From contig NIVC01003885.1 of NCBI GenBank assembly GCA_002269645.1, positions 1 through 64,000 on the forward strand: a stretch of DNA of 64,000 nucleotides, written 5' to 3'. Position numbers and translations under genes: made by a program. The DNA comes from Macrostomum lignano. Taxonomy: Eukaryota. The notes beneath the pieces were generated by a model that saw nothing but the letters and a program-made list of their open reading frames with translations, searched no databases and had not been told where the DNA came from. Positions 1-64,000 of the stretch are shown here, in pieces (positions within the stretch are counted from its first letter, which is position 1; each line of letters opens with the position of its first letter).

Positions 1-532
1 AAGATTTAGGTAGGCATTAATTGTTTGCAGTTAAAGTATTTACGGTATACGATAGACGCGATCGCGCCGGTATTTGTAAATGGAAACAGATACTCGCAGG
101 AAACATGCAAAAAGGAGATATAGCAAAAGGTGAGTATCTAGCTTTGACACCCAAAGGATTCGATTCGATACGGATTCGATTGGTGTAAGACGTGTAGTAA
201 CAGCATGGCACACACGGCGTTGTCCAATTTTTTATGTTGGTTGTGGAGGAAGATTATTTATGAGTTTATGAATCTTCTCGATAGCTAGCAGGTCTTTTTT
301 AGTTTTGCTTTCGTTTGTAGCACAGCCTAAGCTGTAGAAATGCCGGTAGGGTGGATATTCAAACATTTAAAACGATCGTCAGTAACTTTAACAAAAGTGA
401 CCTACTTCAGCGAATATTTAAACTTTCTATCGTCGAGTCAAATTTAATTTATTAACTGACCAAAAAACTGATTTTGAGATCATCGATTAAATAACGATTA
501 AAAGCAAAGAGAAGATTGCTTTATTGCAGGTG

Positions 533-690
533 CAGGGGTCGGCAGACTCCGGCCCTCGGGTGCTGTGAAACTTTACAATAGCAATCTGGCCCGATCAAGG
601 TTGGTGTCTCTTCTCAGCTGTCTTCTCTCTCCTTTCGTCGTTCTTTTCTCTCCCATCCTCTACTCTCCTCTCTCATCTCCTCTCATTGAG
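533..690 (+). mobile_element. hAT-like MITE fragment (CAGGGGTCGGCA terminus, CT-rich core)
   Basis: Begins caggggtcggcagactccggccctcg then aaactttacaatagcaat, shared with 31915-31960; pyrimidine-rich core as in the copies at 31915 and 49441. Confidence 0.55.
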
Positions 691-1394
691 GACGCGACTA
701 CACTGAGGAAACGAGCTCTGCGGACCTGCAGGACGAAGAAGAGGAGCCCGCAATAGTAAGTGATCGCTAAATTCTGTTCCCATGTGTTGTGTCGTGACCA
801 GGAGCCCGTAAAAGGGCCGTTCGTCTAACTAACCTTTTCTTACTTTTTCTTACTACTCTACTTTAAGTAGTGCAGTTAATAAATTATTCGTATATTGTAT
901 TGTGAAACGTATTTTTAATCACGTGACATTTTTGGTGGTTGAATTTATCGATCGTGTAACAATTTACTGTTAAATATCAAATATAAGCGCGGGTTGCCCT
1001 AAGTGGAGCTCGCACTTTTTTCCGGCAAAAAGTCTTACCTGCCACGTACTCGTGTTTCCTGTGTTAGTCTGCCGAGACACCACACCATGCTTGCGGGGAA
1101 GTGGGTTTTTCGAGTGACTGGTCACCACTCGTAAACTCTTCACTTTTGTCTCATCTCAAAGGGCCGGCCCCGAGCACCACCAGGGAGCGGATTCCTTGCC
1201 TAATTTGTATTCATAGGCTTTTAGAGGGCAGGCTGCCTCGTAGGTAGTGGTGATCGCCCGGCGTCCAGGGAGGAGGCGAGATCAGCCACGTCCTGGCAGT
1301 CAGAGGTCCCTGGGGGCCATAGCTCAGCTTTGAGACAAAAACGGCACAATCGATATTTATGACATTCTGACTATATGTGACCTTTGGCTTTTGC

Positions 1395-1665
1395 TTGGTC
1401 AGCCCGATGCAAAAGCGGATAAAACGGTGGTCCGAGAGCGAGTCTTCGTCCTACAATTTCGCTAACCCGACATGTAACTGCGAATACATGTAGTAGTCCG
1501 GGTGAGGCGATGGTGGTGTCGATGACTTCGATGACCGCCCGTTGTTGAACGTGAGTACACTGTCCACGTTGCTTTTGACTTAGGCCAGCAGTTCTTCGCC
1601 TCTGTTGTTGGTGTTCTTGCTACCCCCAATGCATGTGGTGCGCATTTAATTTCCTTTCAATGAGC
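1395..1665 (-). pseudogene. Degenerate AP-endonuclease domain of a non-LTR retrotransposon (LINE ORF2 fragment)
   Basis: Minus-strand translation with frameshifts gives GNLNAHHMHWG, SKNTNNRGEELL and SLSDHRFIRF, matching the APE motifs GDFNAHH..WG, N.RG..L and SDH. Confidence 0.7.
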
Positions 1666-2749
1666 AGCTCGAACTGATGGGACACGGCGTAGTCAAGCTA
1701 GCGCGTCGCAGAACACTCGATTGTCGCGCGAAAAGTAGACGGATGCTATACCAGCGCATATTTATTGGGAAGGAGGTTATTGATTCAAAAAACACAGATG
1801 TCCCTACAGTCCAAGGGTCAGGTTTAATTCATGCCTCAAAAGCTTTTGCAGCAAAAATCAAAGATCTTGAGCGAGGCTGGGAGTCTGCCATGCAAAAGCA
1901 GAGCGTGGTAGCCAGACGGTACATTATTGGCTTACCTTTAGTCATCCAGGGAGCTATTTCTATGTCGTGCGCACCAGGTTGACTGACGCCTTCACGCAGT
2001 GCTGGGTGTTGGTCTGCAGACATCAGGTGTAGACGCTGGCATCATTGCAGATCGGGCGTTGCAGCCGTCAGAAGTTTCTCCTCCTCCTCGGCGCTCCACC
2101 AGCTTCGGGTAGGGATCACCGGTGTCCATGGGCTCCTCTTCAACAAAAAGCCCCTGACCAGCAGGAAGGCAGCCTTCGTCCATCGGCTGCAGGGTCCTCC
2201 ACCTCGGATTGGTCAAATGCCCTGGAGCAGCCAGCCACCTGGGCAGGGAGTCCTTCTCAGGTCGGCCATGCCCCGAGGGGTTGGGCCCAGCTGGGACGTC
2301 CCTGGACAAACTGGTGTGTCTGGACGTCCGGGCGACCTCTCGCCTCAGCTGGCTGATTTTGGCAATGCGGACCGCTTCATCTGCTCGGCCGTCTGGTGCT
2401 GTGCGCTGGGTGTTGGTCGCCTCCGCCCTCAGCAGCTCCCGCCTCCGCCTCGGACGCTTCCGCGTCCCGCCCAGCCCGCCTTGCTTACTGCCATGGGGAG
2501 GGTCGGCCTCGAAGGAAGGAATGCGCAGCTTCTAAAGACCAACGTTGATGAAACTGTCGAGCGGATAGCGCCACATCACGCCTCATCAAAGCGTCCGACA
2601 GCCCCAGGCTGGCTGTGAATCCGGTGCCGTCTGTGCGCTTTTGGATGCCGTGCACGGACCGAAAGGAGCTTGTGGTGAAGCGGTTGCGGCTGACGGGACC
2701 AGGAGACCAGGAGGAGCTTGTGGCTAAGCGGGTCAAAAGTTCGCTTTAG

Positions 2750-2777
2750 ACAGAGAAAGAGAGGTAGATAGATAGAT

Positions 2778-2810
<33 letters not shown>
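2750..2810. repeat. (GA)n/(GATA)n microsatellite
   Basis: Direct reading of the sequence. Confidence 0.9.
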
Positions 2811-2812
<2 letters not shown>

Positions 2813-3594
2813 GGAATTACGGTGTGTCTAAATGCACGAACTCTCACTTCCGGACCAATTGTCTGGGCACGAAATTGAATGATCACTTACTTTTCACGGG
2901 CTCCTCTTCTTGTAGGTCAGATTCCAACGGCGCGCAGGGGTTGAATTCTGAAGTCGGGCGAGTATAAGAGCAGTTGTAGTAATCATAACGCTTTAATCCG
3001 TCGACATTAGTTTCTTCCTCGTATTCAGTGATCAGAATCAGGGATGCTCCCTCTTAATAAAATAAACTTTATGACAGTAACGAGGTCCTCGAGGAAGGGC
3101 GTCTTCTTCTAGAAAAAACAGAATCAGAGTCGCGTGCTCTTATCTGTTACTCTAGAGTACCAAATCAATAAATCGATAATCGTTTAAGAGTATCGGAATT
3201 GGTCCAATGGATCGTATCCAATCCCTTAGGAATATATAGGCCTTTAATTCAATAAATCAACAGAAATCAACTGATAAATCACAGGCGATAATGACTCAGC
3301 TTTAACTAATCAAATAACAAAGACTTCAACAAAGGCTTACCCATTGGTGTAAACTTCTCTCAGAGATGTAGCCTCGTTCCAGTAGTAGTTCTGGATGGGT
3401 CTCAAGTTCTCTTGAGGCTGCTCCGAGTTTGAAATTTCAGCTCGGATTGTTGTTTAATTGTCGCGCCTGTTAATACGCACGGCGCGTTGAAAATAAACAC
3501 CTAATGGAAGTTGAACTGATTTTTTGAGGTTTACAAATTTTATCCTTAATGTGATTGCCTTTTCATTTTGCACTATTTAGTGCAAATAAGTGTA

Positions 3595-3860
3595 ACACTG
3601 TCCACCATTGAGTACCCGAAAACCGTGGCACAGAGAGTACATATTATCCACCATTGTCTCAGAATCTGTGGCAGGGGCACACATTGTCCACCATTAAGTA
3701 CTCAGAATCTGTGACACAGGGAGCACACATTGTCCACCATTGAGTACTCAGAATCTGTCACAGAGGGCACATATTGTCTATTATTGAGTACTCAGAATCT
3801 GTGACAAATGAGCACCGATTGTCCACCCTTGAGTACTTAGAGTGAGCAGACATTGTCCTC
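3595..3860. repeat. Minisatellite, ~45-bp unit, ~6 copies
   Basis: Recurring attgtccaccattgagtactcagaatctgt. Confidence 0.85.
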
Positions 3861-4370
3861 TCAAGGACCACTGAAGTCACTTCGTTAGGTAGTCTTCTAA
3901 AGTAGTCCTTGTGTCCTCTCTTGAGTTCCCAGAGGGTGACAAAATGAGCACTTTAGTGACAATGGCAACCGTTCTTTAGCTAGGCAGATGTTTTGGACCT
4001 TCAATCGGTGACTATGGACATCCGGCTTCGAATTTCTCTAATGTCGTTTATCAAGCCTTGACGCTGGAAAACATTTCCTAGTATAAAAAACAGTAGAAAT
4101 TTATTCCTACTATTAAATGTCAAAGATTCTTTTGTGCAAGCTGATCGTTTAAATTAATGAAGCCCGACTGTCACTTCCAGGCACTGTTCAGCATCAATAA
4201 CTTTTCACAAATTGAACATGCTCTGTCGTGTTGTCCCCAAGCGCGAAGCGAAGGCCTTAAAAGTCCTCGATGACACAAGTAGCTTCCACCTGATAGTTGA
4301 ACTCTCATGCAGAGTCTCGATCGCGATGCAAAAATCGGCCGACTTGATTGTCTGTAAGGTCAAAAATTGT

Positions 4371-5092
4371 CTCAAAAGGGGATGTGTACTTAAGAGTCTA
4401 AATGGAGCCTGAAGCATTGGGTCCAGATTTCTCTAAGCCAATCCCTTCATTTGGAGCCAAATAGCTCCCGTTGTTCCGAAAACCCGACCACTTTAGCATT
4501 TGGGGATCTCTATGGGGAGAAATGGGATAAATGGGGATTTCATGTGAACTTAAGGCTCTAATGAGCTTCAAATACTTAAATGACGAGATGACCAAGATGA
4601 CCAGATGACCGAGCGTTAGCATGGTCATCACCGATCAACGACTAACCCATCTGGCGACCAGATCCATCAGTCCCAGGACGACCACACCACAGGCTCTGCT
4701 GAAGAGGGACAGCTGCACGTCGAACATCGCCCGCCGCCGGCAACTTCAGCCGCCCCGACTAAGGATCCTCCCGTCTCATCCCCAGTTACTGCCTCGTCAT
4801 CTGCTTCATGACGTCAACGCCCTCCTTACCCCCATGACTGCAATGATGCAGCAGAATCAGCTGCTCATACAACAGCTCACCACTAATACCCATCCTGCCC
4901 CGACATCAGCGTCGTCGTCCGCTACGAGTGATCGTGATCAGGCCGCTCTCATCCGCTTCACTGTCATTTTAAAGGTTCGTCTCCCGACAATCGACGGCGC
5001 TGACCCTGCCGCATTCCCGTAGTCCCGTATAGAAATCGGGACCCAATGCTTCAGGCTCCATTTTGACTCTTAAGTACACATCCCCTTTGAAA
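4371..5092. mobile_element. Foldback-like element with ~63-bp inverted repeats enclosing a gag-like remnant
   Basis: 4371-4435 is the near-perfect reverse complement of 5029-5092 (acccaatgcttcaggctccatt.gactcttaagtacacatcccctt). Confidence 0.6.
4760..5022 (+). pseudogene. BEL/Pao-type Gag N-terminal remnant
   Basis: MMQQNQLLIQQL...ALIRF...VRLPTIDGADP resembles the BEL gag LP.FDG.DP motif; the frame ends in a stop. Confidence 0.45.
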
Positions 5093-5213
5093 GAGTAATG
5101 TCCAAAAGTACACTGACTGTACAAACCTGTTTAAAAATCATTGCTACGCTCGTAACAAACCCGATTGGGCCAATAGGGCCGATTTTATGTTTGCCTGTCA
5201 GAGTTTCTATAAC

Positions 5214-5220
5214 TATAAAA
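5214..5220 (+). promoter_or_regulatory. TATA box of the WSC-PAN gene
   Basis: TATAAAA ~80 bp upstream of the ATG at 5297. Confidence 0.45.
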
Positions 5221-5296
5221 GAGTCCTATCTGACTGGAGATGCCGAACTGCCTACCACAAACTCAGCTGCTCAAAAACATCTCTCCGAGCAGTGAA

Positions 5297-5704
5297 ATGT
5301 TCCGCCGGCAGCGACTCTCTGCGTTCTGTTCTGCACTGCCTTCCTGCTGACTTTCGTCACCTGCAGGTTCGTCCGCTTCTCCTACCTGGGATGCTACAAA
5401 GACCGATCCTCACCCAGAGACCTGAACGGGCTCAGTGGAATCAGCAAGATTGGTGGATTTGATGTCGATAACGGGCGAGTCAAAAGTACTACGGAGATGT
5501 CGCACGAGCTGTGCAGCGGCATCTGCTCGATAGGCAGCTTCCCGTACTTCGGAGTGCAGTATGAAAAAGAGTGCTACTGTGGCCACTCACACGGATCCCA
5601 TGACTTGGTGAGCGAAGCCAACTGCAGCATGGATTGCGTGGGAAACGCAATGCAGAAATGTGGCGGCGGCTACAAAAACTCCGTGTTCTCCCTGAGCTAC
5701 CCAG
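5297..5704 (+). CDS. Secreted WSC + PAN/apple domain protein, exon 1 (signal peptide + WSC; 1-nt frame discrepancy near 5302)
   Basis: YLGCYKD...SHELCSGICSIGSFPYFGVQYEKECYCG...CSMDCVGNAMQKCGGGYKNSVF is a WSC domain. Upstream in-frame PAATLCVLFCTAFLLTFVTC resembles a signal peptide. Phase-1 GT donor at 5705. Confidence 0.85.
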
Positions 5705-5792
5705 GTACTGTTCTGATTTCTAAGTCTTAGTACCTATAGCCAGAATGAAAGCATGCTAATTATTTAAAAGTTGCATCTTCGTTCAACTTCAG

Positions 5793-6034
5793 TTTCTGAC
5801 AACAACATCTACACGGTAGTGAAGCAGTCCAGCCCTCCCGTGACATCTGGTACGACTTCCGTCTGGCTGGCCGCTGCCCCATCCGTGATGGACTGCCTGG
5901 CCCGGTGTAGCGCCAGAGCCGAATGCCGGGCCGCCGTTTTCTCCCGACAGGAGCTCGCCTGCCACCTGCTGGAATTCGTGTACCCGCCTGGCCACCTGAG
6001 CGGACCCGAGTGGACTCTGTTCGTACGTGGCTGA
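5793..6034 (+). CDS. WSC + PAN/apple protein, exon 2 (PAN/apple domain, stop)
   Basis: ttcag acceptor, phase 1; SVMDCLARCSARAECRAAVFSRQELACHLL fits the PAN/apple Cys pattern; AATAAA near 6134. Confidence 0.85.
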
Positions 6035-6534
6035 GCTCGCGAGTGGTGCGCTGACCGACTGGCTTAGTTGAGCATGGACTGAAGCAGACTGTATCAACCC
6101 GTCCTTGATGCGCAATCCCACATCTTCGAGACAAATAAAGGTTCAACCTAAAAAGCTCTGTTGGTTTTATTGCAGAAAATCTGATTGAAGGGTTCCGTTC
6201 GTTTCTGTACTGTTTTTGGCGCTTAATAACTTCCTCTTGAAAAATCATTAGTAATGGATTTTAAACTTTCCGGATTTTTTTCTATTTGATTAAATTCAAA
6301 TAAGTATCATTGAGTGGTAAAACAAAACAGAATCATTTCAAAAGTACGGATTTTCGCTTTTATTTGTATTTTCTGGATGCTTTTGCTTCCAAAGAGACGG
6401 CTGCTTTGTGGAATCGCATTTCGGCATTACTCTTCTAGGTACTTTGTAGCTTGAAATTACTATGAGAATCAACCTTGGACAAAACATACGCTTGCTTCGT
6501 TTGCAATTTTTTAATTCCCAAGTTGACTTTTTAC

Positions 6535-8200
6535 ATAATACCCAGCGACATTAAAAAGTCGCCATCACAGAAGATTCTACCTGTGGTCGCCACTTTTCAG
6601 AGTGCAGGTAAAGTCTCTCAATCTTTGCGAGTGACGCAACTTAGCTACGCCGCGGCAGGCTTGAGTTGAGGAACGAAGTGGGGGGAGCGGTGTGCGAGGG
6701 TTGGACGGATTAAAGCTACCCCGAATAGTCTAAGAGAAATTGCTCACTGGCGCAGAGTGGCGACCTTTCAATGTTGCTGAGTATACACTAATATACGGTA
6801 GCTTTCTTATGTTCTTCCATGACTGTAGTTTGTTTGTCCATGGACTCAAGTAACGCTGTAGTTAATCATTCCACACAACCAGCGGTGACGGCATTTCTGC
6901 CAATTCAGCTGATTCCTGAGCACATGCAAGCTCGCAAATACTGTACACAGGCACGCAATCATGTACACTCTCACATAGGGTACATAGCGAAACTGAATTT
7001 ATGACCATCAGGCATATACACTGTCCTGGGGGTTGGACCTGATGCGTGTACGTTCGTGGGAATCATACGACAACACATGTTGCTAATTGTCGTATACAAG
7101 ACCCAAATTGATGCAGCTGGAATCTGGAATCGATTTATCGAACCAGTGGCGCGATCGAGTCAGGTGCGGGTTCTTCTGCTATAAGCAACGTTGCAGCTGC
7201 GGAAACGGTCCATGACGCTTAACAATAGATCAATTGTTGCTCGCTTCCTGTGGGATTTTTGCTGGATTTCCTTTAGACCGCCCAGGCTTAACTTCCGTCA
7301 AGGATGTGTGGGCTAACTTTACCATCTTTAGAGCAGCCATCGAAAGCAAAAGATGCATAGCATAAAAGACGACGAAAAACAATAGAAAAGCTTTTCTTCG
7401 GAATCTCCTTGGCAAAGTCACAATAGTGGAAATAGTTTCCGCAATTCCAACTGTAGAACTATGGAAGTCTGCGGAGCATTGAGCCATTGTTCAGCTATAC
7501 CCGAAAGATCTCATTTTTAACACGCGCCTGGCATGGCTAAAGCCTGTGGCTACCAGAACAATTTTTCAACCAGCATTAGACTTTCGCTTCACTATAGACA
7601 CCCTATAAGCTTCGATCGATTTCAAAAGTTAGTCTGTAAAAAATCTGTAAATGGATGGAACAATGGAAAATTAGGCCAGCAAGGAGTGTGATCCGACAGC
7701 AATACTGATGTTCCACTAAAGCTCGGACCCTCAGTGCGCTTCTCTTATCTGCAGGGGCGTCGCCACCGGGGGACAGGGGAACATGTCCCTCAGTAAAAGC
7801 TATGGGGGGCCAGATCTTTGTTCCCGAGGAATTGTGAAAACCGATGATACCAATGGCGAATACAACTAAAACTTTATTTGTTGCACGACATGTTTCGCTG
7901 AACACGCAGTATCGTCAGGTATACTCAGAAACATCGAAAATTCGCCATCACAGAAGATTCTACCTGTGGTCGCCACTTTTGAGAGTGCAGGTAAAGTCTC
8001 TCAATCTCTGGGAGTGACGGAACATAGCTACACCGTGGCAGACTTGAGTTGAGAAATGAAGTGTGGGAGCGGTGTGCGAAGGTTAAACACGGATTAAAGC
8101 TACCTCGATCAGTTTTCTCGTATCTTTTAGTTCAGAATAGTCCAAAGAGAAAATTGCTCACTGGTACATAGAGTGGCCACTTTTCAATGTTGCTGAGTAA
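6535..8200. repeat. Diverged ~250-bp direct repeat pair (6535-6783 and 7919-8199)
   Basis: Both contain cgccatcacagaagattctacctgtggtcgccactttt.agagtgcaggtaaagtctctcaatct ... ttcaatgttgctgagta. Confidence 0.85.
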
Positions 8201-11200
8201 ATTTGTGAGAACCAACACGGACGCAAAATATAAATTTGAGCACAGTGTACAGATTAGCTATGAATGCGCAAACATAATTTACATAGTCGATGGAACTAGA
8301 AGATTCTGAGGTGCACACTGCTGCCTCTCCCTGCTAGTTGAACGTTTAAGGAGGGTTTGAAATCTTTGATGTGCGTTGACGACACTCTTTTTCTAATACG
8401 ATCTTATAAGTTGGTTTACCGTAAGACAACCTCTTTAAGCAAAGACTTAATTAGTTTATTATGTGTAAAATTCAGTTATATTTCGCCAACTTCAGCTTCA
8501 AACCAATTGGCAACTTAGATTGATCGACCTCTTTATTTAGTAATTACTACATTAATAAATACTGCTAATGCTGTGGGTTCAGCGAACCATGCCGTGCAAC
8601 AAATAAATATTTAGTTTTATTCACCATCGATATCATCGGTATCCACAAATATTCGAAATAAGCAGAATGTATCCTCATACGTTCGGGACTTGTCAAAATA
8701 ATTAAAATATAATCCAAGATGCGTTTCCAAGTCATACTAGTGAAATTCCAAACAGCTGTGAATCAGCGCCTACGAGAAAGCGGTGACCTGAGCATTGGCA
8801 TGAAAGTTGATATTTCATCGAATGAAAGTTGGTATTGAAGCTAAATTGTGCTCATTTGTAATGTAGTTAGCGATGGAGCACGGCTGCTCAGTTTTGGATG
8901 CTGTGGTCACCACAGTGTATAAATGCATCCGACCATGGTCGCTGGACTTTGTAGGCATTGAACTTGAGATGACCGTCCTGCTGTTGATGACAGAAATTAC
9001 GATCTAAGCAGGGAAGGATCAAACAAGCAATGCTTTCGAGTGATCTCCTGCAAAGACTGGGGATACTCGTCCAAAAGTGCAATCTTTACAATCAACAAAT
9101 TTTTGCCAACAGTCAGTTTTTTCTTACGTGTCTTTCGTGCATCGCTTCATTGAGCAATTGCCGGTAAGCTGCAGTAACTCGACTAAATGACTGTGTACCC
9201 CCCCCCCCCAGGGATGAACCGGGAGCTGCGAACCCGTCTATTCCTACTCTAATACTGCGAGAGTTCACTGCATAACTCGTTTCCACGCGCGGCACCCGGT
9301 AAGTAAAGAGACTCGCACCTGCAGTTTGTCGAAATCCAACAACGCGCCCGAATGCACCGCTAACTGTTGCGTATATTTTGCTATTCACTTCACTACCGTC
9401 AGTGGGACACAGGGCGCGCGCATAAATAGCAAAGCAAAAAGGGTGAGGGTTAAACCGACAGACAAAGCAAGTACACCCAACCCAACTGGCTAGCCAATCA
9501 CAAGCTGCCGCGGGAAGGGTGGGGCAACAGAGCTGGCCGCGCACGAGCTGACCGGGCCCTGGGCAGGCCGTAGCCAGACTAGAGCGAGGCCTATAAAGCC
9601 CCCAAACCCCAGTCCGACCGGCCAACCCGATGAGAGAAAAGGCCGGGGAAGCCCTCACTGACGCAGCAAGGCACAAACAGGACCAATGCGCTCTTCTTCG
9701 GCTAAGGGCATCCGTCGAAAAGTTGGATAGACGCTGTTGTCATGGCAAAAAATGTATTCTTCCTTTGACAAGCAGCAGTCCCACTGCTCCAAACTTTGGA
9801 GGACCAGTTTCATAATAAAAGTGTAAATTCTGCTTCATCCAACTACTTTGCAAGACGCTTTTACAGGTCCAAAAAGGACAATTACGTTTTCTGGAAAGAT
9901 GGAGTTCAAATTTGGCGGTAGCCCTTCATTTTTAAGACAAAAGATGACAGTGCTTCGCAGTGACTTACATATAGGGGTTTCATTTAGCAGCGCCTTAAAA
10001 TTATATACTTCGACCTATTGGAAGTCTCCGATTGGACTGCATCAACGTCGAATCTCAACATTTGAAACGTCCTTGAACTTCTTGATTGTGTGAGCTAATA
10101 CGAGCGTAGTATCAAATGGAATGCTACATTTGTGGTTCTCTTATACTCGTAAGACAAAAAGGTTCGCAATTGAAATGGTGTTCAATTATCGATCTTTCGG
10201 TGGGCGGCAAGCCTTTTAGCTTATAGCTGTTTATCTGACGAGCTTGCAATGCGAATCAAAGAAAACAAACAATATATGAAGTATTCGATTGGATTTTCCT
10301 TCTCACTGTGCTCGCAAGCACCTACACTTAATCTAATTCAGAGTGAACGAGCTACTCTTGTCATCAACCATTCATGTACTTTAAGCTTTAGCAAGGACTA
10401 GGGTGCAGCAAAGCGTTCATTGATGTCTTCCATCAATTTTTTTGATATATCAACGATATATTTCATTGATGTAACTACATTATAAGCCAATAAAGATTCC
10501 AATCAAAGGCTTATATACAGCCGAGCCCACCCAATTCGAACCAAAATACACTTTATGTACTTATTTTTAAGTGTTGTAATTAACAAATGTTGTAGCTCTT
10601 AATTTTTTCCCGCATACTCTTTTTCGTCTGTATCATGAGATAATACAAATTACTTAGCACATGTACAGTAATGATGGCAGCTTAATATAGATTGATTATA
10701 TTACAACAGAATTAATTCTACAAGGTTTTTTAAAGACATTGACGGTGACGTTGAGAAACGATTATGATGAGACAATCTATTATACTTTGCTCAATATAGT
10801 ACATTTAATTTGTTTACTAGACAACGTCAGAAAGCTGAAAAATGTGCACAATATGTTTAGTTCGTAAAAGTACAAGCGATATTTTTGTCAATAACCGAAA
10901 CCAAATAAAACAAAATATATTTCAAAGGCAACTTTTTGAGTACAAAAACGCAGTGTGTACAAAAAGGTACAGTTATTAAATCATACATCTAATCGTTGTT
11001 ATTTTGTTAATGTATACGTAAAACAAACGGTAATAATATTAAAACGCTTTTTAGGCTTTATGGTTTTCAACAAAAACTTTTTAGAGAATAAAGTTGTATT
11101 TCATTTTTCTACTTTTAAACCTCAATTCAATTTAATAATTCAACAAAATCTGCATGTCGGCTCACGAAAACGAGAATGGATATCAAGTCGTCTTTTCAAA

Positions 11201-11374
11201 TAAAGTCGATCGGTAGCTATGCAAAATTACAAAAACTGCATGATAGATAATCGAAAAATAAAGAAAGAACAAAAGAGCAACAGATACATTTTGAACGAAA
11301 CAGAACGACATGGGTTGCAATTATTTTTTACTAAACAGATTACTAAATTAGATGATACAAGTACACTTGGAGCT

Positions 11375-11506
11375 TCATCCGACCGTCTCCTTTGTAGTCT
11401 GCCTGGTTAGGACGGCGGCTCTCTTGCCAGCTGTAACTTTTCGCTGAAGTTGCTGCTCTCCGTCACTCAGTTCTGCTGCTTTATCGTCGTCATCTTCAAA
11501 TCGTTC
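11375..11506 (-). CDS. RGS22-like distal terminal exon
   Basis: tttag acceptor, phase 0, [24 protein letters not shown]...KETVG*. Confidence 0.7.
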   Translation of the reverse strand, partial: ERFEDDDDKAAELSDGEQQLQRKVTAGKRAAVLTRQTTKETVG

Positions 11507-14500
11507 CTAAAGATTTGATCAATCGGTTGTTTTTCATTAATTAAATAGATTGTAGAACTTTCTGTTTTCTTATATTCAGTTTTCTTCGTTTCTTGCTTAA
11601 AAAATGGTGAGCTTCAGGTGCCCTAAAAATTGTCCCTCGATATTGGGAAAATCAGGTAAATTTAACTAAAGTGTAACCGAAATCTAGGTTAGTGTAGCTT
11701 CCCCGTACAACAATATGTCGTTGGCGACCTCTAGCCGACGTTCTCGACGTCTCTCGACGTCCATGACAAATATGTGCTTTTACATTTACATTATCTGAAC
11801 GTCGATGTAAAAGTAAATGTTTGTCATAGATGTCGATAGGCGTCGGCAATGTTGGCCCACTGGCCGACGTCGGATTACTGTAAGGGGTCTGAGTCTTGAA
11901 CTGTCCGACCAAAGGCTGATAATGAGCAAAATTGCTGTAAACATACAGACAAAAAGTCCTATTTTTGTTTAATTTAATTTGGAAAATATAAATTTTTTTA
12001 TCCATTAGTATCACACGTAAGTTAGTGAAGGAATAAACAAGTTAGAGATCGTGACGCAAAAAGCAGAAATGACTGTATGAATTTTGAATCAAAACGTTTC
12101 ACAATTACATAAAACATCACATAACAACACTTCAATGTACTGAATTAAGTGAATCAAAGCCTTTCAATTCTGTAATAATTCACTTAATAATTATTTATTG
12201 GAAGATTCGTTAGCTCAGTCAAAAAATAAATTAGGTATATTATTACACGATTACATAGAGTTTCTCAATCACTCAATTCGTTTATAAAAGCTCACTTAAA
12301 TAAAGCGCGCGTAAAAATCGCTCTTTTCGTCGTTTACATATGATGGTTGCCAAAAGTAGTGAAATTTTCCTACTTCTGTTTAATTCTTATCGTAAGCGTT
12401 CTACCGTTGCATCCTTAGATGCATTCACAGCGACTACTGCCGTAGAACGCTGCACTCGATTTTCTTAGAAATGACCCGAACAGCAATGCGACATTGTCGA
12501 CTTCGGCAGACGTTCCCGATGTCTTTGAAATATCTACTTTTTATTTCATCGATGGATAACAAAGTCATGAGTATGGAACGTCGGCCGACGTCGGATTGCT
12601 GCTGGGGTGAGCTGGAGAGCGGTAGGTAGTCGTACATTATGTGTGTCGTATTGCTAGTGTATTTTAGGATGCTTAGAATTTCTTTTTCGCCAAAGAAAAT
12701 CTCATTCCTGAAAGCATGCTATTCTAGAAATGCACCAGCGAAACAACAAATGCACATTCGTTACCGGCCTTCGACACATATCTTACAAAATCGAGTGGTA
12801 GAGTCCTTCGACTTCTGAGATTTTAATGAACTGCAGTTTTCGATCGGCCATATCCAGATTATAGGAAGTTCATCATGATTCGAACTTTTTCCAAAAATCC
12901 TATTTATGGCGAAATTTTGAATCTTCTATGCAGCCGATCGATTCGACATGATTTTCCGATTTTTCGACATGCATCGCTCGACATGTATAAGTTAAAATGG
13001 TTACTTAAGAAATCGACAACAATTTATCACACTTCAAATTTGTTACAGCTAAAGCCTAATAAAAATCGTTTAAAGTCAGATCGATTTAAAAGAAGAATTC
13101 GCGTCTTCTTTCTGTGAGAAAGGAAATGCGCGCTCTATTTATTAGCTTCATGCTAAAAAAGTTTTTCGAGTGCCACAAACCTTCTCGGTCTCTTATCGTC
13201 GTCGTCCTGCATGTATTTTAAGACATTATTGGCACAAATATTACTAGTAGCTAGTTTTGGAGATCATTTTTTGATAGACAACATCGAGTTACGTATAAAA
13301 GCGCACACATTATATAACACCATTCGATTAAAAATGATGACTTACACTTCTAACAAATTAAAAAGAGTGTCTCTAAGAGTTATATAAACATTTGTCGAAT
13401 ATTCAAATCGGTACGAGACAACGAGCTTAAAAACTTAATCTACAATTCTCAGAACTAATGTTTTAGCTATACTGAAAGGACCAGCTCTGCAACAGTAGTC
13501 TCTATGCATAAAACAACAGCTTAGAAGCACATCATTAAATACAACACTACTCAAAACCATTACAATAATCAAATCTCCCATCACCAGATTTTTATCGCGT
13601 TAGCTTATGCAACAGGGTTTTCACTAAAAACAGATTAAGCAGCATTCTACTAGTAACTACTTTTCACGTACGGAATGTACTAAGAATATTTTGCCACATA
13701 AATTATGGAGCTCAGTGGATTATTGAAGTTTAGGCTGCGTTTTAGCGCGGACTTCAGTAGCAGCTTCAGCGCCTGCCTCTCGGGCAGCAAATTCCTAGGA
13801 ATAAAAATTAACAAACGAGCGAACAATTGCAACGAACATACTCAAATTGCTGCGGATTTTTGTTACACTATGTCAGAAGTTGCACCGATTTGAAAATATA
13901 ACGAAATGATAGCGAGAGCATTTAATAGAGCAAAGGGTGAACTGAAATAGATCTGATCTGGGGGTTTAAATGCTTGAAGGTCAAAGGATTTAAACAAAAG
14001 AAGGCCTTGCAATCGCTAGCGAACGCAAAGATTTTAAGGATGTTTATTCAAGTCTAAATAAAAATCAATAAAAGTATGAAAACTTATTCTACAATGTTTC
14101 GTCAAATTTTCGGTGGAAGCCAGATATAAATTGCTTACCTCATTCTATGGGATAATTAAATAAAAAGTTGCTGTTAAAACAAACTGATGGTAGAAAGTGT
14201 ACTTCGAAGAAAAATCGGATACATAAATCGTTAAGAACTGGCTTAAGGCTTTAGTTACTGGTAAAAGTTACAGCTGTATATAATAGGGATGACACTATTC
14301 ATATTCTAGTAAATCTTCTTGTTTTTAGTACTACTTAGTGCAAATATTACTTGCTGAATATTATTCAACTTTGATTTTAGGGTTTGTATACAATAATTAA
14401 CACGGAATATGCATAAATTACATTATTTTTCACCAAAACATATAATAATTTAGTATAATAAATGTGGAGGTTTTAACACTGCACACACTATGAGCTTCGG

Positions 14501-17500
14501 ATCTTTTCTAACTCAAAACTCTAAAATGTACTAATTTAACTTACTCTCCGTAACATACAGTACATCGATCTAATCACTTTTGTCTAGAGAACTTTGCAAA
14601 GTCTGTATTGCGTGCTTTCGAGATCACGACGTTTTCTGAAAAAAAGTCGTCGTTACAAGGTTGTCAGCAACCAAGTTTTGGAAAGATATGAGATGGAACC
14701 TTTGCATTTTATAGCTGCTTCAAGATCGGCTTGATCACCAAATGCACATTTAATTGTTCATTGTACATTTACATGTCGAACAAAGGTTGATGCACTGTGT
14801 TTCAGATCGACTCTATGCTCGTAGGACGAATCAAACTTATTATTGCTCGTACATGTGTAGTATATATTGAAACTATAGTAGTAGGAGTGCTTAATACAAA
14901 ATACGCATACAGAAATCGTAGTGCGAAAAGTTCAGAAATTTAATAATTTAGAGGTATATTCAATTACATGCAGGTACATGTAGAAGGTTTTGAAGTAAAT
15001 TCATCGGTCACATGGAAAAATATCTACAGAAACTGCAAAATTACCAAGCACAATTTATCCAAAAACTCTACATGTATCACTGAAAGCACGTTATGAAAAA
15101 AGTACAATCGAAAAAATCGATTTCTGTTTCACCTTTTCAGCACTCTGAAAAATATAGGATGAAATCGAACGATGGTTTTTTATCCCAATAAAAACTAGTT
15201 TGATTTTGTGATTTCAACAAGTTTAAACGCGCAATGAAGTAACAAAGACTTAATTTGTTTGAATTGACTCGTTTCCAAAAAAATCACTTATTTTAGCGGC
15301 TAATTATAACATAATAATTACGTAAGCAATAAAATTTATCTCAAATTAACGTCAAAAGGTGTCACTCACCTTCCACTTGATTCCGTCCATGAGGCTCATC
15401 GTTAGAGAAGAGATCGGGCCTCCGCTGTGCGCAGGCAGCTCAGGCAGCTTAAAGTTCACATTCGGCTTGTCCGATTTCTCAAATTTCTGCAGCCGCTCTT
15501 CGAGCATTCGCTTCTGTTGCGACACTGGAAAAGTATCGGAGATCGAAGTTTGCGTTTACAATTTCTTATAGTTATTGATTCACATGTATCAATAGTTTGT
15601 GTCGTATTAAAATAGCTGCAACGTGCAATAAAGTGCACATTTACACTGTCGTGATGCCAGTAATTATTGGTTCATTTTTCCGTGCGACATTCGGACGTTC
15701 GCCAACGTATCCGACATACCCGGCATCGATGGAAGATGTCGCTGGCAAATTGGTTATCTTTAGATTACGGATAACGACGTCTTCATCGGTGTATAATACC
15801 CATTTGCTAGCGACATCAATTAGACGTCGAGAACATCGGCCAACGTCAACGAATTTCGTGAGGAATTGCATGCTATTAAGCAATAATCAATCACTGTAGT
15901 AAATCAATTAATATAGAATGTGAGAAATTTCGAGCCGGATTTTTTTACGCTTAAACACGTAATCATAAGAAATTGATGCAATTGCAGGCATGGTATCAAC
16001 CAGTTAAAAAATTGGTGAACAGATTGTTTCGATTTAAAAATCTCATAACTGATCGATTCCAGGTGAAAATAATATATGTACTATATAGTCTGCTTCAAGT
16101 GAATATAAATTGCCGGAGAAAATATCTTACAGCAGATACTCCACAGACTCTTAAATGGAACTGAAATGATTTGAGGTCAACGAGGCATTGATTCTTTTTT
16201 TCCAAGAAATATTTCTCTATTTTTTTTAAATTTGAAATTTAATTTACACAAATATTCATCTGGAAAACTCAATGTGACAAAATCTGTTCTTTATGCCTAC
16301 CTGCTTCATATGGATCAGTGACCAAAGAGGAGTGACCGTACGAGGGTTTTCACGGGTCCCAAAAGGGATCATCAGGTATCAGAAGGTGATATCAGTAGTT
16401 AATAAGGTGTTAGGGCCTACAATTGGGTTTTATTGGTCAGAAAAGAAGTATTTGTTTGAGCCCGAAGGTTAGCTCGCATAGGTCCGTCATTCATCGATCG
16501 GCATAATGTAAATATACGCATCGAAATCTTGTACGTGTGTCGAATGTCGAAATGCTGCAGGTGAGGGCCCCCATTAGGGTTCCTATATTCAGAAAGGGAT
16601 GCCAAAAGACCGGAAAACAAGTGACAGTAAAACGACTCCGGACAGATGCACGCGCCCAATGACTCACCAGGTCTGTACTCCTTGCCAGTAGGGGTCCACT
16701 GTTTCATAAATCCGGCCCAGTAGGGCAGCATTTCCTTGAACACGGCGAATTGAGCCTCGTCAAAGATTGTCGGACTAATCTCCTCTTTGAATTTTGGGCT
16801 GTAGAATTTCTGCGCATTGCGCAGGGTCCGCTGATGAACATCGTTGCTGACTGTGATCTGCATTGCGGCGAATGCGGTTGGATTGATGTCGGGAAATTGA
16901 GGTGTAAAAAACAGTTTTATAGTACTGATATACTGGTACACTTTACACTTTACTGGTACACTTCACTTTACTGATACTGGTATACTTCTAAAAACCCTTG
17001 ACAGCATACATGTTTATTGTTGTTGTTTTTGTTCTTGTTGCTCTTGTTGTTGCTGTTGTTAATGTTGTTTTTTTGTGGATAAATAAGAATAATATTTGAT
17101 TACAACTGCCCTGATTGGGCCAGATGTGCAACCGACAGCTCAGCAGCAGCTACCAAGGACTGGGGGGTCGCCACACACACCCTCAATTACCCCAGCTAAT
17201 ATGCTGGCACCCATTTTACAGCCGGGTGAACTGAAGCAATGCAGAGTTAAGTGTCTTGCTCAAGGACACAAATTGTTCCAGTGGGATCGGGAATCGAACC
17301 CCCCACCTTCAAGTCGTGAGTCCGACGCTCTAACCGCTAGGCTACAACCCCTACTTGTGGTGGATAAAACATGGCGGATAAAACTGCGAAGTGAATCGAC
17401 GATATTTGACACGTTAACTCGACAAACTTATAAGTCAACCTTAAACAAAAGTGCCTTCTGTCACCACAAAAGTTCAACAATGCCTCACCTGCAGTGGTGG

Positions 17501-20500
17501 AGGAAACACGGACTCCAGGAAGATGCTGCTGATGACGTGAATTTTGCGCTTAAGAAACTCTTCGTCGCAGCCGCCCAGGGCAAACTCCTGTGTAGAGCGG
17601 TTTGTAATAAATTTTCAAACTGATTCAAACTGATTTTACAGACTCACCCTGTGTGAGCGCGTGCCCGCGTACGTACGTACTCCATGTGAGTACCCAGTGG
17701 TCAAAAGAATTAGCATTACGTCAGGGATTACCCTAGAGTCTACCTGCAAACTGACTAATTAACAAATGCTTAACAGCTTTCTTACCTTGTACTTTTGCGC
17801 TTCTACGTAGAAGAAGAGGTTCTTGTCCAGGTGCGGCACCTTGTCTTGCACGGCATACTGCATCAGGTACCGATAAAAGTACAGCATTTGCAGCGACAAT
17901 GGACCGCTGAGATTTTTCTCCAGAGCGACCAGAAATTCCACCTTGTCCTCCTTTGTTGGCGGGGCTTTTCCTGTTGCCTAGCAACGTTGTTTAAATGAGT
18001 ACGAGTTGTTCGTTATAATGTTTACGATGTTTTCGAGAGAAAGAAAACTTCTAGGAAAAGTTGTTTCCTACAGCAGAGTGCATTTCGTTTTTAACAATTG
18101 ACAGAAAGTACAACTTTCACGTCGAATGATTTGCTTGTTTAAACAAAATATTTTGTGCAAAGTCTCAAGCAGTTTTAGACAAACAAGGGTATAATAGATT
18201 GAAATGCTTAGTGAGACAGTATATAATGATAAGTGAATAAATAAAATAGTACTTTCTCACAGAGAAGTTCTCACTCAGAGAAAACAAGGAATCAAGATCA
18301 GAGTTCGTTTGTTATGCAATTTATACCTTTGTGTACTTTTTCGAAGCTTTCACTCCTTTAGCCGTAGTGTCTCGCTGTGATTAAAAAAATATGAAAATGA
18401 AATGGTTGAATTACTAACTGTATTCTATTTAGCACCGTAAAGTGATTTTAAATTGCACGCAGATAGAGATTTAAAAAACTGCTGTAAATTCAAAATCGGT
18501 GTCGAAAAAATTAATTTTTTTATGTCTACTAACAGTAGGCTATGACGTGATTCAGAGTAAGCGAGAGTGAATCTGTGTGAATAAAACTTTTGATGAAACA
18601 AGCTATCTAAACGCAGACTTATGAAATTTTAAAATAGAAATTCTTGAGTGCTTGGAAAAAACCTACTTATAGATCGATAGTTCAATAATGATGATTCATT
18701 TTCTAATTTTAAATCATGCAGTTCAAACGCGCACACAAGAAAAGAACAGAATGAAACTTTTTTGGGTAAAAATGGCAAACTCGCGGTTTGATTGCGCTAC
18801 AAAGGTGCATGGCCGCCACACCTTTGAGTAGGCAAGTATTGAACTTGCGTTTGAAGCATCCAGCATGTTGCTGCTACTGTTGCTGGCGTTGTTAGTCTCC
18901 TGAATTAGAAATATCGATTGCAACAAAGTTTGGAACAATTGGAGATGTAATCATAATCTGCATTGGACTCTTTCAGAATGTACAACACAAAATAAGCAAG
19001 TTCTACTTAACTTAATTTGCCTAATAGTCAGTTCCGAAAATGAAATAAATTACACGACATTAAGCTAAAATACTGTCTGGAGAGTCGAACTACTCTACTG
19101 AGAACAGTAGTGCAACGCAGAGTATATCCTTATTAATGTCTTCGTTATGTTACTTTTTTCTGACGAACTCGCGATAAACGTTTTCGATGTTTCCTTTTCG
19201 ATGCCGCTGCATCGCTGATGGCGGCAATGCCGCGACCCATACGAACGGTGCTCTTGGGATCGGGATTTGTGATTGAACGAAAATTTTACGGTGCATTGTA
19301 CAAGACAAAGTGCTGTAGGGTTCAGTGGGCTTGGGTGTGCAGTAGTGCAAATAAGAATGGAAGGACGAGTAAATAAAGCTTTTGGATATAGAGGGCTCAC
19401 TTTGGTAGTAATCTGTACGAGTCTTCGTATTCCATAGAACCAAAAGTAACGAGGGATATTATATGTAGCCTACATAAGCTTAATATAGGTTTCAAAAGTA
19501 TCAATAGTATTCTTAAAAGCAATAGGTGGGTTTGGACGTGAGGGAAGCGCTAGCCAATCAGTGAAGGACAGGGCTAGTAGGCTGGGAAAGAGGGGTTTGG
19601 GGTTGAAGGACTCGCTAGCCAATCAGCGAAGGACAGGGCTAGTGGGCTGGGAAAGAGGGTTTGGGGTTGAGGGACTCTCTAGCCAGGGGGTTTGAGGTTG
19701 GGGTTGAGGGGTTGGGGTTGAGGGGTTGGGGTTGAGGGGTTGGGGTTGAGGGGTTGGGGTTGAGGGGTTGGGGTTGAGGGGTTGGGGTTGAGGGGTTGGG
19801 GTTGAGGGTTGGGGTTGAAGGGTTGGGGTTGAGGGGTTGGGGTTGAGGGGTTGGGGTTGAGGGGTTGGGGTTGAGGGGTTGGGGTTGAGGGGTTGGGGTT
19901 GAGGGGTTGGGGTTGAGGGGTTGGGGTTGAGGGGTTGGGGTTGAGGGGTTGGGGTTGAGGGGTTGGGGTTGAGGGTTGGGGTTGAGGGGTTGGGGTTGAG
20001 GGGTTGGGGTTGAAGGGTTTGGGGATGAGGGACTCGCTAGCTAATCAGCTAATAATAAGGCAAGCTGCTTTTTCGCAACATTTTCGTCGTGGATGTAGTT
20101 TTTTTAATCTAATACTGCTTCAAACAACCAACTACCAAAGTGGCCCTCGTTATCGGAAGAGATTTTGACCGTAAAATATTTACTGACGAAGAGATTGCAG
20201 TGTAATTACGATAAGGAAAGATTTGTGCTGTTGATATTTGATCTTACACCATGTACCAATAATTAAATTCAAGCTATTTCAGTTTTTGCTAATTGTTATC
20301 TTGCTCGGAAATACTGGCATTTATTTGTGCAAGTTGTAACAGGTCAACAAAGTGAAGAATTTCTGAAGACTAATAAAGGCTACTTGTCGGTCAAATACCT
20401 GGACGAAATCGCGCAGCAAGTTGGATATCGGGTGCTTAATGTACTTTGACAAATCGGTCAAGTCATAAGCCCGACGCCTGACACCGCCTCCCCGCCTCCG

Positions 20501-20920
20501 CGGGGCAGAACGGCGGCGAGATCAAAGGCCGCAATAAAATCATCATCGTTTGAGTTTTTGTCGCGTCGGCCCCTGCGGCGGGAGGCACGACTGGCGCCTT
20601 GGGAGTCAGACTGGGTCAGAGCGGCGATGCAATTAGGGTGAGGTACGAGTTTTATTACACTTAATAAGCTAATCAATTATTAAGATTTTTCTGCTAATCG
20701 CTAATCTCAGGGCAAATAAAACTTGGATAATTGCGTAGCCAAAGCGTAAATAAAAATGTTTTCAAAATTTTGGTTATAATGCTTTAATATTCTATTGCAA
20801 TTAGTAGCAAGCAAAGCGGCAAGCAGATATGTAAATTACTACGCTTAAATACATGCAAGGTTTGAACTAGTGGATAGTTTTATATTAGCCCTCAGTTTAT
20901 AATCTTTGTGTCTGTCTTAG

Positions 20921-20979
<59 letters not shown>

Positions 20980-20984
20980 GTCTA

Positions 20985-21077
<93 letters not shown>

Positions 21078-21128
21078 GTCTATCTGTCTGTCTGTCTGTC
21101 TGTGTCTATCTGTCTGTCTGTCTGTCTG

Positions 21129-21159
<31 letters not shown>

Positions 21160-21176
21160 GTCTGTCTGTCTGTCTG

Positions 21177-21209
<33 letters not shown>

Positions 21210-21218
21210 GTCTGTCTG

Positions 21219-21255
<37 letters not shown>

Positions 21256-21328
21256 TAGTGTCTGTCTGTGTCTGTCTGTCTGTCTTAGTGTCTGTCTGTG
21301 TCTGTCTGTCTGTCTTAGTGTCTCTCTG

Positions 21329-21375
<47 letters not shown>

Positions 21376-21396
21376 GTCTATCTGTCTGTCTGTCTG

Positions 21397-21453
<57 letters not shown>

Positions 21454-24400
21454 TAGTGTCCGTCTGTGTCTGTCTGTCTGTCTTAGTGCCTGTCTGTCTG
21501 CCTGTCTGTGCGATATTACGAGCTACAAGTAAATATTCCTGGTTATGTTGTGTTATTGCTGAATTAGTATAGCTCCTAAATTATATTAGTTACATCCATG
21601 AACAATGATTCAAGCTATCTCAGCAATAAACCAATCAAAACCACGTGTGGCAGTAATAAAAGCATTAGACTGCACTATCAGTAGACAAGCCAGAACTGAA
21701 CCGTCACTTTTCCGCACCTTTTTCCCTCGCCTGCCGCCGGCTCCAACGTCGAGATCCGCTCGCATTCGCAGCTCCTTCTCGGACATGTTCTTCAGCGCCG
21801 ACATGTCGATGCCCATTTCCTCGGATTGGTACTGGAAAGTTGAACAATTTGTTTTGAAACTGTAGTGACAAATGAATTCATGGCTGAGGGTTCACCATCA
21901 GAGGAAAGTGTTCCTGCTGCCATAGGAATTTTCGACATCAATAGACATCATATTCGAGCAAAGCACATTGTTCAGTTTGAAAATTAAGTCAGAAATGGCA
22001 CGATCGATGATTTGAAAGTCGGCAGAGCACGCAATGAATTGGAAAATTTCAAGCGATAGAAGCAAACAAGACAGCAACAATCATTTCGGTCGAGCGTTGC
22101 AGTTTACGTAAAAAATAACGTTCTACGAGGTCATTCCTTCAGGTACTTACTCCTTTCTTAGAAGCAACCTGGAAATGTGTCAGATAGTTGCGTAGCGGAG
22201 TGTACGGGTTGCGAAAAATGTGAGCGGACCAATGGTACTTTTGTTTGTCTTATTAATTTTGCGTATGCTAAGTGCATCATAGGTGCGCGAGTCTGTGTAG
22301 CACACCCAGAGTCTCACTCACCTGCCAGAAGTTGGAAAACAGCAAGTTGAGCTTGCTATGCAGGTGACTCGACAGATCCTTTAAGGTTGGCGTCTTCGGC
22401 CTGTCCTTGTCCACCGTGAGACGCTGCTGCAGCCTCTCACTGGTCACCTCAACGCGACGCTTGCAGCCTTTCTCCAGGTAGGTCTTGTACAGGTAGAGGG
22501 CGTTGCCGTCGCGCTTCTTCTTTGCCTTGTCGCTAACGCCCGGCGGAAGTTCGAGAAACTCCAATGTCTCTTGGTAGAGGCTGAGCGCATTGACACTGTC
22601 CTTGCCCTCTTTGTCGGAGGCGTACTTCTTGAATAGGGCCATTACTCTGGGAATTTTGGTTAAGATGCGGCGTTTCAAATAGACTCGAATTTCTACCTCG
22701 TCAAAAAGCCATAATTATTCACATGTTACCATGAATGGAAGAGATTACTTATTGAAGAGTAACATCGAAAGGATGCCAATAATCAATAGGGAGTTGCTGA
22801 GATGCCAAGGCTTATAGGGTGAGTTGCTGAGATGCCAAGGCTTATAAGGTGAGTTGTTGAGATGCCAAGGCTTATAGGGCAATATCTTAGGCTAAATAGC
22901 TATCTTTCAAGGTTGATGCAATTTTGCTTCGAACATGGAGAAACAAATTTGGTTAGGACAATTTGACAATGAATAGAAAATCTGAAACGGGGTTCTGGAT
23001 GGGTTTGCGATTTCGAATAGTATTGTACACACAATAATCAACAATACAAAATTGGGATTCAAGTTTTATCCAAACTAAAAGTACACTAGCTCGCGTCTTA
23101 CTAGATAGTATTTCCTTAAGCAGACAATCAAGAGTGACTAATTCCAAATTTTCAAACTCACGCTCGATTCTTCGTCATCTCCTTGAGCTCTGGTGCTTTT
23201 TCGACTTCCTCTTCCTCTTCGACTTTCTTTGCGCTGGCGCGTCCCTCGTAGTCCTGTAGTGATGAATTTTTCGTTTAAACGGTTTGCTGTAGGAACTTCA
23301 ATAAATAAGTTCCTTAGAAAGTAAGCAGCTGCTGCCGAACATGATCCACTATTGCGGCTGTGCAAGCCGGGTCATATATGATTATAACTAAGTATATTAT
23401 CAACTAGCAACATTCCGGGTGAGAATTGGTGCACACTGAAACAAACGTTAAGCAAAAACCAAGTAAGGTAGATGAGCGCTAGTGAGTCAAATATTAGCCT
23501 TTAGTGAACACATTTTACCGATATTTAAAAAAAGTTTTGAAAAACAATCAATCAGAAAGGTGAGATGTATTATAAAACTCACAAGCTACATTATGCTTGT
23601 TTAGTGTCTAAGCCATTTACTAACTGCTTGATTTCTTTTTTTTAAATTTGAATGCATCTCTGTCTAAACGATCAAAACGTGATCCGTCATCCTTTTGAGT
23701 TCGCATGCACTTTGACGACTTGCGAAGCTGAAAGTCGATAGCTCTTTAAATGCACGTACCGCGTGCGTGTCCAACACCAAGAGGCAATTAAGTCTAGCCA
23801 ATCTACTGTACCAAAGTAAAAGAAGAGGAAATGCGTGACCCGTGCTGTTTCTTTTGACGGATTAAAAGCAACTTTCGCTGAAGGGCATTGTTTTTACTGA
23901 ACAAGACGCTTTGTCGCCGTCCACGAAAACTTTGGAATCAATGGCTGCCAGAGACCCATCAGTGAGCTTCTCGGTTGAAGTCATCGGAACATCTCGTCGG
24001 TGTTTACGGCGACGCTGCTTCTTTGAAGGCCTTTCAAATTTGACAGAACTACCAACGCTATCGTGCCCCTGGTGAGGTCGTTGCTCATCTTGGAAGCTGC
24101 TGTCTTCTTTTATTCTTCGAGAAGCGAGTTCCGGTATTGAGTTTGACGGCTCATCCAGTGGTGACTCAATGACTGGCAGGAGTCGCTGCTGTTTCTTCAA
24201 GCGCTTTGATCGACGCTTTGAATACTGATGGAGCACTGTCGGGTGAAGCTGAGTTGGCGCCGTGGATCTTTCTGTCGAGTTGACGTCGGTCACTTCAGGC
24301 GGTTGGACAACAACTAGGGGTGGAAGCACAAGTCGGGGAGAAGAGGACATTGCAGTTGAAGATGTAGCGACCGTTTGAGACTCTGCGGACTCCTCTGTAA

Positions 24401-27400
24401 TTTTTATTGCTGCTGCTCCTGCTGCAGCTGCAGGGTTGTTGGAAGAAAAGCGAACCCGCTGCTCGACCCTGGGCAGGAGGCGTCCGGATTGCGTGCGAGC
24501 GAAACGCCGATCTGGTGGCGGGTGCGGAGTCGGCTGCGGCGGCGCAGAGGACAGTTTCCTTTCATCTGTGCTGCTAATCGAGACTATTTGAGAATCGAAG
24601 TTATCGTTAATGGAACCCTCCACCGATAGGTTAGAGCTGTTATTTTTTTCTGTGAGGTTGTTAAGCTCAACAGCCGGAACCGCCACCACGGAGTTCACTT
24701 CAAACTGGTTGACGTCTCGGTCCGAATCGGATGATTCAACCTCTTCATCCTCATCCTCCTCTTCCTCTTGAGTTTCTTGGTCGCTGTCACTCACTTTAAC
24801 AAAGTCGAAACGAAGCAGAGGTCGACTGAGCCGTTGTTGCCGGACCATGTCAGCAAATTCACGACCCGTTTGAGAATTGACATCAACACCTTCGAGGTCT
24901 GTTGGCTCTCGTGAGCGGGCTGGAATTCTGGGCAGGCTGAACTGCACCGACTTTCTCGTGGCTGCTGCAGCCGCGGCCATCGCGTCTTGAAAGTCAACGA
25001 ACTGCGGTGGACTGTTCGTACAAGTAAGCGAATTGTCGGTCACTGGCTTCTGATTCTGCTGACTCTGCTGACTATCAAATGTCGACTGCTTTCGGTTGAA
25101 CATGTAATCCTCGTTGTCCGTAGAGCTAGTCCATTGCTTTGATCCTAACTGTAAGTTAGTTTAAGTTATTGCTACTGTACAGCAATTGGACTGTAACAGA
25201 AATTTTTGGAAACTTTTGTAAAATTTTGTTTGAAATTTAAATGCCAAAGGTTTTTTAAATCATGGGAAAAGGTTAACGATTCAGACAAAAAGCAAGTGAC
25301 GGTAATTTAACTCGCACTTTGTTGGTTTGAAGTGTTACAAAACGTGTGCTTTGGGTTAGACCTAGGCTTTGTTTAGCTGAGGCTGAAAGCAATCGCGCGT
25401 GGATCATGACGGATACAATTTCTGAAGTGTTTTTTCTGATTCCTCTGATTTGGCTGAGCAACAGAAGAGGATACCTCTTTTACAGCATCCGGTCGGCTAT
25501 CGAATGTGGTTTCCGGTGTTTCGTCCTGTATTTCCGACTTTTAATAAATGGCAAAACAGAAAAATAGTTATGACACAAATAATAGCTGTTGTGTGAGAAC
25601 TTTTTGAAATCCAATAGCCTGGACTGGATCAATTGGTTAGGCAATTATTTACTTCGAATAGATAATAAATCCGCTTTACTGAAAATATCACTCGATAACG
25701 TGTGTATAAAAGTTGTTTTTTTATGTATGAACATGAAAATCGTGTTAAATTTTTTGAAAATATTTGTTACCCATGACCACAGATCAGACGCCTTTTGCAG
25801 CAGAGTTGCAATTTAAACAAATTTGTGAGTTTTGTTAGCATGGCAACATTCGCTTTCGTTCAATGTAAATCCTTTCATTTATACGCTCGTAGTTCGTGAT
25901 TATCAAGCAAAATAGGAAGCTTAAAGAACTACAGTAAAATTTTGGAGAATCAACTCCAACTAGACCAGCTAATGCGCTTCTGGAGCTAGTACACATGCAT
26001 ATATGCTTGAGATGCATATTACCCCCTCACGTAACTTCAGCAATTAGAGACTATAAAGACTAATGTTTAGAAAGTCAATTCATAAATTTACACCCCAACA
26101 AATCACTAATTGTACGAGAGAGGTTGGAGCCAAGTGTATACACTTAAGTAAGTTTCTAACATACGTACTTTCTATTTATGAGTAACTCTGTACCCCTAAA
26201 CCTTAGACAAATTAATTTTTAATGAGCAAAGGTAATGCAATCTGAATCCCGCGACTATTAAACCATAGAAAGATCTGATCAGTTGTACAGTACAGCTGCT
26301 TAAGAATTAAATAATTAATTATTCTTTACAATGCAATCTGTCGAGACAAATGTTGTCATGGAAATAAATTTACTAAAAATTTATAATTCGGCGTTTAACT
26401 ACTATAGCTACAGCGAAAATTTAAACAAAGTTAGCGGTTTGACTCTAAGCAAACAGCAATTTTTAATAGCTAAATTTATACTGCCAGAATCAAGCAGGCT
26501 CTCATTTCATTCTTCCAAACCTGAATACTTAATTAATAAAATACCGGTATTAAGCTGCATTATTGTATTATATCAATTAGGCGCAATCAGTTAACAATAT
26601 CTAAGTTAGCCACGTCAATTCATTTTTTACCTCTTCCTCTAGCGGAACCAAAGTCTTTTTCTGTAGAATGTTTTGTTAAATTTTTATGTGAATAGTTAAA
26701 TATTTAAAAAAAATTGAATCTTACGAACGTGAATTAAAAATGATTAATTACATAACGAGTGCATCTAGATTGCCAAAACAGATAGAAAATTCATCCATAA
26801 ATATAAAGAAGTGTCACAGCACGTAAGTCGTATAGAACGTTTATTATTTATATTACTAGTTTGGAATATTAACCTATACCTTTTCGAATATATTGCAGCC
26901 ATTAAACTTTCACTCAAATTTGCAAGCATCGAAATCGAAATTGAATTTAAATTTGTATCTGAATTCATCGAATTTAAAGTATTCGAAAAGCATCACGAAA
27001 TTGATAGTTTATTTGTTTTCTAAATGACAAAACACTGTTGGAACCCTAAATAAATGGCAAATTAAATGTCTGAATATTTTTGCACCAATCACCATGCCTT
27101 AGTACTCGTATAAATCAAATTAGTTTGACATATAAAGTTTTAGAATCGTTATCAAAGTGCAGATTCGCCGTTACACCATTAGCTAGACCGAGCACAGAGT
27201 AAGTATACATTTAGCACTTATTGATCAAGAGTGATTGATTTATTGATTATTAGCTGATGTGCTTCGCCAGAATATAGCGTGCTTTTATACCTACCTCTGA
27301 TTTAAAAGAAAACAATTCAGATCGCCGTTCGTCTAAAGGTAACGCTAAAGGGAACGGGATCGGAGAACATTGACAACTTACTGACAAAAGCAGAAAATCA

Positions 27401-28151
27401 AACAGCGAATTATATGGCCGGAACGGATTTGCAAGCAAAAAATCAAAATTTCTAAAGCAAAACAAATGCGAGCATGCGCTTATAGCTTCATTGTTTCTAT
27501 TTGTTTTAAAAACAAAAGTCGCACAAATAAACAAAAATTATTTCGGCAGTGAAAAAAATATTGAAAATTTTACCTTCCGTTGCGACACTGGAGTGACACT
27601 AATTTCGCTGCTGTAGCTTAGCAACGCTTGTCTGGCACTCGCCTTTCAGGTGATTTTTTTAGAAAATAATTTTGTTCAGCAAAAAGTATCGAATTATTAA
27701 CTTTAATCACATTTAAACCTAAAAACGGTTAATGGCCAGTTAATATGTGCGAAAGGTTTTGTTTTTCAATTTGGTGCTGCCTGCCGAAAGCCTAGGAAAT
27801 TAATTTTTTGTTTTAATATGGTGCTTTCGCTTCAAATCCAATCTAATAACGTACGAGTATTTAATATGAAATTACCTGTCCTTGACTTTTAAACCATAGA
27901 AATGCGAACTATTTTGTTTTATTGGATACGATGGGAAAAGTTAATGAATTGTTTTTTTACATTTAAAAAAAACTTTCCACATCGACACGTATTATACTGT
28001 ATATGCATCTGTTACCAAAAGTTGCACCCACCCACAACAGGAGTTCTCCTCAACTTGTCTCACCGCTTTTAATGCAAGAGTGGAAGAAATGAGAGGGGTG
28101 TAGAGATGGCGATAGGGATGGAGAATGGAGGTAAAAAAAAGGCGGAGAAGG

Positions 28152-28191
<40 letters not shown>

Positions 28192-31100
28192 GAAAGCAGC
28201 AAGAGAAGGAAGAACAGACAAGCGAGTCAGAAACAGGAGACTATAAAGACTGAGATTAAAGAAGCTATGCAAGTTGAGATTAAATAAAATTTATGAAAAA
28301 GATAATAGATAACACAAAAATTTATTTGTCGACAGTAGGAAAAAACTTTTTTTACATTAAAAATTAGCTCACCTTCCGCCCAGACTCCTCCATCTCTTTG
28401 AGTCGTTTGCGCGCCGCCTTCAGCGCCTTCTTCCTCTCCAGCTCGGTGACGCGGCGTCTCTCGGCGGCGGCTTTCCTTCGCTCCGCCTTCTCCTCGTCCG
28501 TCAGGAAGTCCCAGCTGCGGCGCCGTTGCAGCTGCAGCTGCGCCTGGGATCTGAGAGGAGGATAAACAGGATGAGGGAATTCTGAAGTAGCGGTGTCATT
28601 TGTCTCAGTCCGTCTTATTTGTCATGATACAGTTCTGCATAAGCATAGGTGGTGAAATATACTTTTCGCGCTTGGATTCTTAATAGGCTCTTGCGCATAG
28701 CGTGTATGGACAGTTTTGATTATGCATCTTCATTGAATTTCTTCCCAATCTCATTTTTTCCTCCCTGTCTCTCTCACACTCTCTACCTCTCTTCCTGTCT
28801 GCCCTTCTCTCCCTCTCTCCATCTCCCCCTCTCTCCCCCTCTCTCCCTCTCCCCTTCTCTCCCTCTCTCCCCCTCTCCCCTTCTCTCCCTCTCTCCCCCT
28901 CTTCCCTTCTCTCCCTCTCTCCCCTCTTCCCTTCTCTCCCTCTCTCCCCCTCTCCCCTTCTCTCCCTCTCTCCCCCTCTCCCCTTCTCTCCCTCTCTCCC
29001 CCTCTCCCCTTCTACCTCCCCTCCCTCTCCCCCTCTCTCTCTTCCTCTCTACCTCTCCCCTTCTCTTACTCTCTCCCCTTCTCCTCCTCTCCCGCGCTGC
29101 CCCTCTCTCCCTTCCCCCCTCTCTCCCTCTCTACCTCTCCCCCTCTTTCCCACTCTCCCTGACTACCTCTCCCCTTTCTATGTTGTCCCTCTATCCCTCT
29201 CTCCTTCACTCCCTTTCTCCCTCTCCCCCCTCTGTCTCCCTCTCTCTCCCTCTCTATTTCTCCCCCTCTTTCCTTTGCTTCCTGACTTTACCGAGTCAAC
29301 TGAATGAGTTGACAGAGTTTGAGATTCTCAACCTCTCTCCGTCTCTTCACCTTCAATTATTCTTTATTGATTCCTTACGAAAACTTATTATCTTTAATTG
29401 ATAGATTTTCCTTGCAAATTTCATTTCAAAGTAAACAATGACTTTCTCAAGAACTATATGTATTTTCGAAATTGATAGCAGCGTTTAAATGCTAAAGAAT
29501 GTAGTGTACTAGTAGTACAAGCATAGGATAATAAATCTGTTCCTAAATCTGCAAGTACAACGTGTACTTTAAAAGTTAATATTTGACTAACGAGCGTAGA
29601 TACTACGAATATAAACTATGCATATTCAATTGACAGTTTATATATTATTTGAGCATAATTACAAAAAAATAAAACATTGGACAAGTTCGAGCTACTTAAT
29701 AAAACCGTTACATGTAGCTCGTACGTGATGAAACTTTTTTTCAAAAACTGTGAACTGTGTGTGCTCACGACGAGGGAACTTGAGTGTGCAATGGTTGATT
29801 TAAAAACGCTGGACTTCAATAAAAAAGCAATTAAGGTTCGATGAAAAGATTTAACTTCTGAGAAAAATGTTACCTGACAACTGGATCGATAAAAATTGAA
29901 CGGTATCTGTCTTCTAACTACCATTTGCCGCTCAAAAATGTATAACTATGGCTATATACCAGGCCTCAGCCAATCAGAAGACACCGCTGTATTGTCTATA
30001 TATTAGGCCTCAGCCAATAAGAAGACACCGCTGTATTGTCTATATACTAGGCCTCAGCCAATAAGAAGACACCGCTGTATTGTCTAGATACTAGGCCTCA
30101 GCCAATCAGAAGACACCGCTGTATTATCTAGATACTAGGCCTCAGCCAATCATAAGACACCCGCTGTATTGTCTATATAATAAGTCTCAGCCAATCAGAA
30201 GACACCACTGCATCGTCTATACAGCCTTAGCCAATCAGAAAACATCTATGTCTTTGCTAATAAATGACTCAAATCCTTTGTAACTGCATTAAAAAGCTGT
30301 AAAATGATTTTCTTTGAACTAAAAGAATTAAAAAAGAGATGGAAACAAAAGATCTATTTAAAAAAGCCCCTGTCTCCTAGTTGCACAACAAATACCCTTT
30401 CAGGCTCTGATTATCAAACGGATCGCCGGCACTGGTGCCGACTTCGGAAAAGTTCAGAGCGGCACTCTGTCGCGAATATCGACGAGAGGATTGACGTCGA
30501 GTGGCGACGTCAGCGTCTAGCGCTGAGCCAGGAGACATTCGCGGGTCCAGACTTTGGAGTCGGCGGCTGGCTGAGCTGTGGCGATGCTGTCTGACTCGTT
30601 GATAGTTTTGGTGCGAGAAGCAAATGTTTTTTGTGATTAATAACGACGGCTCACAACCCGAATGAAGCAAAAAGTAAGGTAAGGCAAGTACACTCTCTGA
30701 ACAGCGTCACAGTCACTGTACATGTAGTTTAAAACAAATAAATAAAAAAACTGGTAAATCGAACGTGTCTGCGATTATTCGGACGAAGTATTATTGACTT
30801 TCATCGCATGTTGCTTTGCAATAAAACACAGAATTATAACAAAAAAATGGTTTAAACAACAAAGCTGAAAAACAGGTTACAGCATTCATGCAAGTTTAGA
30901 ACTGTGTCTTTGGTGCTATCTAAATTGAATGACGCAAGCGAAATACCTGTAACACTTATCCCGGCGGTGTGCAAGATACGCGTAGCCACTCGATTTATAA
31001 CAACACGTTAGATATACCTTCAAGGGTTTTTACTCGTAAAAAGTTACCCAGAGGTCGCTTTCCGGTAAACGGGATTCGCCATTGATCACATAGAGGGTTC

Positions 31101-34100
31101 GGTTAATTACTGGAAACAGAGTGGCGCTGCGCGCAGTCACAGGAAGGTGAATGCTCGGTACTCTGGGGGAATACTACATGTATCACGACGGCTTCTGACA
31201 GTGATTAACGGCTCCGAAAACTGTCGATTGTTAGAAAATATTTGTCGACACCTGCGTTGAAACAAAATGATCAGAGAGAGGCTGCTTCCATTGTTGAGTG
31301 CAACTGTTTTGGGTTACTTTGATAGCTTCAATACCTAAAGTGTCTTAGGATGGAAGTGTCTCTATAGGTATAAAATTACCTGTTGATTTCTCGTGGGAAA
31401 GTTGAAACGAAATTTAAAATTGCTACATATAGCCCAGATAACTTTAACGACTCAACACCTCAGGGTCGTTTCGGGCTCGTGAGAACCACCACCAGATGAT
31501 TCAAGTGTTAAAAATATGCTGCCTGTTATTGTAATCATACTTAAAGCAATTAGGCTTCTATAGAAATAGTTTTATAGGTGCAATTTATATCCGAGAATAC
31601 ATTTCTAAATTGAAGTTCATTTAGTCAAATTTCTCACCTTTCCGGTTGAATTCGTTTGACAATAATCTTTCCGTTTTCGATGTACACTTGAATTTCGTCT
31701 GACGTCTTTGGCGGGCTGTCGGAATCGCGATGCGACACCGATGATCTGGATGAGTCAATGTGGACATTAGCAATATTATTTTTTGTTTGTATTTTAACCA
31801 ATATGCTATTTTTTGTGTCTCTCCAACTGAAAAATTTTTTTCATTTTCGCGAATCCGCACTTTTGAGAATGTGTTGGACACCTATAAAACCTACGCATTA
31901 CAGAATCCACACATAAAGGACTCCGACCCTCGGTTCCATTAAAACTTTACAATAGCAATGCGGCCCTCTCAATGTCGTGTCTCTTCTCTCCTCTCTCCCC
32001 TCTCCACCGGTTCCCTCTCTTCTCTCTCCCCTCTCTCCCCTCTCTTTCCCCCTCTCTCTTCTCTCCTCTCTCCCTTCTCTCATCTCTCCTCTTTTTTCTC
32101 ATCTTGTCTTGCTTCTTATCTCTTCTATTTCCTCTCTTTTCCTCTCTCATCTAGCACATAGCCATAAGCTGGATTCTTCATCCGGCCCTTGAGGTAAAAA
32201 ACTTTGCCGACCCCGACTTAAGAGAATATGTGAAACACCTTACAGAATCTACACTTTATAGAATCTACACATTACAGAATCTACACATTACAGAATCTAC
32301 ACATTACAGAATCTACACATTACAGAATCTACACATTACAGAATCTACACATTACAGAATCTACACATTACAGAATCTACACATTACAGAATCTACACAT
32401 TACAAATCGTCTAAACTCACTCCAGGAAATTTTTCACATCCTCCTTCAAGAAGCGCAACCAGGTGTCGCCCATACGGACCACCACCGAGTCCTGAGCTTT
32501 GGCGAACACCTTCGCCGGGACTGTGTCCTTCGACCGGCGTAGCGCATCCAGGATCAGCTGATTCTCACGCTTGTCCACCTTGACCGGCTGCGCGGCGCTC
32601 ACGTTCAGGTAGCGATTGAAGATGTTCCACGCGTGCCCAAGGCGCAGGAAGCGATCTGCGGTGCGTTCGTCTCGTCTGGAATATTCCTCCACCTGATTGG
32701 AGAGGGGAGGTGAGGAGACGCTGCAACCAGGTATGCTCGTAACACTGTTAAACGGGTGAGAAATCTTTGCAAAAAGTGACTCGACAACCCAGGTCACAAT
32801 CCTTGTTATCCAGGGACAAAACTGTCAAACAGGTATAACCCCGCATCCAACAGGTAATACTCCGTATCCAACAGGTAACACTCCGTATCCAACAGGTAAC
32901 ACTCCGTATCCAGTAGGTCACATCCCGTATCCAACAGGTAACACTCCGTATCCAACAGGTAACACTCCGTATCCAGTAGGTCACATCCCGTATCCAACAG
33001 GTAACACTCCGTATCCAACAGGTAACATCCCGTATCCAACAGGTAACACAACTATATAACAGGTAATACCTGTTGCAACAGGCATTTTCATTCATCAACA
33101 CATGTAGCACCACCATTCAACTTGACACATCATCTAATTAATGAATTTAAGTGCAACAGGAAAGGACAAAATCCATTAAACAACAGTGCCCTCGACTTCA
33201 AAGGAGAATATCTACAGAAGCGCGACAAAATTGAACTAAAAAATCACCTCCTGGAAGAACATCAAGCAGGCAAGCAGCTCCGGATCCCGATGTCGCATCT
33301 CCAGGAAGCTTCGAAACGGTCCGCCAGCGATGCGGTCGACTGTCAGAGCGTCCCTCAGCCGAGCCTGGAACGGTCGCGACGCCGAGACGGGCTTAGCGGC
33401 CAGGGCCGGCTGCTGCAGCTGCGGACCGCCTTTAGCTGACCGAATCCGGTCGTCCAGCTGGCGACCTCCGGCGCGCACCCGATCCCAGGACTCGGTGATG
33501 GCCAGGTTGTGCGCCAGGTCCGGCCGCACCGGCATGGAGTTGACCAACGACAGCGACGGGAAGATGGTCGACATGGCCGAGGCACGACGAGTGGCGTCGT
33601 TTAGCCAGGCCTGCTGCAGGTCTGAGAATGTCTGGCCTGTCAGCTCGCGTTCCTTGTGGATTATGTATCTGCAGCGCGGGTTGGGGTGAAATGCGGGAAT
33701 GTTCTGCTTAAGTGTGGCCTTATTTGTATAGTGAATATTGATACCCAACGTCAAAGGTACTAACGAAACCCACGTCTAAGGCACTAAACTCATGTCTAAG
33801 GCACTAAACTCCTGTCTAAGGCACTAAACTCATGTCTAAGGCACTAAACTCCTGTCTAAGGCACTAAACTCCTGTCTAAGGCACTAAACTCCTGTCTAAG
33901 GCACTAAACTCCTGTCTAAGGCACTAAACTCATGTCTAAGGCACTAAACTCCTGTCTAAGGCACTAAACTCCTGTCTAAGGCACTAAACTCATGTCTAAG
34001 GCACTAAACTCCTGTCTAAGGCACTAAACTCTGTCTAAGGCACTAAACTCCTGTCTAAGGCACTAAACTCCTGTCTAAGGCACTAAACTCCATCTAAGGC

Positions 34101-37100
34101 ACTAATCTCCTGTCTAAGGCACTAAACTCCTGTCTAAGGCACTAAACTCTGTCTAAGGCACTAATCTCCTGTCTAAACATCCTAAACTCTTGTCTAAGGC
34201 ACTAAACTCATGTCTAAACATACTAAACTCCTGTCTAAACATACTAAACTCATGTCTAAGGTACTAAACTCATGTCTAAACATACTAAACTCCTGTCTAA
34301 GGCACTAAACTCATTTAAACTAAACATACTAAACTCTTGTCTAAGGCACTAAACTCATTTCTAAACATACTAAACTCTTGTCTAAGGCACTAAACTCCTG
34401 TCTAAGGCACTTCATTTCTAAACATACTAAACTCTTGTCTAAGGCACTAAACTCCTGTCTAAGGCACTAACCTCATTTCTAAACATACTAAACTCCTGTC
34501 TAAGGCACTAAACTCATGTCTAAGGCACTAAACTCCTGTCTAAGGCACTAAACTCATGTCTAAGGCACTAAACTCCTGTCTAAGGCACTAAACTCATGTC
34601 TAAGGCACTAAACTCATGTCTAAGGCACTAAAATCAAATTTCCAAGTCTCAAAATGCCTGTCTAGAACGCCACAGGTTAGCAGCCGATGTTGTACTGCAT
34701 CTTTCTACCTACCTGGGCAGCCAATACGATCGGAGCCGTCGCAGCACGTCATACTGCGTTCGCAGCAGAATCGAATTCGCCTTCTGGTGGTCGTTAGCGG
34801 CATTGCGCATCTGCGCTTTGGCCTCCTCGGTGAGTCGCAGCCGGTACTTGTCCTGCAGGTCGCGCAGAAGTCGGCCTCGGGTCTGCCTGTTATCAGCGTC
34901 GCTGCGTTCCAACGCCGTGTCTTTGTAGAACTCGCAGTCCAGCCAGAAGTCCACCAGATGCAAGCCGGCTGTTGGTCGCAGGAATTCGAAGAACTCCTGC
35001 ACGCCCTGCCTGTTGGCCAGCATCAGCTCTTTTAGGCGATCGAACGGCAGGTTCTGCCGAGCTTCCAGGCCTTTCAAGTCGAGGCTGTCTCCCGCACCGC
35101 CAGTCTCGCCGGCTCGGGTGCTGAAGGACACGACGGCAGGGGCCTCCTGTAGGTCGCGCAGCAGATCGAAATCGGTAGACATGGGTAGCATAGCGAATTC
35201 CTTGGATGAGACGGTTGAGAATTCATTTTTAAGATTTTTTTCTGAGTGACTGTGCTCAGCCGCAGCTATTGCGCGGAGCATCTGAAGGCTGCGTACGGTT
35301 ATTGAGTCCAAGGACTGGGGGTCGCCACCCACAACCCTCAATTACTCCAGCTAATGTTGCCACCCATTTTACAGTTGGGTGAACTGAGCAATGCAGAGTT
35401 AACTGTCTTGCTCAAGGACACAAATTGTTTCGACGTTCGACGTTCCAACCACTAGCGTTTAATCGTGTTATAGGCTTAAATATTGGTATCATAACACCAT
35501 TTTGACCAAACGGGTATCATTGCGAATTTTCTAGGTTTAGAACTATTTATTACATTTTTTGCTCCTTGATTCTGGATTTAAATAAAGCGTGTTCTTAGCG
35601 AAGACTACACTTTGAAACTTTTTTACTTTAATTTGCTGATTTATTTTTACGTAAAGCATTCCAAGCACTCTACATCTCTTTATCCAAGGACTACTAGAGA
35701 AGAAGGAAAGGGAAATATGTTTCTTGAAAATTTGTTGTCCTTGGATAAAGTATCCTTGGAGTAGTCTTTGTCTATATCATGCTAGCGAATGCAGTTAGTC
35801 TTTCGAGAGCGAAATATTCTTGTGACCGTCTGACTGACTGCAAACATGTTTCTCGACCAATGTGCAGCCAAAGAAACAAGTTCTAAGTCATTTTGGCCAT
35901 TCATAAATGATTTTCCTGACATTCTAATATATTTTTATATCTTTTACCCTGGCGCACTTTAAGCGACATTGCCGCGCAACCGGCGAAAGGCGCGTTACTG
36001 CCCATTCCGCCGACTCTCCTGAGTAGGCACACAATCGCGCCGACACGCACAGGCACACACTCACACAGGAGTGTACAGCGGCCCCTAGCTTTATTCATCG
36101 CGTTAGACAGGTACGCTTCGCTGTGCCTTGGGGGTTGGCCCTCAAGGCCGTTAATTGCACGAGCAGAGTCTAGCCGAGATTTCAAATTAATATGACTTGC
36201 ACTTTATATCGAGCTTAGGCCACACCAAAGCGAGGCGCTAAACCACAGGGCTACGACCCCCACACTTTGCTAGACTTGAAAGTTTGAAAATATTGTTAGC
36301 AAATAAATTTCACACCTGGTAGTTGTGCGGCGCCGAGTAGGTTCGGCCATCGCCAGCCTGCTGCGACGCCTTCAAGCGTCGATGCTGTTGGATCCGACTC
36401 GGCGTCGCGGTGGATGCATCGATCGCCAGGCCGCTGACGCTGGCGTCAACAGCGCCAGTGGTGCCTGACTCGTCCAGATCGCCGGTGGTGTCGATGTCGC
36501 GCGGTCGTCGACGTCTTCGCCGCCGAGCTCCGCTGCTGCCGGCCTTGCCGGTCAGGCGGTCCGGCAAACTCTTGGCGTGAGTTGGCGGCCGGTTGGACAT
36601 GCCGCTGGACGAAGTCAAGTCCGTGGTGTTGTACTCGCCGTCCTCGTCTTGACTGTCTTCGAATTCTTCATCTTCGTCATCGTCGTCGTCATCAACGTCA
36701 GCGGAGGAGCCGTCGTCAGCGTCCGTATCGGTCAGCGAGCCCATGGAGCCTGGGTGAGGATTTTGTTAACACGGACAAGATGAAATGATGCAGAGGAGCC
36801 ATCCTCAATGTTTTGTTATAGTGAGGTTTTAAACTTTCAAATTCGTGTACTGGAGTAGCCAGGGATCAACAGCACGGATCGTAGTGCTCCATGCGTCTTT
36901 ATGGCGCGCCAACACATAGTGGCGCCAGCAAAAATGGCGCCAGCACCCAGTGGCGCCAGCACCAAGGGGCGCCAGCACCAAGGGGCGCCAGCACCAAGGG
37001 GCGCCAGCACCAAGGGGCGCCAGCACCAAGGGGCGCCAGCACCAAGGGGCGCCAGCACCAAGGGGCGCCAGCACCAAGGGGCGCCAGCACCAAGGGGCGC

Positions 37101-38082
37101 CAGCACCAAGGGGCGCCAGCACCAAGGTGCGCCAGCACCAAGGGGCGCCAGCACCAAGGGGCGCAAGCACCAAGGGGCGCCAGCACCAAGGGGCGCCAGC
37201 ACCAAGGTGCGCCAGCACCAAGGGGCGCCAGCACCAAGGGGCGCCAGCACCAAGGGGCGCCAGCACCAAGGGGCGCCAGCACCAAGGGGCACCAGCATCA
37301 AGTGTACAGCGGCCCTGACTTTCTCATAGTCCGAGTCTGACAATTTACGCCCACTCTCTGACTTGGAATTTGACCCTCAGGGGGGCGTGTGAATACAGGC
37401 CGTACGACGAACCCCCAGGTCAATTTTCGTGCACGAATTTTCATCTCAACTACTCGCACACCCTACTCAGTCATCTCAATTTTGAATTAAACACTCCCCA
37501 ACCCACCGGAAGTGCGGCTGTAGCCGCGCACAAAGGTGCCAGGTCGGGTGCCGATTTTTCTGGCATCAACTGGCCTGAGCAGCAGCTTGCAGAGCTTGTA
37601 CTCGCGGTAGAGCTCCGTTCTGGAATTAACCAATTGTAAAAATTAGTTTTGAGCTACAGGGGAATTATGCGATGTTACTCGATCGATTAAAGTACATGCA
37701 TATTGAGTAAGGCTCACTTGGTGAACAGTGGCAGTCGCTCATTCTGCGCCCAGGTCATGATTGTCTCCCTCTCATCGTCGGTGGCGCCGTACAGCGGCTC
37801 GGAGGAGTTGCTCCACTCGACCAGCGAGTCGTCAGCGGTGTCGACAATGCGAAACGTGCCCGTCAGTCGGTGATATTGAAGCACCTGGGGAAATGCCTGC
37901 ATTGTGGTGGGGAGAGACATCTTTGTAATAAAAGCAAGATCTGCAAACTCTGGAATAGAGTTGAATCAGTTCGACTAGAGTTCAACTCACGGGTAAGCTC
38001 AGAAAGGCGTTAAAGTAGTCCAGAAACATGTCATCATAGATGAGCATGTCCTCTAGATTTTCTAGGGCTTGTCGCCCACTCT
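11375..38082 (-). CDS. RGS22: RGS22-like multi-RGS-domain protein gene (~21 exons; ~1330 aa, or ~1750 aa with the cassette exon); true 5' end not identified
   Basis: All listed exons join with GT-AG sites and consistent phases. The N-terminus [30 protein letters not shown]...[31 protein letters not shown] resembles the RGS22 N-terminal region; four further RGS-like segments follow. Confidence 0.75.
11698..11887. mobile_element. MITE family rich in ACGTCG motifs (related copies ~12472-12609 and ~15650-15890)
   Basis: Imperfect terminal inverted repeats such as acccgaacagcaatgcgaca / cgtcggattgctgctggggt; shared gccgacgtcggatt subterminal motif. Confidence 0.45.
13720..13794 (-). CDS. RGS22-like alternative (proximal) terminal exon
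   Basis: ttttattcctag acceptor, phase 0, [24 protein letters not shown]; GC-rich island in an AT-rich intron. Confidence 0.5.
   Translation of the reverse strand, partial: EFAAREAGAEAATEVRAKTQPKLQ
15370..15524 (-). CDS. RGS22-like exon
   Basis: ttttccag / GTGAGT; (V)[16 protein letters not shown]...SLMDGIKWK; phase 1 to 0. Confidence 0.85.
16668..16857 (-). CDS. RGS22-like exon (C-terminal RGS domain, end)
   Basis: [18 protein letters not shown]...[22 protein letters not shown]; donor GTGAGT. Confidence 0.85.
17015..17352 (-). mobile_element. tRNA-derived CORE-SINE with (CAA)n-rich tail
   Basis: Minus strand: A box GTAGCCTAGCGG, B box GGTTCGATTCC, then tgtgtccttgagcaagacacttaac...ctgtaaaatggg resembling the MIR CORE; degenerate CAA tail. 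Confidence 0.8.
17489..17587 (-). CDS. RGS22-like exon
   Basis: [33 protein letters not shown]; phase 0-0; GTGAGG donor. Confidence 0.85.
17786..17977 (-). CDS. RGS22-like exon (C-terminal RGS domain, start)
   Basis: [25 protein letters not shown]...[15 protein letters not shown]; GTAAG donor. Confidence 0.85.
19545..20050. repeat. ~63-bp minisatellite with an internal (GGGGTTGGGGTTGA)n G-rich expansion (~19690-20030)
   Basis: Direct reading; flanking units contain gactcgctagccaatcag. Confidence 0.9.
20485..20610 (-). CDS. RGS22-like exon (probable)
   Basis: [42 protein letters not shown]; phase 0-0; weak donor. Confidence 0.55.
20908..21508. repeat. (TCTG)n microsatellite, ~600 bp
   Basis: Direct reading; source of the spurious SVCL ORFs. 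Confidence 0.95.
21718..21831 (-). CDS. RGS22-like exon
   Basis: ctttccag acceptor; [38 protein letters not shown]. Confidence 0.75.
22151..22168 (-). CDS. RGS22-like 18-nt microexon (VASKKG)
   Basis: catttccag / GTTGCTTCTAAGAAAGGA / GTAAGT; phase 0-0. Confidence 0.55.
22322..22646 (-). CDS. RGS22-like exon (RGS domain)
   Basis: [30 protein letters not shown]...[19 protein letters not shown]...LLFSNFWQ; GTGAGT donor. Confidence 0.85.
23162..23253 (-). CDS. RGS22-like exon
   Basis: [31 protein letters not shown]; phase 0 to 2; GTGAGT donor. Confidence 0.8.
23898..25148 (-). CDS. Large Ser/Pro/Glu-rich symmetric exon of the RGS22-like gene (cassette, or terminal at stop 23862)
   Basis: ctaacttacag acceptor in frame with the 413-aa ORF; candidate GTAAAA donor gives 1251 nt, phase 0-0. 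Confidence 0.65.
28373..28550 (-). CDS. RGS22-like exon (charged coiled coil)
   Basis: [59 protein letters not shown]; GTGAGC donor. Confidence 0.85.
28750..29270. repeat. Polypyrimidine (CT/CCCT) low-complexity tract
   Basis: Direct reading. Confidence 0.9.
29955..30240. repeat. Minisatellite, 44-bp unit, ~7 copies, each with CCAAT
   Basis: taggcctcagccaat.agaagacaccgctgtattgtctata repeated. Confidence 0.9.
30396..30590 (-). CDS. RGS22-like exon
   Basis: [27 protein letters not shown]...DNQSLK; phase 2-2 fits both neighbours. Confidence 0.7.
31638..31745 (-). CDS. RGS22-like exon
   Basis: [35 protein letters not shown]; phase 2-2; GTGAG donor. Confidence 0.75.
31915..32216 (+). mobile_element. 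hAT-like MITE with CT-rich core
   Basis: 5' part matches 545-600; 3' end cggcccttgaggtaaaaaactttgccgacccc is a CAGGGGTCGGCAAA-type TIR. Confidence 0.6.
32246..32403. repeat. 16-bp tandem repeat TACAGAATCTACACAT, ~10 copies
   Basis: Direct reading. Confidence 0.95.
32421..32692 (-). CDS. RGS22-like exon (RGS domain)
   Basis: [40 protein letters not shown]...[24 protein letters not shown]. Confidence 0.85.
32830..33070. repeat. 21-bp tandem repeat AACAGGTAACACTCCGTATCC, ~10 copies
   Basis: Direct reading. Confidence 0.95.
33248..33668 (-). CDS. RGS22-like exon
   Basis: [14 protein letters not shown]...[26 protein letters not shown]; phase 2 to 0. Confidence 0.85.
33775..34630. repeat. 20-bp tandem repeat TGTCTAAGGCACTAAACTCC, ~40 copies
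   Basis: Direct reading. Confidence 0.95.
34713..35281 (-). CDS. RGS22-like exon (RGS domain)
   Basis: [35 protein letters not shown]...[18 protein letters not shown]; GTAGGT donor. Confidence 0.85.
35309..35428 (-). mobile_element. Truncated copy of the CORE-SINE at 17015-17352
   Basis: Matches 17155-17277 (caaggactggggg...ccattttacag...ctcaaggacacaaattgtt). Confidence 0.8.
36040..36262 (-). mobile_element. Second tRNA-derived SINE family, copy A
   Basis: Minus strand starts ggggtcgtagccctgtggtttagcgcctcgctttggtgtg (tRNA-like head); body matches 41363-41448 plus 42042-42180 and 56985-57120. Confidence 0.6.
36316..36749 (-). CDS. RGS22-like exon (acidic low-complexity linker)
   Basis: [29 protein letters not shown]...SAPHNYQ; phase 1 to 0. 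Confidence 0.8.
36920..37295. repeat. 16-bp tandem repeat GGGCGCCAGCACCAAG, ~22 copies
   Basis: Direct reading; source of the spurious [16 protein letters not shown] ORFs. Confidence 0.95.
37507..37619 (-). CDS. RGS22-like exon
   Basis: [23 protein letters not shown]...SRTS; phase 2 to 1 links both neighbours. Confidence 0.85.
37718..37896 (-). CDS. RGS22-like exon (N-terminal domain)
   Basis: [19 protein letters not shown]...[19 protein letters not shown]. Confidence 0.85.
37991..38082 (-). CDS. RGS22-like 5'-most detected coding exon
   Basis: [26 protein letters not shown] followed by a GTGAGT donor. Confidence 0.85.
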
Positions 38083-39551
38083 CTGGAATGTGCGATCGAC
38101 ATCAATAAGTTCCAATAAGCCTATTTGGGTTCGTATTAGCTTGAAATTCATTTTTTTAAAGTTGAATTTTTACCTTTTCGATCCATTGCTGCCTGACCGG
38201 ATTGAAACTACACCATCAAAAGTATTGCTGCTGAAATTAAGATGAACTTAATTTAAGCTTGTGTTTGTTGAAACTGAATGCATGAGATTGTTGCAAGCAT
38301 GAGTATATTTCAAAGTACAAATGTTCCAATAATATTATTAGTCAAACAATCGGGTCTGCTTGAATTTCCTAAATGAAAGTCTTGAATTAAACTTCAAAGC
38401 TATAAGAAAAAAGTGAAGTCCGAATCGATGTATTTTGTGCTAAAATGATAAGTTTTTATAGCCCATTAGTAGCTGAGTAAAAAAGCCGAGATCGTTATTT
38501 TATTTCTTTGTTTTATGCCTAGAACGACAAAGAAGCTGAAATAAAAATTAAAATTTAATCTAACGCAAATATTCATAACAGATGGACTTAAAACTTGACA
38601 ATTTAAATTTAAATTTCGAAAGTATCACAAAATATTATTTGCATGGCAGTAACTGTCTTTTAATAAGATAATAAAAAAATGGTTGGAAAAATTGATCAAA
38701 AATAAATCATGGCAATAAATAAATGATCCCTACAGCCTTAGGTTTATAGACGCATTTGCAACTAATGTCATCGTGCTGTCAGTGCAGTACTACTTAGCAG
38801 CACACATATATATATTAACATTTTGTAGACGCGTAAATCCCTATAAAATCGAAAGTATTCCTTAAATTCTTACTTTTTACCTTTACCTCTAAATCTATAG
38901 CGTTAATAAAATGTAAAAAATCTGGTGTCGGGTGATTGCAGATAAAAACGATTTGATCACAAGTTAAAATTGCTACTGTATAGTTAGTTATGACAATTCT
39001 AAATAGATTTAATTAGTTTGCACAATTTAAGTTTAGCTTTTATTATAGAGCAGCTTAAAAGCGTGCACAACAAATTTTACTATATCTAGATATTTTTAAT
39101 GGAAATCTTTGTTTTAGTGCACGTAGCTTAAGCACAAATTTCAAGTTGATTTTTTCAGTGCGCGAAATTTTTGTAAATATGAACTTACTCTGCTTCCGTT
39201 TTAGTTATCCGTAGCCGTAGGCCTACTATAATCTCTACTACTGTCTTATCCGTCATATCTTTAAAATTTCTGTCAAGTGTTTTTTCGATTCCTTTTAAAA
39301 ATATGCTGATTTAATCCCTACCAATAGAAGCTACAATTATAGATAGAAGCTAGGCCTACAGCTAAAGGGTACAGCTGACTGCTGAGCTACTGAGCTACTG
39401 AGGCGAGCCACTAAGCGGCTGAACCAGAGTGCAAGGCCCATCAGAAACCCATATACACGAAGCATTTGATATGCATGTCAAAATTATTAAGTATAACTTC
39501 GGTTTACTGCGCTAAATTATTATCCTGATTTTTTATTAAACTTTCTAAAAA

Positions 39552-40001
39552 GGCAGTTGTTATTTGTCTGGTGACCGGACGAATAGCCTTTTTGCTATTT
39601 GTCCGGTTAAATTGCTAACACATATCTTATTTGTTTCGTGATGAATATTCTAGATTTTTAAGACCTTTTCTCATATACTGATTAATATTTTCTTATATTA
39701 CTTGAGTGTAAGCAAAGCAGTGTATAATTCGGCATAATTTGGTGTAGGCCCTATAAGACACACACTAGTATAACAATATAATAATCAAGACATGAGTAAG
39801 AAGTCTTTGAAGTCTAGTAATATTTACCCTTGTGGTTTTTATAAACTAGATATTTTAGCATTATCAATTTAACCGGACAAATAACAAAATGTCTATTTGT
39901 CCAGTATTAACCAGATGAATAGGAAAGCATGGTCAGGGTCCAGTAACTGGACAAATAACCACATCGTTATTCGTCCAGTCACCGGACAAATAACAACTGC
40001 C
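39552..40001. mobile_element. Non-autonomous Mutator-like (MULE) element
   Basis: Long TIRs GGCAGTTGTTATTTGTC.GGTGAC.GGACGAATA; 9-bp TSD TTCTAAAAA on both sides. Confidence 0.8.
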
Positions 40002-40465
40002 TTCTAAAAATGTAAAACTAACAAGTAAGTCACAGACATTAGGTTCTGGCCAAAGTCGTCATATTCGAGATTGTCATCTGCAGCTTACGAGAAAAACAAC
40101 TAAATTATCTAACTCGTCATTATCTCAGTATTGGACAATGCTGCATTCACTAAATTGTCATATTGTGTTGCATTGGCAATGCTGCAACTAAATCTATATT
40201 GGCTGCATCTTAGCTCATGGCAGCAGCGTGTTCTTGTTTGCCAACAAATTAAAACAATTTACAGTGTATAACTTAAGGCTTAATCAAACTACCATCAAAT
40301 GAGCCATCAAAATCTGTCAAATACAAAGGAATCAAAAAGAATATGAAATTTGCTTTTAACTTGGAACTAATTTTATTGCATCATCGCACCTAGCCTACTA
40401 AATGTCAGCTATACAATGTAGTTCATTTTTATCTTTGTGTTTTTACTTAATTGGCCGATAATTGA

Positions 40466-40830
40466 TAGAGGTCGGACGGGATCCCGAGGAAAATTGAATT
40501 CCCGCGGGACCAGAATCCTGACCCTAAAAAACTCGAGATTTGGGAACAGGTCTTTTGATTAATAATTTGTAGAATTAGTGATTACTTGAAAGTATTTTGC
40601 TTTAACTTGTACTTGTTACATTATTTACTTTGTTGGTTACAAAACTTCATATCAATTTCGTTGTGTTTTACTTCTTGATCTTTGCAATCTTTTCTCAATT
40701 TTGTTTAACTTTACATGGACAATACACTAAAAGACCTGATCCCGATTCCCGAATCCCGATCCCGATCCCGAGAAAAAAATTATTCCTGATCCCGATCCCG
40801 CCCGAAGATTTCAATCCTGTCCAACCTCTA
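40466..40830. mobile_element. hAT-like MITE (TAGAGG...CCTCTA termini, ATCCCG subterminal repeats)
   Basis: Imperfect TIRs tagaggtcggacggga / tcctgtccaacctcta; no clear TSD. Confidence 0.55.
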
Positions 40831-41362
40831 CTATTCATAATATATCACTTATTAATTTTTAGAAAACATTGAATTCAAAAGTTTATGTCTTTATTTTATC
40901 TTTATGCTTAACAAAGCTGCATTGGTATAATAATAATATAGGCCTTTAAAAACTTATTTTAAAGTTATTAAATATAATAACATAATCCAAAATAAAAGTC
41001 ACTTTATAATTAGTATGAAAAAACAAAGCCTATCTTCTATTTAATTGCTAATGTTATATAGAGAAACTCCAATAAGATTTAAATACTAGTTTTTTATTTT
41101 TTCATTTGATCAAATTTTCATTTTCTCATATTTTCTTATTTGATCAATCTTAGTTAAAACTTTTTGTACTTTATTTAAATTTTAAATATTCTTTTAATGC
41201 ATTTTTGTCAGTTAGCTGGCACTAATAATTGTTGTTTAAAAACTTGTTTTTAGAGGGCCTAGTGGTTTTGACAAAACCTTTTATTTAATTATTTTTTCCA
41301 ATGGCAAATGTGTCTTTTTAGCTTTTTTAACCTTTATCCAAAAGCCAAAAAAGGGGCTGTAT

Positions 41363-42200
41363 CCTAGTAGTAGCGTAGTTGCTCTGGTTGCTATGCTAGC
41401 AACCTAGGCTTGATTCCAAGTGCAGTCACATTAATTTGGGGCTGAATTGCCACACTTAGGAAGGTGTCACATGTGCGCGGGAACATATTTCAGCATATTT
41501 TTAGAGTGTGCGCTGTGTGCGAAGCTAAAATATGAATTTGTGCGCCAAGGTATACATTCATTTATTGACAAATACATAGCTAACTAATGTGCCGTAGCAC
41601 TAAAAACTCGGTAAAAGTCCAATTAAAACAAAACTAAAAAACGGATAAATTTTCGTACCTCATGTAGGCTTTTTTTAACTGAAAACTTTTGCTTTTTTTA
41701 GCTCACCTAGAAAATTCTCAAAAGAAATAGCTTTAACTTTATGTTAAAATCCCATTTTGAATTTTATTATTCGTTTCATTTACCAAGAAACAACAATTTT
41801 TTATTGATATGCTTTGAAAAAACGTAATCTTAAAGCACATTTTACGCACTGCATATGCAGATTATACATTTAGGTGACTCATTGTGAGCTAAATTTTTCT
41901 GATCAGGTTTTGCTATGCGCCACTGTGCGCTAAAAACTTCTGCTAAGCCTTTGTTGTGCGCCGTGTGCGCCACTTTGCGCATATTTTTCATTGATGTGTG
42001 CCAGAATTTTCCGCCATAATGTATACCTTCCTGAGTGTGGCTGAATTGGAATCTTGGCTTGGCTCTGCTCGTGTAATTAACAGCCTTGAGAGCCAACCCC
42101 CAAGGCGCAATGAAGTGTACATGCCTAAAAATAAAAAAAAGTTAGGGCCGCTATACACTTGTGTGAATGTGTGCCTATGTACATATCCACATACTTGTAT
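41363..42200 (+). mobile_element. Second SINE family, copy B, interrupted by a MITE
   Basis: The two flanks of the 41449-42041 insertion rejoin to match the reverse complement of 36040-36262. Confidence 0.65.
41449..42041. mobile_element. MITE with GCCACACT(C/T)AGGAAGGT TIRs and 6-bp TSD TGAATT
   Basis: TIRs and TSD read directly. Confidence 0.8.
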
Positions 42201-42951
42201 ATCTGCTTAGGGGAGTCGGTAGAATAAGCAGTAATGCCTCTCACTAGTTGTGTGCCATTGTCATTTAAAATGCGCCAGGGTGCACACAACCCCCTGCCTC
42301 TAATAAAAAAGCCAAGAATCTAAGAAAGCCAATATAGCCAAAGCCTAATAATGCCTAAAAAATCAATCTTAGACCTAAAATATAAAAAAGATTTTTATCT
42401 TTGTGTTAAATACATATTTAACATATTAAAAGTTGTTTTCTAATTAGGGCAATATAATAGACTTAAACTAGGCCTAATATTACTAACCAAATAAATATTA
42501 TAAAACAAAAGATAGAAATCTAAATTTAATAGTTATCTAATGAATCAAATTAGATTAATTATTTTTAGACAAGCCTAGTATATTAAGTTTACAAATCAAA
42601 TGTATAGTTATTTTAGTTTTTTAATAGGTTTTAGAATTAAACAAAAAGGTAATGCAATTGAAAATGAGACAAATAGTGTTATTATAATTAAAAGTTTATT
42701 AAAATAGAATAAACAGTATTATTTATACTAGATTTATAATTTTACAAAGACAAAAGCATCTTTTGAATATGTCCAACAAACTCTTAGTACAATAAACCTA
42801 AGTAAACTCTTACTAAGAGTTTGTTGGACACTTACTCTTCCTTGCTAATGCAAACTCTTGGTATAGTAAATGAAAAAAAAATATAAGCATATTGTAACTC
42901 ATCTAAATAGATAATAAATAAATAATTTAATAGTTTTTATGTACTGGAGCC

Positions 42952-43128
42952 CAGGGGCAAACCCAGGATTTTATTGAGGGGGGCAAGCCTCACGTCTGGT
43001 CAGGCCAGAGCTGCAATTAGGGTACCATGATACCAATACAGCATGATACCAATATATCTGAGGATTTTTTTGGCTGAGCTAAGGGGGGCCATGGCCCTTT
43101 TGGCCCCCCCCCCCTTGGTCCACCCCTG
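42952..43128. mobile_element. hAT-like MITE
   Basis: CAGGGG...CCCCTG termini; 8-bp TSD ctggagcc/ctagagcc with one mismatch. Confidence 0.7.
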
Positions 43129-43706
43129 CTAGAGCCTATCATACAGAGCTTTAGAAGATATCCTTTAGTTTACCCATTATACCATGAATATATTTTTTAT
43201 TATAGTCTATCATATTATATTTAGCTTTAGTTTTGACATTTTAAATTTTAACAATAATTGCAAAATTGGCACCCTGTTTTTTGCAAGTGAGATTTTACTT
43301 CAATTCAATTTTAATTTTATATTCAAGTTTAGTTATATAGAGATTTTTATAATGCAAATCTTTTTTGAAATACCAATATTTTTTAAAGAAATCCTGAAAA
43401 TGCTTTTGACTTTAAATCAAGATAGAGAAAGGTCACAAGACTGATTAATAATAAAAATTAGAGCTATTATTTCAAGTATAGGAGAGGTAGATACAAAGAT
43501 ATTCTATTTTATTTTATAACATTTTGGCTGATGTATCTCTACATATAAAAATCAAAACTTTTTATATAAAAATGTACAGCTCTTGCTTAAAATGCTAAAA
43601 AGAATGCAATAAATATAAAGGCATATAGATATGCTATAAATGGAACTTTGAAAAGGAAATAAAACTGTGCTTAGAGAATGCTCAACACTCGCCAATCTTT
43701 GATGCA

Positions 43707-44572
43707 ATGAACTTGCGGCCAGTGTGCCCCAATGGCCAGTACTTACCGCCGCAGTTTTATGCCGCCTCGGCGGCTGCAGCCGCAGCAGCTGGCGCCCCAT
43801 TGCCCCTAGCAACAGTTGCTAGCAGCATCCCTGGCGGTCTAGTTGCCATGCCAACAGTGACAAGCGCTGCTGGTCTGCAGTATGTCATGCTGCCTCAGCA
43901 GCAGCAGCAACTGCAACATCAGCAGCAACAACAGCTGATGCTTCAGCAAGCTCAGGCTGCGGCCGCTGCTGCCTCGCTGTACAACCCAGCTGGAGGACAC
44001 GGGATGCTGACTAATCCCCTTCATCAGCTGATGCTAGCCCAGGCCCAGCAGCAGCAGCAGCAACAGCAACAGCAGCAACAGTTTCTGCTAGCCCAGAACT
44101 ACTATGCGCAGCAGCTGGCTGCCGCAGCGGCAATCTCTCAGGCCCAGCAGCAGCAGCAACAGCAGCAGGCACTGCAGTTACAGCAGTTTCACCAGCTTCA
44201 GCAGCACCTGCAGGCGCAGCATCTGCTTCATCAGCATCATCTGCAGCAGCAGCAGCTGCATCAGCAGCGCAATCATCATTCGTCATCGTCAATGAAAGGC
44301 TACAGCGGAGGTCCTGGCACGCCCGGCCATGCGTCAGCCGTGTCCAGCGCAGTCACGACTCCCCGACCGCAGTCCTCCATTGACGTGGCCGGAGCTGCGG
44401 CCGCCACCGCTGCTGCTGCTTCTGCTGCGGCTTCGACTTCAACAGCAGCTGAGTTGCCGAGCTCCATCTCTGATGAGGACGGCTTAAAGTCCTCGCCGGA
44501 GCAGCAGCAGCAACAGCAGTCTACGAGATGGCAGCGGCTTGTAGATGACAATGGATGCGTTTCGTATCGCAG
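43707..44572 (+). CDS. MBD5: MBD5/MBD6-like protein, exon 1 (polyQ/polyA region + first part of the MBD)
   Basis: 288 codons rich in Q/A/H ending RWQRLVDDNGCVSYR; phase-2 donor AG/GTAATT. Confidence 0.75.
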
Positions 44573-45244
44573 GTAATTTATTAAATCATTTCTGTTATGC
44601 CTGCATATTCTATATATAATACAGAGCCTCTATTATTGAATTGGACTGTAAATCTGTCTATTTCTTTTGTATATCCTTATCTCCGTTTATATTCATACTC
44701 CATAGAGACTAACTTATATACATTTTTTGGATAAATAATATCGTCTGTCTTTGTTTATCGGCTTGTTATTGCGTAAGTTCTTTTCTTTGGATGAACCAAC
44801 TTGTAATTGTGTTGTTTATCTGTGCTTAGAGTAATAACATATGAGACAGGTTATTATTATAAGTTATCTTCAAGTTGGCGCTAAAATTGATCTTGAATTT
44901 GGCGCTAAAATCAGTCTTCTTTTGCGCTTAAGTCTATGTTCGTTTGGCGCTAAAGTTAATATTCAATTTGGCGCTTAAATTAATAATCTTTTGTTAGTAT
45001 ATAAGACATATTTTCTTGACTTATCTAAATTCAAATTTCGGTCGAATCAATTTAGGATTTTTTTAAGTTGCTTTTTTCACTTTTGTAGTCGCTACCGTCT
45101 ACTGTTATGAGTAGGGCGGATAGCGCAGTGTTAGTTTTACTTTCAGGCATTTTAGGTTCACTCTCAGTCTCCACACTCAAGGCTTTGGAATGGTAATGTT
45201 ATAATTCTTCTTTCATTTCCTGCAGCTCTTATAATTGGCGCATT

Positions 45245-46940
45245 GGGGATCTGGGTGTATTGGGGATCTGGGTGTATTAAGGATCTGGGTGTATTGAGAA
45301 TCTGGGTGTATTGGGGATCTGAGTGCATTGAGGATCTGGGTGTATTAAGGATCTGGTGTATTGAGAATCTGGGTGTATTGGGGATCTGAGTGCATTGAGG
45401 ATCTGGGTGTATTGGGGATCTGGGTGTATTGAGAATCTGGGTGTATTGAGAATCTGGGTGTATTGGGGATCTGAGTGCATTGAGGATCTGGGTGTATTAA
45501 GGATCTGGTGTATTGAGGATCTGGGTGTATTAAGGATCTGGTGTATTGAGAATCTGGGTGTATTGGGGATCTGGGTGTATTGAGGATCTGGGTGTATTAA
45601 GGATCTGGTGTATTGAGAATCTGGGTGTATTGGGGATCTGAGTGCATTGAGGATCTGGGTGTATTAAGGATCTGGTGTATTGAGAATCTGGGTGTATTGG
45701 GGATCTGAGTGCATTGAGGATCTGGGTGTATTAAGGATCTGGTGTATTGAGGATCTGGGTGTATTAAGGATCTGGTGTATTGAGAATCTGGGTGTATTGG
45801 GGATCTGGGTGTATTGAGGATCTGGGTGTATTAAGGATCTGGTGTATTGAGAATCTGGGTGTATTGGGGATCTGAGTGCATTGAGGATCTGGGTGTATTA
45901 AGGATCTGGTGCATACATGCGCAACAGTCGGCCGAGTCGGCCGATCCGGCCGACTGATTTGGCAGCCAACCAAGGAAGTCGCAAAAATGCCCATCCAAAA
46001 AATACCCACGCAGTAGTACTAAGTAGCTGACGAGGCATTTTTGCCTGATAAGACAGTCATAGTTACTCCCGCCGTTTACCCAAAGTTGCGTTAATTTTGC
46101 TTTAGGGTTTTTTTACATGTAAGTCGCATTTTTGGCCAAAAACTACGTCGCATTTTTGTTAAAACTAAGTCGCACGGCCGACCGAATTTTGGACGTTGCG
46201 CATGTATGATCTGGTGTATTGAGAATCTGGGTGTATTGGGGATCTGAGTGCATTGAGGATCTGGGTGTATTAAGGATCTGGTGTATTGAGAATCTGGGTG
46301 TATTGGGGATCTGAGTGCATTGAGGATCTGGGTGTATTGGGGATCTGGGTGTATTGAGAATCTGGGTGTATTGAGAATCTGGGTGCATTGAGAATCTGGG
46401 TGTATTGAGAATCTGGGTGTATTGGGGATCTGAGTGCATTGAGGATCTGGGTGTATTAAGGATCTGGTGTATTGAGAATCTGGGTGTATTAAGGATCTGG
46501 TGTATTGAGAATCTGGTGTATTGGGGATCTGAGTGCATTGGGGATCTGGGTGTATTGAGAATCTGGGTGTATTGAGAATCTGGGTGTATTGAGAATCTGG
46601 GTGCATTGAGAATCTGGGTGTATTGAGAATCTGGGTGTATTGGGGATCTGAGTGCATTGAGGATCTGGGTGTATTGGGGATCTGGGTGTATTGAGAATCT
46701 GGGTGTATTGAGAATCTGGGTGCATTGAGAATCTGGGTGTATTGAGAATCTGGGTGTATTGGGGATCTGGGTGTATTGAGAATCTGGGTGTATTGGGGAT
46801 CTGAGTGCATTGAGGATCTGGGTGTATTAAGGATCTGGTGTATTGAGAATCTGGGTGTATTAAGGATCTGGTGTATTGAGAATCTGGTGTATTGGGGATC
46901 TGAGTGCATTGGGGATCTGGGTGCATTGAGGATCTGGGAT
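45245..46940. repeat. 16-17-bp satellite GGATCTGGGTGTATTGA with ~67-bp higher-order repeat, split into two blocks by a MITE
   Basis: Direct reading. Confidence 0.95.
45912..46208. mobile_element. hAT-type MITE, 297 bp
   Basis: Perfect 14-bp TIR CATACATGCGCAAC; perfect 8-bp TSD ATCTGGTG. Confidence 0.9.
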
Positions 46941-48264
46941 CAATTCCATGGGCACATGGGATTCCATAATCTTGCATATCAACAATTATTTGTCAAAATA
47001 GTTCTGAAATGTGTTGAAAATCTGTGTATTAAAACTAATAATTTTACAACTAATGCCTATTTTATATGCTACTTAATCGTATTGCATCACCCTTTGGGGC
47101 CGCCGAGGTTCGCCAGCAGTGAGTGTCTTGACTTGCACAACTATATTTATTAATATTATATTAAATTATATTTTGTGTTCGTTCCGTTTTTTGGCCTTGG
47201 TAAAGATATTTAATTTAAGCAGAGTTTTTAAAAAAAAAGTACATTGTGTCCCGGCTATCCCTTGCAATCAATAAATGCTACTCAAAGCAGGACTCGGCAG
47301 CATTCAGTCGGCTCAGCAGCATTCGGTACGCTCTCTAACTGCTAATTAATTATGTTAATTAATTAATTAAAGCAGCTCTTTCTTGCCACGAGAAGGGTTG
47401 AGACCAAGTGGCCTTGGTTTGCCAACAAAGAAATCTGTCTTTTAAATATCCTTACAATACTACTTAATATATATATCGTTCATTTCTATGTATAAAAGAC
47501 ACACAAACAGCGTAGTGGCTTGTTGATTTCATTTTCTCAATATTCATCATATATATGCATTTGTATTTATTGTCAAAGATTGAAACGCGTAGTGTGACTC
47601 TTTGCACCCAACAAGCTCTCTTTATGTGTTTGTTTACTAATCAGTTTTTTACCAACTTTTTACTGACCGTTGCTACCTGCCTATAATTTTGGTAATACTG
47701 CCTTTGTTGGATTAATTGAATTTGGTCGTGTAACTTTATAATTATTTATCCTAGTGGTACACTGCAGCTCTTGACTTTTGTGAATGATATAACAAGCATT
47801 ATAATTTATTAATTAATCACTACACTGCCGACACACGCCGCACACTTTGCGACTTTGGCCCAGTTAATTACGTACTTAACATAATCGGATTAGAACTAAG
47901 TGTTTTTAAGTGTGCGCTTCAAGTAGTTCTTTTATTGTGTGTGCTTGCGCGTATGGTCTTCCCAAACCACCAACTCCCAGGCATTCGCAATATTCCCTCC
48001 GCATATAATTATTCAAATTGTTTGTTATATTTTGCTTTTTCTTTCATTTCTTAAGTGTGTGACACTTAGGTTTTGCTGCAATCTGCTTATCAAATCAGTC
48101 ATCTCCAGGTATTTTTGGCCTCGAGAGACTGACCTGTTTGTTTCCTTCTGTTGAGCCATAGAAATCTATCATCTTGACCCATAGGAAACCTTTGACTTTA
48201 GGTTTAAGACCCTTTTGTAGTCAGTGCTTCTGCTAGTGGGTCAATGTGCTGGGTCAAGATCCCC

Positions 48265-48830
48265 GCTCCTTGACCCTCATTCAGTCAGTGGGTCAGGAAT
48301 CCCCAAACATTGACCCTCATTTAGCCAGTGGGTCAGGAATCCCCACACCTTGACCCTCATTCAGTGGGTCAGGAATCCACACACCCTGACCCTCATTCAG
48401 TCAGTGGGTCAGGAATCCCCACACCTTGACCCTCATTCAGTCAGTGGGTCAGGAATCCACACCATGACCCTCATTCAGTCAGTGGGTCAGGAATCCCCAC
48501 ACCTTGACCCTCATTTAGCCAGTGGGTCAGGAATCCCCACACCTTGACCCTCATTCAGTCAGTGGGTCAGGAATCCCCACACCTTGACCCTCATTCAGTT
48601 AGTGGGCCAGGAATCCCACACCTTGACTTCATTCAACCAGTGGGTCAAGAATCCACACCATTGACCCTCATTCAGTCAGTGGGTCGGGAATCCACACCCT
48701 TGACCCTCATTCAGTCAGTGGGTCAGGAATCCCCACACCTTGACCCTCATTTAGTCAGTGGGTCAGAAATCACCACACCTTGTCCCTCATTTAGCCAGTG
48801 GGTCAGGAATCCCCACACCTTGACCCACCG
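48265..48830. repeat. Minisatellite, ~39-40-bp unit, ~14 copies
   Basis: ttgaccctcattcagtcagtgggtcaggaatccccacacc repeated. Confidence 0.95.
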
Positions 48831-48980
48831 GCAGATAGTTTCACTATGGCGATTCACATCTGCTCAACTCTCTGTCCTCAATCGTCTGCTCTCCGGCCAC
48901 TCTCACAATCTTAAATCCTCCCACCTGCTCCCTGTCAACTCGCCCAGTCATTAATCTGATTTCCCACTTGACTCCGTCAG

Positions 48981-49404
48981 CTGCTCAGGCGAGCTTTTGT
49001 CAAGCGCCGACGCCGTGCGTGGCTACCTCAGCCGCCCCGATGCCTGCCTGTGCGCCCTGCCGCTGGCCTGCGACCTTCGTCAACGACGTTCTCGACAGCG
49101 ACGTCGACAGGCCGACGAGCAGCAAGACGGCGGCGCCGAGACTTCAACGGTAGAGGACGCGGCCGAAGACTCCGATGAAGCAGTTACGCTGCCAGAGGAT
49201 TCCGCCGAAGCTCTGGAAGCCGCCAGACGGCTGTTCAACTTCCGGCCAGACAGTCCCGCTCTGTGGCCGCCGCCGCTGCCAGCTGAGGAGCAGCAGAGGC
49301 TGGAGACTTGCCGGAGCGCCAAGCGGCTGGAGTTGAAGCGGGCAGCGGACTCGGCTGTCGCGGCTGAGGATGAAGAGGCGGCGAAGAAATCAAAGGAGGC
49401 TGAG
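48981..49404 (+). CDS. MBD5: MBD5/MBD6-like protein, exon 2 (rest of the MBD with insertion)
   Basis: (S)CSGELLSSADAVRGYLSRPDACLCALPLACDL...RRLFNFRP; phase 2 to 0. Confidence 0.75.
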
Positions 49405-49440
49405 GTGGGTCATCTCTGACAAGTATTTACTAGTGTAGGG

Positions 49441-49637
49441 CAGGGGTCGGAAAAGTTTTTAATCTCGAGGGAGGAGAAAGAGAGAGGAGAGAAGAGGAGA
49501 GGAGGGGAGAAATGAGAGAGAGGAGAAGAGAAGAATGGAGAGGAGAGGAGAAGAGAGGTGATAAGGAGAGATGCGAGAAAGAAGAGAAAAAGCTGAGAAA
49601 AGCGGGCCGGATAGAGGAGAGTCTTTGCCTTCCCCTG
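49441..49637 (-). mobile_element. hAT-like MITE with AG-rich core (inverted copy of the 533/31915 family)
   Basis: caggggtcggaaaagttttt ... ctttgccttcccctg. Confidence 0.6.
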
Positions 49638-49753
49638 ATATCGGGGGGGGGGGGGCACTAATAGACACGCTCATACGCTGGGGTACACTGTGTGCGGAGG
49701 TTCGTGTTGAGCAAGAGTCGAACAATTAGCATCTGTGTTCCATTCCTTTTCAG

Positions 49754-50272
49754 ACAGCCGAACCAGACCCCAGCGACGCGGCGCAGGATCTGTCATCTGG
49801 GGCAGCTGCTGCTGGGTCATGCCAAGCAGAATCCGGTGCTGCAGCAGAAGAGAAGCTCAACGAAGAAGAACCGGATGACCTTGAAGCCAGCGCCGAGAGC
49901 GTCAATGTGATCGCCCCGCGCCGGGTTGCCACTCCGGAGTCCCGCCTGCTCGTAGCTGGCAGCTCCGTCACCTGGGTGTCCGGCCCCCTAGCAACGCAGA
50001 CCGCTCCCGTGCAGGCCTGGGCCGGCTCTGCTAGCCGGCATCGCCACGCTTCCAACGGCTGTTTTCCTGGCGCCCCGTCGATGCCGCTGCAGCAGCCGCC
50101 GCTGGGACGTCAGCGAGCTCCGTCCGCTCCGGATGGTCGGCCAACGCAACTCGCCGTTGTGATGTCGCCAAAATCGCTGATGAGCAGGGAATTCCTGCCT
50201 GCTGCAGTCGCCCTGCCAGAGGCTGCGGCTGATGGAGCGCAGCTGGGACCGGATGGGGATGCAAATCCCTGA
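49754..50272 (+). CDS. MBD5/MBD6-like protein, exon 3 (low complexity; apparent stop)
   Basis: cctttttcag-type acceptor (cattccttttcag), phase 0, open for 173 codons; total model 602 aa. Confidence 0.65.
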   Translation, partial: TAEPDPSDAAQDLSSGAAAAGSCQAESGAAAEEKLNEEEPDDLEASAESVNVIAPRRVATPESRLLVAGSSVTWVSGPLATQTAPVQAWAGSASRHRHASNGCFPGAPSMPLQQPPLGRQRAPSAPDGRPTQLAVVMSPKSLMSREFLPAAVALPEAAADGAQLGPDGDANP

Positions 50273-50316
50273 CTGACTGGCCTGCGGTGAGTGCTGGGGC
50301 TGACAGACTGACAGAC

Positions 50317-50351
<35 letters not shown>

Positions 50352-50864
50352 GCTAAAAGTCTAACAAACCGTTCCCTTCGTAGTGAAATTATTGTATTTT
50401 TCATTATTCAACCTACACTACTCGTGTCAGTAGAAATGTAGAAATATCGCTATTTATTTTCAGAATGGCAGCTTGGCGACCTAATGAATTGGGTTGAGAA
50501 AGATTAGAAATTTAACTGCCTCTGGCGAGTTTTCCGTGTGCGAATTCTCCCCCTGACCTACAAAAGTCCGACTCGGCCTCTGCTGCACTCACTTCCTCAT
50601 TTTAATTCCCGTTTAGACTAAATGCTTCATATTATAGTTTGTTATTGCGTTTCGAAATTTTCTGAAAGCTTTTTGTATCCTCTATATATATATATATAAT
50701 GTAAACATGTGTAATGCTGTAAGCCTAACGGAACTTAATACGCTATTCCAATCACATGCATACAGGTAGTTTTTTGCTTTGTCTAATCTGTTCTATCTAT
50801 AAAAAATAGACATATTTATTATATATTATGTGTTATCATAAAAGGAATAAACTTTGACTGCAAC

Positions 50865-51452
50865 TAAGACAGACAGACAGACAGACAGCAAGACCAACTT
50901 TAAGAAGGACACTGAAACAGACACTGAGACAGACACTGAGATAGACACTGAGACAGACACTGAGACAGACACTGAGACAGACACTAAGACAGACACTGAG
51001 ACAGACACTGAGACAGACACTGAGACAGACACTGAGACAGACACTGAGATAGACACTGAGACAGACACTGAGACAGACACTGAGACAGACACTAAGACAG
51101 ACACTAAAACAGACACTGAGACAGACACTGAGACAGACACTAAAACAGACACTGAGACAGACACTGAGACAGACACTAAAACAGACACTAAAACAGACAC
51201 TGAGACAGACACTGAGACAGACACTAAGACAGACACTAAAACAGACACTGAGACAGACACTAAAACAGACACTGAGACAGACACTGAGACAGACACTAAA
51301 ACAGACACTGAGACAGGCTCTAAGACAGACACTGAGACAGGCTTTAAGACAGACACTGAGACAGGCTCTAAGACAGACACTGAGACAGGCTCTAAGACAG
51401 ACACTGAGACAGGCTCTAAGACAGACACTGAGACAGGCTTTAAGACAGACAC
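50865..51452. repeat. 12-bp tandem repeat ACAGACACTGAG, ~45 copies
   Basis: Direct reading; source of the spurious TETD and SVSV ORFs. Confidence 0.95.
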
Positions 51453-54400
51453 AAGTCTTCAAGAGTAGAATGTTAGGTAATTCTGCATCTCAATGTTTTG
51501 TCTATTCTCTGAAAAAAATGTTCTTATGTATAATAAAATAATAATCAGTTTAACTTGTTTTGTAGTAAAGTGCATGGTTGAAAATCAAAGCATATTTATC
51601 ATTGTCATTTGCTAAAATCGGCCTCACTTCAGTGCCATAGTTTGTGTTATAAAATAATACGCCATATGAATAACATTTTCTAGCAGCACTACTGCTCACT
51701 GATGTATTTGGCTTTTTTCATCTCGACCGGCCTTACCGTGAAAATGCGTTAATTAAACAAAATTACTAATAGTACGTCAAATTGACTTTTTTATTGTTGC
51801 AGAATCTGATTTTGATTTGCTTTTTTGTCTCGTCCTTTCAGTTTTTTCTTCCTCTCTTTCTCTCTCACGTCTCCGTTTCCTGTTATTTTTCCATTGCTTG
51901 TGGAAAAATAATAAATTTTGCACAAACTTTAATTACACCATGTAGTTGTGCGCGCTGTTGTTTTTACTTTCACGTGCGGTTTTTTTTCGATTGTCTGGAT
52001 GGAGAAGAAATGATTGATTAATTTAAACAATTTAATAAAATGTAAGTTGTTACAAATTGTTAATAATTTGTAATGTCATTTTATAGGCACGATGGAATTT
52101 ATTATATCTGCAAAAAAATCAAAGCGATTATATATGTTCAATGTTCTTTTTTGTTGTTTTTTGTGTGAAAATTGCAATACGTGTGCATTTTTGCTTGGGT
52201 TAACTGTCTTTAGATAGCGAAAAAGTTATAGTAATTATCAACTCGTTATGTAGCTTGTAAATTTAAATTAACGATTTCTATAACAAAAATTTTCCGCGTT
52301 ATCTTGTTGTTTGAGTTTGTCTGTTCTCATCTCTGAATTGTTTATTCAATATTGTCTCAAATTGATTGAATTTTCGGTTATTGCAGACAGCTTATGCTAG
52401 CCAATGCGACACACAACACACAGAGTGCAGGCGGCGCGTGTGAATTTATGTTTTGTTTGTTTGTTTCTTTTCTTTTTTCTGCTTTCCCTTAAAAATATGG
52501 CGTATTAATATTATATTAGTCTGTGAAAAACTATTATTTAACTACGAGTGGTGTTGCAAAGTTTTTGCACTTTGCGTGTTTCGACACAAATGTCCTACTG
52601 AGGTGACCTTTTAGCCTACAACTCTTGCATATCTGCTCGATTAGATTGTTGAATTGCACAAAGGAACGATTCGAAGTGCTGAGTAAAACTTTTAACAAAA
52701 TTTTATTTGTTTTTAGCACGGGTTTTATAAGAGCTAATTCATTATCCATTCAATAGTGCAGATTTGCAGAGTTTTGGCTAAAGTTTGTCAATTTTCGGGG
52801 AACTTTTGCAACACAACTCGTATCTATATACCTGTATTTGTGTAATCAAATATATATAATTATTACATTAGATCACTTTCACTTCACACACGCAAGCAAA
52901 GCAAAAAAATCAAATTTGATCAATTCGTATTTCTGTCTTTTTGTCGTCTGTGTTTGAATTTTCTGGCATGTAGATGTACATGTACTTGTGTACACTGCCC
53001 CAGCAGTGAGACAACTAAGTGTAGTGTAGTTATCTTAGTTGGGTTCGAATTTCATTGATCTTTAACCTTATTTGGCAGCCGGTGGTGATATAAGCTGGTG
53101 TATGAAAATGCCTTTGGATTGTGGCCAACAGGTGTATGATATGGAAAGTTCACACTAGTCCATAGTCCATTTCATACACCTTACAGTGTACTCGGCATAA
53201 CTTTTTTAGATAAGAACCTCCTACTAAACTGCAACTCGGTCTCTGTATTCAGCTGTATTGCTTGTTTTGTAGGCTTACATGTGTGCGGTACGTGCGCTAG
53301 CAGCTCTCTTTATCTCTGGATTGAGACCCACGAAGCAGAATTTGGTTCAAAGAGTGACAATTTATCACTGAATTTCCTGACTCACTAACAGGTCGAATCC
53401 GTGTTGCTATAGTTAGAGTTTTGGTGCTACTCATGATCCTAGACTTTAGGTGGGAGTCAATGGGGGGTCATGACCTCTCCAGACGGCCCACCATTAAAAT
53501 TTTCAATCTTCATTTTTTACAATTATCAGAGTTATGATATTTAGTAGTAAGGTAAATATGCGGTAGGAATAGACCTAAAATCTAAAGTCCCTCTTGTGTC
53601 GCCAAAATTTACACCAAGTAGCTTCAAGTTCCCCCAACAGCTGCGAAAGCAAAAGCAGAGCTCAAGTGTGCTGCTTTACTCCAACTGAAAGAATGTTGGC
53701 AAGAATATACTACTCACTTTGACTTACTAAACCAAGCCACTAATAGAGAACCAACGGTCCAGATTATTAGGCAGCAAAACCTCTTTGTTACATCGCTTAA
53801 CTAAGCCAGTAAGACTTAAGGGGTTGGGCCCTGGAGGTGGAGGTTGCAGATTTGTTTGTTAAAGAACGTATCGATTCAATATAGTGAAAGAATAAATGGG
53901 GCTATCCAGGCCTTTTAACGAGGGGCCCGTGTGGGCTTGCTGACTAACGCAAGACTAACACATTCGCAAATTACAAAAGCGAATGCCTTATACTACTACT
54001 GAAATGCAAACGTTTTTAATGTACCCAATTGAATGGAAAGGACAATTGAAGGTCGATTTGTTTAGTATATATTTAACGTGTATATTCAGGTTTCCGTTCA
54101 TTTAAAGAGAAAAAATATAAGTCAAGTGAAAACCAATTCAATTAATTCATCCTTGTTTTCCATGTTAGGTCTCCATAAATGGCACTACTTTGTCATGGAA
54201 ATTCTAATATATTCTACGTAATGCATACAGATAAAACTAAAGATTCTTTATATTCTCTAGCTTTTGAATTTCTACTTTACATTCTTAAATACTTAACCAT
54301 CAATGTCCATCATACTCAACTGTTCAGTCTGTTCTTTCTGTTTCTTTTTCTATATGCGGTTAGGTTTTAAATACAACTTCATACATGCAGCTACACGCAC

Positions 54401-54723
54401 TATACTACTGAACCAAATTCACGCCACTGATATTCTTGCACACGCGTAGTATATAATAAAATCGGAGGGAAAAAGCGTCAAAAAATTCTCCGTTTCATCG
54501 CCAGTCAGAAATTCTGTCAGCGCCCGTGTGCAACGAAGACCACTCTACGAATTAAATTTTGACCGACGTCTGGAATCATCTCAGCCTTTATTCATCAAAT
54601 CAACCGTGTATTTCTGCTATGTAAAGAGATTCGTGGATTTCATGTCCTTTTTGCTATTCTTTGCAACTCTCAACTGGCAGCAACTGCCAACGTTCGACAC
54701 TGGGAGGTTGCGGAAAGTACATT

Positions 54724-54876
54724 ATGAGCAAAGTCTCGTTTCGAGCCAGAGCTTTAGACTCCAATCGACCTCTGCAACTGCATTTTGACCATGAAATCCC
54801 AGATCTCTCCGACTATGCATCAATCAGCCGATCTGTGCCTCTTCTGCCTTCTGGCATGGAGAAGGACGAAGAAACG
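54724..54876 (+). CDS. EPC1: Enhancer of polycomb homolog, exon 1
   Basis: MSKVSFRARALDSNRPLQLHFDHEIPDLSDYASISRSVPLLPSGMEKDEET matches the EPC N-terminus MSKLSFRARALD...MPTGMEKEEES; GT donor, phase 0. Confidence 0.92.
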
Positions 54877-56984
54877 GTACTACTTTGCTTATGTACAATT
54901 CTTATTATTCCATGACTTTTGATGGCATTTTAATATTTATTAGGACTTATTATTAGTTTTGCATGCACCAGCGCGTAATAAGTCCTAATATTTTAATTGG
55001 AAATATACTTAGTCTAAAACAAAGTAGATCCGTCTAAGTCAGACGTGTACATTGTGTTTGTGGCACTTATTTAAAGCAAAATAAAAACGATTTTGATGTT
55101 TGGTGTTCAATAGCTTGCCTGTTTTCTGCATAAGTTCTTGGTGGCTTTGAAGTTTGTCAAAAACATTATTCCTTCAGTGTCCTATAATATTGTGCCTTCT
55201 GCAATTTTTTCTTTTAGATAAAAAATCTATTCACTCAATTGTTATGTCAAATGACCTATAGTTCACTACAGAACTTTTCTCCAATTAAATTTGGTCATTA
55301 CTACATTTAATTCTGTCTAACAGTCTTATACACCTTAGACATTTCTAAAAAAGTTTAAAGGATTTGGTCATGACTAAAAAAATCAGGTATGTTATCATTA
55401 TCGCAATATGATGATATTAATCTATCTTATTTTAAATTAAACTCAAGAGAATTAACAATTAACTTAGTCCTAATAAACTTTAATCATTTTTATTCACTGG
55501 GTGATATATTAGCAGGTACTAGGGGGCCCTATTAGAATAAATGTTGAAAATCTATAGATGCGCGCTTTAGAATAAAGTAAGGTCAAATTATTTTATCTTG
55601 CTTTAGCATTATCAAAGACAGTTTGTAAAAACAATTTATGCAAAATTGTTGATTGCAATCTATCAAAATTAAAATTTGCTAACTTTCTGAAATTGAAATT
55701 TTCCAAAAACAAAATTTAGAAAAATAGTTTAATATGACCAACACTCATATTTTGCTTTTGGTTTGCTTATGCAAAACTAAATACATGTATATGTAGTTAG
55801 AAATTAGTTTATTTTTAGCTACTTTTTTAAACACTTCCAAAATTTTGATTTCTAAATTTTTCAAAATCAAAATTTTTTCTTTATAATTCTAAACTTTAGA
55901 AAATCAAAATTTTGGAACAACTCTAAGCATTATAAATGATGAGTGTATTAGGCCCTTTTCCATGTATATTTATTTGTTGGAGTAGCAGCCAGTAGAAAAA
56001 GGGCAGTGTGCGCGTGCAAGTGCTGCGTACTTGTATGTATTGCATTTAAAAAAATTTCAAAAGAATGCCAAATGCTGTCTGCAGTTTTACAACTTTATCT
56101 TATAGGGCTAGGGGGAGGGAGGCTAATGATAATGTTATTAGTTATATTCTAAAAATGCGATATAATTCAAAGTAAAATATAGCCAATAATATTTAGCTTT
56201 AAAGCAAGTCTAACTAAATAGTTGGTTGGCTCTAATAATAGGGGCCTAGCCTGTCATTATTTGTGATATTAATAGATTAAAAAATAAAGTATAACTATAA
56301 CATTGATTTACAAAGAACAGTTTATTTTCATCTAAATAGACATAATCATTGAATAAGCTACATTGTTTTGTTTTAACAATGTTAACTTTTTTATAATTAT
56401 GTTACCATTGCCATGATAAAGATATTATCTATATAGTGCCATACTAATAATTGGTTTGTTTATTCTTTTTGTAGCAACCTAGGCCATGTAATAAAAGAAA
56501 CTGGTTCCCAACCAATTGGTTTTTTAATTAATATTAATGCCTTATTAGAGCCATAGTTAGAAAGATAGCTTTTTACTGAAAATAACAAGCAAATTTAGCC
56601 TGGGTCAGAGCAAATTTAGGCAAAGTAAAGGTAGGTTCAAGGAAAATTGGGACAAGGTAATAGCAGTTACGGTTAGGTTAGAGACCAAGTGTGATTAAGA
56701 GCAACAAAGTAGTTGACTGGTTTCTTAAGCTAAGCCATGTTCCTCATTTGTTAGCCAATATTGCTATGTGTATCTAGATAAAAATTATTGAATGACTGAA
56801 TTGAATAGACTTTAAAATCTTTAAAATACCAACAAATTAACTAAAGATCTTAGTACTAATCAAGATAATTATGCTTATGCTCTAGCATATTGACTTAAAA
56901 AATCATATCTTAAAATTAGACCTTTGATGCAAGTGCAAGTACTAGCAAAAACCTAGGCTAGGTTTTTTATGCAATAATAAATAG

Positions 56985-57120
56985 GAGGCTATAGCCTAGT
57001 AGTATTCTGTAGTACTCTTATATCCTAGCAGGCTAGACCCAAATCCAAGTGCAATAGCATTAATTTGAAACTAAATTTGAGTCTTGGCTTAGGTCTGCTT
57101 ATACAATTAATGCTATTGAT
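56985..57120 (+). mobile_element. Second SINE family, degenerate copy C (EPC intron)
   Basis: ggaggctatagcctagtagta...tccaagtgcaatagcattaatttg...tcttggcttaggtctgct matches copy B. Confidence 0.5.
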
Positions 57121-57669
57121 ACTTAAAAGCCAACCACAAAAAGACGAAAAGATATTGTAGCTGCTGCCTAGTTACCTAGTTAAGGTGGCTCTATATTTCT
57201 ATGAGAGCATACATGTGCAACCTTGGGATTCACTTGGCCTTTTCTATTGGCAACACATACATGTAAGTCACTATTGGCTGAAAGCAGTCATGTGACTACT
57301 ATTGTCCAATAGCAACTTACATGTATGTGCCTATGTTTGACTGTATATGTATAATGGGATTGGAAGAATGGGCAGAGTGCACCAGAGTGCACACAGCTCC
57401 CCACCTCTGATAAAAAATCGATTGCCTTATAGATAGATTTCCAGATCAAAACTGGGATTTATTTGATCTTGAAGATTAGATGCTACTATAAAATAACTTT
57501 CAAGAATCTAAGTTGTAACATAAATAAGACATGTTGGAAATTTCATATTCACCAATCAGAAATGATTGCAATATTTAACAGTTAATCAAAATCAAAAGTA
57601 CTTGAAAAGCTTTCATCCCTTGTGCCTGTCTCAGCGTCAACTCACCTTACCCAACTTTCACCCGAACAG

Positions 57670-59171
57670 GAACACCATCTTCAAGAGGCACTGTTCGCCA
57701 GCAGCAGTTCAAGTCAACAGATCTTCACGCCATCCCCATACCCGAGATTGACGAGAATGCCAACAAGTTTAAGAGTTTGTACCACGCACTGTGCCGCGAG
57801 GGCACATTCCGCATGCCTAAGCAGTACATCCGCGTGCAGGCGTTCTCCTTGGATCACGGCGATAATGAAACACCAGATTACGATCTGGACAGCGAGGACG
57901 AGGCCTGGCTATCAGCCTCGAAGCTCAGCTTGCCACCAATCGATCTGGAACGAATGCTGGAACAGTTGGAACGGTACAGCGATCACACTGTTGTCAGCTT
58001 GAATGAGGCCAAGGCTCTGTTGAAAAAAGATGACGGATTAACTACAGCCGTGTACGATTATTGGCTAGCTAAGCGGCTTAAGCACGGCCAACGGTTGAGT
58101 CTGGCTATCAAAGCCGATCGGAGAGACGGCTCGTCGAACAATGACCCGTATGTGGCGTTCCGGCGCCGTACAGAGAAGATGCAGACTAGAAAGCACAGGA
58201 AAAATGACGAGGCCAGCTATGAGAAGATGCTGCGCCTTCGCCGCGACATGGACCGGGCCTGTTCCCTCATTGAACTGCTGGTCAGGCGCGAGGAGACCAA
58301 ATCCGCTCTGTTAGACACCGAACTGCGCGTCTTCCAACGTCGCTGGTCGGCTCGCGATTTTGACGCCAGCCAGCTGCAGGCTGCCGCCGTTGCTGCCGCG
58401 GCCGCTGCTGCCGCTAAAAAGTCTGCAGCAGCAGCATCAGCAGCGGCCGCTTCCTCATCCTGGCAGCAGCAGCATCAATTGAATCACCATCAGCAACAGC
58501 ATCAACAGTCAGCGGCGCATCAACGCGGCTCCACAGCCAAGCGGGCGAGGAGGCGGCCGCCACCGTTGCCAACTCCGCCCGAAGTTGCAGCCGCTGAAGC
58601 CGCCGCCGCCGCCGCCGCTCCTCCCTTGTTTGTCGACGATGATTCTTTACTGCCTGGCGGTGACAACGGCGGTCGATTTGTCTGGTGCAGGCGTCGGGTT
58701 GGCGCGGTGTACGCGCCAGCCAAGCCGTTGACCGACGCTGAAGACTCTGCAGCGTTGCCACCGTCGGGAACTCAGCCCAGATCGGCTTTCGCTGGCGTCT
58801 ACGGACGCCGAATGTTCAGCCTGACCCGACTGCCCTGCGTTGTTGGCTCCGAGTCGTCAACAGCATCTGCATCCTCCTGTCATCTGTCTTCCTCGGCCGG
58901 CTCGCGTCATTGCCGACCCTTAGCGGCCTATGTCGGTTTGCGGCTGGGCCGCGGCGGGCGCCTGCTGATTGACAGGCTGTCCGGGCCGCCAGGTGTGGAC
59001 GCCTACCTGTCCGGCTGGGAGGCCCGTCAGTCTGGCCTTGAGCTGCCAGACGCTCCGCCAGCCACCGTGTGCGCCCACTCTGGCGAACTGGTGGAAGAAG
59101 ATCCTTTGTTCGATCTGCGACTGCCAGCCTACGAGCTGGCCGCCACCTCAAACAATGGCACTGTTGGATAA
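57670..59171 (+). CDS. EPC1: Enhancer of polycomb homolog, exon 2 (1-nt frameshift near 57698)
   Basis: EHHLQEAL, then in a shifted frame QQQFKSTDLHAIPIPE...FRMPKQYIRVQ...PDYDLDSEDEAWL...DPYVAFRRRTEKMQTRKHRKNDEASYEKML (EPcA domain). Confidence 0.92.
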
Positions 59172-61664
59172 TTCTAGGATCAACTAACAAAAATTCTAAT
59201 CGATTATTGACGCTGGGCGTCGTAAAAAAGTCTGTCTCTATCTTGCTCTTGTTTGTCTTCAAACACTGTTTCAGTCTCCATTTCTGGCTGCTTCTTGGAT
59301 CCTCATCCTTTTTAAAGGCAAGTATAATCTAATGAACTCCCGGTTAGTTTCAGAGTAAGAACAGAAATCTTCATTTATAATATAACGTCCAATAGGCTGA
59401 TGTATTTTTATCTATCTATCGAAATTCGAAAATATTGAACACAATTATAACTTTGCATTTATTTATTTATTTATATTTACCTATTTAGTTCTACTGTATT
59501 AAGCGAGTTGAACAGCTAATGTAAACTGCTAATGTAGTTTATGGTTGAAACTATGGTAAGTAAGAGACTATTAAATTAGTAAAAGTCTTCTTAGTTTTTG
59601 TCTCCGTGGTCTGGGGCTCCTGTCTGTCCGCTTCTCTCCTCAAAAATCTGTCATTGAATTCAATTTTTATTTGAGTTTAACCCTGTCAGTGAATTGTTTA
59701 GAGAAAAAATAATTATAAAAATAAATAAAGTTTCACTGTTATGAGTCTATGACTCAACTTATTGTATAAGATGCACACAATTGCACCTGGATTTCATATA
59801 CAATTATACTTAGTACCTTTAAATTTGTACTGTTGCCAGTTATTTGTGTATGTTTACTTTTTAGTTTCTACTGTTGTATTTCTACATCATTAATAATAAT
59901 ATTATTATTATGGTTACTGAAGCCTGTAAGATCATTGCTGTTAAACACTGACTTGGAATAGTAGTTATATTTAGTATAACCCCTATAATCAAAATTTAAA
60001 TAATTAAACCTTTGACATATTTGCTTTTGTCTCGCATTCTTACTGTCTTCTCTTATACACTAGCCTCCTTAATCCTTAAACTTTATTTATTTGGTTACAT
60101 TTGTTTGTTTGCAAACGGCATTGTGTAATGTTTGTGTTGATGTGTTTGTCAATGATTTTCAAGCACTCTTAGCATAACTGAACCAATTTCACCTGTTTAG
60201 CCAGTAAGCTCTAATCTGATTTTAGGCAGCCAGAAATTGCATTTCTTCGTCAACTTTGTGGAAACTTCACTCTCGGAAGGGCGTCGTTATTGTCTCTTTA
60301 ACTGAAAATGTACTTCAGCTAAACCTCACCTGCCGCTCAAAAATACATTTGTCTAGTGTCTTTGCCCATTGTGTTGTCTAATAATTAATGGTCATTAATC
60401 CTATATTCATAATCCAACTGATTAATGCATTAAGTTGACTCACTTTGCCCAGTTCCGGTTGTCATAATCATACACATTATAATGCATACAAATGTTTCAA
60501 TAACACGAATGAAGAAGCTTCAAGTAGGCAATGGTGTTGACTTTGTGCGCTTTTCAATTCGCGGCTTTTTGAGTCCATTCCAATCGTTACCAACTTTATC
60601 TGCTGTTATTTATCTACATGTATAACTACTAATACCGATATCCATATGCCAAACCAAATTATTGATAAAGTTTAATAATTATATTTGTATAATGAAGTAT
60701 CATTGCCGGTCAAGAGTCAGGTTAAATTTGTGAATAATTGCGCACTACACATACTATTTATTAGTAAGTAGTTGTTGCGCTAAATTTCTCTAATTTTTCT
60801 GTTTGCGTTTTTTATTAATAATTTCTTTTGTTTTCTTGCGGCTTCGCACCAAAACTCTGACTATGCTACTATAGTGGCACTCGTACTAGTAGTATGATTA
60901 GCGAGGCGAATCGTTCGCATTTATAAACATTAATTTTGTCATTTCGAATCGGGGAATTGTTTGGCTTAGGATTCATTGTTTGCTTTGGTGCTTTTAATCA
61001 CCTTTGTACGTGTTAGTTGTCCAACTCCTTACTGTCGTGGGGGTACACAACTAATATCAGTTGATTATAATTATAAATATAGATTTAGAATAGAAAAAAA
61101 ATATTATACAGCATGAGCTTAACCAGTTTTGCTAATAACTTTGGTTTCAATTTCTTTCCTCTCTATATATCTGTCAAAATTGATAACCAACAATTTGCTG
61201 TTTCAAGTTGGACTCACTCCGGTGCCTGTACTGTACATGCTGTACTAATGTAGGAATACACGAGCCATTCTGCATATTTGTCATTTATTCTAACCTGTAG
61301 TGGTCGCTCGGATACTGATTGCTGTGCACAAGTTTAACATCTTTTTTCATCGTGTTTAAAAACAAAACAATGCCGACAAAGTGTGCACTGTTGTGTGTTA
61401 TTATATTTTATTTATTAGTAATGAGAAAATAGTGCGATACATCATTTAGAACTGGATACCAGTAGCCAACAAGTTATAATTTGGCACGCTGCAACTTTAT
61501 AAACTACATTTTTATAAATATATGCATCGCACACCCACTGTAGGGACTCCACTATCTCTGTGTTATTGTCTTTCTTATGTTTGAATAGAAAATATTCGTT
61601 ATTTGCTTTGTCTTTTGATTTATTTGGATTCGTCAAATTGCTGCTTCAACTTTGACAATATCAA

Positions 61665-62200
61665 TAACACTTCTCTCCAAGATCTGATTCTTTTCTGTCC
61701 CAGATCTGACTCTTCTCTCCAAGATCTGACTCTTTTCTGTCCAAGATCTGACTCTTCTCTCCAAGATCTGACTCTTCTGTCCAAGATCTGACTCTTCTCT
61801 CCAAGATCTGACTCTTCTGTCCAAGATCTGACTCTTCTCTCCAAGATCTGACTCTTTTCTGTCCAAGATCTGACTCTTCTGTCCAAGATATGACTCTTTT
61901 CTGTCCAAGATCTGACTCTTCTCTCCAAGATCTGACTCTTCTGTCCAAGATCTGACTCTTCTCTCCAAGATCTGACTCCTCTGTTTTCCAGATTGACTCT
62001 TCTCTCTTCCATATCTGACTCTTCTCTCTCCCATATCTGACTCTTCTCACTTCCATATCTGACTCTTCTCTCTCCCATATCTGACTCTTCTCTCTCCCAT
62101 ATCTGACTCTTCTCTCTCCCATATCTGACTCTTCTCACTTCCATATCTGACTCTTCTCACTTCTATATCTGACTCTTCTCACTTCCATATCTGACTCTTT
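61665..62200. repeat. ~20-bp tandem repeat TCCAAGATCTGACTCTTCTC and variants
   Basis: Direct reading. Confidence 0.95.
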
Positions 62201-62861
62201 TAGCCAAAGTCTACCTGGCGAGGTGTGAATTTCACACTCGGTTCAAAATTTCGCATTTCGAATCGAAGTACAGAATCAGAACACGATGAAAATTTTCGAG
62301 CATGGACTTTAGGTTTCGAGCTTATTTAAAGGAAGTAAATGAATAAGTGTACACAGTATGTTATCAGTATGAGGTCTCATCCCGAAATGCATGTGCTCCC
62401 TGAATTCTCCTCGTTTGGGGATCTTTATTGTGAGTTTTGTGATCTATTGTGATCTTTATTTTTTTTTGTATTTCTATCTATGTGACTCATGATTTCAGAA
62501 AAATTACAGCTGAACAGGTCGATTTTCATCAATCAGATCAGAAATTTTTCAATTGGTATATATTGTGACTATACATCTATAAGAAATTGCTTGATGCTAT
62601 GTTAGAGGATTAAATTAATGCGAGCACTCCAAAAACATGCCTTTTGCAAAGGTCAAACTGGATTTTCGACTTGAAATGCATTTTGTATTGGTAGATTATG
62701 CATTGTAGCCGTTGAATTCCAGTGCGCTGCCGCCTAGCTGCCACCGCAGCTCCGACTGTCTGGGTTGCGTCTTCCGCGTCTTTGAGCCGGATGGGCTGAA
62801 GTTCTGTGCCCGCTGAAGTGGCGAGCATGTAGTGAGGTTGAGTGGGTCTCGATGAAACTGT

Positions 62862-63090
62862 GAGGCTCAGCAGTGGGTCTGGATGAAGCTGTGAGGCTGA
62901 GCAGGGGGTCTGGATGAAGCTGTGAGGCTCAGCAGAGGGTCTGGATGAAGCTGTGAGGCTCAGCAGTGGGTCTGGATGAAGCTGTGAGGCTGAGCAGGGG
63001 GTCTGGATGAAGCTGTGAGGCTCAGCAGTGGGTCTGGGTGAAGCTGTGAGGCTCGGCAGTGGGTCTGGATGAAGCTGTGAGGCTCAGCAG
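62862..63090. repeat. 31-bp tandem repeat GGGTCTGGATGAAGCTGTGAGGCTCAGCAG, ~7 copies
   Basis: Direct reading. Confidence 0.95.
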
Positions 63091-63470
63091 AGCCGCTGTA
63101 CACACTGCATGAGTGTTCATGTTTATGAGTGCGGTGACAGCACGGAGTCAGCGGAGCGGGCAGAATTGCCTCAACAGCGCTGGTTGTGGGGCGGTTGGCG
63201 GCTGGCTTTACGGAGGGTAAATTTGCGTTAATTTTACGAGTTTGTTAATCGAAATCAACCTACCTGCAAGTGGCCTAAAAATTTAACTTCAAGATTAACA
63301 CTGATCGTTTTCAATTGGGGAGTAACAAATCTAATAATATTTCCAATGACAAGCATCCAGTGTGCGTAGGATCTGTATCCAATGGCAGGAAAGCAACTGG
63401 TATAGAGACAACAATTAAGGATCAATGAAATCACAGTATAACTTCCACAGTGAAAGTTAGCGATAAAGAT

Positions 63471-63830
63471 ATGTCGTTAGAAACTCTTTGTTGCTTATTT
63501 TCTGTTGCACTCTTGTCTGTGGAGCTCCTGCATGGCCTCAACTCCGAGCCCGCTGGGTTTTTTTAAGTTCGGCCCGCACGCCACGAAACCGGCTGTGCCC
63601 GCGTTTGTGCAGAAGCCGGGTGAGTTGCCGCTGCAACTGTGCACCGACACCTGCAAGTGCGGCCGTTTCTGCTGCTTCGGCGCTCAGTTCGGCGAGTACT
63701 GCTTCTGCGGCTCGGCCTACGGCTCTGTCGGAGTCGCTCCTGCCTCCCAATGCAATTTCCAATGCGTCAGGAATGCATCGCAGGTGTGCGGTGGTCGCGA
63801 TAGAAATTCAATCTATGGAATCATCTGCCC
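63471..63830 (+). CDS. Secreted WSC-domain protein (signal peptide and WSC in different frames; frameshift at 63549-63564); 3' end uncertain
   Basis: MSLETLCCLFSVALLSVELLHG signal peptide; LCTDTCKCGRFCCFGAQFGEYCFCG...CNFQCVRNASQVCGGRDRNSIY is a WSC domain. Confidence 0.75.
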
Positions 63831-64000
63831 GAAATGTAAGCGAATGCCATGTTTATCAGATAGGAAAAGAAGCGCTTGCCTAAGTGGTGCATTGTCAGGC
63901 TCAGCAGTATGACACAGGAAAATCTCGCATCTTTCTGAGTGAAGAGTCTCTTCAGAGTGAAAAGTCAGATATGGGAGAGAGAGGGAGTGAAAATCTCTCC

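Follow-up and report, generated by a model that had tools for sequence, protein, structure and literature searches.

The window, as the whole 64-kb stretch of DNA analysed here is called, carries a spliced gene whose product is related to the MBD5/MBD6/Six-banded (SBA) chromatin proteins but very divergent from them. The preferred reading, given a probability of a little over three in four, is that this is a real gene encoding an MBD5/6/SBA-type domain that contains a coding insert. The 602-residue protein is mostly disordered and rich in Gln, Ala and Glu. Its sole folded module, an MBD of the MBD5/MBD6/SBA subfamily, occupies residues ~273-395.

Gene structure

The three exons (Table 1) are joined by canonical GT-AG sites, and translation with a frame check gives a product of exactly 602 residues from 43707-50272 (+), reproducing, once exon 3 is included, the length put forward in an earlier note on this DNA. 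That note had also claimed that the domain becomes visible only after splicing of 44572 to 48981, and an in-frame GT-AG join is present at precisely these positions. Exon 1 ends CGC AG/gtaatt and exon 2 starts ccgtcag/C TGC TCA GGC, such that the junction splits a Ser codon (AG/C) and the peptide across it reads STRWQRLVDDNGCVSYRSCSGELLSSADAVRGYLSRPDACLCALPLACDL. Residues 1-272, encoded by exon 1, are polyQ/polyA low complexity, and the last 16 codons of the exon (44526-44572, RWQRLVDDNGCVSYR plus AG) contribute strands beta1-beta2 to the MBD. A public predicted fragment, P0001 (UniParc UPI0007A1829D), contains exon 2 and makes the same join to exon 3, where its sequence is KSKEAETAEPDPS; its coverage of exon 3 ends ...PTQLA at 50155. 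No recognisable domain was found by Pfam in the exon 3 product. A PWWP domain was found neither in the 602-residue protein by Pfam nor in the whole window by tblastn of 168 family proteins, and searches that included the same tblastn found no similarity to any relative beyond the MBD.

Table 1. Features of the gene, with positions in the window (a dash in the strand column: none assigned).
Feature	Position	Strand	Details
Coding exon 1	43707..44572	+	ATG at 43707; 288 codons + 2 bases; sole open frame among three
Intron 1	44573..48980	+	4408 bp, phase 2, gtaatt...ccgtcag
Minisatellite in intron 1	44869-44985	-	24 bp x 5 (TRF)
Minisatellite in intron 1	45242-46938	-	17 bp x 99 (TRF)
Minisatellite in intron 1	48250-48826	-	40 bp x 15 (TRF)
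Coding exon 2	48981..49404	+	Rest of MBD (beta3, helix alpha1, partner-binding loop, insert, FNF hairpin) and charged tail
Counterpart of 12-residue ASXL-binding motif	49045..49080	+	From alignments; reads C L C A L P L A C D L R
In-frame 49-codon insert	49084..49230	+	RRSRQRRRQADEQQDGGAETSTVEDAAEDSDEAVTLPEDSAEALEAARR; boundaries may shift by a few codons
C-terminal hairpin motif L-F-N-F-R-P of MBD	49231..49248	+	F74, N75 and F76 fall in alignment columns that are invariant or nearly so
Intron 2	49405..49753	+	349 bp, phase 0, GAG/gtgggt...ttttcag/ACA; GA-rich repeat inside (sequence, TRF)
Coding exon 3	49754..50272	+	172 codons + TGA; acidic, Ala/Pro-rich tail; acceptor ttttcag/ACA

The proposed 4.4-kb repeat-filled first intron is present as described, with its three minisatellite arrays, and has a GC content of 0.42 compared with 0.60-0.69 in the exons; the two introns together span 0.42-0.50. 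A comparison of intron phase with vertebrate MBD5 had been suggested as a check, and the fish MBD5 intron falls in the same Ser codon and the same phase (AG/Y, as ATC AG/gtaaga...gtgtgcag/T CCC AGT GGC). In addition, five vertebrate MBD5/6 exon-only ORFs begin at this point. Judged from the aligned splice sites, the position of intron 1 is thereby shown to be ancestral and common to vertebrate MBD5.

Family assignment of the domain

The similarity to MBD5/6 domains, as measured at the level of sequence, exceeds chance. A family profile built from 139 real MBD5/6/SBA domains scores 39.5 bits against the spliced domain (conditional E 8e-14), in a match that covers 61 positions with the CxC and FNF motifs included. 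This rises to 50.2 bits for the domain minus its insert, the LFNFRP segment then adding to the 39.5-bit score, and with a vertebrate-only profile the two figures are 30.1 and 39.4 bits. When all six frames of the 64-kb window are scanned, the family profile has its top match in exon 2 alone (21.6 bits, E 2.2e-5), against a best score of 14.8 bits in 60 block-shuffled windows, and the N-terminal half-profile has its own in the final 13 codons of exon 1 (WQRLVDDNGCVSY, E 0.013). Scanned blind, the two halves of the profile independently single out the 3' end of exon 1 and the 5' end of exon 2. The residues retained are W25, R27, Y36, L44, Y53, C60, C62, F74 and F76. The MBD5/6-type assignment made in the earlier note is borne out by these scores and by the intron position and phase common with fish MBD5, and the MBD5 peptide it quoted is essentially correct when set against one database representative (55 residues). 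The HMMER check it proposed has a divided outcome, in that the Pfam MBD model PF01429, which matches 47/53 relatives, does not match the 602-residue protein even at E<10, whereas the family-specific profile does. A PDB sequence search also gave no match.

An AF2 model computed from the family alignment predicts a core of strand, strand, strand and helix with pLDDT 92-95, an order equal to that of a bona fide MBD6 control, together with an FNF hairpin (pLDDT ~86 at model residues 101-110). The top Foldseek matches of this model are the MBD/TAM domains of SETDB2, BAZ2B, MBD3 and MBD4, at non-significant values (best E 0.59), and the family profile links to structures of MBD4, MBD3, MBD2 and BAZ2B.

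The partner-binding loop

Within MBD5/6/SBA proteins it is the loop joining alpha1 to the FNF hairpin that contacts ASXL/Asx, by docking on the atypical PHD finger of this partner, with the CxC cysteines completing a zinc site common to the MBD and ASXL/Asx. This docking recruits the MBD protein to the Calypso/BAP1-Asx/ASXL H2A deubiquitinase (PR-DUB), which it also stabilises, and the functions of the individual residues of the ASXL-binding motif have been documented (PMC9523997; bioRxiv 10.1101/2024.12.08.627434). For instance, ASXL1 binding is abolished in a K61A/C66A double mutant of human MBD6 (PMC9523997). Set against the human MBD6 reference motif (residues 60-71), the loop encoded in the window retains both cysteines of the CxC pair, Cys60 and Cys62, and carries the substitutions K61L, G63A and P67A, with C66 either replaced by Leu, in a gapless alignment, or displaced by two residues. 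Among 139 relatives K61 is conserved in 139, C66 in 138, G63 in 137 and P67 in 135; P39 and P22, each kept in 135-139 of the 139, have been lost as well. Binding to PR-DUB is thus not to be simply assumed, because near-invariant residues of the ASXL loop, including K61, are gone. The binding of Asx by this copy may be altered, weakened or co-evolved, and that it binds Asx/PR-DUB is possible, at somewhat less than an even chance. The term "methyl-binding" in the earlier note stands as a name and not as a function, since the MBDs of MBD5/6 do not bind methylated DNA (bioRxiv 10.1101/2024.12.08.627434).

The loss or shift of these six residues, each present in 135-139 of 139 relatives, could also mark a decaying sba/MBD5-6 duplicate, that is a young pseudogene or a paralogue under relaxed selection in which the MBD is eroding, the insert is a neutral low-complexity expansion and the PR-DUB function has gone. 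The lack of a Pfam match agrees with this, as do the absence of any other family motif from the window (tblastn, 168 family proteins), the failure of the homologue searches to retrieve a close homologue and the shortness of the product, at 602 residues compared with 1700-2500 in many insect relatives. However, the 602 codons are open across three exons with canonical splice sites in the sole open frame, nine core and zinc residues that are strictly invariant have been retained, the AF2 core has a pLDDT >90, GC is exon-like in the measured slices of exons 2 and 3, that of the insert included, and exons 2-3 are covered by the independent public prediction P0001. Decay is therefore considered unlikely. 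What is most likely is that the protein is a fast-evolving sba orthologue or a lineage-specific paralogue, because its hydrophobic core and both zinc cysteines appear to have been kept while the partner loop has been remodelled.

The 49-residue insert

Directly after the partner-binding loop and before the FNF hairpin lies a segment that is Arg-rich at first and acidic thereafter. The earlier note had placed the counterpart of the terminal VFNFDP motif ~45 residues late, as RRLFNFRP; LFNFRP is indeed delayed, with the excess being 49, as the CxC-to-FNF spacing is 60 residues here and 11 in relatives. That such a loop would be unusual, as had also been proposed, agrees with a CxC-to-FxF spacing of exactly 11 in 141/141 full-length MBDs among the best-scoring 150 of 519 library matches, a count in which insert-bearing relatives may sit among the other 369. 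MAFFT opens a single 49-column gap at the insert in all relatives, and no orthologue carrying the same insert was found in homologue searches. From its GC content, its open frame and its lack of plausible splice sites, the insert is coding. AF2 predicts a helix at 51-71, a coil and a helix at 94-106 (pLDDT ~60-80), such that the segment inserted just past the partner loop would probably be helical. Since CGACAG and CGACGT units are repeated where the insert begins, its simplest origin would be an in-frame expansion of low-complexity sequence.

It could instead be argued that the segment is not protein but an intron, unrecognised or retained, or else an alternatively spliced stretch, at the ancestral intron-2 position, with the mature loop of normal length. 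The insert site is exactly that of the phase-0 intron of fish MBD5 (K/VFNF, AAG/gtaatg...ccccag/GTG TTT AAC) and the profile score is ~10 bits higher once the insert is removed, yet 49040-49250 contains 96 GT/GC...AG pairs that would keep the frame, all of them lacking both a consensus donor and a polypyrimidine tract, and those able to excise most of the insert all use TTC/GTCAAC as donor. Moreover, the segment is a multiple of three in length and free of stop codons, its GC is exon-like at 0.64 (over the 147-bp slice 49090-49236, 6 bp downstream of the insert coordinates) as opposed to 0.42-0.50 in the two real introns, and P0001 reads straight across it. The insect relative L002 encodes the entire MBD in one ORF, and the fish-type intron 2 is therefore not universal. 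An intron here is accordingly very improbable, and the insert is best read as part of the protein.

Comparison with known systems

A chance resemblance, with a WW-like WQRxVDxNG string in low-complexity coding sequence and no MBD, has in its favour that the MBD5 peptide quoted in the earlier note matches ITCH WW domains in the PDB via GWxRxxDxNG, that WW domains are among the Foldseek matches of the bona fide MBD6 control and that Pfam MBD gives no match, but it is effectively refuted by the span of the profile match, the blind scans, the shuffled windows, all of which score lower, and the shared intron position and phase, as well as by the lack of a Pfam WW match. The protein has a first strand like that of a WW domain; the second conserved Trp/Pro is absent and the remainder matches the MBD5/6 profile.

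The MBD/TAM domains of MBD1-4, MeCP2, BAZ2A/B and SETDB1/2 have the same order of strand, strand, strand, helix and hairpin. Canonical MBDs belong to PF01429, which gives no match to the domain described here. In this domain the loop between alpha1 and the hairpin is far longer and the L1 loop, which makes the contact with methylated DNA and shows up as 9 extra residues in MBD4 compared with the MBD5/6 family, is missing. As in MBD5/6/SBA, reading of methyl-CpG would not be expected because this loop is missing.

Vertebrate MBD5/MBD6 are ~33-40% identical over the MBD and share the short beta1-beta2 hairpin without L1, the zinc ligands Cys60 and Cys62 and the phase-2 intron that splits the Ser codon preceding (P/C)SG. 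They differ in that their MBD is N-terminal (residues ~17-85), MBD5 bears a C-terminal PWWP, the 12-residue ASXL-binding motif is intact, and a second, phase-0 intron lies between K72 and V73, where the present protein has 49 extra codons. An internal MBD behind ~270 residues of polyQ/polyA, with no PWWP, had been pointed out in the earlier note; the arrangement is there, but many invertebrate members have an internal MBD, a Q-rich N-terminus and no PWWP.

A close parallel in layout is Drosophila SBA (dMBD5/6), a subunit of the Calypso-Asx PR-DUB, whose MBD, LAPGWRRLTNNNEVAYISPSGKTLRTQFQIKDYLLTQGTCKCGLPCPLRPEYLFDFNAQVP in the published gBlock, also lies internally, behind a Q-rich N-terminus, at residues 238-308 (bioRxiv 10.1101/2024.12.08.627434), and has been found experimentally to bind Asx/Calypso (PMC9523997). 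The Drosophila-type fragment P0084, the closest SBA-like sequence compared, has no similarity to the present protein outside the MBD, and SBA retains K61, G63, C66, P67 and the 11-residue spacing, which the present protein does not. Within the domain, the two proteins share WxRL in strand 1, SxSG, YL, CxC followed by x-L-P, and the aromatic-x-aromatic hairpin.

Gene structure

The gene is real, has until now been half-annotated, and encodes a protein of the MBD5/6/SBA type in which the methyl-binding domain (MBD) is split by the first intron. One frame alone is open in each of its three exons, the one that is used, and a Ser codon (AG/C) bridges the join between exons 1 and 2 so that translation continues in frame as NGCVSYR-S-CSGELLSS. 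The splice from 44572 to 48981 that the earlier note had proposed thus stands in its exon ends, GT-AG sites, bridging codon and frame, and translation of the three exons reproduces the 602 residues claimed for the product. Intron 1 extends over 4408 bp and contains three unrelated tandem arrays, including a 17-mer repeated 99 times and a 40-mer repeated 15 times. A repeat-filled intron is ordinary in this genome, since the window as a whole is unusually dense in unrelated minisatellites, with at least 12 arrays whose units range from 4 to 44 bp.

A public predicted fragment (P0001; UniParc UPI0007A1829D, 275 aa) is 100% identical to the product and lacks exon 1. Its N-terminus, CSGELLSS, corresponds to exon 2 from the first complete codon onwards, its join between exons 2 and 3 is that of the gene model, and it looks like a prediction from an older contig that was limited on both sides by repeat arrays. 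As it begins at exon 2 it is without the first two strands of the MBD, and it is therefore the inclusion of exon 1 by the earlier note that exposes the domain. A first word-indexed homologue search, saturated by low-complexity candidates, returned only this identical fragment; with the domain alone such a search returned nothing, missing even P0001, which is identical over 120 residues, so that no absence of orthologues is implied.

Coordinates of the features discussed (positions in the window)
Feature	Position	Strand	Remarks
Exon 1	43707 (ATG) to 44572	+	3' end TCG TAT CGC AG, then gtaatt donor
Exon 2	48981-49404	+	ccgtcag acceptor, first bases C TGC TCA GGC; GAG, then gtgggt donor
Exon 3	49754 to 50270-50272 (TGA)	+	ttttcag acceptor
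Span of public fragment P0001	48982-50155	+	ends mid-exon 3 at PTQLA
C-L-C pair of the MBD	49045-49053	+	
Insert in the MBD	about 49084-49230	+	
MBD-loop-like scrap	15592-15708	-	15.8 bits
tRNA match (Rfam)	17282-17351	-	30.1 bits, threshold 29 bits
ORF with RGS domain	34709-35341	-	Pfam PF00615, E 1.4e-5
Exon of Enhancer of Polycomb (EPC1/E(Pc)) homologue	57777-59171	+	PDB 8xvg_M, E 2e-60; Pfam EPL1 match
Minisatellite array	36906-37302		GC-rich 16-mer, which accounts for a pile of overlapping ORFs
Minisatellite arrays, further examples	19696-20031, 20909-21509, 28771-29273, 33774-34632, 50908-51452, 61670-62201		

Membership of the MBD5/6/SBA family

The general Pfam MBD model (PF01429, gathering threshold 21 bits) finds nothing at E<10, be it in the whole protein, in the domain or in the peptide with the insert deleted. 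The same model is matched at E<0.01 by 47 of 53 relatives, and gives 21.1 bits for a human MBD5 peptide; this peptide, used as bait only, recovered real vertebrate MBD5/6 proteins. A first profile, built from five vertebrate MBD5/6 proteins, was run blind against every one of the 2746 six-frame peptides from the window; exon 2 ranked first (E 0.0026), and the spliced domain scored 30.1 bits, or 39.4 bits with the insert removed. A HMMER search with a small family alignment against 1.84 billion representatives yielded 519 relatives, and 139 distinct MBDs out of these, with the window sequence left out, were made into a larger profile. On this profile the spliced domain reaches 39.5 bits (conditional E 8e-14), rising to 50.2 bits once the insert is taken out, and exon 2 again holds first rank in the blind six-frame scan (21.6 bits, E 2.2e-5); the top score over 60 block-shuffled windows is 14.8 bits. 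With the N-terminal half of this profile alone, the first rank in the six-frame scan falls to the final 13 codons of exon 1, WQRLVDDNGCVSY (E 0.013). Since the two top matches were reached independently, share one strand, follow each other in the correct order and have compatible phases, they are not a product of chance. The HMMER and Pfam check that the earlier note had suggested for the spliced protein therefore fails for the Pfam model but succeeds for the subfamily profile, and membership of the MBD5/6/SBA family by descent is well supported. Outside the MBD, no similarity was found between the protein and any of 168 relatives. A WW domain, defined by two conserved Trp about 20-22 residues apart and then a Pro, is resembled in the first strand only; a second Trp-x-x-Pro is absent, as is any Pfam WW match, and this reading is rejected.

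The position of the introns can be compared with that in vertebrate MBD5. In the snailfish (Liparis) locus the MBD is interrupted by two introns, the first of which (GTA TAC ATC AG/gtaaga...gtgtgcag/T CCC AGT GGC) is in phase 2 and falls within the AGY Ser codon before PSG. Intron 1 of the window gene (CGC AG/gt...ag/C TGC TCA GGC) shares its position, phase and codon type, so that the intron-phase comparison proposed earlier comes out in agreement with vertebrate MBD5. The second Liparis intron (CAC AAG/gtaatg...ccccag/GTG TTT AAC TTC) is in phase 0 between K72 and V73 (HK/VFNF) and is not present in the window, and five exon-only ORFs from other vertebrates are bounded by these two intron points. 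A locus on an insect-like contig (ENA ERZ25767047, 3001-5331) encodes a canonical sba-type MBD together with a 690-residue Q/H-rich N-terminus in one unbroken ORF. As the whole MBD is there contained in a single ORF, both ancestral MBD introns can be lost, and the Ser-codon intron is not universal.

The predicted structure was obtained with AF2 on a 54-sequence family alignment, upon which the model depends. Its core (model residues 8-40, pLDDT 92-95) has strands at 9-12 and 18-21 and a helix at 31-38, which is the MBD order of elements and is also the core order in a bona fide avian MBD6 control. Beyond the core, helices are predicted at 51-71 and 94-106 with a coil between them (pLDDT about 60-80), and confidence rises again to about 86 in the FNF segment. 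The four top Foldseek matches of the model are MBD/TAM domains (SETDB2, BAZ2B, MBD3 and MBD4) and are not significant (best E 0.59); the bona fide MBD6 control itself reaches a best E of only 7.5e-3. A PDB sequence search with the window domain gave no match, and PDB searches with the MBD5 peptide and the family profile indicate that the database apparently holds no MBD5/6 structure. The family profile does reach the solved MBD4, MBD3, MBD2 and BAZ2B domains, with MBD4 having a 9-residue extra loop that is not in the window protein.

Elsewhere in the window there is an MBD-loop-like scrap with a score slightly over the shuffle maximum, in which CKC and a third Cys are kept. It contains two stop codons, has 3 residues deleted, lies in an AT-rich context and has no N-terminal half nearby; as a second MBD it is rejected on these grounds. 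The match is probably due to chance, though it may be what is left of a canonical copy after decay.

The insert between CxC and FNF

The spacing from CxC to FxF is 60 residues in the protein, against 11 residues in 141 of 141 full-length MBDs among the best 150 of the 519 matches, these best-scoring library matches being biased to canonical sequences. The fixed spacing of the subfamily is thus broken here, and the charged insertion is as unusual as the earlier note had held. The insert, RRSRQRRRQADEQQDGGAETSTVEDAAEDSDEAVTLPEDSAEALEAARR, forms a 49-residue excess that MAFFT sets exactly at the K72/V73 intron point. Could it simply be an intron that is spliced out? None of 96 frame-preserving GT/GC-AG pairs has a usable donor or pyrimidine tract, and the public prediction P0001 reads straight through. 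The GC content of a 147-bp slice (49090-49236, offset 6 bp downstream from the insert) is an exon-like 0.64, the introns having 0.42 and 0.50. With regard to its origin, CGACAG and CGACGT units recur in the 5' part, which suggests a local in-frame expansion. Exonisation of the ancestral phase-0 intron stays speculative, because no in-phase relic GT/AG was found.

The partner-binding loop

Tsuboyama et al. (2022, PMC9523997) showed that MBD5/6 use their MBD to bind the PHD finger at the C-terminus of ASXL1-3, and that the MBD stabilises the BAP1 complex. Binding required both a 12-residue stretch (MBD6 60-71) and the residues K61 and C66, and K61A/C66A in human MBD6 abolished binding to ASXL1. 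A 2024 preprint (bioRxiv 10.1101/2024.12.08.627434) reports that a zinc site common to the MBD and the PHD finger is completed by Cys60 and Cys62, and that MBD5/6 are without the DNA-binding L1 loop. In the window protein the beta1-beta2 hairpin WQRLVDDNGCVSY is as long as in fish MBD5 and likewise without the L1 loop of MBD1-4. The C-L-C pair occupies columns that are Cys in 139/139 relatives, and the residues kept are W25, R27, Y36, S38, G41, L44, Y53, L54, C60, C62, L64, F74, N75 and F76. By comparison, five columns conserved in 135-139 of the 139 are changed, namely K61 to Leu (Lys in every one of the 139), G63 to Ala, P67 to Ala, P39 to Cys and P22 to Ser, whilst a gapless alignment puts Leu at C66, where the Cys is recovered only by allowing a 2-residue insertion. 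In this loop the protein clearly stands apart from the rest of the family. Because it has neither an intact 12-residue ASXL-binding motif with K61 and C66 nor the fixed loop length, PR-DUB binding can be proposed with limited confidence only.

How, then, should such a domain be read? A probability of roughly one in five is given to a naturally rewired MBD5/6-type module, in which the invariant Lys would have been lost and an Arg-rich/acidic helical hairpin would sit at the ancestral intron site. Such a module may have an altered, possibly regulated, binding to Asx, or may have left PR-DUB with its Arg-rich helix placed on a new partner (e.g. nucleic acid). The gene may also be a pseudogene or a relaxed paralogue, though this is not the likely reading, with the substituted columns speaking for it and the kept zinc cysteines and open exons against it.

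Neighbouring features

The exon of the Enhancer of Polycomb homologue is long and lies about 7.5 kb downstream of the MBD gene on the same strand, so that two chromatin-regulator genes adjoin; this neighbourhood is probably a coincidence. No PDB sequence match was obtained for the RGS-domain ORF, which is probably an exon from a gene of the RGS family. The tRNA match is not called by ARAGORN and may be a tRNA-derived repeat.

Significance and comparison with known systems

ASXL-truncation cancers and syndromes lose the interface between MBD5/6 and the ASXL PHD finger, whose ASXL-binding loop has hardly changed between flies and humans. With the zinc cysteines kept, K61 gone and 49 residues inserted, the protein makes a natural test case for the loop features on which Asx binding depends. 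Its MBD is not visible to single-ORF scans, to Pfam or in the existing public prediction, and it is the joining of exon 1 that allows a nameless low-complexity protein to be recognised as a factor of the PR-DUB family. The present value of the finding is modest, as it concerns one divergent gene known from sequence alone.

The earlier note had also remarked that the MBD is internal and that PWWP is absent. Both features are seen, and a search of the whole window found neither PWWP nor insect sba motifs elsewhere, but they are not unusual, since in many relatives from invertebrates the MBD is likewise internal (positions 200-740) and preceded by low-complexity sequence, and PWWP is missing from several of these. 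Drosophila SBA, the orthologue, which co-purifies with Asx and Calypso (PMC9523997) and has its MBD at residues 238-308 (bioRxiv 10.1101/2024.12.08.627434), is built in the same manner, with an internal MBD and without PWWP.
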